DNA from: Planctomycetota bacterium | GTDB taxonomy: Bacteria > Planctomycetota > UBA8108 > SXIK01 | Assembly: GCA_965223265.1 (NCBI GenBank) | Contig: OZ244999.1 | Coordinates: 8,640,001 to 8,704,000 of the forward strand | Direction of reading: 5' to 3' | Length of the DNA stretch: 64,000 nucleotides | Shown: positions 1 to 64,000 of the stretch, in pieces | Layout: the number at the start of each line of letters is the position of its first letter | Numbering within the stretch: position 1 is the first letter of the stretch | Made by a program: the position numbers and the translations under genes | Notes under the pieces: model-generated | Database searches by the model: none | Told to the model about the DNA's origin: nothing | The model's input: only the letters and a program-made list of their open reading frames with translations

Positions 1-1855
1 CCAGGTCCGCGCGTTTCTCGCCGACGAAGCGAGCGACGCGTTCGAGCGGGTCGTGGACGACCTTCTCGACTCGCCGCATTACGGCGAGCGTTGGGCCCGC
101 CACTGGCTTGACGTCGTGCGTTTCGCCGAGACAAACAGCTTCGAGCGTGACGGCGCCAAACCTTTCGCGTGGCGTTACCGTGACTACGTGATCGAGTCGC
201 TCAACGCGGACAAGCCGTACGATCAGTTCGTCCGAGAACAACTCGCCGGCGACGAGCTCGACGACGTGACGCCGGAGACGATCATCGCCACCGGCTTCTA
301 TCGACTCGGCCCGTGGGACGATGAGCCGACCGACGAGGAACAAGCGATCTACGACGAGCTCGACGACATCGTCTCGACGACCGGGCAGGCGTTTCTCGGT
401 CTGACCGTGAACTGCGCTCGTTGCCACGATCACAAGCTCGATCCCATTCCACAGTCGGACTACTACCGACTGCTCGCGTTCTTTCGCGGCGTCTCTCCGA
501 CGAAGCGGCGTGATGGTGACTCTCTACTGACGATCATCGCACCAGCGGCCGAGCGCGCCTCCTATGAGCGTGCTAACGCCGAGCTGGAGTCACGCAGGAA
601 GGCGGCGCGCGACCGATTCGAGGTCTTTCGCGAGGGTATGGTCGCTCTTCTGAGCGACGCAGAGCGCACCGCCATCGCGGCGGACCCCGGCAAGCGGGGT
701 GAGATCCTGAAACAGCGGTTGCCCGAGCTGCTCACGACGTCTGGGCAGGAGAAGTACGAAGCCCTGCGCGAACACTACGAGAAGGTGCGGCGCGAGAAGC
801 CGCCCGCGATTGACAGGGCGCTCAGCGTGAAAGAAACCGGCCCGCAGCCACCATCGACGCACATTCTGATTCGCGGCAGTGCTCACATCCCCGGCGACGA
901 AGTGGCACCCGGATTTCCGGTCGCGCTCAAGGCGCCGCGCGCAGCGATTCCAGAGGTCGCCGCCGATGCCAAGACGAGCGGCCGGCGACGCGTCCTCGCC
1001 GAGTGGATCGCCAGCGCCGACAATCCCATGACGGCACGCGTGATCGTGAACCGCATCTGGCAGCATCATTTCGGTCGTGGCATCGTGCGCTCGCCCAACA
1101 ACTTTGGTCGCAACGGTGTTCCGCCGACGCATCCGAAGCTTCTCGACTGGCTCGCAGCTGACTTCGTCAGGCATGGCTGGCGGATCAAGCGCCTGCATCG
1201 CCTGATCGTCACCTCGAGTGCCTATCGCATGTCCTCTGGCGCCAACGCCAAGGCGTTGGCTGAGGACCCGGAGAACCAACTCTTCTGGCGTATGAACATG
1301 CGTAGGCTCTCCGCCGAGGAGGTGCGCGACGCGCTTCTCTACGTCAATGGAACGCTCAACCTCAAGGTCGGCGGACCGAGCGTGTTTCCGAAGATTCCAG
1401 CTGCGATCCTGCAGGGACAGTCGCGGCCTGGAAACGGGTGGACGTTTTCCTCGGAGGACGAACAGCGGCGGCGGAGCGTCTACGTTCACATCAAACGTTC
1501 TTTGATCCTGCCAATCTTCGAAACCTTCGACTATGCGGACACTGATGCGAGTTGCCCGGTGCGATTTGCGACGACGCAGCCTACGCAGGCGCTTACGATG
1601 CTGAATAGCGAGTTCATGCAGGAGCAAGCTGCGTCGTTTGCAGCCCGGCTCGGACGCGAAGCAGGTGATGAGCGGCGCGCGCAGGTGGATCTCGCTTTGA
1701 ATCTGGCTCTGTCGCGTCGACCGACCGACGTTGAAATCAGGCGCGGCCTCGATCTCATCGTTGACCTCGGCGCAAATGGTGTCGAGCCGTCGGACGCACT
1801 TCGCCTTTTCTGTCTGACTGTGTTGAATCTCAACGAGTTCCTCTATCTGGACTGA
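1..1855 (+). CDS. DUF1549/DUF1553 (PSD1/PSCyt) planctomycete protein, 5'-partial
   Basis: Frame is open from position 2 (QVRAFLADEASDAFERVVDD). Motifs SPHYGERWARHWLDVVRF, CARCHDHK (CxxCH), NPMTARVIVNRIWQHHFGRG, PTHPKLLDWLA and EFLYLD. Followed by a DUF1501 gene. Confidence 0.93.
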   Translation, partial: QVRAFLADEASDAFERVVDDLLDSPHYGERWARHWLDVVRFAETNSFERDGAKPFAWRYRDYVIESLNADKPYDQFVREQLAGDELDDVTPETIIATGFYRLGPWDDEPTDEEQAIYDELDDIVSTTGQAFLGLTVNCARCHDHKLDPIPQSDYYRLLAFFRGVSPTKRRDGDSLLTIIAPAAERASYERANAELESRRKAARDRFEVFREGMVALLSDAERTAIAADPGKRGEILKQRLPELLTTSGQEKYEALREHYEKVRREKPPAIDRALSVKETGPQPPSTHILIRGSAHIPGDEVAPGFPVALKAPRAAIPEVAADAKTSGRRRVLAEWIASADNPMTARVIVNRIWQHHFGRGIVRSPNNFGRNGVPPTHPKLLDWLAADFVRHGWRIKRLHRLIVTSSAYRMSSGANAKALAEDPENQLFWRMNMRRLSAEEVRDALLYVNGTLNLKVGGPSVFPKIPAAILQGQSRPGNGWTFSSEDEQRRRSVYVHIKRSLILPIFETFDYADTDASCPVRFATTQPTQALTMLNSEFMQEQAASFAARLGREAGDERRAQVDLALNLALSRRPTDVEIRRGLDLIVDLGANGVEPSDALRLFCLTVLNLNEFLYLD

Positions 1856-1891
1856 GCCGGATCTGGGAGTGAGACCCTGTAGGACGCTGAT

Positions 1892-3358
1892 ATGAAGACG
1901 AACCGAAAGAACTCCTTCTGCGGCCAAACACGCCGTGAGTTTTTCTGGCAATCTGGCGCCGGCTTCACCGGCCTGGCGCTCAGCGGCCTGCTGAGCACCG
2001 ACGGATTTTTGGCGGCGCAAACAGTCGCGGCTGATGGCAAGACCCCGTACGCGAATCCGCTCGCACCCAAGGAGTCGCACTTCACGCCGAAGGCGAAGAG
2101 TGTCATCTTTCTCTTCATGTACGGCGGCCCCAGCCATGTCGATACGTTCGACTACAAGCCCGAGCTCTACAAACTCGACGGCAAGACGATCGCGGTCAAG
2201 ACGAAGGGTCGCGCAGGATCGCGAAACCAAGGCCGCATCGTCGGCCCAAAGTGGAGCTTTCAGCGTTACGGACAATCGGGACAGTGGGTGTCGGAACTGT
2301 TCCCACATATAGCGACCTGCGTCGATGACATCTCGTTCCTCAAGTCGATGACAGCCGACTCACCGATCCACGGCTCGGCGATGCTGCAGATGAATTCCGG
2401 CCGCATTCTAAGCGGCAGTCCGGCCCTCGGCTCTTGGGTCAACTACGGACTGGGAAGCGAGAACGAGAATCTACCTGGCTTCGTCGTCATGCTTGATCCC
2501 AGCGGCGGACCGATCAGCGGCGCTAAGAACTGGAGCAGCGGCTACATGCCGGCGACCTATCAAGGCACGATTCTGCGCTCCGAGGGCGCACCGATCATTG
2601 ACCTTGAGAATCCTAAAGGCGTCAGCCGCGCCACGCAGCGGCGACTGTTGGACGCGCTCAAGGCGTACAACAACGACCACCTTGCCGCCCGAGTCGACAA
2701 CAGCAACCTGGCGGCACGCATCGCCAGCTACGAGCTTGCCTTCAAGATGCAGGCAGCGGCTCCGGAAGCGACGGATCTGAACCAGGAGGACGAGGAGACC
2801 CAAGAGCTCTACGGTCTCCATCAGGAACGCACACGCAACTTCGGCCGTCGATGTCTCATGGCGCGCCGGCTCGTCGAGCGCGGAGTGCGATTCGTGCAGA
2901 TCTACTCCGGTGGCAACCACAGCGACTACAACTGGGACGCGCACGGCGATCTAGTGAAGAACCACAATTTCCACGCCGGGAACACAGATCTGCCGATCGC
3001 TGGACTGCTGAAGGATCTCAAGCGTCGGGGCCTGCTCGACGAAACGCTCGTCGTTTGGGGCGGTGAGTTCGGCCGCCAACCGACTGCCGAGTATGCCAAG
3101 GGAACGGGCCGAGACCATAACTCGTACGGCTTCACGATGTGGGTTGCCGGAGGCGGCCTCAAAGGCGGCATCAGCGTCGGCGAGACGGACGAGCTTGGCA
3201 GCGCCGCCGTGCGCGATCGACTGCATGTGAAGAACCTTCACGCCACGATCCTGACCCAGCTCGGCCTCAATCCCGAAGCTCTGACGTATTTCTACGGCGG
3301 GCTCGACCAAAAGCTCGTCGGCGTCGAAGGTGCCGAGCCGATTCACCAGATCATGTGA
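1892..3358 (+). CDS. DUF1501 domain protein with Tat signal
   Basis: TRREFF Tat motif; AKSVIFLFMYGGPSHVDTFDYKP, ARRLVERGVRFVQ, WDAH, GEFGRQP, GRDHN. Confidence 0.93.
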   Translation: MKTNRKNSFCGQTRREFFWQSGAGFTGLALSGLLSTDGFLAAQTVAADGKTPYANPLAPKESHFTPKAKSVIFLFMYGGPSHVDTFDYKPELYKLDGKTIAVKTKGRAGSRNQGRIVGPKWSFQRYGQSGQWVSELFPHIATCVDDISFLKSMTADSPIHGSAMLQMNSGRILSGSPALGSWVNYGLGSENENLPGFVVMLDPSGGPISGAKNWSSGYMPATYQGTILRSEGAPIIDLENPKGVSRATQRRLLDALKAYNNDHLAARVDNSNLAARIASYELAFKMQAAAPEATDLNQEDEETQELYGLHQERTRNFGRRCLMARRLVERGVRFVQIYSGGNHSDYNWDAHGDLVKNHNFHAGNTDLPIAGLLKDLKRRGLLDETLVVWGGEFGRQPTAEYAKGTGRDHNSYGFTMWVAGGGLKGGISVGETDELGSAAVRDRLHVKNLHATILTQLGLNPEALTYFYGGLDQKLVGVEGAEPIHQIM

Positions 3359-3367
3359 CGAAGTGGC

Positions 3368-5239
3368 TCAGCAAGAACGCCCGCCTTCGCTCTGAGGCTC
3401 CGTCGCCAAACGCCTTCCGGGGAGCGGTGGCAAGGATTCTTCGAGCACTCCTTTGGCGCGCGGCCAGAGGAGGAACGCTTCGATGAGCATCCACGCCTCG
3501 AGGATTAGCGTCAGGATGGCGACCGAGATCAGCACGTAGTTTCGCGGCTCTTTGTCGAGCCAGCCGCCGAGCTGGTAGATCATGGCCCATGCTGGCAGGA
3601 ACAGCATGAAGATCATCGGCAGTGCGGTGAACCACATCGGCAACCGACGACGCCAAAGCCAGAAAGTGATGACGAGGAACGAAAGTCCGCCGAGCAGCTG
3701 ATTCGTGGCGCCGAACATGGGCCACAGGATCAGCCCGCCCTTGCCGGCGTTCTCCAGCGACCACGCCGAACCAGGCACGGGCATCGCGGCCATGGTCCCT
3801 GCGACAACGACGGCGAAGATCGTGGCGCCGTGCTTGTTCGCCAGGCCGTTGAAAGGTGGGATGACGTGCCCGGAAACTTTGAACGTGCTGGCGATCTCTT
3901 GAATGACGTAGCGCTGCAGTCGGCAGGCCGTATCGAGCGTCGTGCCGGCGAACGAGGCGACGAGGACGCCCATGAGTGCGACCGCTACACCGCCGGGGAT
4001 TCCCGCAGCTTTGAGAAAATTCGCTGCGCCGTCGACGAATGCACCGATCTTGGCAGGTAGTCCCTGGGCCGCCCCCCAGGATGCGTATCGGTCGAGCCAC
4101 GCCTCTTGACCGACCAAGAACTCGCCGCCTTTCTCGATGCCGAGGCCGAGGCCGGCGCAACAGGCGAGAATCACGAGCGTAGCGAGAAAGCCTTCAGTGA
4201 GCATTGAGCCGTAGCCGACGACCTGCGCGTCGCTCTCGCATTTGAGCTGCTTACTCGTGGTACCGCTCGAAACCAGGCAATGAAAACCGCTGATGGCGCC
4301 GCAGGCGATGAAGATGAAGAGAAACGGAAAGATCATCGGCGCACCTTCTGGCCGCCACTGCACCACCGGAGCGACCAGCTCAAGCGATTGGCGCGCACCG
4401 CCGTCGCTGAGTGGTGCACCGCCAAGAAAGGCAGCGGCAGCCAGGCCGCCGACGACGAGTGCCAATGCTGTCAAGAGCTGAAGGCTGTTGATGAAATCGC
4501 GCGGCTGCAGCAGCGTCCACACCGGCAGCACCGAGGCAACGTAGGAGTAAATGAGAAGGGCGACCACCCAGGTAAAGGTACCCCAACCGGCCAGTGCGGC
4601 GTTGATATCTCCGAGGATGCCAACGTCGCCGTAGACGACACTTAGGTACATGAGGCCGAGCGCGACCAGCGACGGGATCGCAAGCGCTACACCCTTTCGG
4701 TGCAGCCACACGCCGATGGCTATGGCGAGTGGGATCTGCACGAGACAAGGGAAGATGCTTGCAGGATAGAGTTTGAACACCGCCGCAATCACAAGCCCGA
4801 AAATGGCGAGCACGATCGTCAGCGCCAGAAAGAGGATGAACAGAAATAAGAGCCGTACGCGTGGGTTCAGGACGCGTCCGGCGATGTCGCCGACCGTCTG
4901 GCCTCGATTGCGTAGACTGACGACCAGAGCGCCGAAATCATGCACAGCACCGATGAAGATCGAGCCGAGGAGGACCCAGAGGAGTGCCGGCAACCAGCCC
5001 CACATGACGGCCAGGGCCGGTCCGACGATCGGACCCGTCCCGGCGATGGATGTAAAGTGATGCCCGAACACGACGCTCTTCGCCGTCGGCACATAGTCGC
5101 GGTCGTCATTGAGCTCGACGCTCGGCACCGGTGCGTCCGGATCGAGCCGAAAGATCTTCCGCGCGAGCCAGCGGCCGTAGGTGTGATAGGCGACGAGGTA
5201 GAGAACAAACGCGCCGAGCGCGATCAGCAAGGTCGACAT
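3368..5239 (-). CDS. cstA: Carbon starvation protein A family transporter
   Basis: FGHHFTSIAGTGPIVGP, GAVHDFG, IACGAISGFH, TTLDTACRLQRY, WPMFGATNQL. Start moved to ATG 5239 (MSTLL), which has an AGGAG SD upstream. Confidence 0.93.
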   Translation of the reverse strand: MSTLLIALGAFVLYLVAYHTYGRWLARKIFRLDPDAPVPSVELNDDRDYVPTAKSVVFGHHFTSIAGTGPIVGPALAVMWGWLPALLWVLLGSIFIGAVHDFGALVVSLRNRGQTVGDIAGRVLNPRVRLLFLFILFLALTIVLAIFGLVIAAVFKLYPASIFPCLVQIPLAIAIGVWLHRKGVALAIPSLVALGLMYLSVVYGDVGILGDINAALAGWGTFTWVVALLIYSYVASVLPVWTLLQPRDFINSLQLLTALALVVGGLAAAAFLGGAPLSDGGARQSLELVAPVVQWRPEGAPMIFPFLFIFIACGAISGFHCLVSSGTTSKQLKCESDAQVVGYGSMLTEGFLATLVILACCAGLGLGIEKGGEFLVGQEAWLDRYASWGAAQGLPAKIGAFVDGAANFLKAAGIPGGVAVALMGVLVASFAGTTLDTACRLQRYVIQEIASTFKVSGHVIPPFNGLANKHGATIFAVVVAGTMAAMPVPGSAWSLENAGKGGLILWPMFGATNQLLGGLSFLVITFWLWRRRLPMWFTALPMIFMLFLPAWAMIYQLGGWLDKEPRNYVLISVAILTLILEAWMLIEAFLLWPRAKGVLEESLPPLPGRRLATEPQSEGGRSC

Positions 5240-5244
5240 GAAGG

Positions 5245-5314
5245 GTTCTCCTGGAACGAGGCAGAGCCCGTATCCTAACAAACGAGGCAGGCGCAGCCTA
5301 CGTTCCAGGAGAAC
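5245..5314 (-). promoter_or_regulatory. Hairpin covering the cstA ribosome-binding site
   Basis: Perfect 14-bp inverted repeat GTTCTCCTGGAACG (5245-5258) / CGTTCCAGGAGAAC (5301-5314), extendable by 4 bp across a 1-nt bulge. The mRNA 3' arm contains the SD. Confidence 0.55.
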
Positions 5315-5454
5315 AGACGGACCATTCGGTCAGAAGGGCCGGGCGCGGGCCGGCGGGAGTCGCCCATGAACTGCAGGTTCGGCTTCTTCGAAACGAACTG
5401 CCGTGTGACGCTCAGAGCCGCCAATGTGAACCGTGCGGCGACGTTTCCAGCGGC

Positions 5455-8400
5455 CTACTCACACGTGTCGAAGTCGCAGCCGAGGCTCTTGGCAGGCTCG
5501 TCATCTTGCCCACACTCGGGTGATGGGGCGTCGAGCCGTTCGCCGCCTCCGACGAACAGGTAGGTGAGCAGGAAGATCGCGTCAGAGACGTCATGATCCT
5601 CGTCGTCGTTCGCGTTGCATGCTTCGACGCACTCCGGGATGTGCTCGCCTGCGAAGAGATGGCGGAGACTGAAGATCGCGTCCGACAGATCGAGGTCACC
5701 GCTGCTGTTACAGTCACCGCGGAGGAACAACGCCTCAGCGGGGTCAACTGACTCGGGAAACGCTTTCATGCGAACGATTTCGCCAACACCTCTGTTTGAT
5801 AGCGCTAGAATCTCATCCTCAACGAGTGTGATGCCCGTGACGATGAACTCCTGGCGATCAATCGGGATTTCATAGCCGGTGAGTGATCCAGAAAGTGACA
5901 TCTCGACAATCTTGGATACCGAGGGGCACCGCGCACACCCCAAAACCTCCGCATCGAAGTCGTCGATCGTCATCGCCGTTGTCAGAAGAGTACGGCGCTT
6001 CGGCGACAGAGTCACGCCGTGATTGATCACCAGGTGATTGGGAGGCGGTAGCGGATGGGGAAATTCACGGAGAGTTCTTCCTGTGAGGTCGATTTGAGTG
6101 AAGGCGTCAGTGTTTCCTTCCATGTAGTAGAAGGTGTCCGTCAGCGGATCCCAGGTCAAACCGAGCGGCCAGCGATAGCCGAGGCCCGGCGGTGTCGTCT
6201 CTACTTCGTCGACTAGCTCACCGTCGACTGTCATGCTGGCGAGTCGAAAGAGAGCGTCCACTCCTCCACGCGAGATGATGGCATAGAGAAGGGGTTGATC
6301 GTTCTCCATCCGGATTGCGATCGTGTGAACTTGCCATCCCGGCTCGAGAGGTGCTACGAAACTGTCGAGAAAGATTAGATCCGCATCGTAGTAATAGAGC
6401 CTCGGTTCCGTTGTTCCAGCCGATAGGCGTTGAACGACGAAGAAGGTGCCGTCTGCCGGGTTGTAGGCTATCTGGCCTGGATCGACCAGAGGTTCGGTGA
6501 GTCGGCGCGTGAGCACCGCGCCGACTCCGACTGTCACCGAATCGGTCGCAAAGTCGCTCGCGATTCCCTCTCGGATGCCCTGCACCCGGTACTCGTGTCG
6601 CCCAGGCGGTGCATCTACGTCGACGTGGGCGCGGGAGCTGCCGCTCAGTTCAGCGATCTTCTCACAGCTGCGATAGACGTCGATTCGGTCGTAGGGGCCA
6701 TTGTTGACAAACGTCAGTTCGACGTTGTTCGAGTGCGTCCGCTGGCGGGCGACGAAGAGTGTCGGTCGGCGGACTTCCGGCAGCGCAGTTTCGATCGCGT
6801 GAGCTATTCTGCCGTCGAAAATGAAGAGGTCTCCACGATCGAAGTCGCCGATGAGTGCGATGTCCTGAGCGCCCGGAGAAGCAGGAGTGATCCACGATCC
6901 GGAGACGATCTCTTCTGTCTCGACGTTGAAACGGAAAATATCTGTCCTGCCGTCTGCGAAGGCACCGCTCAAGTAGAGTTCTCGCGCTCCGAGAGCATCG
7001 TTGACCGCGACACCGCTAGTGTTGAAATCCGAGGGATTCGGAAACTCAAATCGGTTGTAAGGATGAGGCAGTTCCCGAATCAAATTGCCGGCGACGTCGA
7101 GTTCGTAAAGCATACGTCGTTTTGTTTCGACGACCCAAATCGATCCTTGCCCTCCTCGGCCGCGAGCGTCGTAGGCGATGCCGCTGACGCGTCCGCGATC
7201 GACATCTTGCGCTGGGTCGGTGCCGATGCTAGGCAGTTGCGCTCCGACGCTTGACACTACGCTACCGGCATTGTTGATCGAGCCGATGCTGTGAGTTGTG
7301 GCGTTGTAGATCAGGAAACGCTCAGGAATACCCGACGGACTGAGGCCGCCAATCGAGTCCCCTTCAGCCAGAAAGAAAGAGCTGATTTCGCTGCGGCTGA
7401 TTTCCTGCAGATCGCGGCCAAGGAAGATTAGGCTCTGCCCAGTTGCGATGACCAATTCGCCGTCGTCGCTCGAGGTCATGAACCCCAAATGCCCGAGAGT
7501 TTCACTGGATGCGATGACTTGGCCGGCTCCGACGATCACGGTGCACTCGCGCGTCTGCGTCGAGTTGAAGCCTGAATAGGCTCTGACCGCTAGCTTGTGC
7601 TCTCCATCCGGGAGAGACAGCGACCAGCTTGTCGCGTCGCCTGGCACGGTAGCTAGCACCTCGCAGCCGCGGACGATTTCAATGGAATCGTACGTCTCGC
7701 TGGTAAGCCACTTGAGTTCGACGGCCGGACCAACCGCGCTACACTGAAGATCGCGAAGCGGCAAGAAGCTCGGTTCACCGCTTTCGAACACAAGGAATCG
7801 ACTGCCGACGACCGTCGTGCATACGTACGCGTCGAAGATCTCTCCGCTCTCTGGGTGGCGAAATGGCCGACTCAGTAGGCTGTTGACTTCACCTCCTGCT
7901 TGCCGCAAGGAGATGGAGGTTTCCGCGATCTCGCCGAGCGCGTTCAGTCGTAGAATCGCATAGCGGTCGTCGCTGCTCCCGAGGAGATGGAAGCCGCTCA
8001 GCTCGCCTTCTTTTTTGATGGGTTCGACGTCATTGAATCGAACGCGAGATTCTGCACCGAGAACAGCTTCGATTTCAGAGCGATCGGGGAAGGATCGTAG
8101 CGTCACGCCGTCCAGCGTCGTTTCCAACACGGACGCCCCTTCGTTCATGACGACGTAGATCGACCCGTTCCCGTCGTTCCCTCCCGCATCGAAGGCCAGC
8201 CCCATGGCGTCTCGCGACTCGAAGTCAATAATGCGGTCGGTCGGCGCGCCGTCCTTGGTGATCTCATGGAGCTCGCCGCTTAGCGCGTCCATGACGAGAA
8301 GTGTCCCGTCGATGCTGTTGATCGTGATGCCGTACGCGAACGATGCGACAGCGTTCTCGAAGGGAATCGGCACCGTTTTGATCACGGTGGTCAGCTCCCG

Positions 8401-9468
8401 GTTGTACTGATAGACCTCGAATTCGGTAGCGCTAGTGACCCAAAAGGTGTCGTCGACATCGTCGTGTGCCATGTCGACCGGTCCTACTGCTTCGGAGGAT
8501 AGGTGTGCCACAAGTTGTCCGGGCTCGCCCGTAAGAACTGGCGAGACGGCAGCGAGACCGAGCGAAAGTGTCGCTGCCAAGAGGCGACGGGATCGTTCCA
8601 TTGCTCTTCCTTTCGGTTCAGAGGCCTGCTGTGTATCAACGGAACTCCGCGTTGACGATGATCCTTGGGCGCGCTGTTGATCAGCACGAAGGGAGACGTC
8701 GTCAGGGGGGCGACTCGGTCCTGCGAGCAAAAGCAGAACGGTCGCTACCGAGACGATTACATACGGGGACGACTTCGCGATGATCTGCGGAGCAGAATGC
8801 CAGAGCCCTGCCGCGTCGTTTTCGGGCGCTGGAGCGAGGGGGCCTCGTTCAACAACACGTGCCTCGAGGTCCCTCGACGGAGCACCGGGCATCTCCCTGG
8901 CGCCGACGAGCGCCAATTCTGTGACAACGATCGCGGTTCCCGCGCCGCCGACAAGGCGCTGCAGCTGATTCTTGGCTCGGTGAACTCGACTACCAACCGT
9001 TTTGACAGGCACACCGGTGATCGATGCGATCTCTTGGTAAGAGAGTCCCTCGAACATACGGAGGTGAATCGTGAGACGGAATTCCTCCGGCAGCTGATCG
9101 ATGCAGTCGTAGAGAAGTTGGCTTTCCTCCTGCGAAAGCACCGTCTCCGCTGTACTGGGCTCAACGAGGTCGCGCTCCCGCCCAGCACGGTTCTCATGAA
9201 AAGACCTGGTCTTTTCCCGCCGCAGGATTGATCGAGCGACGTTGAGAACTGTCTTCAACACAAAGGCGCGCGGGTTCTTGACGTTGGCCGACTTGGTTGT
9301 GGCACGAGAAAGTCTCAAGAAACTCTCCTGAACGACATCTTCCGCCATGTCTTCAGACGGGACGATGCGTCGAGCCATGCGCGTCACAGTCTCGATGTAA
9401 GCGCTGACGAAGGCACTGAATCGAACACGGTCACGTCGATCGAGATAAGAGATGAACGGGTCACTCAC
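5455..9468 (-). CDS. ECF sigma-70 factor fused to a TM segment, a large exported repeat region (probable beta-propellers plus Ig/Fn3-like units) and a C-terminal dockerin-like domain
   Basis: Sigma2 MAEDVVQESFLRL; sigma4 LPEEFRLTIHLRMFEGLSYQEIASITGVPVKTVGSRVHRAK; TM YVIVSVATVLLLLAG; repeated units YDSIEIVR...VIVGAG and YDRIDVYR...VTVGVG; C-terminal FLRGDCNSSGDLDLSDAIFSLRHLF...ACNANDD...DVSDAIFLL. Confidence 0.85.
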   Translation of the reverse strand: MSDPFISYLDRRDRVRFSAFVSAYIETVTRMARRIVPSEDMAEDVVQESFLRLSRATTKSANVKNPRAFVLKTVLNVARSILRREKTRSFHENRAGRERDLVEPSTAETVLSQEESQLLYDCIDQLPEEFRLTIHLRMFEGLSYQEIASITGVPVKTVGSRVHRAKNQLQRLVGGAGTAIVVTELALVGAREMPGAPSRDLEARVVERGPLAPAPENDAAGLWHSAPQIIAKSSPYVIVSVATVLLLLAGPSRPPDDVSLRADQQRAQGSSSTRSSVDTQQASEPKGRAMERSRRLLAATLSLGLAAVSPVLTGEPGQLVAHLSSEAVGPVDMAHDDVDDTFWVTSATEFEVYQYNRELTTVIKTVPIPFENAVASFAYGITINSIDGTLLVMDALSGELHEITKDGAPTDRIIDFESRDAMGLAFDAGGNDGNGSIYVVMNEGASVLETTLDGVTLRSFPDRSEIEAVLGAESRVRFNDVEPIKKEGELSGFHLLGSSDDRYAILRLNALGEIAETSISLRQAGGEVNSLLSRPFRHPESGEIFDAYVCTTVVGSRFLVFESGEPSFLPLRDLQCSAVGPAVELKWLTSETYDSIEIVRGCEVLATVPGDATSWSLSLPDGEHKLAVRAYSGFNSTQTRECTVIVGAGQVIASSETLGHLGFMTSSDDGELVIATGQSLIFLGRDLQEISRSEISSFFLAEGDSIGGLSPSGIPERFLIYNATTHSIGSINNAGSVVSSVGAQLPSIGTDPAQDVDRGRVSGIAYDARGRGGQGSIWVVETKRRMLYELDVAGNLIRELPHPYNRFEFPNPSDFNTSGVAVNDALGARELYLSGAFADGRTDIFRFNVETEEIVSGSWITPASPGAQDIALIGDFDRGDLFIFDGRIAHAIETALPEVRRPTLFVARQRTHSNNVELTFVNNGPYDRIDVYRSCEKIAELSGSSRAHVDVDAPPGRHEYRVQGIREGIASDFATDSVTVGVGAVLTRRLTEPLVDPGQIAYNPADGTFFVVQRLSAGTTEPRLYYYDADLIFLDSFVAPLEPGWQVHTIAIRMENDQPLLYAIISRGGVDALFRLASMTVDGELVDEVETTPPGLGYRWPLGLTWDPLTDTFYYMEGNTDAFTQIDLTGRTLREFPHPLPPPNHLVINHGVTLSPKRRTLLTTAMTIDDFDAEVLGCARCPSVSKIVEMSLSGSLTGYEIPIDRQEFIVTGITLVEDEILALSNRGVGEIVRMKAFPESVDPAEALFLRGDCNSSGDLDLSDAIFSLRHLFAGEHIPECVEACNANDDEDHDVSDAIFLLTYLFVGGGERLDAPSPECGQDDEPAKSLGCDFDTCE

Positions 9469-9543
9469 GGATGATTCCCCTGAGCTCTATTTTCTTCCCC
9501 AGAAATTGCTCGCGAGCATCCGAAGCGTGTCGCAAGTCGATGG

Positions 9544-12039
9544 CTAGAAACAGGTGGAGTCGCGGCAGATCCGAAGTCGATCTGGCGTTGGATCTTCGCC
9601 ACAACGAAAGAGGTCGGCGCTAAACGGGCGATCGACACCAGCGAAGAGAAAGTTCAAGATCGCGATCGCGTCAGCCGCGTTGACGATTCCATCGTCGTTG
9701 AAGTCTGCAGCGTCGGGGCATGCGGGTGCACGGCCCCCACGAAAGAGATGGTTCAGAACGAAGACTGCATCAGAGATGTCAGGCTTTCCGCCGGAGTCTG
9801 CGTCGCCGCGGCGAAAGAGCGGCCCCGGACTCGTTCCACGAATTCCGTGAAGCACTGAAATCGAGCGTGACCCGAAGTCTGCGGTTACAGCGTCGACGAC
9901 GTCGTCGCCATCGAAGAACCCGATCGCAATCGAACGCGGTGAGATTCCCACCGGGCGCTTTTCGATCTCGGCGGCGAAACCCCGCTCCAGCCCGCGGGCG
10001 ATCAATACGGCATCGATACCGCCAGCAAGAACGTCAAGGAAACCATCGCCGTCGACGTCTGCGACGGCCAGTGGATTCAGCTCGGTGCCGAAGTCGAGCT
10101 CGCGCGTCGCTGCTGGGTCAGGCTCGTCCGCGAGAGGGTCGTAGATCACGACGACCTTCGTGCGCTGGACCGCGACGAGGTCGTCACTGCCGCTACCATC
10201 GAGGTCAGCCAACGCGATGCTCGCCGCTGCGCGGAGCGCAGAGAGATTGTGAGCTCTCTCAAGGCCGCCGTTGCCGTCACCTCGTAAGATGGAGATCCCA
10301 CTCGATATCGCCGCCGCAGCGTCGAATGCGCCGTCACCGTCGGCGTCGCCGACGGCCAGGGAGATGGGTGGCTCCCCGATCGCGATCCGCGTCTTGGGCC
10401 CCATCTCGTGAATGCCTCGCTCTGAGAGAGGTCGAAGCACGAGTACCAGTTGGTCGGAGGCGAGGTCGCCAATCAACAGGTCGCTGTGCGCGTCGCTGTC
10501 GAAATCAGCGGCGGCGATCAGAGACGGAAGTGGGCTGCCGGGCACGGCGATCCACTGCTCCTCCACGGCTAGGGGATTACCTATGATGACTTCGCCGTGA
10601 GAGAGGTCACTCACTGCGATTTCGTCGACGCCGTCGCCGTCGAAATCGCCCGCGACCATTTCTTGAAACGCTCGACCCTGAAAGTGCGTCTCGTTCACGT
10701 CGTTTGACCCAGACGTCGCCAGGAGCGCTGTGGCACTGAGCGCGACGAATCTGTGCTCGCTTTTGTCTCTTTCTGCAAGGACCAACAAGGCGCGCGGCGG
10801 CTGTTTGAGCGGGACGACCGTGCGCGTCGCTAAGCGGCCGTTCGAAAGACCAGGTATGACACCGAGTGTTTCGAGCGTTCGCCATGTCGCCACCGTGTCC
10901 ACAATTCCATCGCGGTCCACGTCGTGACGAGACAGACTGGCCACCTCGTCGTCCAAGAAGATGTCACGCGGAGTGAACGAACCCGTGCCGCTGCCGAGAT
11001 GAACGCGCACGCCGTGATTGCCGAATCGCTGCAGTGGACTGATGATGTCGATCGTTCCGTTCGCGTCAAAATCATCGACGAGCAAAAAACCGGTGAAGAA
11101 GCCGGCCTTCGCTCCTGACGACGCGCCGACCGTCGCGACGTTGAACCCACGAGCCTCGCCGTTGTTCGTCAGCAGTAAGAGAGTGTCGTCACCTGTCAGC
11201 GTGACCAGATCGGGATGGCCATCGCGATTGAAATCTTCGGCGGCGACGATGCGCGGTACGACGGCAAAGCCGAGATCTGATCTCTCGGCGAGGTGGAACG
11301 TGCCGTCACCGCGGCCGTGAAAGCGACTGATGAAACCGTGATTATTGCTCTCTTCGCGGTGCGCCACGGCGACGTCGAGCAGGCCGTCGCTGTCGAAGTC
11401 ATGCAGCGCGAGCGAGTGGGGGTTGTCGCCGACCGAGACGCGCTCGACTCGACGAAGGCTCCCGCGACCGTTTCCCAGCAAGACGTCCATTGTGCTCGAA
11501 GCCAGGTTTGTGACGACGGCATCGAGCCAGCCGTCGCGATTGAAGTCGCCGAGCTCAATGAGTCTGGGGCTGGTGCCGACGTCGGTCGCTCCTGAAACCT
11601 CAAAGCTCCCATCACCGCGATTGAGGAGCGTCGTCACGTTGTCGGAGCCGCTGTTGACGACCAGCAAATCCGGTGAGCCATCGCTGTCCAAGTCGCCGCT
11701 TGCAACGCTGATCGGTCCAAGCCCAACGCCGTAGTCCACCGGGACTCCGAACAGTTTCTGCGAGGCGCCCAGGAACACCCGCGTCGCACCAGCCGCCTCC
11801 TGGGTTACGGCGACGTCGAGCCAGCCGTCGAGGTTAAAGTCATCCACGACGTGCGTAGCAGCCGGTTCGGTCAGCTCGAAAGACTGCGTTCCCTGGAAGA
11901 GATTCTGCGCTTGAGTCTTGCCGACGCGACCGCAGATGATGCCAAGAACGATGAGCGATGCCAGGGTCACGAAACAACCGTGCCGCTCAGTTCGACGATA
12001 GAGTGTGCGCCGATCCGACGCGAGGAAGCGACGGAGCAT
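9544..12039 (-). CDS. Exported FG-GAP/VCBS-repeat protein with C-terminal dockerin-like domain
   Basis: Many DxDxDGxxD repeats (GDLDSDGSPDL, GDFNRDGWLDA, ADVDGDGFLDV); hydrophobic N-terminus; C-terminal FRRGDADSGGKPDISDAVFVLNHLF. Start set to ATG 12039 behind a GGAGG SD. Confidence 0.88.
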   Translation of the reverse strand: MLRRFLASDRRTLYRRTERHGCFVTLASLIVLGIICGRVGKTQAQNLFQGTQSFELTEPAATHVVDDFNLDGWLDVAVTQEAAGATRVFLGASQKLFGVPVDYGVGLGPISVASGDLDSDGSPDLLVVNSGSDNVTTLLNRGDGSFEVSGATDVGTSPRLIELGDFNRDGWLDAVVTNLASSTMDVLLGNGRGSLRRVERVSVGDNPHSLALHDFDSDGLLDVAVAHREESNNHGFISRFHGRGDGTFHLAERSDLGFAVVPRIVAAEDFNRDGHPDLVTLTGDDTLLLLTNNGEARGFNVATVGASSGAKAGFFTGFLLVDDFDANGTIDIISPLQRFGNHGVRVHLGSGTGSFTPRDIFLDDEVASLSRHDVDRDGIVDTVATWRTLETLGVIPGLSNGRLATRTVVPLKQPPRALLVLAERDKSEHRFVALSATALLATSGSNDVNETHFQGRAFQEMVAGDFDGDGVDEIAVSDLSHGEVIIGNPLAVEEQWIAVPGSPLPSLIAAADFDSDAHSDLLIGDLASDQLVLVLRPLSERGIHEMGPKTRIAIGEPPISLAVGDADGDGAFDAAAAISSGISILRGDGNGGLERAHNLSALRAAASIALADLDGSGSDDLVAVQRTKVVVIYDPLADEPDPAATRELDFGTELNPLAVADVDGDGFLDVLAGGIDAVLIARGLERGFAAEIEKRPVGISPRSIAIGFFDGDDVVDAVTADFGSRSISVLHGIRGTSPGPLFRRGDADSGGKPDISDAVFVLNHLFRGGRAPACPDAADFNDDGIVNAADAIAILNFLFAGVDRPFSADLFRCGEDPTPDRLRICRDSTCF

Positions 12040-12457
12040 AGTTCCTCCCGATGGTTTGCACCCGGCGCTCGACACGTTCCGCAGGTCAACTCACCGCGCC
12101 CATCTTATAGCTGGATCCGCACCGACGCTATCTGCGCTCGTGAAACCGTGCGATCGACGAAGCCGATCGAATGCAGCCGGGTTCACTAAAGAGACTCGCG
12201 GCGGCCGAAGTTTCTTCCCGAGAAGTCAGGTGAGAGGAGCGAATGCGCCGAAAGCGACTCGCTGTCGTGAGTCCCTCGGGTGCGGCGTGCGTCTGTCAGC
12301 AGCGCTGTTGGGCTTCGTCGACGATTCGCACTAAGCTCTAGGGTCGATCCTTTCCCGCACGGGTTCGGGGATCGGACCCGCGGAGAGAGGATCGATGAGG
12401 TTTCTGAGCGCCGAAACTCCAGACGGCTCAATTTGCGTCAGTCGTTAGTTTCGCAGC

Positions 12458-15400
12458 TTACTCGTCCGGCCTAATCACGATCGTTGGCTCACCATTCTCG
12501 TTGCGATTCTTGGCAAGATCGTGGAGCTGCGTGAGCGCTTGGTCGAGCGCGGCGACCGCGATGTCGCCGGGAATCGTGTCTCCACCAAAGAAGTACTCCC
12601 ATACGAATGCCGCCGCCGCCCCCGGCGACGAAAGCACCGCGGCTACCACGGGGTCGTCGTTGTCGACGATCTTCAGAAGTGCGGTCGCCGCGCCTTGCCA
12701 GGTCAGTGTCACGACGAAGCCGTAGTAGGGGATTGCCGCAACCGCACCGTCGACGGCTGCGGCGCCTGCTTGCTCGAAGTGAAGGCGTCGCGTCAGCGGG
12801 TTGTTCGCGCCAGCCGCTTGGTGGAGATAGTAGCCCGCCTCGATGGCGCCGACGGCCAGGGCCGCTACGGCGCCGGCTTTGGTCGGACGCCCGCGCATGG
12901 CGGCGCGGAGTTCGTACACCTCACCACCGAGGTCGATGAGAGTCGTTGCGAGCATGACGATCGCCTTCACCTCATCGCCATCTCGGTACGCGATCCAGGC
13001 TTCGCGCGCGCCGATGACGGCTTTGCCGGCAGCTGCTACTCCCTCGAGCTTGTCCATGATCCTAAGGCGTCGTCGCGAGCCGTGTAAGATTTCGGAATCG
13101 TTCGTGTCCGCCACCACTTCGACGCGCGTCGTCACCCGCCGGGTCTCGAATCGGGCCGGCTCGTCGAAGCTGTTTTTGATCATGACGTCGACGTCTTCGT
13201 ACTCGCTAATTCGATAGACGTACCCACCGCTTCCGTCGCGCAGTTTGTCGACTTCAACGATCGGCGTCGGCCGGGGCCACTCGTGCCACAGGCGCTCGTA
13301 GCGCTGCTTTGCGGTCGCCGTCCACTCGATGAACTGGGCGGTCGTGTCGGGCACCGCGTCCCACTTTGCCGCCAGGCTTCCGGTGGAATCGAGCTGATTG
13401 AGCCAGTGACTGGTCGCTTGCTTGAACGTGCGCACGTCATTGCCGTTGCCGTCAATGGTCTCGACGTACCACGTGCAGTCTCCGGTCTCGGTGCAGCTGA
13501 TTTGTTCCTCGATGATTTGGGCGACGTCGCCGTCCCGTGTTGAGACGATCAGGATCGCGTCGACAGCCTCCGTAGTGAGGGCAGTCGGGTCGACGCTGGC
13601 GGTTGGGTTATCGAGTCGGTTGACGACGTGAACTGTGGTTCCGTCTTCACTCATCCAGTTGCCATTCGGCAGCGTGCCGAGCTGCTCTGGGAGGACGCTG
13701 AGAAGGTGGTCGATGTCGCGATCCATTTTCGCCACCAGACTGGTCGCGGCGATGGGGATTTCATGGACGAAAGCTGCAACCGAGAGGTCGCTAGGATCAA
13801 TGGACGTCCGCTGGTTGATTCCACCGCTGACGTAGACCCAAAGCGGTGACAGGTAGAGCCAAGCCGTGCGAGCGTCACCGTCGGCGGTTGTGGCTTCCAT
13901 CGTCGCTTCGCTCGCTGGAAGGCGGATCTTCACCTCGTAGGCGTTGTCGCCGATCTCGCTCGCCAAGGCGACTGCGGTGTGGAGGTGATCGCCGTTCAGC
14001 ATGTCGCTACTAGCGAAGAAACTCGCCTGAAACGCGGGTCGTTTGAAGGTGGCGCCAGTGCGGAAGCCAAGATCGGCCTCGGGGTCGATTGCGAACTGAA
14101 TCACATACGTGTTTTCGGTGTCGAGCGCGACGCGAACCGGTGCGAAGTGAAACCGGTAGGGTGTCCCAAAGGCATCTTCAATTTCAGTGGCAGTCACATT
14201 CGTCAATCGGACGTTGTATTTGTGAAATCGATTGGTGTAGTCGATGCGGTATTCCTTCTGGTGAAAGCAGTCGTAGTTGGTGTAGTACGGTGCCGCCGCA
14301 CTCGAGGTCCAGCTGCCATCCCTCGTTGCGGTGTAGGCGGAGTACGGCGTGTCCGATGAAATGAGATCGTTGATCTCGGCGACGATTTTTGACTCCGTGA
14401 CGTCGCTTTCCTGGACGGCATCGTTGTCCGAGGACCTCCAATCGACACCCTCGTAGCCGCACGTGATGGTGTAGTCGTGCTTGACCACCTCGGCTTCACC
14501 GGTGAGTGAGCCGACGAGATAGGTCTGTTGAAAGTTCAGGAATCCCGCCGGGTGAACGGTCTCCCAAAACCCTGATTCGTCAGCGGCGGTGTAGCGCACT
14601 GTCGGCGATCGGTCGACTCCATCGAGGACACCGTCACCGTCGCTGTCTGGATCGGTGGGGTCCGTGCCTAGGGCGAGCTCTCGACCGTCGAAGGCGCCGT
14701 CGTCGTCGCTGTCGCGATCGAGGATGTTCACGTCGCCGTCGCCGTCGCTATCGGCGAAGGGGTCCGTCCAGCCGTTCAGTTCGTCGAGGTCAGCCCAACC
14801 GTCCAAGTCGGAATCATCAAGGCGCGGATTGAGCCCGTACGATTCTTCGTCGAGGTCGCTGATGCCGTCAGCATCGTCATCGTCGTCGCTGTCCGCGTTG
14901 TCGCCTGTGCCATCTGCATCCGTGTCCCACCACTCGTTCGGATCGTCGGGGAAGGCGTCTGGTGAATTGCCATTGGCATTGTCGCCGTAGCCATCACCGT
15001 CACGGTCGTCGTGCTGGGTCGCGTCTAGTTGAAAAGCATCTTCGGTGTCGAGGAAGCCATCGCCATCGTCGTCGTCATCTTCGTGATTGACGATGCCGTC
15101 GCCATCCGTGTCCCCGATGAGAACGGCGATCACAGTGTTGGAGCGTGCCTCGATGAGTTCTCCGGTTTGGGGGTGTCGGTAAGTGACTTCGAGATAGACC
15201 GGGAGGTCACCTTCGCGTTGATAGAGGTGGATGACGTCAGCAGCGACTTCAGCCGTCTCTCCGTCGCCGAAGTGCCAGATCGCGCTCTCGATCGGCCAAT
15301 CGACGCCCCAACGCACGCGGCATGTCACCACGGCGGGAGGCTCGATGAAGTCGTTCTCCACCCAAATTCGCGGCGCTGTGCCATCGACACTGAAGTTGCT

Positions 15401-17659
15401 GTCGTAGTTGAACCAGCCGCCGTTGACACTGTTCTGTCCGAGTGCCCAGCCGCTAGCGTAGACGATGCGGTAGGCGATGTCGTTCTCCGTGAGGACGCCA
15501 TGGCTCGAGAGAGTCGCCCATTCGAAGACCACCGTACGCACGGCGCCGCTGACGTGACTTTCGCCCCCGAGCGTGCCGATGTATTCGTTGCCGCTGTCCG
15601 CAATGTCTGGCTGCTTGTAGAAACCCGCGTTCTTATCCCAAACGAGAAGACCACGGTGTCGCGCCGGGTCGTCGGAGCCGTCGCGAAGGTTAATCCAAAT
15701 GAGAACCTGTTGGACGGCTTGGTCGGGGTCGGGGAATCGGAGGCTAAACTGTTGCCTGTCGATGGAGTCGCTCGAAATGACCTCTTGTGCGTGCCAGGCG
15801 TCGACGCCGTTAGGAAACTCGCTCACGTTGACCGTGACACGGTCGGTCGTGCGCTCGCCGTCGTCATCGACCGCGACGAGTGAGACCGTATAGCGCCCGG
15901 AGGTCGGAAAGTACGTCTCGAGGGTCTGGATTCCCTCAAAGCTGCGCCCATCACCAAGCTCCCAGCGTCTGAGGACGAGGTGCCCGTCGTCGTCACGCAG
16001 CGTCGCTGGCAGCGAGAAGAGCTCTCCCTGAGCGACGTGGATCTCGTCCGCCGCGTCGATCGTCGCGATGGGTGGCTCGTTGGGGCCGGGAACACCAACA
16101 CCAAAGGTGGCACGGGCGAAGCCGTAGGACGTTCGGCCTTCCGCGCCGTATGAGATGGGGCGGAAGTGGACGGTGTGGAGCCGGTCGTTGGCGAACGAGC
16201 CGCTGACCTTTTTCCAACCGCCGCCGCAGCCGGTGTACTCGTCGGTGGCCGTCGTTTCGAACGTGCCGTTACCGTCGAGGTCGAACTCCCACGCATTCGC
16301 ATTCCCCGTTCCGCTCCTGGCATAGAGGGTGAGAGCGGCTGAGCCGCCGGCGCCGTTCGCGATGCTCGCACCATCGAGGAGCGCGCAGTCTTTGTCTGGG
16401 TTGACGTAGAAAATACCCGACGCCAGTGGGCAATCGCCGCCTTGCAGCACCACGGTCGTCGACCATTCGTCTGTGGCCCCGTCCTCGTCGGCAACCATGA
16501 TGCGGACGTCGTAGTTGCCGCAGCCGGGGTAGTCGTGCACCCAGACCTTGCGACCGGCGTAGTTGCACTGGGCGTTGGCGGCGAACGTACCGTCGCCGAA
16601 GTCGATGGAATAGGAAACAACTTCGCCGTCCGGATCAGTGGCCGAGACGAAGAATCCCATGGTGTATGCAGTCTTTGGGCGGCCCGTACACCAATTCGTC
16701 GCCAGAGGCACCTGGGTGCCAGTGCGATGGTCCGTGAAAATCCGAGGCGGTTGATTCTCACTGACGGTGATCGTTGTGACTTCGGTTGAATCGGCACCGT
16801 CAGTGTCAGTAACGCGTAGGCCGATGCTGAAGGAGCCGAGAACGAGATCGTTGAGACGGAGTGTGGGGCCTGTCGCGTCGTCGTAGCCGCCGTCGGCGTC
16901 GAGGTCCCACTCGTAGAGGGCGATGTCATCGCCTGGATCGCTCGACGACGAGGCGTCGAGAGCGAGATCTTCACCTTCTTTGACCGAGTACGGTCCACCC
17001 GCGTCGGCGGTCGGTGCGACGTTGTGCAAAGTGATCGTCGCCGTGTCAGTGTCGATGCCGAGGCGTGCATCGATGACTTTCAGACCGACGGTGACCCGTC
17101 CCGATTCATTGCTCGTGTAGAGCACGGTCGGACCGAAGCCATCGTCGTACTCGCCATCACCATCCAGGTCCCAGCGAAACGAGAGCGCGTCGCCGTCCGG
17201 ATCGCTCGACGCGGACCCATCGAGAATGATCCCACCACCTTCGTCGATCTGGTAAGTTCCACCAGCATCCGCAACGGGATCCTCGTTCTCTGCGATGATC
17301 GCTTCGCAGCGCTCGAACGAAGTGCAGCTCAGAAAGTCAGCGGTCGGGTCCTCGCCACAGTTAGGAAACGGTGCGGGTGGCTCCGAATCGCCGACGAAGA
17401 GATAGAGCAGGGTGTACATCGGGTCGGAGATGTCCATGGTCCCGTCGTCGTTGCTGTCGCCCGCGGCGAGACAGGTAGGCTCAGTTCCGCCCTCGGTGAA
17501 CAGATACTCCAAACTGAAGATGGCGTCGGAGATGTCGACTGCCCCATCGACGTTGACGTCGCTGCGAACGAACTGACTCTGCGCGCCCATGTCGGTGCCA
17601 ACTAAGAAGAGGACGAGAAGCGTGAGCGTGAAGGCGAATCGGTGTAGACTGGTGGCCAT
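12458..17659 (-). CDS. Large exported protein: N-terminal dockerin-like domain, several PKD domains, Ca-binding (TSP3-like) repeats, unknown C-terminal region with hydrophobic helices
   Basis: Signal peptide MATSLHRFAFTLTLLVLFLVG; FVRSDVNVDGAVDISDAIFSLEYLF; PKD motifs PVADAGG...LDGSASSDPDGD...WDLDGDG and WHFGDG; DxDGDG repeats. Start ATG 17659 behind GGGGGA. Confidence 0.85.
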   Translation of the reverse strand: MATSLHRFAFTLTLLVLFLVGTDMGAQSQFVRSDVNVDGAVDISDAIFSLEYLFTEGGTEPTCLAAGDSNDDGTMDISDPMYTLLYLFVGDSEPPAPFPNCGEDPTADFLSCTSFERCEAIIAENEDPVADAGGTYQIDEGGGIILDGSASSDPDGDALSFRWDLDGDGEYDDGFGPTVLYTSNESGRVTVGLKVIDARLGIDTDTATITLHNVAPTADAGGPYSVKEGEDLALDASSSSDPGDDIALYEWDLDADGGYDDATGPTLRLNDLVLGSFSIGLRVTDTDGADSTEVTTITVSENQPPRIFTDHRTGTQVPLATNWCTGRPKTAYTMGFFVSATDPDGEVVSYSIDFGDGTFAANAQCNYAGRKVWVHDYPGCGNYDVRIMVADEDGATDEWSTTVVLQGGDCPLASGIFYVNPDKDCALLDGASIANGAGGSAALTLYARSGTGNANAWEFDLDGNGTFETTATDEYTGCGGGWKKVSGSFANDRLHTVHFRPISYGAEGRTSYGFARATFGVGVPGPNEPPIATIDAADEIHVAQGELFSLPATLRDDDGHLVLRRWELGDGRSFEGIQTLETYFPTSGRYTVSLVAVDDDGERTTDRVTVNVSEFPNGVDAWHAQEVISSDSIDRQQFSLRFPDPDQAVQQVLIWINLRDGSDDPARHRGLLVWDKNAGFYKQPDIADSGNEYIGTLGGESHVSGAVRTVVFEWATLSSHGVLTENDIAYRIVYASGWALGQNSVNGGWFNYDSNFSVDGTAPRIWVENDFIEPPAVVTCRVRWGVDWPIESAIWHFGDGETAEVAADVIHLYQREGDLPVYLEVTYRHPQTGELIEARSNTVIAVLIGDTDGDGIVNHEDDDDDGDGFLDTEDAFQLDATQHDDRDGDGYGDNANGNSPDAFPDDPNEWWDTDADGTGDNADSDDDDDADGISDLDEESYGLNPRLDDSDLDGWADLDELNGWTDPFADSDGDGDVNILDRDSDDDGAFDGRELALGTDPTDPDSDGDGVLDGVDRSPTVRYTAADESGFWETVHPAGFLNFQQTYLVGSLTGEAEVVKHDYTITCGYEGVDWRSSDNDAVQESDVTESKIVAEINDLISSDTPYSAYTATRDGSWTSSAAAPYYTNYDCFHQKEYRIDYTNRFHKYNVRLTNVTATEIEDAFGTPYRFHFAPVRVALDTENTYVIQFAIDPEADLGFRTGATFKRPAFQASFFASSDMLNGDHLHTAVALASEIGDNAYEVKIRLPASEATMEATTADGDARTAWLYLSPLWVYVSGGINQRTSIDPSDLSVAAFVHEIPIAATSLVAKMDRDIDHLLSVLPEQLGTLPNGNWMSEDGTTVHVVNRLDNPTASVDPTALTTEAVDAILIVSTRDGDVAQIIEEQISCTETGDCTWYVETIDGNGNDVRTFKQATSHWLNQLDSTGSLAAKWDAVPDTTAQFIEWTATAKQRYERLWHEWPRPTPIVEVDKLRDGSGGYVYRISEYEDVDVMIKNSFDEPARFETRRVTTRVEVVADTNDSEILHGSRRRLRIMDKLEGVAAAGKAVIGAREAWIAYRDGDEVKAIVMLATTLIDLGGEVYELRAAMRGRPTKAGAVAALAVGAIEAGYYLHQAAGANNPLTRRLHFEQAGAAAVDGAVAAIPYYGFVVTLTWQGAATALLKIVDNDDPVVAAVLSSPGAAAAFVWEYFFGGDTIPGDIAVAALDQALTQLHDLAKNRNENGEPTIVIRPDE

Positions 17660-17801
17660 TGTTCGTTCCCCCGTGCTGTCATGTGCGTTTGTGCTGATAC
17701 GGGATGGAACGTCATCGAGGAGAGATTCTGCCCCTGGCGTTCGCCGCTCGCGTTTTCCCCACGACGAACGATCCACACAGCTGTAGGAGTTAGAACAGCT
17801 T

Positions 17802-18380
17802 ATGTCTATGAACCCCGGAGACGCGGACGAGACGACGAAGCGCGCAAAGCTCGGCGTCGTGACGGTCTCAGACCGCGCCAGCCGCGGCGAGTACGAGGAC
17901 CGTGGCGGGCCCGCGATCCGTGCCTATCTCGAGGATGTGCTGACGTCCGCTTGGGAGCCCGTGGTGCGGGTTGTGGCCGACGAGTGTGCCCTGCTTGAGG
18001 CGACGCTCAAAGAACTCTGCGACGTCGAACGCTGCGCGCTGGTGGTGACGACGGGTGGCACGGGTCCGGCGGCGCGAGACATTACGCCTGAGGTGACCGA
18101 GACGGTCTGCGACAAGCTGATGCCGGGATTCGGCGAGCTCATGCGTAAGGTCTCGCTCGAGAAAGTTCCGACCGCGATTCTCTCGCGACAGACGGCCGGC
18201 ATCCGTGGCCGCTCTCTGATCGTCAACCTGCCAGGTCAACCCAAGGCGATCGCCGAGTGTCTCGATGCAGTGTTTCCTGCGATTCCATACTGCGTCGATT
18301 TGATCGGCGGACCGTATTTGACGACGGATGAGTCAAGGATCGTCGCCTTTCGTCCACAGAAGAAGAAATCTCACCGCTAG
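17802..18380 (+). CDS. mog: Molybdopterin adenylyltransferase
   Basis: VTVSDRASRGEYEDRGGP, TTGGTGPAARDITPE, MPGFGE, AILSRQTAGIRG, NLPGQPKAI, VFPAIPYCVDLIGGP. Confidence 0.93.
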   Translation: MSMNPGDADETTKRAKLGVVTVSDRASRGEYEDRGGPAIRAYLEDVLTSAWEPVVRVVADECALLEATLKELCDVERCALVVTTGGTGPAARDITPEVTETVCDKLMPGFGELMRKVSLEKVPTAILSRQTAGIRGRSLIVNLPGQPKAIAECLDAVFPAIPYCVDLIGGPYLTTDESRIVAFRPQKKKSHR

Positions 18381-18413
18381 TCGAACAACTGCTGCACCGC
18401 GAAGGAGCTTACC

Positions 18414-19868
18414 ATGAAACGCATTCGAATGTACTGCTGCCATCCGATGGCTTCAACGATCCTCGTGACCGCTATCGTTTCTTGCGTCACGGCGTCCGTC
18501 TTGCACGCTCAAGTTCAGCCCGAGCCACGGCCGCTGTTCATCGAAGGCTACACGGATCAAGTGAGTTATGCGCCGGGGGACGAGGTCGCGTTTCACATCT
18601 CGACGACCGCAGCGAAATACACCCTCGAGATTTCACGACTCTCACATCAGAACGAGATCGTCCTCACTGAGGAGGATCTTCCCGGCGCTGAATACCCCGC
18701 ACCCATCAACGCTTCGTCACACGGCTGTGGCTGGCCGGTCGCCCATCGAGTGCGGATTCCGCCTGATTGGAAGAGCGGTTACTACAACGTCCGGTTACGC
18801 GTTGAGGATCGAGGCGGACGGTACGTGCAAGTGAATCGACGCACAGCGGAGGTCAACGCTTTCTTCGTTCTTCGCTCTAGTGCCCCAGGGCGCGATACCA
18901 AAATCTTGATCCAACTCGCCACTCACACCTACAACGCCTACAACAAGTGGGGCGGTCACAGCTTCTATGGCTACCACGCACGCAACAACCTGCAGGGACA
19001 TCGGATCTCGTACAACCGGCCACTGCGGGGTCTCTTCCGCAACTGGGAGCTGCAGTTTGTCGCTTGGGCCGAGAAGAACGGGTACACGCTCGACTACGCC
19101 TGCAACGGTGATCTCGAATCGCGTCCCGAAATCCTTAAACCTTACCGCCTAGTCTTGAGCGTCGGTCACGATGAGTACTGGTCGGCGAAGATGCGCGACC
19201 ATCTCGAATCTTTCATTGGAGCTGGCGGCAACGTAGCGTTCTTCAGCGGTAACTCCGTATGCTGGCAGGTGCGCACTGAGGAGGACGGCCGCGCGCTCGT
19301 GTCGTACAAACAGTGGTACAACCAAGATCCAGTTTACAAGACGGACGACCACAGATTGCTTTCAACGGCGTGGAGCCATCACCTCGTTGCACGGCCTGAG
19401 AACCAGCTCACCGGCGTCGGGTTCCTCTTCGGTGGTTATCACCTGAGCCACGGGCAGTTCATGGATGGTTCCGGCGCGTTCACAGTCCATCGTCCGCAGC
19501 ATTGGATCTTCGAAGGCACGAACCTCGAGCGTGACGATACCTTTGGCGGCAAGCATACGATCGTCGGCTACGAGTGCGATGGCTGCGAGTTTCGTCTTGA
19601 GGACGGACTGCCGGTGCCGACCCATCGCGACGGCACGCCCAAGACGTTCACGATTCTGGCGACAGCGCCGGCGCGATGGCATCCGGATGACTCTTGGTGG
19701 TACGAGCGTTGGGATCGCGACCGCATTGGTGCGGCCGTGCTTGGCGTCTACACGCGTGGCGGCACGGTGTTCACGGCCGGCACGACGGACTGGTCACACG
19801 GCCTTGAGGGCAACGACCCAACGGTGGTGCGGATCACGCGCAACATCTTGGATCGACTGTCGCGTTGA
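18414..19868 (+). CDS. Exported N,N-dimethylformamidase beta-subunit-like (DUF6605-type) protein
   Basis: Signal peptide; IEGYTDQVSYAPGD, TYNAYNKWGGHSFY, LSVGHDEYWS, GGNVAFFSGN, IVGYECDG, GTVFTAGTTDW. Confidence 0.78.
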   Translation: MKRIRMYCCHPMASTILVTAIVSCVTASVLHAQVQPEPRPLFIEGYTDQVSYAPGDEVAFHISTTAAKYTLEISRLSHQNEIVLTEEDLPGAEYPAPINASSHGCGWPVAHRVRIPPDWKSGYYNVRLRVEDRGGRYVQVNRRTAEVNAFFVLRSSAPGRDTKILIQLATHTYNAYNKWGGHSFYGYHARNNLQGHRISYNRPLRGLFRNWELQFVAWAEKNGYTLDYACNGDLESRPEILKPYRLVLSVGHDEYWSAKMRDHLESFIGAGGNVAFFSGNSVCWQVRTEEDGRALVSYKQWYNQDPVYKTDDHRLLSTAWSHHLVARPENQLTGVGFLFGGYHLSHGQFMDGSGAFTVHRPQHWIFEGTNLERDDTFGGKHTIVGYECDGCEFRLEDGLPVPTHRDGTPKTFTILATAPARWHPDDSWWYERWDRDRIGAAVLGVYTRGGTVFTAGTTDWSHGLEGNDPTVVRITRNILDRLSR

Positions 19869-19902
19869 ATTCGGTCGATCGGCCTTTGGCTGGTGACGCT
19901 TT

Positions 19903-22731
19903 CTACTCTTTTCGCTCGCGTTCCAAAACCGCCTTCGCACGCAGGCCATGTTCCTCGAAGGTGAGCCCGAAATCTCCCTGGCGATAGTTGCGGAGCGGCC
20001 ACGGCATGTTCATCGCTCGCTTCGGTTCTCCGGGGTGACCGAATACCGTTGACTCCATGGTGTGGTACTGCGCGTTCCAGCGATACGTTCCCCCGACGGG
20101 ACAGACGAGATGCACTCCCCAGAGTCGCGCGTGAAGCTCCACGGGGTCTTCGTTCGGGTAGAGGCGTTTCCATTCGTTGAGAATCGGCAAGCTCGACCAC
20201 GCCCGTTGCTGCAGTGTGACTTGATAGGAATCGAAAGAGAGCACTTCGATCACCTGTGCGGCACGTTGGCTGGCGCGAAGCGCGATGTTGTCGCCGAGCC
20301 AAGGGTGTTGCTCGTCGTTCTCGCTTTTCTGACCCTCCGCTGCTGCCGTATTCTCCGATGACTTCGACGCCCGCTTGAGAGCACGCTCGAGGACGGGCTT
20401 GTTCAGCGTTACGGTCAAGGCACCCGATGCGATCGCATAGTAGATGGCTATGTTCTCGAACTCCTCGGACACGTCGGAGGTCGATGCCGCCGAGATTCTG
20501 ACGTATGTGTGACCGTCCGACTCAAAGTTTTCCCAGGAGAGCATCCCTGGCGCGGTCTGCTCCAGGAACGCTCGCACGGCTGCCAGGAATCCCGCCGCAC
20601 CGAGCGGGTCCGCGACGTCGACGCGGAGTGCCAGTGGCATGCGGTGGTAGTTCCTTTGCAAGTACTCCTGTCGATCGACCCGTTGGTCGAGCAACCGGGC
20701 TTCCTCCCAGATCGGATCGTCGTCGACGTAAATCGCCAGCGACGCGCCGATCCAGCCGAGCGGATTGGGCTTGACGATCCCGGGTGCCATGTTGAGCGCG
20801 AGTTCCCCGAACTGACGCACCGGCTGGGAGTCTCGATCGATGCCCATCACGACGTGAAAGAGTGACCCCGGATGTGGATCGCCGGCATGCGGTGGGATTT
20901 TGGCGCCGCGCGTCAGTTTGATGAGCTCGTCGTAGTCGCTCGAGGCGATCAGGGGCATGACGGTCACGTCGGCCGCTAAGCGGTCGTCACGCACTGTCAG
21001 GCGCACTGCAATGGGGTCGAAATAGCGCCTCCAATAGAGCTGATAGTCGTTTCGCCAACTCTCATACGCTTCCTTCTCGGACCGCGTCACTGAGTCAAGC
21101 TTAAGCTCAGAGATCGGCGTGAGGAAATCGAGCGAGCCGTAGGTCGAAGAGCGCACGCCGTCTCCTGAAAGCTCAAGTGTGCCGAGCTCGGGAAGAGCGA
21201 ATTTCGTCTGCAGCGGTCCGGCTTTGACATTTCGTCGCGCGAGCGCACCCATGTTGGCCGCTTGGAGATCGCTCATGATCGCTGCGGCGCGTGTCCGTCG
21301 AGAGTCGCCGATCCGCCATCGGGGCCCACACCAGCGCCGGATTGTCGCGTCGCTTAGCATGAGCAGTGCGGTCTCGTCCTGATCGTCGAGTGGGTAGCGA
21401 TCGCGAAAGAACTTGAACTCGGGCAGCTCGGAGAGCGTGGGAGACATCTTGCGCGATGCTTTGACGATGCGTTCGAGCTGGACGCGCGAATTCGTCACCA
21501 CGACGACGTTTTCGATCGCGGCGACGAACGAGGACACGTTCCGCTGCGGAGTCACGACGGCGCGGTACTTTACGCCGGACACTTCGCCGGTCTCCACTTT
21601 GGCGTTCGGTGTCGACTCGAGAGACGCGTTGTGCTTGGCGCCAAGATAAGTCACTAGCACATCCGGCTGCTTGGCCTCGAACAGCACCGCCACATCGCTC
21701 CCGAGTCTGAGATAGGGATCAGAGCCGGTCATCGCGACGCTGGAGATGACCCGTGGTCCCAGAAGACGTGCTATCGCGTTCACGGTTAGGCAGAGCTGTG
21801 TTTCGTACCGCTCCTTGGTTCTCGTGTCCTCGGCGCGGGGCTCCAGCAGATCGACAACCGGCCGCCCGGTGCGATCGGCTTCATCGAGAACGCTGGTCAT
21901 CGATCGGAAATCACGAAAGAAAATCGCGTGCTGATCGGCAGGGATACTTGCGCTAAGCGCATCGAGTTTTGGGTCCAAATCCTCTACGAGCGGCTTCCAG
22001 TCAAGCTCGGCGATCGTGATTCCTGAGATCGAATCGACGTCGACGACGTTCTCCATGTCCCCATCCGCTGGCGGCAGCGCGCGGTCGAGCTGCAGATTCT
22101 CGCTGATCGCGCGGCCACCCGTGAACAGGAGGAAGGTATCTTCCAGTTCGCTGGGGCGCTCGCGGAATCGCTCCTCTTCGTCTCGCGGCTTGGCAGCTTC
22201 GCCCTGCGCTACCCTCGCCTCGCTCGCCTGGTGTCGAAACCAGGCAGCGCCGGGAAGATCGCGGGCTAGTAGGTTCTCGTAGGCCTTTTCCTTGGCCGCG
22301 TAGAACGCCGCGCGCGAAGCTGATGAGGCAGCGTCCGCGCCCACTCTGAAGCGGAAGCCATCCATACCGATCAGGTCGTCGTTCGCGAGATAGAGAGTCC
22401 CCGTGACTTCTCGCGTTGCCTCGACACGAATGGCAAGGTTGGCTTCGGCGTACTCGTTGTTGCTCGACCACAGCCCCCAATCAATATCGACGAAGGCTTC
22501 ACCTTCGCCGTCGAGGACGGCGTACGGGCGCATCGCGAGACGGCGACGCCAGCGCGTCCAGCCTCCGTCTGATCCAGCCGGCAGTTTTCCGTCTGTCACC
22601 TGCAAGTCGCTGAGCTTGACGATGAAGTAGGCGTTCTCTTGCGGGGCGGCACCGACACGGCTTGCCACGAGCTGCAGGGCGAGCGTAATTACGATGGCGA
22701 CTGTGAACTTCAATGCCGAGGTCCTCTGCAT
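19903..22731 (-). CDS. Large exported hypothetical protein (942 aa)
   Basis: Long ORF with a signal peptide and GGAGG SD; C-terminal CPVGGTY motif; no family recognised. Confidence 0.75.
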   Translation of the reverse strand: MQRTSALKFTVAIVITLALQLVASRVGAAPQENAYFIVKLSDLQVTDGKLPAGSDGGWTRWRRRLAMRPYAVLDGEGEAFVDIDWGLWSSNNEYAEANLAIRVEATREVTGTLYLANDDLIGMDGFRFRVGADAASSASRAAFYAAKEKAYENLLARDLPGAAWFRHQASEARVAQGEAAKPRDEEERFRERPSELEDTFLLFTGGRAISENLQLDRALPPADGDMENVVDVDSISGITIAELDWKPLVEDLDPKLDALSASIPADQHAIFFRDFRSMTSVLDEADRTGRPVVDLLEPRAEDTRTKERYETQLCLTVNAIARLLGPRVISSVAMTGSDPYLRLGSDVAVLFEAKQPDVLVTYLGAKHNASLESTPNAKVETGEVSGVKYRAVVTPQRNVSSFVAAIENVVVVTNSRVQLERIVKASRKMSPTLSELPEFKFFRDRYPLDDQDETALLMLSDATIRRWCGPRWRIGDSRRTRAAAIMSDLQAANMGALARRNVKAGPLQTKFALPELGTLELSGDGVRSSTYGSLDFLTPISELKLDSVTRSEKEAYESWRNDYQLYWRRYFDPIAVRLTVRDDRLAADVTVMPLIASSDYDELIKLTRGAKIPPHAGDPHPGSLFHVVMGIDRDSQPVRQFGELALNMAPGIVKPNPLGWIGASLAIYVDDDPIWEEARLLDQRVDRQEYLQRNYHRMPLALRVDVADPLGAAGFLAAVRAFLEQTAPGMLSWENFESDGHTYVRISAASTSDVSEEFENIAIYYAIASGALTVTLNKPVLERALKRASKSSENTAAAEGQKSENDEQHPWLGDNIALRASQRAAQVIEVLSFDSYQVTLQQRAWSSLPILNEWKRLYPNEDPVELHARLWGVHLVCPVGGTYRWNAQYHTMESTVFGHPGEPKRAMNMPWPLRNYRQGDFGLTFEEHGLRAKAVLERERKE

Positions 22732-22887
22732 GGTCCCGCCTCCTGGTATGGTTTGTCGACTGCGTGCTGCGACACCGAGGATGACAACTTCTCACGATGT
22801 GCTCCCTTCGCAGACTCGTTCAGCGCCCGACGAAGGTTTTCCAGTCGTCGGCCGACCGCTTGCGGATTCTGTGAGGAAAGGGGTGCT

Positions 22888-24015
22888 TCAGCGCTTGAGT
22901 CCGAGCCCGAGGACTTCCTTTGAGTAGCGGACGCTCTTCTCGAGCTCACTCTTTTGGAACGCCTGCACGGCTGCCTCGCGACCCGCTCCTTCGGGCGGGC
23001 GGAAAGCCTCGACTTCGTGACCTCGCTTCGCGAGCGCTAGAAACGCAGCGAATTCAGGCGCCCGAACTTGGGAGTAGGGACCCCAGAAGTCCGGTTTCAA
23101 GTAAGGAAAGTCTCGAGCTCCTCCCGAGATGATTTCCAAGATTACTGGCGTCTGCGGACACAGCTCAGCGAACAGATCCATGTACCTTTCGAAATCTACG
23201 CAGCCTTCGCCCAAGGCTGTCCACTGAACGCGCACGCCCTCGTCGTACTCCCATACCATCGAGTCGCGAATGCCGCTCGAGATTGCGTACGGCCCAAGAA
23301 TTTTGAGATTCTCGACGGGATCTTCTAACGTCCAGGTCGCGTTACCTGAGTCGATTGTAGCGCCAACCGTGGCCGGACCACCTTCCTCGATGAGCGCGAC
23401 GAGCTCCCAGGCCTGCATATCACCCGCGTGGTTTTCGATGGCGAGCTTGACGCCGGCATTCAGCGCATCGCTACGCACGCGTCGGCATACTTCGGCGGTG
23501 CTGCGAATGTGACGAAAGATTCCACCCTCTCCCAGACGCTCGTTGCGTCCGCCCAAAAAACAGCGGATGACTGGCGAACCGAGCTCCTTGGCGACGCGAA
23601 TCGCAAGCCGCAGATGTTCCTCCGGGCTGCCGTAGTCCTTGATGACGCGCGGCGTCGTTGGGCAGATGCCGCCCGTGCCGACGTGAATTTCGATTCCTAG
23701 ATCGTCCGCCTTCGACTTGAGCCTGCGGAGATAGCTCTTCTCGTGAGACTCGTAAACCTTAAGGTCGGAGAAAAGCACGACGTCGAGCGACAGTTCCGCC
23801 GCGTAGTCGAGCAAACGTTCCGCTTTCCAGTTCAAGGCGCGCACCGCGAAGTTGTCGAACCCGAGTTTGAGACGGCGTTTCTTCTTCGCCGGCGCGAGCG
23901 CCAGAGCGGACGAGGGACTCTGCAGGGCGGCCAAGCCGGCGAGACCCGCAGTTGCAGTGATCTGAGCGAGAAAGTCGCGGCGATCGAGGGCGTGGAATCG
24001 TCTATGTTCGTTCAT
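22888..24015 (-). CDS. Tat-exported sugar phosphate isomerase/epimerase (TIM barrel, xylose-isomerase-like)
   Basis: DRRDFL Tat motif; [28 protein letters not shown]. Start set to ATG 24015. Confidence 0.85.
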
Positions 24016-24198
24016 GAGTTTGCGGCTTGAGAAGCGACGGTTGGATCGATTGACGTTGCCGTAGAGTGTAACCCAAAACACACAGAGAAGCGCACACCGA
24101 AACGAATCGGGTCTCCGCCTGACATGCGATTGTGTTACCGTTGTGCTGCCTATTCTCAGAGCGGCGCTCTTCGAAAACGTTTTCTCGGGAGTTAAGCG

Positions 24199-24690
24199 TT
24201 GATCCAGTTGACTGTAGCCGACGTTGATCTACTGCCTCTCTACTTGCGACGCACGATTCCACCCGAGTACCTCGACGAATTCGGGCATATGAATGTGCGT
24301 TGGTACGTCTCGATCTGCTCCGACGCTGTCAAAGAGATGTTTTCGTCGTTCGGCATGACGCCGGAGTACTTCAGCGACGGGACACGCGGCAGCTTCGCTC
24401 TCAAGCAGTACATTCACTATCTGGCGGAGGTTCGCGTTGGTGAGACGATCGAAGTGCGCACTCGCGTGATCGGCCGAACCGAGAAACGCATCCATTTCAT
24501 GCACTTCATCCTCAATCGAACAAACGATAAGATCGCAGCGACGATGGAAGTGCTGGCGGCGCATGCTGACCTCACGGTCCGCCGTACGTCGCCGTTTCCG
24601 GAGGCGATCGCTCGCGGAATCGACGCAGCGTTGACGGCGCACTCGGGACTTTCGTGGGAGCCACCGGTTTCTGGGGTGATCAAAGCGTAG
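24199..24690 (+). CDS. Hot-dog fold thioesterase (4HBT-like)
   Basis: [31 protein letters not shown]. Confidence 0.85.
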
Positions 24691-24720
24691 AGGGCGGGAG
24701 GCGGAGGCAGAGGCGGAGGC
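24691..24720. repeat. Short GGC(A/G)GA hexamer tract
   Basis: AGGGCGGGAGGCGGAGGCAGAGGCGGAGGC directly after the thioesterase stop codon; same unit as 38847-38942. Confidence 0.7.
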
Positions 24721-24965
24721 CCGCACGTCCACCGGTGCCGCGATCGAGCCGAACGTAGCGAAGAGCTCTGCTGCCCCGGGCGTGCGTGCGGCGGTGGTTG
24801 TGTCGATCTTAACCGCAGCAGAGCCGGCCTCAAGGGTGCCCTCGCTGCGCTCGGGGCTTCGCGCCCTTGACCCCGCCGCAGGCGATGCTTTGGAAGCTGA
24901 CGCGCTGACGTAGGAGCTTTGGCCCGCCGCGCACTACTTGGCGCGGCGGGTTTGACGGGGAGGAA

Positions 24966-25118
24966 GATACAGATACGGAACCGAGGTACGGAGTCGGACG
25001 CAGATACAGATACGGAGATACGGAGTGCCGGCACGCCGACGCCCACTCCCACGCCCACGCCCACGCCCACGCAAACGCCCCCTCCCACTCCCCCTCCCAC
25101 GCAAACGCAAACGCAAAC
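24966..25118. repeat. Two-part hexamer repeat element 1
   Basis: Degenerate NNC(A/G)GA periodic tract, junction GAGTGC (25023-25028), then 15 C-rich hexamers (GCCCAC/TCCCAC/GCAAAC variants, 25029-25118). Confidence 0.85.
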
Positions 25119-25172
25119 GCGCGCCGGGTCGGCAGCGGCCATCGAATCAGACCGCGGCCGCACTATCGGACC

Positions 25173-26885
25173 GTGACCTTCGCGTTGCGGCGTTCCTCCC
25201 TGCCGTGCCGCCGCGCGAATGTCGATACAAAGGCACACGTCGCCCTCGCCATTGGTACCGATATCGTGCCGCTATCTCACTCCACCACGATCACCTCGCC
25301 GCCGCGCCAGGTCGCGGCAGACGATTCGGCTGTGCCGTCGCCCGCGGCCACTTCGCTGCGGCCGCTCGCGGCGGTCGTGGCCGTCGCTGCCGTGGTGACG
25401 TTTCCGACCCTGGGTTTCGATTTTGTCCTCTATGACGATGACTATCTGGTCTACCGCAATTCGGCCATTCGTGATCTCGGCAACATCGCGAGCTTCTTCG
25501 ATCCGTGGGCCGACAGGGAGCAGATGGGCTCAGAGTATCTGCCGCTGACGACGCTCAGCTTCGCGATCGACTACGCCCTGTTCGGTCTCGACCCCCGCGG
25601 ATTTCACGCCACTAACGCGGTTCTCTACATCCTGCTGTGCTCGGCCGTATACCTGCTTCTGCGTCAACTCGGTGTGCGGCCGTGGGGCGCCGCCATCGGT
25701 GCCGCGCTCTTCGCTGTCCACCCGCTGCACACGGAGAACTTCGCCTGGATCGCCGAGCGCAAAGGACTCCTGAGTGGGGTGTTCGCGCTATTTGCGGTGT
25801 CGAGCTACATCGCGTTTCGTCGTCGTGGGGACGGCGTACGTTGGCTCTGCCTTTCGATCCTTTGTTACCTCGGCGCGTTTCTTTCCAAGTATACGGCTGC
25901 CTCTTTGCCGGCAGTCCTTCTTGCTTACGAAGTGCTCTTCGTGCGCGGCGACGGCAGCGCGCGCCGATGGGCTCGCGTCGGTGTTACTTTGCTGCCGTTT
26001 GCCGTCATTGGTGCGGCGCTGACCTGGCTCGTGATCGGAATCGGCCACGCGCACGCCATCGTCAAAACTCATGACAGTCCACTTGTCAGCGCCGCCCAGA
26101 ACGATCCGATCATCCTCCTTCACTACGTCCGCCTCCTTTTCCTACCTTTACACCAATGCGCCTTCTACCTTTGGCCAACACGCACCGGCTGGGAGGCGGC
26201 GGCGTTCTTCGGCTATGGCGTCGTTGCCGTCATGTTGGCGCTTGCCTGGAAGAGCCGCCTTCGAGCTCCACTCTTGGCCTTCGCAATTGCCTGGTTCCTC
26301 GCGTTTCTTCTGCCGGTTTTGAACGTCGTTCCGAAAGGACTCCATCTGGCCGAGCGCTACCTTCTGTTGCCGTCTGTCGCGTTGTCGCTGCTGGCAGCAG
26401 TGGCGAGTGAGGCTTGGGCTCCCTTGTGGAGCGGTCGTCCGCGTCTTCGACGCACCGCGCTTGCGCTGGCCGTCCTCGCCTTGGTCACCCTCGGGAGCCT
26501 TTCCTTGTCACGTGGAGAAGTGTGGCGTGACTCGTTTCGTCTCTGGAATGAAACGCTGGCACACCCTATGGCAAACCCAGCCGCTTACAACCAATTGGGA
26601 CTCGCACAACTCACCCAGGCCTCCGATCCTCACCGTGCCGCCGATGTGTTCGAGCTCGGCCTTACCGACATGCAGCGACGTGGGACGCCGTCCTCGCCGC
26701 TGGCCCTCGAGCTCAGGTTTCATCTGATCTTGAGCTACCTCGAGTCTGCTCGAGTCGACGAGGCGCGACGAGAATGGGAGCTTTTGCAAAGAATCTCACG
26801 CGAGAGTGCCGAAAAAATGGACGCACGCATCGCCGGCTGGCGCCGCGATCTCGAGCAGCACTATCCCCAGCTCTTTTCGCGGTGA
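25173..26885 (+). CDS. TMTC-like GT-C membrane glycosyltransferase with a C-terminal helical/TPR-like tail (start uncertain)
   Basis: FVLYDDDYLVYRN, YLPLTTLSFAIDY, FHATN, FAVHPLHTENFAWIAERKGLL, AERYLLLPS, WRDSFRLW; many TM segments. Confidence 0.8.
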   Translation: MTFALRRSSLPCRRANVDTKAHVALAIGTDIVPLSHSTTITSPPRQVAADDSAVPSPAATSLRPLAAVVAVAAVVTFPTLGFDFVLYDDDYLVYRNSAIRDLGNIASFFDPWADREQMGSEYLPLTTLSFAIDYALFGLDPRGFHATNAVLYILLCSAVYLLLRQLGVRPWGAAIGAALFAVHPLHTENFAWIAERKGLLSGVFALFAVSSYIAFRRRGDGVRWLCLSILCYLGAFLSKYTAASLPAVLLAYEVLFVRGDGSARRWARVGVTLLPFAVIGAALTWLVIGIGHAHAIVKTHDSPLVSAAQNDPIILLHYVRLLFLPLHQCAFYLWPTRTGWEAAAFFGYGVVAVMLALAWKSRLRAPLLAFAIAWFLAFLLPVLNVVPKGLHLAERYLLLPSVALSLLAAVASEAWAPLWSGRPRLRRTALALAVLALVTLGSLSLSRGEVWRDSFRLWNETLAHPMANPAAYNQLGLAQLTQASDPHRAADVFELGLTDMQRRGTPSSPLALELRFHLILSYLESARVDEARREWELLQRISRESAEKMDARIAGWRRDLEQHYPQLFSR

Positions 26886-26918
26886 CGGCGTTTCGTTACT
26901 GCTTCACGATTTCAAACC

Positions 26919-27806
26919 ATGTCGACACAGCCATCAACCAACACCCGCGTTCACCTTGTCCTTCCGGCGTTCAACGAAGAGGACGCACTACCGCCGCTTC
27001 TTGGCCGCGTTGCCCGAGTCCGTCAAGCGCTTGGCATAGACATCTCGGTCGTCGTTGTTGACGACGGCAGTTCGGATCAGACGAGTGCCGTCGCCCAGGT
27101 TTGGAGTCGACGCCTCCCTCTAGTGATCGAGCGCCATCCGGAGAACCTCGGGTTAGGTCAGACCGTCCGCGATGGATTGCTCAAGGCCATGGAGTGTAGT
27201 TCTGCGGACGACGTGATCGTTGTCATGGATGCCGACAACACGCACGCTCCGGAGCTGGTCGACACGATGCTAGCGGCGATCACCGACGGCAGCGATGTCG
27301 TCATCGCCTCCCGCTACCAGACCGGAAGTCGGGTGCGTGGCCTCAGCCGGTTCCGACTGATCTTGAGTCACTCCGCTTCCTATGTGTTTCGCGCTTTCTT
27401 GCCGCTTGAAGGCGTGCGTGACTACACCTGCGGCTTTCGTGCCTACCGATGCACTCTTTTGCAGAGAATGGCGACGACGGCGGGCTCCGACTTCTGTTCT
27501 CGTGCGGGTTTCGAGTGCATGGTTGATCTACTACTCGCCGCGGCAGAGGAAGGTGCACGCTTCAGCGAGGTGCCACTTGACCTGCGCTACGACGAGAAGC
27601 GCGGCGTGAGCAAGATGAGGATAGGTCGAACGATCATGAGCACACTTTTTCTCTTGTGGCGTTGGCGTCGTCGTCGTCAGCGCGCCCTCAAGATCAGCGC
27701 CGTCGACCGAGTCATGGCCGCCGCTGCCGCGGGTGACCGCGTGCCGGAGCGACGGCAGCAGCCCATCTCGTCTGTGCCCCAGCGTCAGCGCGAAGTCAGC
27801 GTCTGA
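26919..27806 (+). CDS. GT2 glycosyltransferase (DPM1-like polyprenol-phosphate glycosyltransferase)
   Basis: LPAFNEE, VVDDGSSDQT, HPENLGLG, MDADNTH, DVVIASRY, RDYTCGFRAY, SKM. Confidence 0.88.
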   Translation: MSTQPSTNTRVHLVLPAFNEEDALPPLLGRVARVRQALGIDISVVVVDDGSSDQTSAVAQVWSRRLPLVIERHPENLGLGQTVRDGLLKAMECSSADDVIVVMDADNTHAPELVDTMLAAITDGSDVVIASRYQTGSRVRGLSRFRLILSHSASYVFRAFLPLEGVRDYTCGFRAYRCTLLQRMATTAGSDFCSRAGFECMVDLLLAAAEEGARFSEVPLDLRYDEKRGVSKMRIGRTIMSTLFLLWRWRRRRQRALKISAVDRVMAAAAAGDRVPERRQQPISSVPQRQREVSV

Positions 27807-27926
27807 AGTCGAAACAGCAACAATCGGGCGGCGCGAGGGCGTTCGCTGCACTATAATTCTTCGTCGACCAGTTTTCTCGGTGAGCCTGCCGGTGCGCGCA
27901 GCTCTTACGAAAGTCTAGGTGATCAG

Positions 27927-28544
27927 ATGAAGATGAATACACCGTCGCGATCAAGAATGTTAGGGGCCATCGTTGCTGCCACCATTGCCTGCGCCGGCTG
28001 CGCGGGAGAACACCGCGACGAAGAAGCTGATCGACGCACGACTCATTCGACAACGAACAACGCGCCAGCGGAGGTTACCATGACGTCTAGTTCCGGAGAC
28101 ACAAAGGCTGGTTCTGACGAGTTGAACGCGACACCGAACTCCGAAGCGAAAGTGGAACTCTCCGACGCCGAGTGGAAGAAGCGCCTTTCGCCCGAACAAT
28201 TTCGCATCCTTCGCAAGAAGGGAACCGAGCGCGCGTTCACCGGTGAACACTGGAACAACAAGTCGCCTGGAACGTATCTGTGCGCCGGCTGTGATCAAGA
28301 GCTCTTCAGCTCAGAGGCGAAGTTCGACTCTGGAACGGGTTGGCCGAGTTTCTGGGCGCCGGCAAATGATGCGCACGTCGATACCGAAGAGGACCGGAGC
28401 TTGTTCATGGTGCGCACGGAAGTGCTTTGCAGTCGCTGTGGTGGCCACCTCGGTCACGTCTTTCCTGACGGTCCTGCGCCCACACATCAGCGCTACTGCA
28501 TCAACTCAGCAGCCCTTAAGTTTCAGGACAAAGAGATCGACTAG
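27927..28544 (+). CDS. msrB: Peptide-methionine (R)-S-oxide reductase with a lipoprotein-like signal
   Basis: [48 protein letters not shown]; N-terminal [11 protein letters not shown]. Confidence 0.93.
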
Positions 28545-28577
28545 CGAATGCGATGCGCGGCGGACGTCGCCGCAACG

Positions 28578-30458
28578 TCAGCGGACGGGAATGACGTCGT
28601 TTTTGTGCCACGGAAACGCGTAAGTCGGCTGATTGGCGAAGCGAAGCATCTCGATCTCGAGTGTGCCGATCGCGCCGGGATTGAGGCGCACGGAGAGGTG
28701 CTTGGAGTCGACTTTTACATTGGCGTCGTTGTGCTGCACTGACTTGAACTCATGCTCTCCGAAGGCTCCTGCCTGCACGATCACGTCACGCGCATGTGTC
28801 GGGCTGAGATTGACGAGGACGAGTGAGATTCCTTGGGAGTCGATGCGCCGCACGAGCGCAGCGACATCTTCTGGCACACCGGGGCGCCGCCGGATCGGGT
28901 CGAAGTAACGGACCCGGCAGTTGATGAGGCCGCCATGATAGATGTGATTCGGCCCTCCCCACATGAGCTGCACGAGACCTTCGACGACAACAGGATTGCG
29001 CTGCTGCCAGTGGTGAACATCTTGATCGTCGACGTGGGACCGATCGCTGCGGATGACGGCGAGGCGGCGGAGCGTCTCGCGGTACGTCGACTCGAGGATC
29101 GTGACTGGGTAGTCCGGGTTTTGTCCGCGCAGAAAACTCACCCAGCCCCGGTCGTTGCCGGAGTCACCCTTGGCTTTGCTGTAGGCAGCCCGAGGCCACG
29201 AGGCAACGTCGGCGTGTTGCTCGATGCGTCGCCAATCTTCCATGCTTTCCGATGCGTACCAGAGATGTACGAGGTAGGAGGGATTGAGCGTACGGTAGGC
29301 GTACCAACCGTCGTCCTTGTGCTTGTGCGGTACGACGAATTGACCGTTCTCGATTCGGCCCTGTCGCGTCACGACGTCCACCTGTGAGCGTGGCAGATCC
29401 AAAAAACTACGATCGCCGGTGACCAGAAGGCAATTCGTCGCGGCGATTGTCGTCGATTCGAGAATGTTGAAGAAACCGTGTGGCCAGCGCCAACCGTAGT
29501 ACCCGCCCCACCACTTCCCATCCATGTACTCACCGATCTTGCCGCTGAGCCCAACGTTGTCTGGCATGACTCCGCCATTGGACCTGACGCGCGTCATCCA
29601 AGCCTTGGTGTAGTCGAGCACCCATCGCTTGTACTTTTCGTCGCCGGTGTACATGTAGGCGCTTAGCATCATACTCGTCGACGTGAGGTTGAGCGGCACG
29701 TCGCCCCGCATCATGCGGCGATTCATCGTGGCGAGAATGTTGGGAAACTTCTCGTCATCGATCCATGCCGAACTCTCGGTGACATTGGGGATGTCGTCGT
29801 AGGGGAGCGGATAGTTCGCCAGCACGGGCCGGTGCGTCACCCAGTCAACAGCGCTGTTCTCGAAGCGCGGTCCGCGACTACCGTTGATCGGTGAGCGAAT
29901 GAGTTTGAGTTCTGCATCCCAATTGGGTGCGCTTGGATCTTCGCCCATGTAGAGTCCGGCGAAGCGGAGGGCGCGCTCGCGGTCTTTGCGGCGCGTCGGA
30001 TCGGCGAGGCCGAAGTGATAGATGTAGACGTAGCTCTCGCCGTGATGCATCCAGTCGTAGTAGCTGTCGAATTCGTTGTGAACTTGACCGTACTGGGTGA
30101 ACTGCCGTGTCACACCGTCCCAAAGTTTGCGCGACATCTCATGGATTCCATCCGGGCCTCCAAGCGCATAGTAGAGCGGGAAGTTGAAGAAGCTCTCGTA
30201 TCCGTCGTCGGAGCCATCCATCCCCGGCCACTTCTGACGCCAAATGAGTGTGTCGTCGCTGCGTGTGTATCGCGCGACGAATTCCTGCGCTGCGGGATAG
30301 AGCTGCCGCAGAAGGAATCGCTGCCAGTGTGCCCAAGCAGGCGGTGGGGCGACGGTTTCGATCGTGACGTCGGCTTCTCCACTTCGTGGGGCGGCGAATG
30401 AGACGTTAGTGCACGAGATGAAAACTAAGGGCAGTACGCACGCGAGAGTTTTTGCCAC
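28578..30458 (-). CDS. Exported hypothetical protein, aromatic-rich, possibly a helical-barrel carbohydrate enzyme
   Basis: GTG 30458 behind an AGGAG SD; signal peptide; GSDDGYESF, YDWMHHGE, MPDNVG, WWGGYYGWRWPHG, RRRPGVPEDVAALV. Function is inferred only from context. Confidence 0.7.
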   Translation of the reverse strand: MAKTLACVLPLVFISCTNVSFAAPRSGEADVTIETVAPPPAWAHWQRFLLRQLYPAAQEFVARYTRSDDTLIWRQKWPGMDGSDDGYESFFNFPLYYALGGPDGIHEMSRKLWDGVTRQFTQYGQVHNEFDSYYDWMHHGESYVYIYHFGLADPTRRKDRERALRFAGLYMGEDPSAPNWDAELKLIRSPINGSRGPRFENSAVDWVTHRPVLANYPLPYDDIPNVTESSAWIDDEKFPNILATMNRRMMRGDVPLNLTSTSMMLSAYMYTGDEKYKRWVLDYTKAWMTRVRSNGGVMPDNVGLSGKIGEYMDGKWWGGYYGWRWPHGFFNILESTTIAATNCLLVTGDRSFLDLPRSQVDVVTRQGRIENGQFVVPHKHKDDGWYAYRTLNPSYLVHLWYASESMEDWRRIEQHADVASWPRAAYSKAKGDSGNDRGWVSFLRGQNPDYPVTILESTYRETLRRLAVIRSDRSHVDDQDVHHWQQRNPVVVEGLVQLMWGGPNHIYHGGLINCRVRYFDPIRRRPGVPEDVAALVRRIDSQGISLVLVNLSPTHARDVIVQAGAFGEHEFKSVQHNDANVKVDSKHLSVRLNPGAIGTLEIEMLRFANQPTYAFPWHKNDVIPVR

Positions 30459-30686
30459 GATCGTTCTCCTTGGTGGGATGCGAAAGTCCGACCCGGCGGA
30501 CGGTCTGGTCGTTGTTCCGAGCTCAAACCTTCTACGATCAATCGAACAAAAGCAAACGAAGGGGGCTTCAACCGACAGTCTCACCCGGGACGCTGTTGTC
30601 AACGAACCAACAGGCGTCGCACCTTACAATGGTCCACCGCGTTCGGAGAGGTGAGTGAAGAGGCGAATCGCTCGCCGAATTCGACG

Positions 30687-32147
30687 CTACGCCAGTCTCG
30701 GCATCACAAACGGCGCCCGGTATTCGCGCGTGAGCATGCGGTTGGCTTCTGGGTCGTCCAGGATTCGCTCGTCTTTAGGGTCGAACTCGAGCGTTCGACC
30801 GAGTCGGTACTTGACGTCCTCGAGCTTGAGGCCAACCCCGTTGCCGAGGTTGTTCTCCAGTGCTGCGAACGTGTCGTGCACAACCTTGTTGTCACCGAAC
30901 GCTTTGGCCTTTTTGTTGAATGGAACAAGGTCGCCCAGGCGGTAGGAGATGTTGGCCAGGTGGCATAGCGAGCTCGAGTAGTGACCGTCGAGCGCGGTGG
31001 CGTTGAGGTCACTCTCGCGTCGGCTGCGCACGGCGACGATAAAGCTGCCAAACGTGCCGCCGGGCGTCACGCTGGCATCGACGTCGACGAGATCCTCGCC
31101 CTCGTCCTTGCCCTTCGGGTAGAACTTGCCGCGCGTGATCATTCCTTCTTCGGTGTAGTACTCGTTTTGGACTTTGCGAGTATCCTTCGACGGCTCGCCG
31201 ACAAGTCCACGAACTTCGAAGACGAGGAGCACGTCGCCATACTGGAACACAGCCATTTGCGTGTTCGGCGTCTCGCCTTGATCGTCGTAGGCGAAACGAC
31301 CTCCCAGGCTCCATACCTTCGTCGGCATCGTTGCGCCTCTGATCGCCCAGCGCGCGACATCCATCTCGTGGACGCCCTGGTTGCCGACGTCACCGTTGCC
31401 GGTGTCCCAAAACCAGTGCCAGTTATAGTGCACGAGGTTGCCGTGGTAGGGCTGCTCCTTCGCCGGTCCGAGCCAGAGATCAAAGTCGAGGTGAGCGGGT
31501 GGCTTCTCGTGGGGTTTGTTACCGATACTCCAGCGCGGTTTGCAGCAGTAACCCTTGGAGACGAGGAGCTTGCCATACCTGCCGGACTGAACCGCGGCGA
31601 TCTCTTTAGCTCGTGCCAAGCTGCTGCGCTGCTGCGTCCCATGCTGGACGATGCGGTTGTGGAGCCGCGCCATCTCGGCGACGATCCGCCCTTCGAAGAC
31701 GTTGTGGCTCATCGGTTTTTCAACGTAAACGTCTTTGCCGGCTTGACACGCCCAAATCGTCATCAGCGAGTGCCAATGATTGCAGGTGGCGATCGAGAGA
31801 GCGTCCACGCTTTTCTCTTCGAGGGCGCGACGTACGTCTTGCACGCATGTCGGGACGTTACCTCCCGCTTCTTCGACGAGTTTTTGGCGCGAATCGAAGA
31901 GGCTGCTGTCCGGGTCGATGAGTTGACTGACTTCAACCCCATCGTCCTTCATCTCAGCAAACGACTTCATGTGGCTGCGGCCGCGACCGCGGATGCCGGC
32001 AACAGCGATGGAGATCCTATCGTTCGCGCCGAGCGCACGCGCATAAGTCCTCGCGTCAACGAGCGCCAGCGACGTCAGCGCGGCACCAGCCGCAGTCTTC
32101 TTCAAAAAAGCGCGTCGGGTGTGAAAACGGTCGGCATACTGCGACAT
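30687..32147 (-). CDS. Tat-exported Gfo/Idh/MocA oxidoreductase
   Basis: TRRAFLK Tat motif; ANDRISIAVAG, IATCNHWH, GKDVYVEKP, GTQQRS, DLWLGPA, GNQGVHEMD. Confidence 0.92.
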   Translation of the reverse strand: MSQYADRFHTRRAFLKKTAAGAALTSLALVDARTYARALGANDRISIAVAGIRGRGRSHMKSFAEMKDDGVEVSQLIDPDSSLFDSRQKLVEEAGGNVPTCVQDVRRALEEKSVDALSIATCNHWHSLMTIWACQAGKDVYVEKPMSHNVFEGRIVAEMARLHNRIVQHGTQQRSSLARAKEIAAVQSGRYGKLLVSKGYCCKPRWSIGNKPHEKPPAHLDFDLWLGPAKEQPYHGNLVHYNWHWFWDTGNGDVGNQGVHEMDVARWAIRGATMPTKVWSLGGRFAYDDQGETPNTQMAVFQYGDVLLVFEVRGLVGEPSKDTRKVQNEYYTEEGMITRGKFYPKGKDEGEDLVDVDASVTPGGTFGSFIVAVRSRRESDLNATALDGHYSSSLCHLANISYRLGDLVPFNKKAKAFGDNKVVHDTFAALENNLGNGVGLKLEDVKYRLGRTLEFDPKDERILDDPEANRMLTREYRAPFVMPRLA

Positions 32148-32347
32148 GAGAGAACCCCCCTTGGCGGTTGTCGGCTAGAATCATTCCCTCCATTACAATC
32201 GACCCTGCGGGTGTATGTCCACCGGCGAGTCCCTTCTCGCCGGCAGCAGAGCTGCTGTCCGCCATGCAACCTTTGAGAAATCGTTGCAGTCCGCGTACCA
32301 TGTGGGACGCATAAAAACTGGACACGTCTCATCTTCGGAGTTTTGAC

Positions 32348-33394
32348 ATGGCAACCATCAAGGGTCCGGCTGTCTTCCTCGCTCAGTTCATGCGCGATGT
32401 TGAGCCGTTCAACAGTATCGATGCCATCGGCCGCTGGTTCGCAGACATGGGCTACAAGGGCGTTCAGATTCCCGGTTGGGACCCGCGCGCTATCGACATC
32501 GACAAAGCGGCAACGTCCAAGACATACTGCGACGAGTATCAAGGAAAACTGCGCGCCTTGGGGCTGGAGATTACCGAAGTGACGGGGTATCTCGCCGGCC
32601 AGGTGCTCGCGATGCATCCGGCTTACGAGCAGCTGTTTGCGGGCTTTCACCCGCCGGGGCTCAAAGGGCGTGAGCGCACCGAGTGGGCGACGGAGGAGCT
32701 CAAGAAGTGCGTCCATGCTTCCGTAAATTTTGGCGTCACATGCATCCCGGTTCTTTCCGGGTCGTTTGCTTGGCACATGGTTTATCCGTGGCCGCAGCGA
32801 CCGGCTGGCATCGTTGAGGAGGCGTTTAACGAGCTCGCTCGCGTATGGCGCCCGATCCTCGACTTGGCGCACGAAAACGGATGCAACATCGGGTTCGAGC
32901 TCCATCCGGGATCGGACATCTTCGACGGCGCCACGTTCGAACGATTCCTCGACGTGACGAACAACCATCCGGCCGCCTGCCTCAACTACGATCCAAGCCA
33001 CTTCCTCCTGCAACAACTCGACTACTTGGATTTCATCAAGCTCTACGGTGAACGCATCAAGGGCTTTCACGTCAAGGACGCGGAGTTTCGACCATCGGGT
33101 CGCGTCGGCGTCTACGGTGGGTACGAGTCTTGGGTGGGGCGCGCCGGTCGTTTTCGTTCGCTCGGCGACGGGCAAGTCGACTTCAGTCGCGTCTTCACGC
33201 TGATGACCGAGGCAGGGTTCGACGGTTGGGCCGTGCTCGAGTGGGAGTGCTGCTTGAAGAGCCCGGATCAGGGGGCGCGGGAGGGGGCGCCGTTTATCGA
33301 GCGCCACATCATCGAATCGACTGAAGTGACATTCGACGATTTTGCCGGCGGCAGCGACGTCGCTCAGAATCGGCGCATTCTCGGGCTTGACTGA
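32348..33394 (+). CDS. Sugar phosphate isomerase/epimerase (TIM barrel)
   Basis: GPAVFLAQF, FELHPG, NYDPSH, FHVKDAEF, FRSLGDGQVD, VLEWEC. Confidence 0.9.
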   Translation: MATIKGPAVFLAQFMRDVEPFNSIDAIGRWFADMGYKGVQIPGWDPRAIDIDKAATSKTYCDEYQGKLRALGLEITEVTGYLAGQVLAMHPAYEQLFAGFHPPGLKGRERTEWATEELKKCVHASVNFGVTCIPVLSGSFAWHMVYPWPQRPAGIVEEAFNELARVWRPILDLAHENGCNIGFELHPGSDIFDGATFERFLDVTNNHPAACLNYDPSHFLLQQLDYLDFIKLYGERIKGFHVKDAEFRPSGRVGVYGGYESWVGRAGRFRSLGDGQVDFSRVFTLMTEAGFDGWAVLEWECCLKSPDQGAREGAPFIERHIIESTEVTFDDFAGGSDVAQNRRILGLD

Positions 33395-33482
33395 GCGCGA
33401 GAATACAGAACACGGGAATTCAGAACTAACCAGCGATCGGTGCGCGTCGATGCGCGTCGCTCGAGAGAATCTGAGGACGCTT

Positions 33483-34646
33483 ATGGATTCGTGGAAACGA
33501 AAACTTCGTATGGGAATGGTGGGAGGCGGCCAGGGTGCGTTCATCGGTGGTGTGCATCGAGTTGCTGCGACGCTCGACCAGCAAGCTGAGTTGGTGGCCG
33601 GTTCTTTTTCGCGCGACGCGGAGAACACCCGGATCACAGGAGAGCAGCTCTATCTCGATCCCAAGCGCTGCTACGCGACCTACGAGGAAATGGCGCGGGC
33701 TGAGTCACAGCTGCCCGAGGGCGAGCGAATCGACTTCGTCAGTATCGTGACACCGAACGCTTCGCATTTCCCGATTGCCAAAACTTTTCTCGACGCTGGC
33801 TTTCATGTCGTTTGCGACAAGCCAATGACCTACACACTCGACGAAGCGGAAGAGTTGGCGAAGATCGTCGAAAAATCTGGCAAGGTTTTCGCGGTGACGC
33901 ACAACTACACGGGACATCCACTTGTGCGTCACATGCGACACCTGTTTGAGTCGGGATCAATGGGACAAGTTCGCAAGGTCGTGGTCGAGTACCTGCAAGA
34001 CTTTCTCATGGTGCCGCACGAGAAGCTGGGGCAGAAACAGGCGGCATGGCGCGTCGACCCAGCGCAGTCGGGGATCGGCGGTACGCTCGGTGATGTCGGT
34101 ACGCACTGTGTCAATCTGCTTGAGTACGTCACCCAAGACCCGATCAGCGAGCTGTGTGCAGATCGCAGTACCTTTCTTCCGGACCGCACCCTTGATGAAG
34201 ACGTCAACGCGCTGCTTCGATTCCAAGGCGGTGGTAAGGGCGTCTTGACGATCAGTCAGGTGTCGACGGGCGAAGAGAACGGGCTGAAGCTACGAGTCTA
34301 TGGCTCCGAGGGCGCCGTGCTTTGGGCACAAGAGAACCCGAACTACCTTGAGCTCTATCGCTACGGTGAACCGCGCCAGATGTTGACTCGCGGGCAAGGG
34401 TATCTGTCCGACGTTGCGAATGCGTGCACCCGAGTTCCGACCGGTCACCCCGAAGGCTACCTGGAAGCGTTCGCGACGATTTACTGTGGTGTCGTCGAAG
34501 CGGTTCGCAGCTATATCGACGGCAAGCCGCTACGCACTGAGGAGTACAACTTTCCGACGGTCTATGACGGCCTTCGCGGCATGCAGTTCATCTACAAGGC
34601 AGTAGAGTCCTGCGAGAAGGGAAGTACCTGGGTGAAGATGTCGTAG
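33483..34646 (+). CDS. Gfo/Idh/MocA oxidoreductase
   Basis: GMVGGGQGAFIG, IVTPN, VVCDKP, GDVGTH, GHPEGYLEAFA. Start set to ATG 33483. Confidence 0.92.
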   Translation: MDSWKRKLRMGMVGGGQGAFIGGVHRVAATLDQQAELVAGSFSRDAENTRITGEQLYLDPKRCYATYEEMARAESQLPEGERIDFVSIVTPNASHFPIAKTFLDAGFHVVCDKPMTYTLDEAEELAKIVEKSGKVFAVTHNYTGHPLVRHMRHLFESGSMGQVRKVVVEYLQDFLMVPHEKLGQKQAAWRVDPAQSGIGGTLGDVGTHCVNLLEYVTQDPISELCADRSTFLPDRTLDEDVNALLRFQGGGKGVLTISQVSTGEENGLKLRVYGSEGAVLWAQENPNYLELYRYGEPRQMLTRGQGYLSDVANACTRVPTGHPEGYLEAFATIYCGVVEAVRSYIDGKPLRTEEYNFPTVYDGLRGMQFIYKAVESCEKGSTWVKMS

Positions 34647-34670
34647 GTCGAGTGCAGCTGGAGTCGAGCC

Positions 34671-35450
34671 GTGCCGAGCGTGCACAAGCGAGCCCTGGTG
34701 ACGGGTGCGAGTAAAGGAGTGGGACGCGGCATCGCCGTGGCGCTGGCGTCGGCGGGCTGGGACGTTGGCATCAACTTCAATGCCGATGCGACCGGTGCCG
34801 AAACGACTGCCGAGCGTGTGCGATCGTTGGGGCGGCGCTCCTGGCTTCTTGGTGGCGACGTCGGAGACGGGGCGACGGTAGGGCGCATTTTCGATAGGTT
34901 TTGCGCCGATGCCGGTGGGATCGAACTCCTGGTGAACAATGCTGGCGTTCAGACCTGGGCGCCCTTTCTCGAGCTGAGTGAGTCGGATTGGGATCGAACG
35001 ATCCGGACCAACCTGAAAGGGACGTTTCTTTGCAGTCAGAGAGCCGCTCTCCTCATGCGGGAGAGCGGTGGTGGTTCGATCATCAATATCGGCTCCGGCG
35101 CCAACAAAGCGCCATTTCCCAACCTGAGCGATTACTGCGCGTCGAAGGGAGGTATCGAAGCACTCACGCGGGTAACGGCAGTCGAGCTGGGCCCCCACGG
35201 CATTCGGGTCAATTGCGTTGCGCCGGGCTGCATCGAGATCGAGCGCACACAAGAGGAGGACCCGGACTACTCGGGGACATGGAGCCGCGAGACGCCGCTG
35301 CGTCGTATCGGCTATGTCGAGGACGTCGGCGCCGCCGTCGTCTACCTTGCGGGTGAGACGGCGAGTTTCATCACCGGCCAAACCCTGTATATTGACGGCG
35401 GCCTTTGGAGCCAAATCCCCTGGCCGTATGGTCGACGGGACGATAGCTGA
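34671..35450 (+). CDS. SDR family oxidoreductase
   Basis: TGASKGVG, NNAG, YCASKGG (YxxxK), ITGQTLYIDGG. Confidence 0.92.
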   Translation: MPSVHKRALVTGASKGVGRGIAVALASAGWDVGINFNADATGAETTAERVRSLGRRSWLLGGDVGDGATVGRIFDRFCADAGGIELLVNNAGVQTWAPFLELSESDWDRTIRTNLKGTFLCSQRAALLMRESGGGSIINIGSGANKAPFPNLSDYCASKGGIEALTRVTAVELGPHGIRVNCVAPGCIEIERTQEEDPDYSGTWSRETPLRRIGYVEDVGAAVVYLAGETASFITGQTLYIDGGLWSQIPWPYGRRDDS

Positions 35451-35464
35451 ACGAAAGGAAGAGT

Positions 35465-35926
35465 ATGGTTGAAAAGAAGGTGGAGAGAATTCCGAGTTTG
35501 GAGAACGATCTCGCGACGCTCCTCGCTGAGCACACACGAGAGCTGCTGGGCGGCGAGGTCTCGGCGCTGGCCGAGTCCGAAGGTATCTCCTCTGAGGACA
35601 CCTTGCGCTACATGTCGTTGAGTGCGCACGTGATCGACGCTCGCGAAGAACGCGGTCTAAGCATTCGTGATGTGTCGCGTCGGTTGCGCGTTGCCCAGTA
35701 TCGATTGCGCGCCGTTGAAGAAGGATCCTTCGGGCAGATTCAGGCAGATGCATTCGCGAAGTACGTCGATTTTCTTTCTGTCAGCACCTTTGTTTTTTCC
35801 TGGGTCGACAACAATCCTGAACTGGCTGAGCGCGCAGGCGTCGGTGCTGGCGCGCGTCGGCTGAAAGAGCGGCGCGCATGGCATTCACGCAGACGTCGGC
35901 GCGTCGCCGAACGTGAGACGAAATGA
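35465..35926 (+). CDS. Xre-type helix-turn-helix protein
   Basis: AREERGLSIRDVSRRLRVAQYRLRAVEEG; AAAGGA SD; 4-bp overlap with the next gene. Confidence 0.65.
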   Translation: MVEKKVERIPSLENDLATLLAEHTRELLGGEVSALAESEGISSEDTLRYMSLSAHVIDAREERGLSIRDVSRRLRVAQYRLRAVEEGSFGQIQADAFAKYVDFLSVSTFVFSWVDNNPELAERAGVGAGARRLKERRAWHSRRRRRVAERETK

Positions 35927-36681
35927 AGAACAAACTGAAGGAGAAGCTTTCGCGCGGTGAGGTGGCCGTCGGTAGCTTCGTATACGTACCGTCCTCCAAG
36001 TTGACGGAAATTGTTGGTTGGACCGGATTCGACTTCGTTGTCGTGGACATGGAGCACGGCCCTGTGGACACGTCGATCGCTGAGGACATGGTACGCGCCG
36101 CCGAGCACAGCGGCGCGACGCCGATCATCCGCGTCTCCCACAACTCGCCGCATCTGATCCTGCGCGCGTTCGACGTTGGTGCCCACGCGATTCACGTCCC
36201 AGAGATCAACACCGCGGAGGAAGCGCGCGCCGCGGCTGCTAGCGCCCGCTACGGCCCGATCGGACATCGCGGGCTCGCCGGTGTGCGCGCCGCCAAGCAT
36301 GGTCTTGCCGGTTCGTTGTCGGAATACGCGCAGCGTGCCAACGAGGAAGTCATGGTCATCGCTCACATAGAGCACGTGCGGGCGGTCGAGAACCTCGATG
36401 ATCTCTTGGCGGTCGACGGCATCGACGTTTACTACCTCGGACCGGAGGACCTTTCGAACAGCCTCGGGATTCCCGGTAAGAGCAAGGATCCCAAGGTCGT
36501 TTCGCTTGTGGAAGAGTCGATTCAACGCATCGCCGCTGCCGGCAAAGTCGCCGGCTGCATCGCGGCGGACGTGCCGACGGCGCGGCGCTATCGGGAGCTT
36601 GGCGCGCTCTACATCGCGTCCCACGCGATCAAGTTCATGGCGCAGGGATCGAGGGCCTTTATGTCAGAGGTGCGCGCATGA
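35923..36681 (+). CDS. HpcH/HpaI-family class II aldolase
   Basis: GFDFVVVDMEHG, RYGPIGHRG, HIEH, GPEDLS. Confidence 0.9.
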   Translation: MKNKLKEKLSRGEVAVGSFVYVPSSKLTEIVGWTGFDFVVVDMEHGPVDTSIAEDMVRAAEHSGATPIIRVSHNSPHLILRAFDVGAHAIHVPEINTAEEARAAAASARYGPIGHRGLAGVRAAKHGLAGSLSEYAQRANEEVMVIAHIEHVRAVENLDDLLAVDGIDVYYLGPEDLSNSLGIPGKSKDPKVVSLVEESIQRIAAAGKVAGCIAADVPTARRYRELGALYIASHAIKFMAQGSRAFMSEVRA

Positions 36682-37508
36682 GCGGCGGCGAAATCAGGAA
36701 CGATGGTCTTCGTGGGCTGCGCGCCATCGTCACGGGCGCGGCGCAGGGGCTTGGACTTGGAATCGCCGAGGAGCTCGCGCGTCGCGGTGCGGCCGTGCTG
36801 ATCGCGGACGTGCAGGCAGACAAGGCGGCAGCGGCGGCGAAGGGGCTTAGCGACTCTGGGCTCAGCGTCGAGTCGACGGCGTTGGATATCACGAACAGCG
36901 CCCAGGTGGCGGCGGTGTTCGGCGAGTTTGCGTCAAAAGAGGGGCTCGACATCGTAGTCAACAACGCGGGCAGCGGACAGAAGGTTGCCTCGGTGTCTGA
37001 GCTTTCGGATGAAGAATGGGCGCGCGTCATCAACATCACGCTGACGGGCACTTTTTACTGCGCGCGCGAAGCTGCCCGCATCATGGAGCGCAGAGAGAGC
37101 GGTGCGATCGTCAACGTTGCCTCGATCAACGGCCAAGAAGCAGCGGCGCAAGTCGCAGCGTACAACGTCGCCAAAGCCGGAGTCATCAGCTTGACCCGTA
37201 CCATGGCGCTCGAGCTCGCAGCTTATGGTGTACGCGTCAACGCGGTCAGCCCCGGGCCTGTCTACACCGATTTCAACCGCAGTGTCATGGCGCAGCGCTC
37301 CGAGAGTCTCGGCATCGGCGAGGATCAAATGATCGAACGCGTGCGCACTGCGATCCCGCTCGGCCGTTGGGGTGAACCCGTGGACATCGCCCGGGCGGTC
37401 GCTTTTCTGGCCGGCCCGGAGTCTGCGTGGATCACCGGTGAAACGATTCCCGTCAGCGGTGGACTCCGTGGCGTCTCTGCCGCGCCGCCGAAGCGTCCAA
37501 AGAAGTGA
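36678..37508 (+). CDS. SDR family oxidoreductase
   Basis: TGAAQGLG, NNAG, YNVAKAG, VNAVSPG, PLGRWG. Confidence 0.92.
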   Translation: MSGGEIRNDGLRGLRAIVTGAAQGLGLGIAEELARRGAAVLIADVQADKAAAAAKGLSDSGLSVESTALDITNSAQVAAVFGEFASKEGLDIVVNNAGSGQKVASVSELSDEEWARVINITLTGTFYCAREAARIMERRESGAIVNVASINGQEAAAQVAAYNVAKAGVISLTRTMALELAAYGVRVNAVSPGPVYTDFNRSVMAQRSESLGIGEDQMIERVRTAIPLGRWGEPVDIARAVAFLAGPESAWITGETIPVSGGLRGVSAAPPKRPKK

Positions 37509-37580
37509 CGTAGTTCTGGATCTCTTGGGAGTCTGTCGAGATGGCTTTTTTTAACTTCGCCTGAAGCATTGGAGTGCTCA

Positions 37581-37955
37581 ATGAAACCGTTATCGCTCAT
37601 CGGTGCTATCGTCGGCGGTGCCATCGGCGCAGTCGCTTGGGGATTGATTACGAAGTACACCAATTATGAAGTCGGTTTCGTTGCCTGGGGCATCGGGCTC
37701 TTGGTTGGCTTCGGCGCTTTGCTTCTCGGTGGTGGAGGGAAGGCGAATGGGATTGCATGCGCCATCATCGCGGCCGTTGCCATCTTCGCGGGCAAGATGC
37801 TGAGCGTCACATTTGTGAATCCCGACATTGGCTTCAACGAGAACTTGGAGGCTGTGAAGAGCAATCTCGGTCCCATCGACGCGCTCTTTTTCGGCCTCGG
37901 AGTTGTGACTGCGTTTCAGGTCGGCTCGCGGTCGTCGCGCTCGTCAGACGATTGA
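37581..37955 (+). CDS. Small Gly-rich membrane protein
   Basis: Four hydrophobic segments; GGAG SD before ATG 37581. Confidence 0.7.
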   Translation: MKPLSLIGAIVGGAIGAVAWGLITKYTNYEVGFVAWGIGLLVGFGALLLGGGGKANGIACAIIAAVAIFAGKMLSVTFVNPDIGFNENLEAVKSNLGPIDALFFGLGVVTAFQVGSRSSRSSDD

Positions 37956-38000
37956 GGTGTAAGAGGGGCGCCCGCTGGCTCGAATAGAACGCTGGGCGCC

Positions 38001-38744
38001 TTACGGCACGCTTGCGGTTTTCGCTGGCGGCACGCTGGAATGGACGTGATTCGGTTTCCGCTCGCGCTCGAGGTCGATGACGTTTCGCAAGATGCTCTCG
38101 GCGATGTAGCGACCGTACGTTGTTCGGATCGTGTCGTGAAACGACGCTGTTGCGTCGGGGTCGTACGGAATGAGAAAGGGCGCTGCGAGGAGTGACGAAC
38201 CACCGTACCCGGGGACCCACCAACCGGTCGACGCCCAAAAGCCGCGTTCGAAGTCGCAGTGCCGGATGTCAAACGTCGTCGCGATCGTATCGCTGCGCGC
38301 GGCCGAACGGTCCTGTGGGTTGTAAATCGTATATGACGTCGGCACATCGCAGCGGTACACGTATCCGTTCCAGGCGTGACTGAAGAGAAGAAAGCCGGGG
38401 AACGTGATCAAGAAGTTCCATCCGGAGCCGTGAAACTCCGGCTGCGGGTCGAGTGCAAGGACGACGTCAGGCGTGAACTCTGCGTCGCTCACCTCCCACC
38501 GCCATCCCGTGCGAACTCGATCGACTGCAGGGTGGTTGCGTAGAGCTTCGACGACATGCTGAACAAATGGCGACTGATTGTCCTCGGGGTCGCGGCGTAG
38601 CAACGCAACGTTGTGGCGCCGCCCGAGCGTGTCGCCGGGGGAAGAGTGATAGTCGTCGAGGTTTTTCACCTGCATGGAATGCGTGCAGGCAACGAGAAAA
38701 AGCGGGGCGATGAGTGGGAGCGGGGCGAAGTTGCGCGTCTTCAT
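38001..38744 (-). CDS. Putative lipoprotein
   Basis: ATG 38744 behind GGAGG; lipobox-like LFLVAC. The (SA)n extension upstream in the ORF track is repeat DNA. Confidence 0.75.
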   Translation of the reverse strand: MKTRNFAPLPLIAPLFLVACTHSMQVKNLDDYHSSPGDTLGRRHNVALLRRDPEDNQSPFVQHVVEALRNHPAVDRVRTGWRWEVSDAEFTPDVVLALDPQPEFHGSGWNFLITFPGFLLFSHAWNGYVYRCDVPTSYTIYNPQDRSAARSDTIATTFDIRHCDFERGFWASTGWWVPGYGGSSLLAAPFLIPYDPDATASFHDTIRTTYGRYIAESILRNVIDLERERKPNHVHSSVPPAKTASVP

Positions 38745-38846
38745 GGAGCGACCTCCGTGCAGGATTCGTGGATGCTGGGGACTCGAAGAGGTGTCGACCG
38801 AAGGTCTGAACGGCAAAGGCACGTTGGGTGTGACAGAATTCTTTTT

Positions 38847-39096
38847 GGCAGAGGCAGAGGCGGAGGCAGAGGCGGAGGCAGAGGCGGAGGCAGAGGCGGA
38901 GGCAGAGGCGGAGGCAGAGGCGGAGGCAGAGGCGGAGGCAGACGGAGGCAGAGACACAGATAGGGAGTCAGAAGCGGACGCAGACTCAGAGTGCGCCCAC
39001 GCTCACGCCCACGCCCACGCCCACGCCCACGCCCACGCCCACGCCCACGCCCACGCTCACGCTCACGCTCACGCTCACGCCCACGCCCACGCCCAC
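38847..39096. repeat. Two-part hexamer repeat element 2
   Basis: 16 x GGC(A/G)GA (38847-38942), degenerate NNC(A/G)GA linker, junction GAGTGC (38989-38994), then 17 x GC(C/T)CAC (38995-39096). Confidence 0.95.
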
Positions 39097-39420
39097 GCAA
39101 AACCGGAACCGAGCCAGAACGTCGCCGACGCACTCGCACTCGTAGCCGCACTCGTCGCGAATCGAAGGCGGGATCCGGGGGGAGACCGACGCGAATGCGG
39201 TTCGCGGTGGAGTGAGTGAGCATTCGATGTCTCGTCCCGGGCCGCCGCACAGAAACCGAACCCGAGCTCCGGTCTGGACTCGCTCGCCGTTCCGTCGCGG
39301 TGCGGTCTCACACGACACTTGCAGTCATGATGTGTCATTCCCTTTGGTCGGCCGCCGGCTCTGTGGTAAGACGGAACGGAAGGACTCTTGTCAGCATCGC
39401 GGCGGAGGTGATCTGTTCTT

Positions 39421-42400
39421 GTGTCGCGACGAGAAAGATCGCCCGCCGAATCAACAACTGGTTCTCACGTCGTGACGCGCAACCATCGATCTTCGTTTCA
39501 CCGCTCTTGGGTCGAGGCGGTGTTGGCCCTATGTGTCATCGCCGCGGCTTGTACGTTGTCGCCGCTGCGACTGTTCGCAAGCGACGTCGTCATCAGCGAG
39601 TTCATGGCGGCAAACGGGGCCACGCTCTTGGATGGCGATTCTGAGGCGTCGGACTGGATCGAGGTCTTCAACGCCCGAGACGTACCGGTCTCGCTTGCCG
39701 GTTGGACTCTTTCGGACGATCCTAGCGTGCCGCAGAAGTGGACGTTTCCAGAAATTGAATTGGGAGCCCAGTCGTTCTTGGTTGTCTTTGCGTCTGGTAA
39801 GGATCGCCGCGACCCGGCTGCCGAGCTGCACACGAATTTCAAGCTGTCGCGCTCGGGCGAGTACCTTGCGCTCTACGATCCGTTAGTTGAGGTGGCGACG
39901 GCGTTCGCGCCAGAATTTCCCGAGCAGCGCCATGACGCTTCGTTTGGTACACCGATGCAGCTGCGCGCGACGACGGTTCTCGACGCAACGACTCCGGCGC
40001 GTATCCTCGTCCCGATGTCAGCCGGCGACGCACCGGATGAGTGGGTGACTCCGGAGTACAACGATTTTGTATGGATGGATTCCACAATGGGGGTCGGATA
40101 CGACCAAAAGGATCCGGCGACCGTCGATGATCTGATCGAGACTGACCTCGGTGAATCGATGCGCGGCTTCAACGCGTCTCTCCTCATGCGCGTGCCGTTC
40201 GTCGCGCCTGACTTGGACACCGCGGCGTTTTTTCGAATGCTCGTGCAGCTCGATGGAGGCTTCATTGCTCATCTAAACGGTGTCGAGATAGCACGCGAGA
40301 ACGCACCCGCGCGTTCGTCCTTTCGATCTAGCGCGCTCGAGAGTCGACCTCCCGCGGCGCTAAGACGCGTCGTGGAAATCCCGATCCCGTCTGGTCGAGA
40401 CTTGCTTCGCCCTGGCGAGAACCTTCTCGCTATTCAAGTGATGAACGACGAGCGAGAGAGCCCTGACCTGCTGTTTCGGCCGGTGCTCGAAGTCGTTGTC
40501 GTAGATGGCTTCGCTGACGCAACGCGCTTTTTTTCTCGGCCGACGCCGGCTTGGCCAAACCCTCCTGGAGGTGAGAATGGGATCGCGCGGCCGCCCGTGT
40601 TCAGTCGGAATCACGAGCTCTTCAGCGGCACCTTTGTCGTCGAACTGGCGAGTGCTGTACCGCAGGCGACGATTCGTTACACCGTCGATGGTTCTGACCC
40701 TGATGAGTTTTCAGCACTCTTCTCGGAAGCGTTGACGCTCGATGCAAGCACGCACGTGATCGCGCGCGCTTTCGAGCCTGGGATGGTGCCGAGTGACCCA
40801 GTTCGAGCCTCCTACCTCGCTGTCGATCCAGCGATCTTGGAGGTGGACTCGGATTTGCCGCTCGTCGTTTTGAGCACCTTTGGAAAGTTGATTTCACCGG
40901 GCGGCAATTCGTCCGTTGCCGTGCATGTGCGTGTCGTCGGTGATGCGGGAGGTGGTGGCCGTGTTCGGCTGACGGATGCACCGAGTTTTGTCGGTGACGG
41001 GGCGATTAAAACTCGCGGCTCGACGACCTTGAGTCGTCCGAAGAAGTCCTACGGGTTAGAGCTCCGCGACGTGTTCGGGGATGATCTTGATGCCGAAATC
41101 CTGGGAATGCCGGCGGAGTCGGATTGGGTCTTCTACGGTCCGCATCAGGACACTTCACTCCTGCGCAACGCGTTCATCTACGAAGTCAGCCGAAGCATTG
41201 GGCGTTATGCCGCGCGGACGCGGTTTTGCGAGGTCTACCTAAGCCAAGGACAAGGCAGCGTCTCGGCGGCCGACTACGTCGGCTTGTATGTCCTTATGGA
41301 GAAGATCAAGCGCGGCGAGGAGCGTGTCGATGTCGAGGAACTGCGGCCGGTGCATGCGACCGAACCCGAAGTGACAGGTGGCTACATCATCAAACGTGAT
41401 CGACCGGATCCTGGTGACCTGGGCTTCGAAGCCGGAGGAGACACACTGCGCTACGTGGAACCCAAGGAGCGTGAAATCACGTCCGAGCAGAAAGCTTGGC
41501 TGACCGACTACATCGATCGTTTCGCCCAGGCGCTTGAAGGTCCGGAGTATGGCTACGACGAGTACATCGACGTCGGTTCCTGGATCGATCATCATTTGCT
41601 CAACGAGTTCACGATCAACCCGGACGGTTTCGAGCATTCGACCTACATGTTCAAGCGACGTGGCGGCAAGCTTGAAGCGGGGCCGATCTGGGATTTCAAC
41701 CTGGCGCTCGGCTTCGGAGGCAGCGGGCCTGTCGGTTGGTCCGTGAATCGTTTCTGGATTTGGTGGGGGCGTTTGCTGCGAGATCCCGCCTTCCAGAGTC
41801 AGTACAAACTGCGCTGGAGGGAGCTTCGCGGCGGGCCGATGGCGACGGACGCGCTCCTCGCCGTGATCGACCGCCACGTAGACACGATCCGCGAAGCTCA
41901 GGCGCGGAACTTCGGCGCCTGGCCCGAGTCCGAGGACGCTGACGGTTGGGACGCAGATGTTGAGGCACTCAAGTTGTGGGTGCGAGAGCGCGTTCGTTGG
42001 ATGGACTCCGACGTGCTCGCCAAGCCGGTGTTGAGCCCAGAGGGCGGGCGAGTCGAGCGTGGCATTGAGGTCTCGCTCTCCGCCGACGAGGGGCAAATCT
42101 ATTACACGATCGACGGCAGTGATCCGCGCGGCGAACTGCATGATCCAGGGCCGACGGCCATCCTCTATGACGCACCGATCGTCGTGGACGGCAACACCCT
42201 GCTCCAGGCGCGCGTTCGCATTGACACAGAGATTTGGAGCGGGACATCGGTGGGAACGTACATCACTGATCCGCTGACGGTGGCGCCGAGCGAAATCATG
42301 TACAACCCAACCGCCGATCCTGCGGGGCAGGCAGGATTCGGTCCGCAAGACTTCGAATTCATTGAGCTCGTCAATTTCGGCGGCGAGCCGGTCGATCTGC

Positions 42401-43041
42401 GCGGCAGCCGCTTGGGAGGTACACCTAGCTTTGAGTTTTCAGACGAGGCGTCGATTCTTGAGCCAGGCGCGTACGTTGTCCTCGTCAGAAACCTCGAGGC
42501 GTTCACTGCACGCTACGGGGATCGCAGGGTCGCTGGTGAATACTCGGGTTTCCTTGGCAACAACCAGCAAGAGCTGCGCTTTCGCGGGATACTCGGCGAA
42601 ACGGTGTTTGCGCTTGTGTACGACGATGGTTGGTACCCGTCGACAGACGGCGAAGGACACTCGCTGGTGCTCGTCGATCCAACCGTTTCCCCCGACGGTC
42701 TCAATGACCCGAGTGCTTGGCGTGCGAGCCACCAAATAGGAGGTTCTCCTGGCCGCGCAGACGCCGAGGCAGCGGCCCACCAGCGCATCGGTGATCTCGA
42801 TCAGGATGCGCGACTCACGGTCACCGATGCAATCCGGTTGCTTCTGTCGCTGCAGGGAGCCGTGGCGCTTCCTTGCGGCGAGGCGGGAAACCAGCAGCTG
42901 CTGGACGTCGACGGCACGGGGAAGGTCGATCTGAGCGACGGGATTCACTTGCTGCAGTTCCTTTTTCGCGGCAGCGAGTCGCCTCTGCTGGGCGGTGCGT
43001 GCCGGGAAATCCCGACCTGTCCCGACGTTTGCCTCGATTGA
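39421..43041 (+). CDS. Exported CotH-kinase-family protein with lamin-tail domains, chitobiase/Fn3-associated units and a C-terminal dockerin-like domain (start uncertain)
   Basis: VVISEFMAAN...DWIE...LHTNFKLS (lamin tail); IRYTVDGSDP; TRGSTT..PKKSY, YVLMEKIK, NPDG, GPIWDFNLA (CotH); SEIMYNP; C-terminal GDLDQDARLTVTDAI...DVDGTGKVDLSDGIHLLQFLF. Confidence 0.88.
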   Translation: MSRRERSPAESTTGSHVVTRNHRSSFHRSWVEAVLALCVIAAACTLSPLRLFASDVVISEFMAANGATLLDGDSEASDWIEVFNARDVPVSLAGWTLSDDPSVPQKWTFPEIELGAQSFLVVFASGKDRRDPAAELHTNFKLSRSGEYLALYDPLVEVATAFAPEFPEQRHDASFGTPMQLRATTVLDATTPARILVPMSAGDAPDEWVTPEYNDFVWMDSTMGVGYDQKDPATVDDLIETDLGESMRGFNASLLMRVPFVAPDLDTAAFFRMLVQLDGGFIAHLNGVEIARENAPARSSFRSSALESRPPAALRRVVEIPIPSGRDLLRPGENLLAIQVMNDERESPDLLFRPVLEVVVVDGFADATRFFSRPTPAWPNPPGGENGIARPPVFSRNHELFSGTFVVELASAVPQATIRYTVDGSDPDEFSALFSEALTLDASTHVIARAFEPGMVPSDPVRASYLAVDPAILEVDSDLPLVVLSTFGKLISPGGNSSVAVHVRVVGDAGGGGRVRLTDAPSFVGDGAIKTRGSTTLSRPKKSYGLELRDVFGDDLDAEILGMPAESDWVFYGPHQDTSLLRNAFIYEVSRSIGRYAARTRFCEVYLSQGQGSVSAADYVGLYVLMEKIKRGEERVDVEELRPVHATEPEVTGGYIIKRDRPDPGDLGFEAGGDTLRYVEPKEREITSEQKAWLTDYIDRFAQALEGPEYGYDEYIDVGSWIDHHLLNEFTINPDGFEHSTYMFKRRGGKLEAGPIWDFNLALGFGGSGPVGWSVNRFWIWWGRLLRDPAFQSQYKLRWRELRGGPMATDALLAVIDRHVDTIREAQARNFGAWPESEDADGWDADVEALKLWVRERVRWMDSDVLAKPVLSPEGGRVERGIEVSLSADEGQIYYTIDGSDPRGELHDPGPTAILYDAPIVVDGNTLLQARVRIDTEIWSGTSVGTYITDPLTVAPSEIMYNPTADPAGQAGFGPQDFEFIELVNFGGEPVDLRGSRLGGTPSFEFSDEASILEPGAYVVLVRNLEAFTARYGDRRVAGEYSGFLGNNQQELRFRGILGETVFALVYDDGWYPSTDGEGHSLVLVDPTVSPDGLNDPSAWRASHQIGGSPGRADAEAAAHQRIGDLDQDARLTVTDAIRLLLSLQGAVALPCGEAGNQQLLDVDGTGKVDLSDGIHLLQFLFRGSESPLLGGACREIPTCPDVCLD

Positions 43042-43076
43042 CAGCGCGTTGGTATGACTCGTCGATGAGGCGCGCT

Positions 43077-44264
43077 TCAGTCTGTGCCTTGGAGCGCCTT
43101 CACGAATTGGGCGCCGCCGCCGGGGAGAAGAGCATCAACACGGGCTGCGCGCAGAGGCGCCGGGCCGTTGGTTGGCTCGTGCCATGTGAGAAAGAGAGGC
43201 GCAGTGCATTCCGCGAGCAGAAAGGGTTGTAGAGCGAAGATGCCGACGACGATCGCCGCGATCGTGCGGTCGTCCCGCCGCCTCTCCCCAGTGCCGGCGT
43301 CCGCTTCACCTGCGCGTCGCGACGTGGGGACGGTTACGGCGACGACCGGTTTTGCGATGGCCGACGTGAACAGATCGAGTGTCCAATCGGAGTCGATCTG
43401 GGCGTTTTCGTGCTGCGCAAAGTCACTCGGTGAACTCGCGGACGATTGTCTGCGAGCGATCGGCTCACGTCTGGCGGCGAGCACCTTTTCGATATCGTTC
43501 AGCTGTTGTGCTTGTGGGAGGGCGTACAACTGACCCAGCAGGCTGATCGACCGAAGCGTGGTGAAGAGCTCTGATCGACACTCCGACTTGACCGTAGCGT
43601 CGTGATGCGCCTGACGAAAAGCGTCCTCCATGTGTCCGACGAGAACAGCGTGGCTCGTGAAGCGGGTGCTGTCGATCCCGCGCGCGCGAAGCAGGTTGAG
43701 ACTGCATTCACCTTCACGTCCGGCACGCTTCTTACGCAGGACCACGCCCGAGAGATCCGCGCCGGTGAAGTCCGCGCCATCGACGCCTTCACACCTCATA
43801 TCCGCGTCGACCAACCTTGCGTCTCGTAGCACCGCCGCTGTGAGGTCAGCATGCATGAGGTCGGCGCCGGTGAGATCAGCACCGGTGAGATCAGCGCGGC
43901 GAAAATTGGTCTCGACAATGCATGCGTTTTCAAAGCAAGCACCGACGAGGCGACTAGCGGTGAAATCTGCATCGCGCATCTCGGTTTCAGCCAAGGTGGC
44001 ACCGGAGAGGTCAGCTTGGCGAAAAACTGTGTCGCGCGCGTAGGCCCCGGTCAAGTCGGCCTGGCGTAAGTCTGCCGCCGTGAGATCGGTGTTGGCAAGG
44101 TCGACGCCGACGAGGACGGCGTCATGCAAATCGATCCCGTTAAGCTCCGCAAACACGATCTCCGCGTCGCTGAGATCGGGTCGCACACTGGGATGTCGTT
44201 GGCGCCATGCGTTCCACGCGTCGACGCCGCGGGCGAGGATGTTCAGTTCGTCTTGATTGGCCAT
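43077..44264 (-). CDS. Pentapeptide-repeat protein
   Basis: MANQDELNILARGVDAWNAWR N-terminus followed by many A(D/N)Lxx repeats. Start set to ATG 44264. Confidence 0.85.
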   Translation of the reverse strand: MANQDELNILARGVDAWNAWRQRHPSVRPDLSDAEIVFAELNGIDLHDAVLVGVDLANTDLTAADLRQADLTGAYARDTVFRQADLSGATLAETEMRDADFTASRLVGACFENACIVETNFRRADLTGADLTGADLMHADLTAAVLRDARLVDADMRCEGVDGADFTGADLSGVVLRKKRAGREGECSLNLLRARGIDSTRFTSHAVLVGHMEDAFRQAHHDATVKSECRSELFTTLRSISLLGQLYALPQAQQLNDIEKVLAARREPIARRQSSASSPSDFAQHENAQIDSDWTLDLFTSAIAKPVVAVTVPTSRRAGEADAGTGERRRDDRTIAAIVVGIFALQPFLLAECTAPLFLTWHEPTNGPAPLRAARVDALLPGGGAQFVKALQGTD

Positions 44265-44470
44265 GGGGCGAAGGTCAAGTACGCCTCGTTGTGTCTCGTC
44301 ACTAATTCGCAAGCTGAAATGGTAGGAAAGCGCCTCGGGAGATGCCACAACAGCGCCTCGGCGCGAGCGCCCGCGGTCGGCCGCTCGCCCCTCCGCGACG
44401 GCAGCACACAGCGTTCCGAGAATTTGCCATCGCACTCTTTTTTTGGGCGGCACCGCCCGAAAGCAAGGCC

Positions 44471-45268
44471 ATGGACTCCTTTGCTCTCAAACTGACCCTG
44501 GCGTCGTTCATCAGTCTGGCCGTCTTTGCGTGCATGAGGCGCTGGCTCCCGGCTGATGCGGCCGAGCCGAGAAGCAGACGTGATCTTTCCACCGCGGAGC
44601 AGCGCCGTTTCGCACGGCTTGAAATCACCTTAGCGCTGTACGCCGTGCTTGCGGCTCCCGCAGCGATTTACGTTTGGTATGAGCTTCTGGGTTCCGTTCA
44701 GAAGAGTTGGATCGACGGCCGGGGGCCAGCTGAGTTCGAGTTGACTCCACTCCCGATCGTCTGTTGGCTCTATGCCTTCTTTGCCGGCTTGATCACCGTG
44801 TGGTACGCAGTCGATCTCGCTGCACGTCCGCTCCTTCGTGGGCCGCGCGAAGAGGCGACTTTTCGCGCCTACTCGAACGCACAGCTGGGATACGACGGGC
44901 GGCGTGGCCGCCGGTGGTTCTCCTGCGTTGTGGCTAGCGGCACAGCTCTCTTTTTTTCTCTTGGCCTCGACACTTACCTCCGCGTGACTCAGGACTCGAT
45001 CGTTGTCGATTCCTACTTTAGCCTCTTCGCACGCCGGTACGACTATGACGACGTGCGCGCTGTATACCTGGCATCGCATCGAATCGCTCCCATCGGAAAG
45101 GAAGTCTCAAACGCCCATTACGTCGTCGACTTTGCCGACGGCAGCCGTTGGCGCAGCACCGACGGGCTCCGTTCGACAACAGGACACGATGACCGTGCCA
45201 TGCGTTTGATCTCCAGGCGCAGCGGTGTCCCTCTCGACTTTGTCCGTCTTCCACCGGACGTGGAGTGA
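44471..45268 (+). CDS. Membrane protein of unknown function
   Basis: Four hydrophobic segments plus a soluble beta-rich C-terminus; ATG 44471. Confidence 0.65.
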   Translation: MDSFALKLTLASFISLAVFACMRRWLPADAAEPRSRRDLSTAEQRRFARLEITLALYAVLAAPAAIYVWYELLGSVQKSWIDGRGPAEFELTPLPIVCWLYAFFAGLITVWYAVDLAARPLLRGPREEATFRAYSNAQLGYDGRRGRRWFSCVVASGTALFFSLGLDTYLRVTQDSIVVDSYFSLFARRYDYDDVRAVYLASHRIAPIGKEVSNAHYVVDFADGSRWRSTDGLRSTTGHDDRAMRLISRRSGVPLDFVRLPPDVE

Positions 45269-45270
45269 AC

Positions 45271-45307
45271 CGCACGCGAAAGAGCGTTTTCGTGGGCGCA
45301 TTTTTTT
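45271..45307 (+). terminator. Probable intrinsic terminator
   Basis: Imperfect stem CGCACGCGAAA...TTTCGTGGGCG followed by a T7 run, directly after the stop at 45268. Confidence 0.55.
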
Positions 45308-45666
45308 GGCGTTGCTCGAACATACGCGAGTGCGTGTGTGCCGTATCTGGACCCCATTGTTGCAAAAGAGAAGCGATTCTAAGCCATGCGGGTTGCATGT
45401 GCGTGCCGTCGTTCGGGGTCGTTTGCTTCTGTTCAAGATTCCAGAGATCAGAAGAAGGGTTGAACAAGAGGAAACGAAGTCAACGAAGGAAGACCGTCCA
45501 AAGGAGCAGGCACACGCCGTGTGCCGTCCAGTCAGGCACACTCCGATCCCATTTCTTCAAAAGAAAAGCGCTTCAAGGCCATGCGCGATTGCCATTGCGT
45601 GTCTCCGCCTCTGCCTCCTCTTCTCTTCACGCCGATCCCTCACCACCGCTGCGGCGTGCTCGTCGA

Positions 45667-46302
45667 TCATCGACGCCGATACTCGAGATAGTAGATCTTC
45701 GATCCCAATTCCCTGAACTTTGTCTCGAACGGCGTAGGATAAGGCTCGAGAGGGGCGGTGGCGAACGCGCCTCGGCCGTACCGGTTGTCGAGGTTTGGTG
45801 TGGCATCGAGAACTTCTAGCATCTGATGAGCGTACGCCGAGGAATCTGTCCGCAGGGAGAGTCCTCCCCCAGGTTGAAGAAGGCGGCTAAACGTCCGTGC
45901 GTTCTCTTCGCGCACAAGACGCTTCTTCGCGTGCCGTCTTTTGGGCCACGGATCTGGATGGTTGATATAGATATGGTCAACGCTCTCGCTTCGGAAGATG
46001 CGTTGAATGACCGTTGTGGCATCCACGGGAAGCATGCGAATGCAGTCGAGCTCCGCAGCTTTCACCTTTTTCAAGAACTTGAGTGTTCTTCTGGCGCAGT
46101 ATTCGAAGCCAACGTAGCAGTACGCCGGTGAACGCCGTGCGACCTCAATGAGGAATGGGGAATTGCCAACACCGATCTCTATGCGGAGCGGTCCATCTCG
46201 GGAGAACACTCGGTCCCATTCGACGATGCCTTGGCTGTCGCAAGGCAGTTCGTCTAAGTTGAGGCGGTACTCTGTGGTGAGGTTCTTGAGTTTTCGAGGC
46301 AT
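45667..46302 (-). CDS. trmB: tRNA (guanine-N7)-methyltransferase
   Basis: IEIGVGN, HPDPWPKRRHAKKRL, LRTD, TPFETK. Confidence 0.92.
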   Translation of the reverse strand: MPRKLKNLTTEYRLNLDELPCDSQGIVEWDRVFSRDGPLRIEIGVGNSPFLIEVARRSPAYCYVGFEYCARRTLKFLKKVKAAELDCIRMLPVDATTVIQRIFRSESVDHIYINHPDPWPKRRHAKKRLVREENARTFSRLLQPGGGLSLRTDSSAYAHQMLEVLDATPNLDNRYGRGAFATAPLEPYPTPFETKFRELGSKIYYLEYRRR

Positions 46303-46304
46303 GT

Positions 46305-46477
46305 CAGCCCGTAGAAGAAGTCAATCGGCCGAGAAGTGGAGCCCGTCACACTCAGTCGGCCATGCCAAAAACTCACCGCCATCACGTTGCAGAAGAGGCC
46401 CGGAGATCACCTGCGTTTGTCACGGCCGACTGGCGAATGACTCGGTTTTCGACTCGAAGCACTTCTTCGACAGCCTG
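46305..46477 (+). mobile_element. MITE-like hairpin element, copy A
   Basis: Left end CAGCCCGTAGAAGAAGTCAATCGGCCGAGAA; right end GTTTTCGACTCGAAGCACTTCTTCGACAGCCTG; internal inverted repeat CAGTCGGCC/GGCCGACTG. Confidence 0.6.
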
Positions 46478-46561
46478 GTAGCCGGATAACGCTTTGGCAA
46501 GGGAAGGCAAGCCAGTTGCGGCGCTCGTTCTCAGCGGACCTGAAGACGGTCAAGTGACCGC

Positions 46562-47452
46562 TCAGTAGAGGTACTTTGGCCGCTGCGGCAGCCCTGAGCT
46601 TTCGCTACGAGAGACCTCGGGCAGCTCGAGAATAGCCTCGTAGACCTCTTCGATTACCTCGTAGGGAGTCGAGGTGCCTGCTGTGATGCCGACGTGCTCA
46701 TGTCCCTCAAACCACTCACTCTTGAGCTCGGATGCCCGTTCGATGTGATGTGAACGGACACCGAGTTCGTCGCACACGAGCTTGAGCTTTTTCGTGTTCG
46801 AGGAGTTGTATCCGCCGACGACGATCATGAGGTCCACCTGCTCTGCAAGCTCGCGCACGGCGACTTGGCGGTCCTTGGTCGGTTGGCAGACCGTGTCGGT
46901 GAAGGCAACGGTCGCGTTTGGGAAGCGCGTCCGGATCAGTGCGACCATTTCACGGACGAAGTCGATCTGCTGGGTCGTTTGCGAAACGATTCCGATCTTG
47001 TCTCGCCCCGCGAGCTTGTCGATTTCTTCGGGTCCGCCTAGAACTGTATAGTCGACGAGATCGCCGACGATGCCCCGGACTTCCACGTGTGTGGACTGTC
47101 CAACCACTACCGGATGAAAACCATTGCGCACGAACTCCGCGATCGACTTGTGAACTCGCAGGACGAGCGGACAACTCGCGTCGATCACGCGATGTCCCAT
47201 TTCCATCGCACGTTCGCGGACGCTTTCGGCTGCACCGTGAGCTGTAATCATGACGTTGCGCGTCGGTATATCGCGTTCGAGATTGTCGACCAGCCGCACG
47301 CCGTTCTTCCGCAGCCGATCAACTGTCTGCGGGTTGTGAACGAGCTGACCTATGACGGTCAAATCGTCCTTGTAGAGAGGGTCGAGCGCAAGATCGATGG
47401 CATCCTGCACGCCGAAGCACGTGCCGAGCGCTTTTGCCACCGTAACTCTCAT
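46562..47452 (-). CDS. ispH: 4-hydroxy-3-methylbut-2-enyl diphosphate reductase
   Basis: GTCFGV, VHNP, AHG, DASCPLV, HVEV, SQTT, TVCQPT, SSNT, GITAGTSTP. Confidence 0.96.
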   Translation of the reverse strand: MRVTVAKALGTCFGVQDAIDLALDPLYKDDLTVIGQLVHNPQTVDRLRKNGVRLVDNLERDIPTRNVMITAHGAAESVRERAMEMGHRVIDASCPLVLRVHKSIAEFVRNGFHPVVVGQSTHVEVRGIVGDLVDYTVLGGPEEIDKLAGRDKIGIVSQTTQQIDFVREMVALIRTRFPNATVAFTDTVCQPTKDRQVAVRELAEQVDLMIVVGGYNSSNTKKLKLVCDELGVRSHHIERASELKSEWFEGHEHVGITAGTSTPYEVIEEVYEAILELPEVSRSESSGLPQRPKYLY

Positions 47453-47651
47453 CTTTCGAGCTCCTTCCGTCCGCGAAACGCCCCGATCTCATTCTTGGGT
47501 CTTAGCAGCGTTAGATCATTTTTCGAGCAACAGCTCAAGTTACGGCGCGAGCGGCCAAGATGCCTGCTGTCGTGGAGGCCTGGCCGCCTAGCAGCCGCGC
47601 CCTGAGGACCGAACACGGCGCGATTGAAATCGCTTCCTGAACTCACCTGAC

Positions 47652-47680
47652 TTGCCAACCCCGGGTTGGTGTCCGATAAT
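47652..47680 (+). promoter_or_regulatory. Candidate sigma70 promoter
   Basis: TTGCCA-N17-GATAAT, about 280 nt upstream of the nucleotide-sugar dehydrogenase. Confidence 0.45.
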
Positions 47681-47960
47681 CCACGGCCGTAATCTGAAGG
47701 AAACGTACGCGACCGGAGAAAGGTGCGGAAGCGTGCGGGATTTCACCACGATCAACGAGCGGCAATTCTATCTTTGCGGATAAGGTGAGTAAAGAGTTTT
47801 TGGTTGCGGCTCGATCTATGATTTACGCTCCACTCTGGAGCGCAGCGAAGGAGTCACTCCCCCCCGACAACTCACACGGATCGTACTCATGATAGGTAGC
47901 GACGTCGACGAAAGCACCAAGTCGTTGAGCCCGGTAGAACAGTCCCTTAAGGGCGAGGAA

Positions 47961-49277
47961 ATGAAGCAACAGCTGTTGGAGGCGATCCAGAACCGCACTG
48001 CGAAGGTTGGGGTGATCGGGCTTGGCTACGTCGGTTTGCCGCTCGTCGAAGCTTTCGGCCGCGCGGGATTCCCCGTCCATGGTTTTGATATCGACGCTGC
48101 GAAAGTCGATCTCCTTCGTAAGGGCGAGTCGTACATCTCGCGTGTCTCATCTGATTGGATCAAGTCGAGCCAGAGCGACGGCCAAGTTCACGTAACGACT
48201 GATTTCCGTCATCTTCAAGAGATGAACGCGATCCTCGTTTGTGTCCCGACGCCGCTCACCAAGGCACGCGAACCCGATCTCTCGTATGTCCGCGCGACCA
48301 CCGGGGAGATCCGACGTTTTATCGAGCGCGGACAGTTGATCGTGCTCGAGAGCACGACATATCCTGGCACCACAGAAGAAGTCATCAAGCCGATTTTGGA
48401 AGAGACCGGCCTCGATTCTGGCTCCGATTTCTTCCTGGCGTTTTCACCTGAACGAGAGGATCCAGGGAACCCGAATTTCACGACAAGCACGATTCCCAAG
48501 CTCGTCGGCGGTGTCGACGATGCGAGTGGCGACCTCGCCCACGCTTTGTATTCTGCGTCGATCGAGCGAGTCGTCAAACTGAGTCACGCCAAAGTCGCTG
48601 AGGCCGCGAAGATACTCGAGAACATCTATCGGGCGGTCAACATCGCGCTCGTGAACGAGCTCAAAGTGTTGTTCGATCGGATGGGCATTGACGTCTGGGA
48701 GGTGATCAGTGCGGCGTCGACGAAGCCGTTTGGTTTTCACCCTTTTTACCCGGGGCCCGGACTTGGTGGTCACTGCATACCGATTGACCCTTTCTACTTG
48801 ACTTGGAAAGCGCGTGAGTTCGATATGGCAACGCGTTTTATCGAGCTCGCCGGCGAGGTGAACACGCAGATGCCATACTTCGTGGTCGGCAAGCTGACGG
48901 AAGCGCTCAACAAGCGCAGTCGTCCGCTCAACTCGAGTCGCGGCTTGATCATCGGAGTGGCCTACAAACCTGACATCGAGGACGTTCGCGAGTCGCCGGC
49001 GTTCAAGATCATGGAGTTGCTCCAGGCTTCGGGCGTGCAGCTGAGTTACCATGACCCGTTCGTGCCTAAGCTTCCTGTCATGCGGCACTACGAGGTGGAT
49101 GCGGAGCCCGTTGCCCTCACCGAGGAAACGCTGGCGGCCCATGATTTCTCTTTGATCGTCACCGACCACAGCGGGGTCGACTGGGACTTGGTCGTCGCTG
49201 CCTCGCCGCTCGTCGTCGACACACGGAACGCCACTCAGAACGTCGCGCAGCACCGCGACAAGATCGTCAAGGCATAG
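47961..49277 (+). CDS. Nucleotide-sugar dehydrogenase (UDP-GlcNAc/ManNAc dehydrogenase family)
   Basis: GLGYVGLP, CVPTP, ESTTYPGTT, SPER, KILENIYR, GPGLGGHCIPIDP, AYKPDIEDVRESP. Start set to ATG 47961. Confidence 0.93.
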   Translation: MKQQLLEAIQNRTAKVGVIGLGYVGLPLVEAFGRAGFPVHGFDIDAAKVDLLRKGESYISRVSSDWIKSSQSDGQVHVTTDFRHLQEMNAILVCVPTPLTKAREPDLSYVRATTGEIRRFIERGQLIVLESTTYPGTTEEVIKPILEETGLDSGSDFFLAFSPEREDPGNPNFTTSTIPKLVGGVDDASGDLAHALYSASIERVVKLSHAKVAEAAKILENIYRAVNIALVNELKVLFDRMGIDVWEVISAASTKPFGFHPFYPGPGLGGHCIPIDPFYLTWKAREFDMATRFIELAGEVNTQMPYFVVGKLTEALNKRSRPLNSSRGLIIGVAYKPDIEDVRESPAFKIMELLQASGVQLSYHDPFVPKLPVMRHYEVDAEPVALTEETLAAHDFSLIVTDHSGVDWDLVVAASPLVVDTRNATQNVAQHRDKIVKA

Positions 49278-49344
49278 TCGGCGGGCGTTGGAGATCTTCG
49301 CTGCGAGCGTCTCCGCGTGGTGCGCCTCGACGCGCCGTCTCTCA

Positions 49345-50073
49345 CTACGCGCTGGCGCGAGGCTGCGCAGACTCCGGAGCTAGGCTGGCGATCGATTCGA
49401 GGACCTGGTCGGTCAAGGCGTTGATTTGATCTCGAGATGACTTGCCACCTTCTGCTGCCGGGACGATGGGGTCGCCGCGATACACGAAGGTTGCCGACGG
49501 CATGAGCAGACCTTTGGCGATCGAAGGGGACGTCGACGTGCTGGAAATGTAGAACGGCACGATAGGAGCTTGAGACCTAAGCGCCAGGAGTGCGACGCCG
49601 CCCTTGCCATCGAAAGGGTCGTCGGGTTCGCGGATTCCACCCTGCGGGAAGATTCCGATGATCCTCCCTTCTTTCAGCACTCGAAGGGCCTGTTTTGTTG
49701 CCGCCAGATCTTGTCCGTTGCGATTGACCGGAATGCAGCCGAGCGCACGAAAAAACCATCGGCAACCGACGATCTCGTAGTACTCGCGGGCCATCAGAAA
49801 ATGGATGCGCCGGCGAGTCAGCACAGAGAGAAGAACGGGATCGACACTCGAGTGGTGATTCGCGACAACGATCGCAGCTCCCGCTGCAGGCAAAGGATCG
49901 ACTCCGTCGACGTTGGAGCGAAGCCGGTGAAACGTGCGCGTGTAGGCCCACGCGAAAACGCGAATCGTCGTCACGACAACGGAATCTTCGGGGCCGCGCA
50001 GCCCGATCCAGAGCGCGCCGAACAGCGTTAGGGCGATCGCTGCAGCGACGATGACGGCTGTCTGGAATGTCAT
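49345..50073 (-). CDS. PlsC-family lysophospholipid acyltransferase
   Basis: NHHSSVD (HxxxxD), IFPQG, KGGVALLA; N-terminal TM segment. Confidence 0.88.
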   Translation of the reverse strand: MTFQTAVIVAAAIALTLFGALWIGLRGPEDSVVVTTIRVFAWAYTRTFHRLRSNVDGVDPLPAAGAAIVVANHHSSVDPVLLSVLTRRRIHFLMAREYYEIVGCRWFFRALGCIPVNRNGQDLAATKQALRVLKEGRIIGIFPQGGIREPDDPFDGKGGVALLALRSQAPIVPFYISSTSTSPSIAKGLLMPSATFVYRGDPIVPAAEGGKSSRDQINALTDQVLESIASLAPESAQPRASA

Positions 50074-50681
50074 ACCTTATCCTGATCAGTCACGCCGTCC
50101 GCGGCGGCAGATCGTTCCGCATCGGTCGGCGCACGGTAGAAGAGTACTCGTGACTCGCCGTATTTCTTCTCGAGGGTCGGAGGTTGGGGACGAGTCCCCT
50201 TCCACCGTGTTGGCAATCGGACAACTGTCCAGCCTTCTCGCGCGGTGGCTTCAATGGCGTCGTCGACGCGCCGCCACAGCGTCTCGGTCAACCTCGATGA
50301 CGACAGCATACTAAACGGTGGATCCAGGAATATTAAGGCGTAACGATCGTCTTCGCGTGCCCTGAGGGGCGGTTGCCTGAGCGCGTCGGCTTGGAGTAAC
50401 TCGCAGCGGGTCGTGAAGCCGAGCGTCAGCACGTTTCGTTTGAGTACCACCAGTGCTTCTGGGTCGAGTTCGACGAATAGCGCGCGCCGTGCGCCGCGGC
50501 TGATCGATTCGAGACCGAACGCCCCGGACCCTGCGAACAAGTCGAGCACGTTGCCGCCGGCGAGGGACTCTCCCACGATGGCGAAGATCGACTCGCGAAT
50601 GCGGTCGAGTGCCGGACGAACGGCGGTCTCAGGCGGAACCTCGAGACGCCGTCCTCGGGCTTCTCCCGCGATGATGCGCAT
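50070..50681 (-). CDS. rsmD: 16S rRNA m2G966 methyltransferase
   Basis: MRIIAGEARGRRL, DRIRESIF, DLFAGSGAFGLESISRGA, DPPF. Confidence 0.92.
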   Translation of the reverse strand: MRIIAGEARGRRLEVPPETAVRPALDRIRESIFAIVGESLAGGNVLDLFAGSGAFGLESISRGARRALFVELDPEALVVLKRNVLTLGFTTRCELLQADALRQPPLRAREDDRYALIFLDPPFSMLSSSRLTETLWRRVDDAIEATAREGWTVVRLPTRWKGTRPQPPTLEKKYGESRVLFYRAPTDAERSAAADGVTDQDKV

Positions 50682-50870
50682 CAGCGACCCTTGCGGCTAA
50701 AAAGTCATTCCTCGTGGTTTCGACGCGGGCTAGCAAGGTAACGTAACACGAATGCACTCGGGAGCGGCACTCTCGGTCTTCTCTGCTCTCGATTTTGGCA
50801 TCTGAATGGCGCCAGGGAATTGCCGACGCGGCCTGACGACGTTCCTCGCCGACGAGGCGGACCGATTTGG

Positions 50871-52286
50871 CTAATCGATCCCGAATTGAAGCTCAGCGTT
50901 CCCCTCTGCACCGGACAGGAGATCCTGTGCCGTCACCCTGACGCGGTAGACGCCCGTACTGAGTCGTTTCGGGATCTCGTATTTGGCCCAAAAGTTGACA
51001 GGCTCGTTTGGATCGTCGACAACCTGACGACCCGCATCGGGTGTGAGAAACTCGAGTTCATCGAGAACCTCGTCATGGGGTCCAAGCAACCGCAGCGTAG
51101 CGCTGAAACCGCGAACGAAGACGGTCTCTTGGCCCGACTCTTCAGTCTCGGCGTGCGTCGTGAAGTTCTCGAACTCGCCGTACAGGAGAAGCTCAACGCC
51201 GGCGACAATCCGATGCGGTGGGAGAGGGATAAACTCTCCGGGTCCGCCGATCGATTCAGCGAAGCTGAGTGCGGAGACAGCGAACGGAGGGGGGGCCGGC
51301 TGGCTGACCGCCGATGGTTGGGACGCGTCGGAGTCAATGTCGGTGCCGTCGACTTGCGGCACTGCGACGTGCGGAGCCGCAACTTCAGCTGCTGTGGACG
51401 GTGTTGACGCGACGGCGCTTACCGAGACATTGGATTCGTTTGCATCGCTGGAGGCGTAGGAATCCCTCGCTGCCGCCTCGCCGCCGCCATCCGAAGCGGT
51501 CAACTGCGCCACGTTCTCTGCCGCCGATCCTGCGTCGGTTCCTGCCGCCGTCGTTGGATCGAATCGCATGGCATCATTCCCCGTCGCCACTTCTTGGCTG
51601 CTGTCGGCGCTGTCGGCCGCGGCGTCGCGAAGCGCGGTGTCGGCGGTAGCCAGCAGCCGGCGGGCTTCGACTTCACGTCCAAGGGAGTGCAGGATGGCTC
51701 CCACCAAGAGAGCGTCGCCGCGCTGGCCGCTGCTCCCGAGAGCTGCCAAGCACGATTCGAGATCAGTGTCCGGGATCGCGGCGTCAACGCCAGCGAGATG
51801 GAGAGCAAGAATCCGTCGTGCGAGCTCGAGACGAGTTGCGTTAGCGGCCCCATCCGTAGGGGCGGCCTGCCACTGTGCGAGCAGTTCCGCCTGCACATGG
51901 CCCACGCCTCGCCTGTGAGGCGACGGCCCCTGCGACTCTGCTGCATGCGTCGAGGTGGACTTGTCCTCGGTCCGAAGCTTCTCCACCTGTGCGGCGCCGG
52001 CGAACTCGCTTCCACCAGCCCCAGCCGAGGCAGAGGAATCCCTTTCCGTCTTGGTTGCTGTCGTGTCGTCTCGATTCACCTCTCGCTTCACGGTGCGGTG
52101 CTGGCTGAGCTCCTCGGCGGCCGTGGCGCGCGCCGTAGAAAGCTGTTCGGGCCGGCGATGCGCGCTGCTCGAGCATGACACCGAGGCCAGCACAAAGCCG
52201 GCGAGAACGACGACTGAAGCGCGTCGGCCCACACTGCGAATCGTGTCGGCGTCGGCCGTCCACTGGCGCGATCTCCTCAAGCTCAT
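50871..52286 (-). CDS. Putative lipoprotein with low-complexity linkers and a C-terminal beta-sandwich-like domain
   Basis: Lipobox-like VLASVSC; Ala/Ser/Thr-rich middle; C-terminal LLYGEFENF...GVYRVRVTAQD. Confidence 0.65.
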   Translation of the reverse strand: MSLRRSRQWTADADTIRSVGRRASVVVLAGFVLASVSCSSSAHRRPEQLSTARATAAEELSQHRTVKREVNRDDTTATKTERDSSASAGAGGSEFAGAAQVEKLRTEDKSTSTHAAESQGPSPHRRGVGHVQAELLAQWQAAPTDGAANATRLELARRILALHLAGVDAAIPDTDLESCLAALGSSGQRGDALLVGAILHSLGREVEARRLLATADTALRDAAADSADSSQEVATGNDAMRFDPTTAAGTDAGSAAENVAQLTASDGGGEAAARDSYASSDANESNVSVSAVASTPSTAAEVAAPHVAVPQVDGTDIDSDASQPSAVSQPAPPPFAVSALSFAESIGGPGEFIPLPPHRIVAGVELLLYGEFENFTTHAETEESGQETVFVRGFSATLRLLGPHDEVLDELEFLTPDAGRQVVDDPNEPVNFWAKYEIPKRLSTGVYRVRVTAQDLLSGAEGNAELQFGID

Positions 52287-52798
52287 GAATGCATCCTCTC
52301 TAGTTCTCTTCTCGGCCCCTTGAGGCCGCGACTCACTTCTTGTTCTCCGCCTCTCGTCGGCGCGATCGTTTCGGCGGCCCGGACCCTAATGCATGCTAAG
52401 AATGGCAGCACGAAACGCCTTCGGCTCGGCTCGTAACGTTGGGATCGGAGCCGGTCGTCATCGCTTTATCGGTTTGCGGCTGGCTCTCACTTGAGACTTT
52501 TTCGGACCTTTTTCCGCTGATTTTTTATCGTTTAAGAGGTGATTTGTAGCTGTTTTGGAGGTTTTTTTGTACAGCTCGATGCGGCGTCTTCAGATCAGCC
52601 CTGCAGCTGCCGAAACAATCCCGGGTCGTTCTCACCATGGACTTCTGTGGCAAGGCTTGCGCGCTCGACCGCTTGCGTCCGAGCCGCGAATCCGAGGAGG
52701 CGAGAGTTCTCGCGCCTTGGGGCGAACTCCCTTTGCCCGGATTTTGCCGCGGGCGACGGGTTGAGACGTGAAACCGAAGGATTTGGGTGAAGGTGGTC

Positions 52799-52987
52799 AT
52801 GGAGTCGAACAAAATTCACACCTGTCGACGTTGCTACACCAAGGAGTACATTCCGACGCATCAGTACGTCAAGTTCGACCTGAAGACACACTATCTGTGT
52901 CGACGCTGCTGGGAAGACTATCGCAGCTGGTTCTACTGGGGGCAGCGCCCGACCAGCGGTGAGAAAGAGAAGGTCGCCGCGACTTAG
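52799..52987 (+). CDS. Small putative zinc-binding protein (62 aa)
   Basis: Two CRRC motifs (HTCRRCY, YLCRRCW); AAGGTGG upstream of ATG 52799; protein-like composition. Confidence 0.7.
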   Translation: MESNKIHTCRRCYTKEYIPTHQYVKFDLKTHYLCRRCWEDYRSWFYWGQRPTSGEKEKVAAT

Positions 52988-53104
52988 CCTCGAGTTTGGC
53001 CATTTCGCGCCGACCGCCGGACGAGCTGACCGCGACTGCGGAGTCGGCAAACGTGGATCATCTCCGCGACTCTTGAGTACTGGGGCGGTCGAGCTGGGCG
53101 TGAA

Positions 53105-53134
53105 TTCTCGGCCGAATGACTTTTCAACGGACTG
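53105..53134 (-). mobile_element. MITE-like element, isolated left end (copy B)
   Basis: Reverse complement reads CAGTCCGTTGAAAAGTCATTCGGCCGAGAA, matching the left ends at 46305 and 59680. Confidence 0.55.
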
Positions 53135-53255
53135 GTGTGCCAGCGGAATCGGAGACGTCACCAGGGCGCATCCGGCGATCGATCGACGCCAGGACCTTCG
53201 TGCCCTTCTCGCCTTGGCGGAAAATCGCCGCGGGCGCGTTCTGTGCCGCCCTCCT

Positions 53256-54386
53256 TCAGGTCGTCTTGCCGTGCGAGCGGTACTGTTCGACACCCTTCAG
53301 TAGTGCGTGCATGTCTTGCGGCAACCGTGCGCTGAACGCCATCTCTTGCTGCGTCAGTGGGTGCTGAAACGAGATACTTGCCGCATGCAGGGCATGTCGA
53401 CTAAGAATCGGCTGCTCTGCTTGCGTCCGCGTCTGTCCGCGGAGGTCGGAAAGGTAGATTTGTTTTTCCCGGCCGTACAATTTGTCCGCGGCGATCGGCA
53501 AGTGGAGGCTGGCGAGGTGGACCCGGATTTGGTGTGTTCGCCCGGTTTTGGGATAGACTTCAATGAGAGCGTAGCCGCGAAATCGTTCAAGGACACGGTA
53601 AGCCGTGATGGCTTCGCGGCCGGTCCCGTCGACTCGCACCATCTGTTTTTTGCTGTGCGTGTAGCTCCGACCGAGCGGTCGATCGATGCTCCCCTCCCAT
53701 TCCTTTGGCTCGCCACGACTAATCGCCAGATACGTCTTGTGCACCAAACGCTCTTTGAATTGGTGCGCCAATGCACGGTGCGCGAGATCATTTTTGGCGA
53801 CGAGGAGGACACCGGAGGTTTCTTTGTCCAGACGATGCACGATTCCCGGACGCTCTTCGCCGCCGACGCCCGACAAGTTGCTCAAGCGGTAGAGAAGCGC
53901 GTTGACGAGAGTGTCTCCAACCTGGGACGGTGCGGGGTGCACCGCCAGTCCGGCGGGTTTGTCGATGACTGCTAGGAACTCGTCTTCGTACAGAAGATCG
54001 AAGGGGATGTTTTTGGGCGACAGATCGATCTTCCGCGGTGGCGGCACGTGACATCGGACCGACATGCCCCGGCTGATTTTCGTCGACGCCTTGACGTCGC
54101 GACGTAGTTTCGGAACGGTGACGTAGCCCTGGTCGACGAGCTTCTGCAGGAAGGCACGTGAGTGCTCCGGAAGGCGTTCGGCGAGCAGCGTATCGAGGCG
54201 CTGCGGCTCGCCTTCGTGGATAAACTCGTGAACCTCAGGCGGCGCCGACTCATCGCCGTCCGACTGTGGCGAGGGCGGCTCGTCCGCATCGCAGCGCTCG
54301 CGCTTCGGCTCCAGGGACGATCCTTCTTTTCGCGCGTCACATTCGTCCAACGAGTCGCCGTCTCTCCCCAAGTTCGGTGGCTTCAC
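53256..54386 (-). CDS. rluD: RluA/RluD-family pseudouridine synthase with S4 domain (start uncertain)
   Basis: RLDTLLA (S4), KPAGLAVHP, GIVHRLDKETSG, TGRTHQIRVH, HALHA. Confidence 0.88.
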   Translation of the reverse strand: MKPPNLGRDGDSLDECDARKEGSSLEPKRERCDADEPPSPQSDGDESAPPEVHEFIHEGEPQRLDTLLAERLPEHSRAFLQKLVDQGYVTVPKLRRDVKASTKISRGMSVRCHVPPPRKIDLSPKNIPFDLLYEDEFLAVIDKPAGLAVHPAPSQVGDTLVNALLYRLSNLSGVGGEERPGIVHRLDKETSGVLLVAKNDLAHRALAHQFKERLVHKTYLAISRGEPKEWEGSIDRPLGRSYTHSKKQMVRVDGTGREAITAYRVLERFRGYALIEVYPKTGRTHQIRVHLASLHLPIAADKLYGREKQIYLSDLRGQTRTQAEQPILSRHALHAASISFQHPLTQQEMAFSARLPQDMHALLKGVEQYRSHGKTT

Positions 54387-54397
54387 TTGCGACAGCG

Positions 54398-54988
54398 TCA
54401 GTTCTCGCTGCTGGCTTCGTTCGGGACGGGTAACTCGAACGTCGCGCTGGGTGGCATCCACTCGGAACTGTCTTTCGCTGTGAGAACCTTCTCGACGTTC
54501 AACGCCCACGTCTTCATGTCGGCGTCACCGGCGAAGCGTTCGGCCGCGCTTCGTGCCAGTGCGAGGGCCTTCTCCTTTGCCTGAGTGGGCTCGAGTCGGG
54601 GCTTCGCTTGAGGATCATCCCCGGTGTCGGCCATGGCAAGCTCGGCAAGAAAGGAGCCGATGGTTTTGACGACGTAGGGCTCCGGCTTTGTGCCTTCAAC
54701 ATCGGCAAGGAGCTCGTCGATTGCCGTGAGGCTGAGCGGCTCGGTGGCATCCGGATCTGTGACGCGACTGAGGCGGGCACTCACTTGTTCGAGGCGCTCT
54801 TGAGCCAGCGCCGTCCACGCGGTGTAGCCGACAACGCAGAGCAGCACACAGGCCACGACGACCACGATGTGCATGCGAAACTTCTTGATCGTCGAAACGG
54901 TTGAGCTCGTCAGGCCGGTGAGTGCGTTTTCCAACCCTTGCTCGGGCTGCGTGTCCGTCGGCTGTTTAGGCAAGGTCTTTCTGGCCAC
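54398..54988 (-). CDS. Single-TM helical membrane protein (possibly YfgM-like)
   Basis: GTG 54988 behind GGAAGGA; one TM segment (IVVVVACVLLCVVGY) followed by a helical domain. Confidence 0.6.
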   Translation of the reverse strand: MARKTLPKQPTDTQPEQGLENALTGLTSSTVSTIKKFRMHIVVVVACVLLCVVGYTAWTALAQERLEQVSARLSRVTDPDATEPLSLTAIDELLADVEGTKPEPYVVKTIGSFLAELAMADTGDDPQAKPRLEPTQAKEKALALARSAAERFAGDADMKTWALNVEKVLTAKDSSEWMPPSATFELPVPNEASSEN

Positions 54989-55131
54989 GATGATCCTTCC
55001 GATCGTTTCGGCGGTTCGTTTTGGATTCGATTCGAATTTCAAACTACGGCGTTGGGACGACCGTCACGAACTCGCGAGCGGTGACGTTGTTCCCAGCTTT
55101 GGTGCCGATCCCGCGCTGCTGAACCCCAAAA

Positions 55132-55312
55132 CAGTCTGTTGAAAACGCTTGGAGCCGAATACGGTCTCTTCGATCAGCGACGGTCGGTGGCACGCAGGCA
55201 CGCGCCGGTTCACCGAAGTCGACGGCCAACCGCCATTGGTCGGGAGCTCTTCGGGTCCCCACGTGCGTGAGCCATCGATAGATAATACACCGCCACCGCG
55301 GTTTTCAACCGC
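55132..55312 (-). mobile_element. MITE-like element, copy C (reverse orientation, degenerate)
   Basis: CAGTCTGTTGAAAACGCTTGGAGCCGAATACGGTCTCTTCG closely matches the reverse complement of the 59680-59788 right end; distal end GTTTTCAACCGC. Confidence 0.55.
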
Positions 55313-55567
55313 AATTCTCGCCCGGTAATCTTCCCGTATGGTTGGTGCGACCGCTTTGACCGTTTCCTGCGGCGGGCACGGTGGCGCACGACCTGCAGTG
55401 AGGTGGTGAGCAACATGGTCCGGGCGAGTACTTGGCGTCCCAGGACGCCGCAGGCTGCGACTTGACGCGCTCGCGGGTGGTGTGGCGTTCCGAGCGCAGC
55501 TGGCGGCGGGAATGGGCTCTCAGAATGCTCCCTGCGAGCGCCGCGCCTCGGCCCGGTCGTCATCTTC

Positions 55568-55625
55568 GTCGTGACTACGCAGTGTCGTGACTATGCAGTG
55601 TCGTGACTACGCAGTGTCGTGACTA
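55568..55625. repeat. 16-bp tandem repeat, about 3.6 copies
   Basis: GTCGTGACTA(C/T)GCAGT x3 plus GTCGTGACTA; the last partial unit contains the lipoprotein stop codon. Confidence 0.9.
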
Positions 55626-56270
55626 GTATTGGATAGGCTCTTCGTTCTCTTCAAGCCTGACCGACGCTGGCGCCGGGCTACCGATCTCGTCCTCGGACAA
55701 CGTCAGGTCGCGAATATCGGCTTCTGGCGAGACCGCAGCCGGGGGGGCGATCTCGGGCTGCGCGCCAGGCTCCGCCGCGGGCGCCTTCAGACTGTTGATG
55801 TCCGCGATCGAGAAGCTTTCGGTGCCGCGAGGGCCGATTCGAGAGCGAATCTCGTTGAACGACTTCCCGTAGGCGAAGTCGAATTTACGAGAGATCGTCA
55901 CCTCAGCGGTTTCCTCGCCTTTCACGAACTGATAGTTGTGCGTCTCGCCTTCCGTCTTGTACGCACCCACCAGTCGCCAACCGTTTTTCTTCATCGCACC
56001 CACGAACCTCGGTCCGACGTCCGACATGTGACCACCGCCGCGGTAGTACCCGACCCAGCTGCGAAAGTGTCCGCCTTCACCGACTGCCGGCTCATACGAT
56101 TCACCACGGACGAATTCGAAATTGGGTAGGAGCGGTACATCGCTTTGCTCCACGCCTTCGGCCATTTCGACGCCCGAGGGCGGCGAGACGCACCCCGCGA
56201 TGGCGGCCAAACCGACACTGATCACACCAACTCCGATCATTGCGACACAACGCGAGTACGTTCTCTTCAT
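55623..56270 (-). CDS. Putative lipoprotein
   Basis: ATG 56270 behind GGAGAGGA; lipobox-like AIAGC. Confidence 0.75.
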   Translation of the reverse strand: MKRTYSRCVAMIGVGVISVGLAAIAGCVSPPSGVEMAEGVEQSDVPLLPNFEFVRGESYEPAVGEGGHFRSWVGYYRGGGHMSDVGPRFVGAMKKNGWRLVGAYKTEGETHNYQFVKGEETAEVTISRKFDFAYGKSFNEIRSRIGPRGTESFSIADINSLKAPAAEPGAQPEIAPPAAVSPEADIRDLTLSEDEIGSPAPASVRLEENEEPIQY

Positions 56271-56350
56271 AGCAATGTCCTCTCCAACTTCCTTTTCTCG
56301 CCGCCAGGCCGGAGGACCGTCGCGGCTTTCACGTCCGAGCGCGGCATTGT

Positions 56351-56416
56351 AGCCGTTGAAAAAACCGGGGAGTGCGAATGCCCCCGTATCGGCTCGAAGC
56401 ACTTTTCAACAGGCTA
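56351..56416 (+). mobile_element. MITE-like element, copy D (short)
   Basis: AGCCGTTGAAAAAACC...TCGGCTCGAAGCACTTTTCAACAGGCT; this 27-nt right end is identical to that of copy E. Confidence 0.6.
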
Positions 56417-56964
56417 TAGCTCCTCTAACGCTTTGCGCTGCGGTCCCCGTGCTACCGAAGCGGTTCCGCCCCGAAGCGCACAAGGGACGTTTGCGCAACC
56501 ACCAGAGCGGGCAATCTCTTCAACATTCCTCTTCAACACTCAACAGCCGGCCCCGCGGGAGTCGAAGGCTGGTACGAACGCACTGCGTTCAACGACGCCT
56601 TCGCCGGGGTTTTTGTCAACGGTTTCGTGTCAACGGGCTGCTCTGACGGATCATTCTATTACGTTTTCGGAACACCGCAACTCTTTTTTTGCAGCGCTCT
56701 TGCGGCGATAGCGGAGCTGTAGCCGACAACAGTGGAGCTCGCCAATGGTGCCCGTCGTGGGGTACTCTTCTTGGGAGATCCAAAGAGAAATGCTACGCCT
56801 TCCGGACAGTCAACTCTTAGGTCGCTCGATCCTTTGGATCGATCGCGCCCTCACGCGACGCTGGGTTCAGGCCGCACTGTTCACCGGTTCACTGCTCGGG
56901 TTCTGGCTGCTTCTCAGCTGCGGCGTAGCCTTCTCGCACTAGAGGCCCCACTCTTTCTCGCCGC

Positions 56965-57462
56965 CTACTTTGCGGTGGCGCCGCTCGAAGCCGTCTTGAG
57001 GTCGACCAAAAGCACGAAGACTTCGTCGTCGCGACGGATTTTCGCCAAGGAGATGATCGCCGGGGTCTCCTTCAGGAGCAGCGTCGCCTTGCGCTTCCTC
57101 TTTTTGTTGACCAACGTTTGCTTAAGGCGCACTGATTGGCGATGCGTCTCGAGCTCCCACCGCGCCTGATAGTGATCCGGGAGCTCGAGGGAGACGCCAC
57201 GCTCGAAGCTGATCTTTTGCACGTGCGGCTCCTTCGTTGCTAGCCGAAACCGCTTTTTCTTAGTGTGCTTTCGCAGCTCCGCGACCATCTTTTTCGGAAG
57301 TTTTTCGGCCGTCTCGACATCGACGCCGTCTGAGCCCCAAAGCTGGTATACCGTGACCGTATACTTTTCCTCGGCGTGCGCCGTCGGCGTGGCGAACAGC
57401 AGCGTACACGTCCCCGAAAACAGGGCGCAGAGTAGCCGAAGCGGTTGTGGAAAAGCGAACAT
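56965..57462 (-). CDS. Exported protein, third gene of the ECF sigma/anti-sigma cluster
   Basis: Signal peptide ending AHA; lies 33 bp downstream of the anti-sigma gene. Confidence 0.7.
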   Translation of the reverse strand: MFAFPQPLRLLCALFSGTCTLLFATPTAHAEEKYTVTVYQLWGSDGVDVETAEKLPKKMVAELRKHTKKKRFRLATKEPHVQKISFERGVSLELPDHYQARWELETHRQSVRLKQTLVNKKRKRKATLLLKETPAIISLAKIRRDDEVFVLLVDLKTASSGATAK

Positions 57463-57495
57463 GGGTTCACCGTGCTCAGCGACTATCGAAAGGCT

Positions 57496-58158
57496 TTAGA
57501 AGTCTTCGTAGCTGGCGAAGTTGCCGTCGATCTTACTCGGCTTGTCGCCGCCGTGAAAAAGAATACTCTTTTGTTCTTCTTCTGGCACGGCCTCGCCGCC
57601 CCCCGGCTGGACACCGGGGGTGTTCTCGTCGCCTTGCTCGACGGCGGTTCCTGTCGCGACGTTCGTTTCCGGCCCGGTAGACGGCGGTGACCGAAGGGCG
57701 ATCAGAAGCACGGCGATGACCAAAACAGCCGCGGCGGCTGCCACGACCCCGTAAAGAAACCGGGGGCGCTCGATCCGAGCAGCCGCGCCTTGTCCGCGAT
57801 CGGAGCTGTGGGCTTGCGGAGCGACCGCGGGCGGCGTCTCGAGCTCAGGCTCGTTCTTGCGGCGCTGAATCTCGTCCCAAACGCGCGCCCACTGCTCGCC
57901 GCTGACCGGTGGAGCAGATTCGCCGCGCGAAACTTCATCCAGCCAACGATAGCTGTCGGCAACTTCGCGCGCACTCGCATTCGAGTCGACGTATTTTTCC
58001 ACAGACTCTCTCTCTTCAGGGGACAGCTCCCCGTCGACGTAGGCGCCGACGCGCATCAACATTTCGTCTTCGGCGCTGTGGCTCCGATCGGATTTCGGAT
58101 CGTTCTGTGTCTCTGTCATTGGATTCTCGATTCTTCGCTGCTTCTTCTTCGCTACCAC
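57496..58158 (-). CDS. Transmembrane anti-sigma factor (start 58158 or 58119)
   Basis: GAYVDGELSPEERESVEKYV anti-sigma domain lacking the HxxxCxxC zinc ligands; one TM segment; follows an ECF sigma gene. Confidence 0.82.
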   Translation of the reverse strand: MVAKKKQRRIENPMTETQNDPKSDRSHSAEDEMLMRVGAYVDGELSPEERESVEKYVDSNASAREVADSYRWLDEVSRGESAPPVSGEQWARVWDEIQRRKNEPELETPPAVAPQAHSSDRGQGAAARIERPRFLYGVVAAAAAVLVIAVLLIALRSPPSTGPETNVATGTAVEQGDENTPGVQPGGGEAVPEEEQKSILFHGGDKPSKIDGNFASYEDF

Positions 58159-58190
58159 TCTTCTTCTTGATCAACTCTTCTTCTTGATCA
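58157..58190. repeat. 17-bp perfect tandem duplication
   Basis: ACTCTTCTTCTTGATCA x2 at the sigma/anti-sigma junction. Confidence 0.9.
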
Positions 58191-58195
58191 GCGCG

Positions 58196-58822
58196 TCAGC
58201 CCGTCGTCTGGCGGCGTGAAGGCGGATCGACCCCAAGACGACGCAGGTGTTCCTGTAGTTTTTTACGAGCATAATGCAGGCGCGACATCACGGTTCCGAT
58301 GTTGCAGTCGACCACCTCGGCGATCTGTTTGTAGGATAGGTTCTCTTTGGCATGCAGAATGAAGACGGCTCGATGCTTGTCGGGGAGTGAGTCGACCGCC
58401 TCGGAGAGTTGTTCGCCGAGTTCCTTGTTTTGCGCGCTCTCTTCTGGGTCGACAGGTGCGTTGCGCCCAGGGGTTTGAGTGCCTTGTGCCTCAAGGAACG
58501 TTTGGTCGACTTCGGTTGCCAGCCGGGATTTTCTGCGGCGGGTGAAGTCAATCGCGCGGTTGACGGCGATGCGATACAGCCAAGTGAAAAACTTGGCGTC
58601 GGTTTTGAACCGATCGACGCTCTTGTAGACGCGCACGAATACCTCTTGGGTAACCTCGAGCGCGTCTTCCCGGTTGTGCACGAACCGCAGCGCGACGCGA
58701 TAAACGCGTTCGCGGTATTTGTCGAAGAGAAACTCGAAGGCTGACTCGTCGCCCGCGAGAAAGGCTTCGACTTTGCCAATATCTTCGTCGTCCGAGGGGT
58801 CGCGCACTGGATTCGGGACCAT
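58196..58822 (-). CDS. ECF RNA polymerase sigma factor (RpoE/SigW-like)
   Basis: GDESAFEFL, DALEVTQEVFVR, FFTWLYRIAVN, LSYKQIAEVVDCNIGTVMSRLHYARKKL. Start set to ATG 58822. Confidence 0.92.
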   Translation of the reverse strand: MVPNPVRDPSDDEDIGKVEAFLAGDESAFEFLFDKYRERVYRVALRFVHNREDALEVTQEVFVRVYKSVDRFKTDAKFFTWLYRIAVNRAIDFTRRRKSRLATEVDQTFLEAQGTQTPGRNAPVDPEESAQNKELGEQLSEAVDSLPDKHRAVFILHAKENLSYKQIAEVVDCNIGTVMSRLHYARKKLQEHLRRLGVDPPSRRQTTG

Positions 58823-59388
58823 GAGCAGGTTGCGGCGCCGGGAACCGTGACGATTCCGGTTGCAGGGCAGGGCACCCGGCAGCGTGTGGTGGCGCACATC
58901 GACATCTTGTTTCAGCGTCCTAGATACAGGTTTTTGATCGGTTCGTCCAAGAACCAGTCTGTCCGCGACAGGCGGTGAGCTCGATTCCAGTGGTCTTCTC
59001 AGTCCGACGCGGTCGATTTGGAGTTATTCGAACCGTTTCGTGGCGGCGATCGGGATTCGACTGTGAAAAATATGTTTGATTTTAGGGTGTTCGTCTGCTA
59101 TGACGCGTTCTCGGTTTTGAGTCACGGTTGGCTTCTGCCGTCTCCGGGTGGGCGTCGTTAACTTTATCGGCGTCAATACCTTACGGGTTAGCGTAGTTTG
59201 GCGAAGTGACCGGTGGCGCCTTTGTAGTTGAAAACAATCTGCAGACTGTCGTGTCTTTCGACGTCGTCCGCCCAGGGCGACAGCGACAGACTGAAGGTGG
59301 ACGGCGGCTCTTTTCGTAACTCGCCTAAAACGTTGGCGTTACGATTTAAGCGGCGGTTCTTAGATCAACCTACCCGATCCCTACATTA

Positions 59389-59477
59389 CCCTCGCGGTAG
59401 GTCCCTCCTTTTTCCTCGTTTATTTCAGACCCAAACATACTCCTCATCGAGTAGGGACGGTGAGGGGATTTTTTTTT
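59389..59477 (+). terminator. Large-loop stem followed by T9 (terminator-like, possibly switchable)
   Basis: CCCTCGC/GTGAGGG and GTCCCT/AGGGAC pairings followed by nine T (59469-59477). Confidence 0.45.
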
Positions 59478-59679
59478 CCCGATGGGTCGTCGCAAGCCTC
59501 CACGAAGCCTCTTCACCTCCTGCCAGCGGCACGAAGGAGCAAGGGGCTGAGCCCTGGAAGGCCGACTGAGTAGGATATGGGGAGCGTTGTTCCCGTGCCG
59601 CCGCGTCCCAGTGCTGGGGTGAGCGACCGAGAGCGTTCCTGGCCGCGCGACTTCGAATTGCCGCGTCGCCTTGGTTACC

Positions 59680-59788
59680 CAACCCGCTGAAAAAGTCATT
59701 CGGCCGAAAAACTGGCCTCTTCACTTGCCGCGGCCGATCTGGACGCGAAGAGACCAGTTTTCGGCTCGAAGCACTTTTCAACAGGCTG
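59680..59788 (+). mobile_element. MITE-like hairpin element, copy E
   Basis: CAACCCGCTGAAAAAGTCATTCGGCCGAAAAACTGGCCTCTTC...GAAGAGACCAGTTTTCGGCTCGAAGCACTTTTCAACAGGCTG, an almost end-to-end inverted repeat. Confidence 0.65.
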
Positions 59789-59812
59789 TTTACGGCCGTG
59801 CAAGGACCCGCC

Positions 59813-61375
59813 ATGCGCCTGGTTGATCTGAGGAAGGCCCTCGTCGAACCCGCTGAGTCTTCAAGCGGCGTCAAAAAGTGGGCGCTCGGAGTTTGTCGGG
59901 TCCTCTACTTCACTGTCCAGCGTCTTGGGCACGATCGCTGTCTTGAGCGCGCCGCGACCCTCTCGTTCGTGACGATCCTGTCGCTCATCCCGTTGTCGAT
60001 CCTCTTTTTCAGTTTTGCTGAGCTGCTGTGGGGAGAGCAGATCAAAGAGGTCGTGATCAACTATCTTGTGACGTTCGCGGCGCCTGACTTCAAGGAGCAG
60101 ATCAAGAGCTGGTTGGAGAAGATTTCCACCCAGGCGTTCCAGGGCGTATCGAACCTCGTCAATCTGCTCGCGACGGTCAGCCTATTGCCGGCGGCGGTGG
60201 CGATTCTGACCACCGCCGAACGCAGCTTCAACTACATCTGGAAAGTCACGAGTCGCCGCACCCACGTGCAGCGGTTTGCAACCTTTTGGATCATTCTGAC
60301 AACGAGTCCCTTCCTCCTCATCGCGTCGACGTGGGTCATGGATCTTCTCGTCCCGAAGGGTGGATGGGTTGACCGATACGTCGGCGTGACAGCAGAAGTG
60401 ACAACTGAGACCGTCGTGGATCCCGAGATAGTCTCGGAGAATAGCTCTTCAGCGTCGGTCGACTCCACGGCCCAGCGACCCTCAGCGCCGCCGGTCACAG
60501 CTTCCGAAGAGAAGGCCACCGCGCCAGCTGGCACGGCCACCGAGAGTGCCTCCGCGGCGCAGCCTGAGCAGATCACCTTCTTCGGACGGCTGCTGCGCGC
60601 GCTGCTCCGATTCATCTACCGCTTCGTGGTGCCGGTCTCGATCGGATTCATCGCTTTCACCGTCCTCTACATCTTTTTGCCGTCTGCGAGCGTACGTCTG
60701 ACCAGCGCGGTGCTCGGCGGTTTCGTTGCTTGCGCTTTGTGGGAAATCGTCAAGCGCAGCTTCTTTCTGTACTTCGAGCGCACCAACACTCTCTACGGCC
60801 AGCTCGCAATCGTGCCGCTGTTTCTCATCTGGCTCTACGTCAACTGGCTGATCGTCCTGATCGGCTGTGAGATCACGTACGTGCACCAACACCTTCAGGA
60901 CGTCGTCAACAAGAGCCGCCTGAGCGAGCAAAGCGCGCCGCCCTCGTTTCTCGTCGGCCTAGCGCTGCTCGAGGGGCTTGCGCGTCACTTTGAGCGTGGC
61001 GAGCAAGCGCCGCGATTGGCCGAGCTGCGCTGCGCTGCCCCTTTCGGCGTCGAGGCTCTCCACGACGTCGCCGAGCGCCTCGTCAGCGCTGGAGTGCTCG
61101 AGCGCAGCGCTGCCGACGACACGCGCTATGTGTTGGCGCTTGCGCCACAACACCTATGTCTCGAGCGCATCCTCGACGAGCTCTCCACGCCGGGAGAGTT
61201 GGGGCGGTGGCATACGGAAGGCCAGCCTCTAGAGCTTGCGGCCGGATCCGAGGGCGCCCCACCCGCGCCGCTGGCTTTGAGTCTTCTGCAGCGCGCGGGT
61301 ACGGCCTATCGTGACGTCCTCTCAGGGTTGAGCGTCGCGGACCTCGCCAGCGGCAACGGTGCGAAGTCGAGTTGA
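59813..61375 (+). CDS. YihY/BrkB-family membrane protein with a C-terminal wHTH-like domain
   Basis: AATLSFVTILSLIP, AERSFNYIW, LYGQLAIVPLFLIWLYVNWLIVLIGCEI; C-terminal DVAERLVSAGVL...YVLA. Confidence 0.88.
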   Translation: MRLVDLRKALVEPAESSSGVKKWALGVCRVLYFTVQRLGHDRCLERAATLSFVTILSLIPLSILFFSFAELLWGEQIKEVVINYLVTFAAPDFKEQIKSWLEKISTQAFQGVSNLVNLLATVSLLPAAVAILTTAERSFNYIWKVTSRRTHVQRFATFWIILTTSPFLLIASTWVMDLLVPKGGWVDRYVGVTAEVTTETVVDPEIVSENSSSASVDSTAQRPSAPPVTASEEKATAPAGTATESASAAQPEQITFFGRLLRALLRFIYRFVVPVSIGFIAFTVLYIFLPSASVRLTSAVLGGFVACALWEIVKRSFFLYFERTNTLYGQLAIVPLFLIWLYVNWLIVLIGCEITYVHQHLQDVVNKSRLSEQSAPPSFLVGLALLEGLARHFERGEQAPRLAELRCAAPFGVEALHDVAERLVSAGVLERSAADDTRYVLALAPQHLCLERILDELSTPGELGRWHTEGQPLELAAGSEGAPPAPLALSLLQRAGTAYRDVLSGLSVADLASGNGAKSS

Positions 61376-61399
61376 CAGCGTTGCCTAACAGCTTATAAT
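61372..61399 (+). promoter_or_regulatory. Consensus sigma70 promoter
   Basis: TTGACA (61372-61377), 16-bp spacer, TATAAT (61394-61399); the -35 box overlaps the yihY stop codon. Confidence 0.75.
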
Positions 61400-61737
61400 T
61401 CCCACTCTTAGCGGCCGGATAGCGGCGTCTGGAGGCGCCGGAATCTTCGTTTGGGTCTTCCTGAGATGCCGCGGAGGCCGCCATGAGCACGGTTGCTTGC
61501 AGGGCGGGTTGCTCGCGACCGCCTCGACAATTGCAGCAAAGAACGAACTGGGGAGTGTGCGGTCGCCAAGTTATCATGCTGGTCGAAGGATCTTTTGCAA
61601 TTACGCTGGTGACAGTGAAGGGAATTCCCGAGCGGGTCGCACCTAACGCGTAGCCTGCTTCGACCTGGCCGGCGCCGCGTTCACGAGGAGTACCCGCGGC
61701 TGGCCGATGCAGTCTCGACTCGAAAGCGCGGTGAACT

Positions 61738-64000
61738 ATGGAGGAGCGGACGGAAGTACCTCTGGAGACGACGCGGCGTTCGCCGTTCGCCACCAGTTTT
61801 CAGTTCCGCGAGGATGAGCGGGCGGGATTGACGGCGCTTTTCGAGCGCGTCTTTTTTGATCGAGCGTTCAGCGCCGCAGCTAAAGAGGCCCTCTTGCGCA
61901 CGCAGTACGTTGCGGCGGGTGCCCAGCGTGCAGCTGACGCTGACTCCAGCGCCGACGAGGCCGCGGCCTTGCCCGCTGCCGTCGTGCCGTCGGAATTCGC
62001 TGACCATCGCCGGTATGTCTTTCTTTACCGCGGCCCAAACGGGATCGGTAAGACGCGGATCTTTCGACAGTTCGTTGACAGTGCGCAAACGAAAGAGCTG
62101 CCTGTTTACGAAGTCTTTACTCACGACGTTGAGGGAATCCCGTTCAAGCCGTTCTTGCACGCCATCCGTGCGATTTTGCGGGACCACGATCGCGGCCAAG
62201 CGCTGCAGGAGAAGTACCGCTTCGCGCTCGAAGGGTTCATTCCAGAGCTCTTTCCGGACGAACAGGGTGAGGAGCTGGATCCCATTACGCGCGAGCGCCT
62301 TGACGCCGAGAAGGTTCGCCTCTACGACGGGATCACGCAGCTGCTTCTCGAAGTCTCGACGCGTCGACCACTCTTGCTCCTCGTTCACGATCTGCACTGG
62401 AGCGATGTTCCGACGATCGAACTCCTCAGCTACATCGGCCGCAATTTGCGACTCAGAAACGACGTCGGCGGCGGTGCTGATGTGGATGTGACCTTTTCGC
62501 AGGCGGCGGACCTGTCGACATTCGAGGGTGACGAGGAGGAATGGCGTGGGCTAACCCCGAGTCAGCCGCAATCAGGCGACCACTTGAGCAACCTCCTGCA
62601 GCTTTCTCAGGCGCGCCAGCGTCAAGACACTCGACCGCCGGCGCGTGTCATGATCCTTGCGAGTTACCGCGCGTCGCCCGATCCCGATCACTATCTCGAT
62701 CAGGCGATCAATCGGTTGGGTGCCAGCGATTTTGCCTACCACGGCGACCTGCGCCCGCTCCGAGAGACCGAGGCGGCCGCCTTTGTGGCGCGCGCGGTCG
62801 AAGGCGTCAACCTCAACGGTCGTTCTATCGAGGTCTCTCCGGAGGCGGTCGAAGCAATGTACGAGGCGTCCGAGGGGTTTCCTAGTTTTCTGCATGAGCT
62901 ACTGAACGCGCTCTACCTGAGCGAGCGTGATCCCGTCGAGAATGGCGGCGTGGTTCGCTGGAGTGGCGAGACGGTTTTGGAGCTGCTTGGCGCCGCGAAC
63001 TCCGGCAATGCCCCGCCGCCGTCGACGGAGTCCCGCGAGACGCAGACGGAGAGTACCGGCCTGGCACGTCGCTGCGACGTTTTGAAGCTGCGCCTCCGCG
63101 GCGCTTCTACTGAGGAGATGTTGGTGCTCAAGGTGCTCGCGACAGCACGGCGGCCTTTGACCGCAGAAGTCGTCGCCGGCGTCTTGACAGGCGCGCTGCT
63201 CGACGACGCGCAAGCCTTCGATCCGAGCGACACTCCGGAGCTTCTCGAACATTTGGCGCGACGCGGTCTCATCGAACGGCATCTCGGAAACCATGGAGCG
63301 AGCGGCACACGGGGAACCACCGCGCGGACGCTTGACGTCGCTGCTTCTCCCGACGTCTCAGACGCGAGTTACTTCTTCCACCTGTGGGATTACGTTGATG
63401 TCGTCGCCGAGATGATTAGCGACGAGGAGCGGCGGATCCTCCATCAACGCATCGGAGAGCAGTGCCGAGACACGCTGGAGCAGCAGAGCGCCGAGTCGAC
63501 ATTCGAGGTCTTCTACCACCTTTACCGCGGCGTTGATCCACGGGCGTCGGCGGGGTATGGACTTTCGGCCGCGCGCTGGTTCCTACGTTCTCTGTCACTC
63601 GAAAAGGCACGTGAGATCTACGAAGACCTCCTTGGTCTCATCACGGCCGACGACGACATCGAAGAGCGTGTCGCGATTGTCGAGCGCCAGGCGCGGATCA
63701 GCCTAGCGCTTAACGACGTTGAGCACGCGGAAAAGCTACTGCGGCGCGTGGCGGAAGAGGGCGGTGGCCGTCTCGCACCGGAGCGGAGTCTCGAACTCCT
63801 CCTGCTGGAGGCCGAGGCGGCGGGCCGGCGCGATCCAGCCAAGGGAATCAAGGTACTCGGCAAGTCGTCGCGACTCCTCAAGAACGAGAACAGCCGACTT
63901 GGTGTGCGAACGCAGCTCCTCCTCGCGCGGCTGCGCCTGTGGCGACAGGACATTAAGCGCGCGATCAACCTCTGCCTCAAGGGGCGCGATCTCTGCATCA
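61738..64000 (+). CDS. STAND/AAA_16-type P-loop ATPase with a TPR-like helical region, 3'-partial (absent from the ORF track)
   Basis: Translated by hand from ATG 61738: Walker A YRGPNGIGKT, Walker B region LLLLVHDLHWSD, MILASYR, GxP motif SEGFPSFLHEL. I saw no stop in this frame before the window end. Confidence 0.88.
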   Translation, partial: MEERTEVPLETTRRSPFATSFQFREDERAGLTALFERVFFDRAFSAAAKEALLRTQYVAAGAQRAADADSSADEAAALPAAVVPSEFADHRRYVFLYRGPNGIGKTRIFRQFVDSAQTKELPVYEVFTHDVEGIPFKPFLHAIRAILRDHDRGQALQEKYRFALEGFIPELFPDEQGEELDPITRERLDAEKVRLYDGITQLLLEVSTRRPLLLLVHDLHWSDVPTIELLSYIGRNLRLRNDVGGGADVDVTFSQAADLSTFEGDEEEWRGLTPSQPQSGDHLSNLLQLSQARQRQDTRPPARVMILASYRASPDPDHYLDQAINRLGASDFAYHGDLRPLRETEAAAFVARAVEGVNLNGRSIEVSPEAVEAMYEASEGFPSFLHELLNALYLSERDPVENGGVVRWSGETVLELLGAANSGNAPPPSTESRETQTESTGLARRCDVLKLRLRGASTEEMLVLKVLATARRPLTAEVVAGVLTGALLDDAQAFDPSDTPELLEHLARRGLIERHLGNHGASGTRGTTARTLDVAASPDVSDASYFFHLWDYVDVVAEMISDEERRILHQRIGEQCRDTLEQQSAESTFEVFYHLYRGVDPRASAGYGLSAARWFLRSLSLEKAREIYEDLLGLITADDDIEERVAIVERQARISLALNDVEHAEKLLRRVAEEGGGRLAPERSLELLLLEAEAAGRRDPAKGIKVLGKSSRLLKNENSRLGVRTQLLLARLRLWRQDIKRAINLCLKGRDLCI

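Follow-up and report, generated by a model that had tools for sequence, protein, structure and literature searches.

The window analyzed here, a 64-kb stretch of DNA, carries on its reverse strand (the strand of every feature given below) an open reading frame of 1337 aa at 5455..9468, which begins with a GTG codon at 9468 and ends in a stop codon at 5455-5457. An SD-like AGGGGAA with a pairing energy of -6.5 kcal/mol lies upstream of the GTG at 9475..9481, and the N-terminus of the encoded protein aligns with the N-termini of six other fused homologues. The protein consists of an ECF sigma factor (residues 1-175) followed by a TM helix, a 37-residue spacer, and a complete secreted pre-protein. 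Its frame stays open between 9489 and a point beyond 8300, and each of the other two is interrupted within the linker, one by stops at 8759 and at 8747, the other by stops at 8851, 8704, 8683, 8638, and 8620.

Sigma-70 region 2 occupies residues 21-86 (9211..9408; Pfam PF04542 Sigma70_r2, E 4.5e-9) and region 4 occupies residues 117-169 (8962..9120; PF08281 Sigma70_r4_2, E 7.7e-15), the NCBIfam model TIGR02937 (sigma70-ECF) scores 79.5 bits on the ORF against a cut-off of 42.9, and regions 1 and 3 are absent, as in ECF (group 4) sigma factors. The AF2 pLDDT is 84-98 across residues 1-170 (>90 in region 2 and 84-89 in region 4), except in the sigma2-sigma4 linker at ~101-120 (60-71), and falls below 50 from residue 178 on. 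Hydropathy identifies a weak segment at residues 172-190, a TM helix at ~229-252 (TM1; 8713..8784, with an AF2 helix at 235-249), and a signal-peptide core at ~295-314. TM1 reaches a Kyte-Doolittle mean of 2.03 over 17 residues, has a comparable counterpart in all seven fusions, and contains or is edged by Pro or Gly in every one of them; helix-destabilizing residues of this kind matter for site-2 proteases. No anti-sigma or zinc-finger domain was detected between region 4 and TM1, and residues 170-289 match no Pfam family at E<=1. A single TM helix thus follows region 4, and the C-terminal domain is predicted to be extracytoplasmic because it is homologous to proteins that bear signal peptides.

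The spacer between TM1 and the exported part (37 codons, residues 253-289; 8602..8712) is open in frame and lacks a coding signature, with a frame-0 margin (-0.206) as low in only 1 of 377 control windows and a GC3 (0.46) as low in none of the 377, and is probably former intergenic non-coding DNA. Linkers of the seven fusions range from 30 to 59 aa, cannot be aligned with one another, and hold one Met in 311 residues. Behind the spacer stands AAAGGAAGAGCA-ATG (8601), which leads into a Sec-type signal peptide; the coding strand here reads GAACCGAAAGGAAGAGCA and then ATG GAA CGA, with the A of the ATG at 8601. Since (9468-8601)/3 equals 289, this ATG (8599..8601) is codon 290 and lies in frame, as the initial annotation had stated, and it is the proposed second start. 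The SD-like sequence AAAGGAAGAG at 8604..8613, translated as K-G-R, has a pairing energy of -5.9 kcal/mol.

By its composition, the segment from this Met to a point just before E-P-G-Q (residues 290-314; 8527..8601) has the layout of a Sec (type I) signal peptide and is predicted to direct export, with an n-region charge of +2, an uncharged run of 19 residues, a core of ~13 residues, an AF2 helix at residues 290-305, and L-T-G directly ahead of E-P-G, which places Gly at -1. The exported body (5764..8514) is all-beta in its AF2 model (mean pLDDT 84.2, pTM 0.77) and comprises three beta-propeller-like modules (~7783-8514, 6790-7518, and 5764-6516) with two Ig/FN3-like modules between them (~7531-7755 and 6529-6762), all boundaries being approximate. 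Foldseek returned generic multi-propeller ectodomain matches with TM-scores of <=0.2. The SdiA-regulated and SGL Pfam models reach 18-20 bits on the ORF, under the cut-offs of 21 and 26.3, and match 13 and 12 of 21 family members at E<=0.01.

An exhaustive HMMER search for relatives retrieved 152 proteins, of which 7 contain a sigma part; all 7 align over their full length, with sigma parts 43-47% identical to that of the window. Most full-length relatives are stand-alone pre-proteins of ~1059-1103 aa that start at the aligned Met, with an N-terminal signal peptide that aligns with residue 290 onward, and across 32 family members the first Met of the C-terminal part (M1) shows a conservation of at least 90%. 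The alignments show that the C-terminal part of the ORF corresponds to the whole predicted pre-protein of a mostly stand-alone secreted family. The joining of sigma factor, TM helix, and exported domain proposed from the window alone is real and recurs in the other fusions, six cluster representatives of 1278-1343 aa. The idea that two ordinary genes were merged in the record by an assembly or sequencing artefact (a stop or frameshift that was overlooked) can draw on nothing beyond the non-coding look of 8602-8712, and we consider it extremely improbable given that the same architecture and frame continuity are found in these six proteins, which are just 33-38% identical.

All seven fusions fall within one starred clade of 12 proteins, and their monophyly was not rejected (delta lnL 0.72, p-AU 0.471), compatible with a single origin of the fusion. 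The maximum-likelihood trees place one or two stand-alone proteins (P0008 and P0021) among the fusions, and repeated fusion or fission is therefore possible. Such interleaving would also be expected if the ancestral and normal state were two genes, sigma-TM followed by the secreted protein, and several lineages, this one among them, had suffered recent accidents, each losing the stop independently and yielding a long product without a selected function, a scenario with which the 37-residue polar, basic N-region of P0008, resembling a translated linker, and the non-coding look of the spacer would likewise agree. However, 7 of the 12 clade members are fused and the unalignable linker is open and in frame in each, whereas by rough estimate a 37-codon spacer of this composition would by chance lack stops and have the correct phase in ~10% of cases per lineage. 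A search of limited sensitivity found no stand-alone sigma-TM relative, with the best small sigma matches being 31-36% identical, 172-201 aa long, and without the tail. We thus hold a series of accidents to be very unlikely.

One check on the proposed internal start is whether homologous fusions, too, carry an in-frame SD, ATG, and signal peptide behind the TM helix, and at the protein level 7/7 do. The alignment column of ATG 8601 holds Met in six fusions and Val in one. The residues KGRA ahead of the Met, which had been taken for a translated SD, behave as such: Gly is present at -3 or -4 in all seven fusions (P ~5.6e-6 if the lineages are independent, an independence that may be incomplete), followed by R, D, G, E, or K, the residues that a GGAG-like SD located 9-12 nt upstream would encode. 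From amino acids alone we infer that the SD is conserved across the fusions; one genome scan for homologue loci returned generic sigma loci. Of 193 in-frame internal ATGs, drawn from 36 long ORFs in the window, 15 equalled or surpassed 8601 in SD energy, 6 were followed by signal-peptide-like sequence, and 4 had both. The three other than 8601 are evidently true gene starts, since the ORFs that hold them are over-extended and place them at codons 40, 45, and 72; this leaves 8601 as the only site with SD and signal peptide deep within a gene. In SD energy it comes close to the start of the ORF itself and ranks near the middle of 16 ATGs that are likely true starts (+0.3 to -11.3). Conservation across the fusions and the SD context together support initiation at 8601, which we infer to be a translation start.

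The signal-peptide layout is common to all seven fusions and the stand-alone relatives. In the fusions, the n-region charge lies between +1 and +6, the uncharged run spans 13-22 residues, and the -1 position before (E/D)PG is occupied by a small residue (G, C, and five times A); their h-regions are, by eye, 11-14 hydrophobic residues long, the length of a signal peptide and not of a TM helix, and the mean uncharged run is 17.1 in fusions versus 17.0 in stand-alone forms. The h-regions of fusions are less hydrophobic (mean 2.01 versus 2.67 in stand-alone forms; Mann-Whitney p = 0.0006), also when compared with the five stand-alone proteins within their own clade (p = 0.0025). A relic in partial decay could account for this difference, which is what relaxed selection would produce if the fusion were functional, only the full-length product were made, and the Met, the SD-like codons, and the signal peptide were inherited remains of the sequestered gene that now form just a periplasmic linker. 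Chance in-frame ATGs with an SD-like context are common (the 15 of 193 above), and scans of RNA structure and promoters add nothing for a start, with 22% of ORF windows as weakly folded as 8601 and no promoter-like site near it. A neutral relic should nonetheless decay like the unalignable linker around it, and instead Met/Val, Gly, n-region charge, run length, and the small -1 residue are all kept in 7/7 fusions along long branches (terminal branches ~0.8-1.6 changes per column). We therefore rate a relic as possible, at roughly one chance in four.

The initial annotation had further suggested that signal peptidase might cleave the full-length protein. Here the signal peptide would act in cis: its core would span the membrane in an N-in/C-out orientation, and a cut by signal peptidase I before E-P-G would leave a sigma stub in the membrane and free the ectodomain, consistent with the small -1 residue before (E/D)PG in every fusion. 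Segment 172-190 has TM-like hydrophobicity in the window copy (KD 1.76 over 19 residues) and would permit three spans with a cytoplasmic linker, a location that would fit the positive charges ahead of the signal peptide. Its equivalent is, however, short or polar in the other six fusions and so not conserved as a TM helix, and AF2 models the segment as a prolongation of the last helix of sigma region 4. With TM1 as the only preceding span (its N-flank, read by eye, is more positive than its C-flank in most fusions), the residues that link it to the signal peptide are expected in the periplasm, and the h-region is therefore the wrong way round for signal peptidase. Cleavage in cis would also leave the conserved Met and the Gly at -3/-4 unexplained, and on these topological grounds the suggestion is unlikely.

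We propose, with a probability of about 0.55, that the ORF at 5455..9468 is a genuine gene fusion that has been kept and that also yields an internally initiated secreted twin beside the tethered sigma-sensor. Because the captured gene has kept the elements for its own translation and export (ribosome-binding site, start codon, and signal peptide), one gene would probably provide both a regulator tethered to the membrane and a secreted, free form of the sensor portion. Initiation at GTG 9468 would give a type II membrane protein whose sigma factor faces the cytoplasm and whose ectodomain lies outside, with TM1 serving as signal anchor; the weakened core of the signal peptide would cross the translocon without integrating. 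The sigma factor would be kept inactive at the membrane and probably freed by regulated proteolysis, as in IutY-like sigma/anti-sigma hybrids. Initiation at ATG 8601 would give an ordinary pre-protein exported by the Sec pathway and cut before E-P-G, which would set the same ectodomain free as a separate copy. The roles of decoy, ligand, or feedback element suggested earlier for this short product are speculation.

The fusion most likely originated when the sigma-TM frame ran through an intergenic spacer into an in-frame downstream gene. Such an origin of the C-terminal extensions of planctomycete ECF sigma factors, termed "gene sequestration," is already in print (Pinto & da Fonseca 2020; PMC7671368). 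As far as the accessible text of that work goes, its scenario d shares with our locus the sigma2-sigma4 core, the formerly non-coding stretch, and the in-frame downstream gene, as well as the occurrence of non-sigma homologues of the extension as separate proteins, and the fusion described here displays the non-coding spacer, the complete downstream gene, and the stand-alone homologues of that scenario. In contrast, the published cases appear there as recent lineage-specific duplications with unrelated extensions, whereas here one fusion is kept in seven deeply diverged proteins and, unlike those cases, comprises a TM helix, a captured start codon, SD-like codons, and a signal peptide; the same text makes no mention of "signal peptide," "start codon," "Shine," or "internal."

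Proteolytically activated sigma/anti-sigma hybrid ECFs, according to the accessible part of PMC8999054, include IutY of Pseudomonas putida (ECF243) and, of the same hybrid type, actinobacterial ECF48/52/53 members such as SCO4117. The IutY/ECF52 type shares with our protein an ECF core with a C-terminal TM helix and an extracytoplasmic sensing domain, and likely also the logic of tethering and regulated intramembrane proteolysis, which we extend here by analogy. In the extensions described there, the TM helix is preceded by an anti-sigma or zinc-finger domain, which was not detected in our protein; the ectodomain of the latter, unlike theirs, amounts to an entire secreted pre-protein that brings its own start and signal peptide. 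In-frame internal starts are known to give bacterial N-terminal proteoforms (PMC13515050), and the putative pair described here is likewise one ORF with two products that differ in N-terminus and localization. The localization examples in the accessible part of that source lose or gain a short N-terminal targeting signal; by comparison, the short form here would gain a Sec signal peptide and lose a 289-residue sigma-TM part.

The protein ends in a Cys-flanked dockerin-like module (5458..5739), modeled by AF2 as three short helices. The initial annotation had called the exported domain dockerin-tagged, a description that applies at the family level, where 11 of 21 members match Dockerin_1 (PF00404; best E among family members 3.7e-6), and is weak for the window copy, whose C-terminal 101 aa give no match to this model at E<=1. 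A phmmer comparison of the C-terminal region with the solved type I dockerin 3ul4_B gave E=0.3, and the second repeat looks degenerate by eye. In clostridia, SigI/RsgI controls dockerin-bearing cellulosome genes, and sensing there falls to an anti-sigma factor that is a protein of its own and bears carbohydrate-binding modules. Both systems tie alternative sigma factors to extracellular sensing and dockerin-carrying secreted proteins, but SigI/RsgI involves a different sigma family, with neither fusion nor nested start. The module at 5458..5739 is 47% and 42% identical to modules of two upstream genes, and one dockerin-like module is thereby common to three consecutive genes: the immediate upstream neighbor, an FG-GAP repeat protein at 9544..12075, has it at its C-terminus (9550-9819), and the next, a PKD-repeat protein with a signal peptide at 12458..17659, near its N-terminus (17303-17584). 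The start of the PKD-repeat gene is likely 17659 and not 17776. The window also bears planctomycete hallmarks in the form of PSD1/PSCyt2 and DUF1501.

The stretch at 5455..9468 on the minus strand is a single ORF of 1337 aa with a GTG start, and its frame is uninterrupted along its whole length; within the linker, stops occur at 8759 and 8747 in one of the other two frames and at 8851, 8704, 8683, 8638, and 8620 in the other. Sigma-70 region 2 occupies residues 21-86 and region 4 residues 117-169, the NCBIfam ECF superfamily model scores 79.5 bits against a cut-off of 42.9, and the hydropathy profile has a weak peak at 172-190, a clear segment of transmembrane type at ~229-252 (TM1), and the core of the signal peptide at ~295-314. 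On the coding strand the junction reads ...GAACCGAAAGGAAGAGCA ATG GAA CGA TCC..., where the A of the ATG lies at 8601 and the ATG is codon 290, in frame. The initial annotation, which had described a sigma factor followed by a transmembrane helix, an in-frame internal ATG and a signal peptide, is therefore accurate for this locus. AF2 modeling of residues 1-340 (7 sequences) gave a sigma core with pLDDT 84-98 up to ~residue 170, lower at the inter-domain linker (~101-120), and pLDDT below 50 from residue 178, with helices at 155-191, 235-249, and 290-305. An anti-sigma-like fold between sigma region 4 and TM1 is not supported, as the model shows no folded domain there, and a Pfam search of residues 170-289 returned nothing.

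The spacer between TM1 and the internal ATG (residues 253-289, 8602-8712) differs in codon statistics from the sigma and mature parts. With a model of codon positions, trained on 29 other genes in the window that are likely real, the frame-0 margin is +0.28 for the sigma part (GC3 0.63) and +0.35 for the mature part (GC3 0.67), compared to -0.21 for the spacer (GC3 0.46). In a leave-one-out control of 377 non-overlapping 37-codon windows drawn from the 29 training genes, only one had a margin as low as that of the spacer and none a GC3 as low; the stretch therefore looks like non-coding DNA that is open by chance or kept open.

To place the internal ATG in context, all 193 in-frame internal ATGs from 36 long ORFs of the window were scored, with Shine-Dalgarno (SD) pairing calculated against a canonical consensus anti-SD 9-mer. 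Pairing as good as that at 8601 (-5.9 kcal/mol) occurred at 15 of these sites, a signal-peptide-like continuation after 6, and both together at 4. The three besides 8601 (17659, 56270, and 38744) are codons 40, 45, and 72 of ORFs on the minus strand, 12458..17776, 55623..56402, and 38001..38957, whose starts are over-extended by 39, 44, and 71 codons, respectively; each ATG has a strong SD and a signal peptide and is likely the true start. Genes for exported proteins evidently begin at these three of the four sites; in this genome an SD together with an ATG and a signal peptide therefore marks a gene start, and 8601 is the sole site of this kind deep within a gene among the 193 internal ATGs. 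Its SD energy resembles that of the fused ORF's own GTG start (-6.5) and is mid-range among 16 likely true ATG starts (+0.3 to -11.3). Local RNA structure at 8601 is not exceptional by folding energy (-9.3 versus a mean of -12.15, sd 3.79, with 22% of windows as weak). A promoter and terminator scan of 5200-12600 found one promoter-like site where 1.4 were expected and none near 8601, and an Rfam scan of 5000-18500 matched no family. A hand search for ECF-type AAC..CGT motifs yielded a sole match, at 8678, which is at chance level (~0.4 expected per region by rough estimate); this weak, ECF-promoter-like AAC-N16-CGTC match (8654-8678, minus strand) lies within the spacer, ~55-77 nt upstream of the internal ATG.

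To gather relatives, residues 290-1337 were run exhaustively with HMMER against 1.84 billion cluster representatives. At E<=1e-3 there were 18,954 matches, 101 of which reached E<=1e-30; the weaker matches mostly cover only the C-terminal module or the Ig-like modules. Full-length relatives share 31-38% identity and fall into two length classes: stand-alone proteins of 1059-1103 aa (P0006, P0008, P0009, P0011-16, P0018, P0019, P0021, P0023, and P0025), with Met and signal peptide at the start followed by a conserved (E/D/A)PGD motif, and fusions of 1278-1343 aa (P0005, P0007, P0010, P0017, P0020, and P0031), in which the match starts at ~258-310. BLASTP with residues 1-288 against the 152 fetched proteins gave exactly seven matches: the window's own protein, as it stands in the database, and the six fusions just listed, whose sigma cores are 43-47% identical to its own. 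The fusion is therefore not peculiar to the window record, and an assembly artefact is very unlikely given the same arrangement in six other proteins. P0074, which shows an N-terminal offset of 101 residues, was rejected as a further fusion: it is a fragment whose ORF is over-extended. Other searches were less productive. A word-index search with the C-terminal part, a method nearly blind to this family, returned only the protein itself and a weak peptidase C25 match; one with a profile of the six fusions returned only itself and P0154; and one with the sigma part returned five ordinary ECFs of 172-201 aa at 31-36% identity. All three are weak evidence of absence. Scanning genome contigs with generic sigma-motif patterns found the C-terminal domain in none of 80 returned loci (tblastn), tblastn against plasmids gave nine records of generic sigma genes, none with the C-terminal domain, and the ESM Atlas gave no usable match.

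All seven fusions carry one transmembrane-length hydrophobic segment after sigma region 4 (best 17-residue Kyte-Doolittle mean 1.71-2.65), followed by linkers of 30-59 aa that cannot be aligned with one another and contain one Met in 311 residues. The column aligned with codon 290 is nevertheless Met in six of the seven and Val in one (P0017); in 7/7, a basic n-region comes next, its net charge between +1 and +6, then 13-22 residues without charge, and the (E/D)PG motif is immediately preceded by a small residue at position -1 (G, C, A, A, A, A, A). At the protein level, then, an in-frame Met (once Val) with a signal peptide recurs past the transmembrane helix in every fusion. In the 32-sequence family alignment the C-terminal part opens with a Met that is conserved to at least 90%, indicating that the stand-alone proteins start at that Met. 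Every fusion also has a Gly at position -3 or -4 relative to the Met/Val, with R, D, G, E, or K as the next residue. Gly makes up 29 of the 311 linker residues, so this placement has a chance of 0.178 in a single protein and of 5.6e-6 in seven lineages if independent, though the fusion lineages may not be. A GGN codon and, after it, a codon with a purine in first place, 9-12 nt ahead of the start, have the look of a translated GGAG-type SD; the window reads AAA GGA AGA GCA ATG here. The suggestion that the residues KGRA are a translated SD thus gains comparative support, at the level of amino acids.

We estimate a probability of about 0.55-0.6 that the internal start at 8601 is used, because a neutral Met, a Gly two to three codons upstream and an n/h/c layout should not all survive in 7/7 fusions on long branches with unalignable linkers; we know of no demand on the long form, translated from the GTG at 9468, to retain a Met at codon 290. 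On the other side weigh the ordinary RNA structure at 8601, the lack of a promoter-like site in its vicinity, and the chance that the seven lineages are not independent. The same conservation (Met/Val, Gly, and layout) counts against a silent relic with the long form as the sole product, an alternative to which we would still give perhaps one chance in four, since the signal-peptide cores of the seven fusions are less hydrophobic than those of 19 stand-alone relatives (best 10-residue mean 2.01 versus 2.67, Mann-Whitney p=0.0006) and than those of five stand-alone members of the same clade (p=0.0025). Fusions and stand-alone proteins are alike in n-region charge (2.7 versus 2.7) and uncharged run (17.1 versus 17.0). 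We read the lowered core hydrophobicity as tuning, by which the segment would pass the translocon in the long form yet could still direct export of the short form, the putative product from 8601. It can also be read as a relic in partial decay, and so it counts against two products as well.

A tree of the exported part was built from 33 rows, chosen from the 152 as full or nearly full-length: the 7 fusions, 16 proteins of the stand-alone form, and an outgroup of 10 more distant members of the family. Fragments and multi-module proteins were excluded. All seven fusions fall in one starred clade of 12, together with P0006, P0008, P0015, P0021, and P0022, on terminal branches of ~0.8-1.6 changes per column. 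Within this clade the order has no resolution: the maximum-likelihood tree requires three state changes, the starred branches force only one, and constraining the fusions to monophyly costs 0.72 log-likelihood units (p-AU 0.471; 17 rows, LG+G4). One old fusion is compatible with these data without being demonstrated by them, and secondary splitting or several separate fusions are possible; repeated recent accidental losses of a stop codon are improbable. The stand-alone P0008 has a polar and very basic N-region of 37 residues (net +9) that looks like a translated linker and lacks a Met in the usual place, at the edge of the signal peptide; P0008 may be a split or 5'-truncated fusion descendant.

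AF2 of residues 290-1337 (32 sequences; mean pLDDT 84.2, pTM 0.77) gave an all-beta body with a small helical C-terminal module, for which Foldseek against the PDB returned generic multi-propeller ectodomains (such as LRP2, Sevenless/ROS1, and DDB1) at low TM-scores. Pfam matches to SGL and SdiA-regulated are sub-threshold in the window copy; among 21 family members, SdiA-regulated was found in 13, SGL in 12, and Dockerin_1 in 11. Of the earlier reading, which is supported in part, the fusion, the recurrent start and signal peptide, and the translated SD withstood comparison with homologues; 'dockerin-tagged' suits those 11 of 21 family members and is a weak label for the window copy, whose tail is not recognized as a dockerin (E=0.3 to 3ul4_B).

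The origin of the fused ORF is most likely gene sequestration, as judged from its sequence organization. In scenario (d) of Pinto & da Fonseca (PMC7671368), a planctomycete ECF core reads through a former intergenic region and 'sequesters' an in-frame downstream gene as a C-terminal extension, and the window's ORF appears similarly built of an ECF core, a former intergenic stretch, and an in-frame downstream gene. In contrast to that scenario as described there, the fusion is kept across deeply diverged proteins, includes a transmembrane helix, and still carries the signals for initiation and export of the captured gene; the text of that paper makes no mention of 'signal peptide', 'start codon', 'Shine' or 'internal'. 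Our literature search, which covered the main texts of the papers available, found no account of such a fusion with retained start and export signals. The locus would thus combine two kinds of arrangement, each known before: an ECF with a sequestered membrane-spanning extension, and an N-terminal proteoform from a putative internal start.

We propose that the long form has its sigma factor in the cytoplasm and TM1 as its signal anchor, and that everything beyond TM1 (linker, former signal peptide, and ectodomain) lies outside. As read from the fusion sequences, TM1 is in most cases flanked by more basic sequence on its N-terminal than on its C-terminal side. The signal-peptide cores, with only ~11-14 hydrophobic residues, are not long enough to span the membrane again, and the basic residues ahead of them would also disfavor stop-transfer. 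Cleavage of the long form in cis by signal peptidase would require a three-span topology, which the other six fusions do not support, and we regard it as unlikely. The tethered sigma might be released by regulated proteolysis, by analogy with IutY and ECF52-type proteins (PMC8999054). The short form, initiated at 8601, would be a normal pre-protein exported by Sec and cleaved before E-P-G. More speculatively, and with low confidence, one gene with two products could form a feedback circuit, in which a secreted dockerin-like triple-propeller protein coexists with an identical ectodomain tethered to the ECF sigma, and the tethered copy reports its twin's extracellular fate (for example competition for a docking site or ligand, or co-assembly with the free copies), setting proteolytic release of the sigma and expression of the neighboring genes with dockerin modules. 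On this view the signal peptide, weakened but intact, would be a compromise between being translocated in the long form and serving as an export signal in the short.

Planctomycetes encode very many ECF sigma factors with fused extensions, which are regarded as the one-component systems among sigma factors; to our knowledge, the route by which an extracytoplasmic signal reaches the sigma without an anti-sigma factor is poorly understood in this phylum. The family appears to offer a clean, testable case, in which a captured secreted-protein gene was turned into the sensor of a tethered sigma and is apparently still expressible alone. If both products are made, this would be a conserved bacterial nested gene with products in different compartments (a membrane regulator and a secreted protein), the ectodomain would be known from gene sequence alone, and gene callers that keep only the longest ORF would conceal such secreted proteoforms. 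If the long form alone is made, it would still be a dated example of a gene-sequestration fusion becoming fixed.

The tail of the fused protein is 47% and 42% identical to modules of two upstream same-strand genes, encoding a PKD-repeat and an FG-GAP protein. These Cys-flanked dockerin-like modules (5458-5739, 9550-9819, and 17303-17584, minus strand) thus occur in three consecutive genes at 42-47% identity, C-terminal in two of them (FG-GAP protein, sigma fusion) and close to the N-terminus in the PKD-repeat protein; the three genes may form one regulon or assembly system. The plus-strand stretch 53-3358 encodes a PSCyt2/PSD1 (DUF1549/DUF1553) protein and, after it, a DUF1501 protein, a gene pair that is typical of planctomycetes and supports the phylum assignment. 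A second ECF sigma factor, of ordinary length (233 aa), lies at 58196-58897 (minus strand), and the ORF that comes after it on that strand (57496-58158, 220 aa, no Pfam family) is a candidate anti-sigma factor. A large protein with Lamin Tail Domain, Fn3-associated/CHB_HEX_C, and CotH kinase domains is encoded at 39421-43041 (plus strand).
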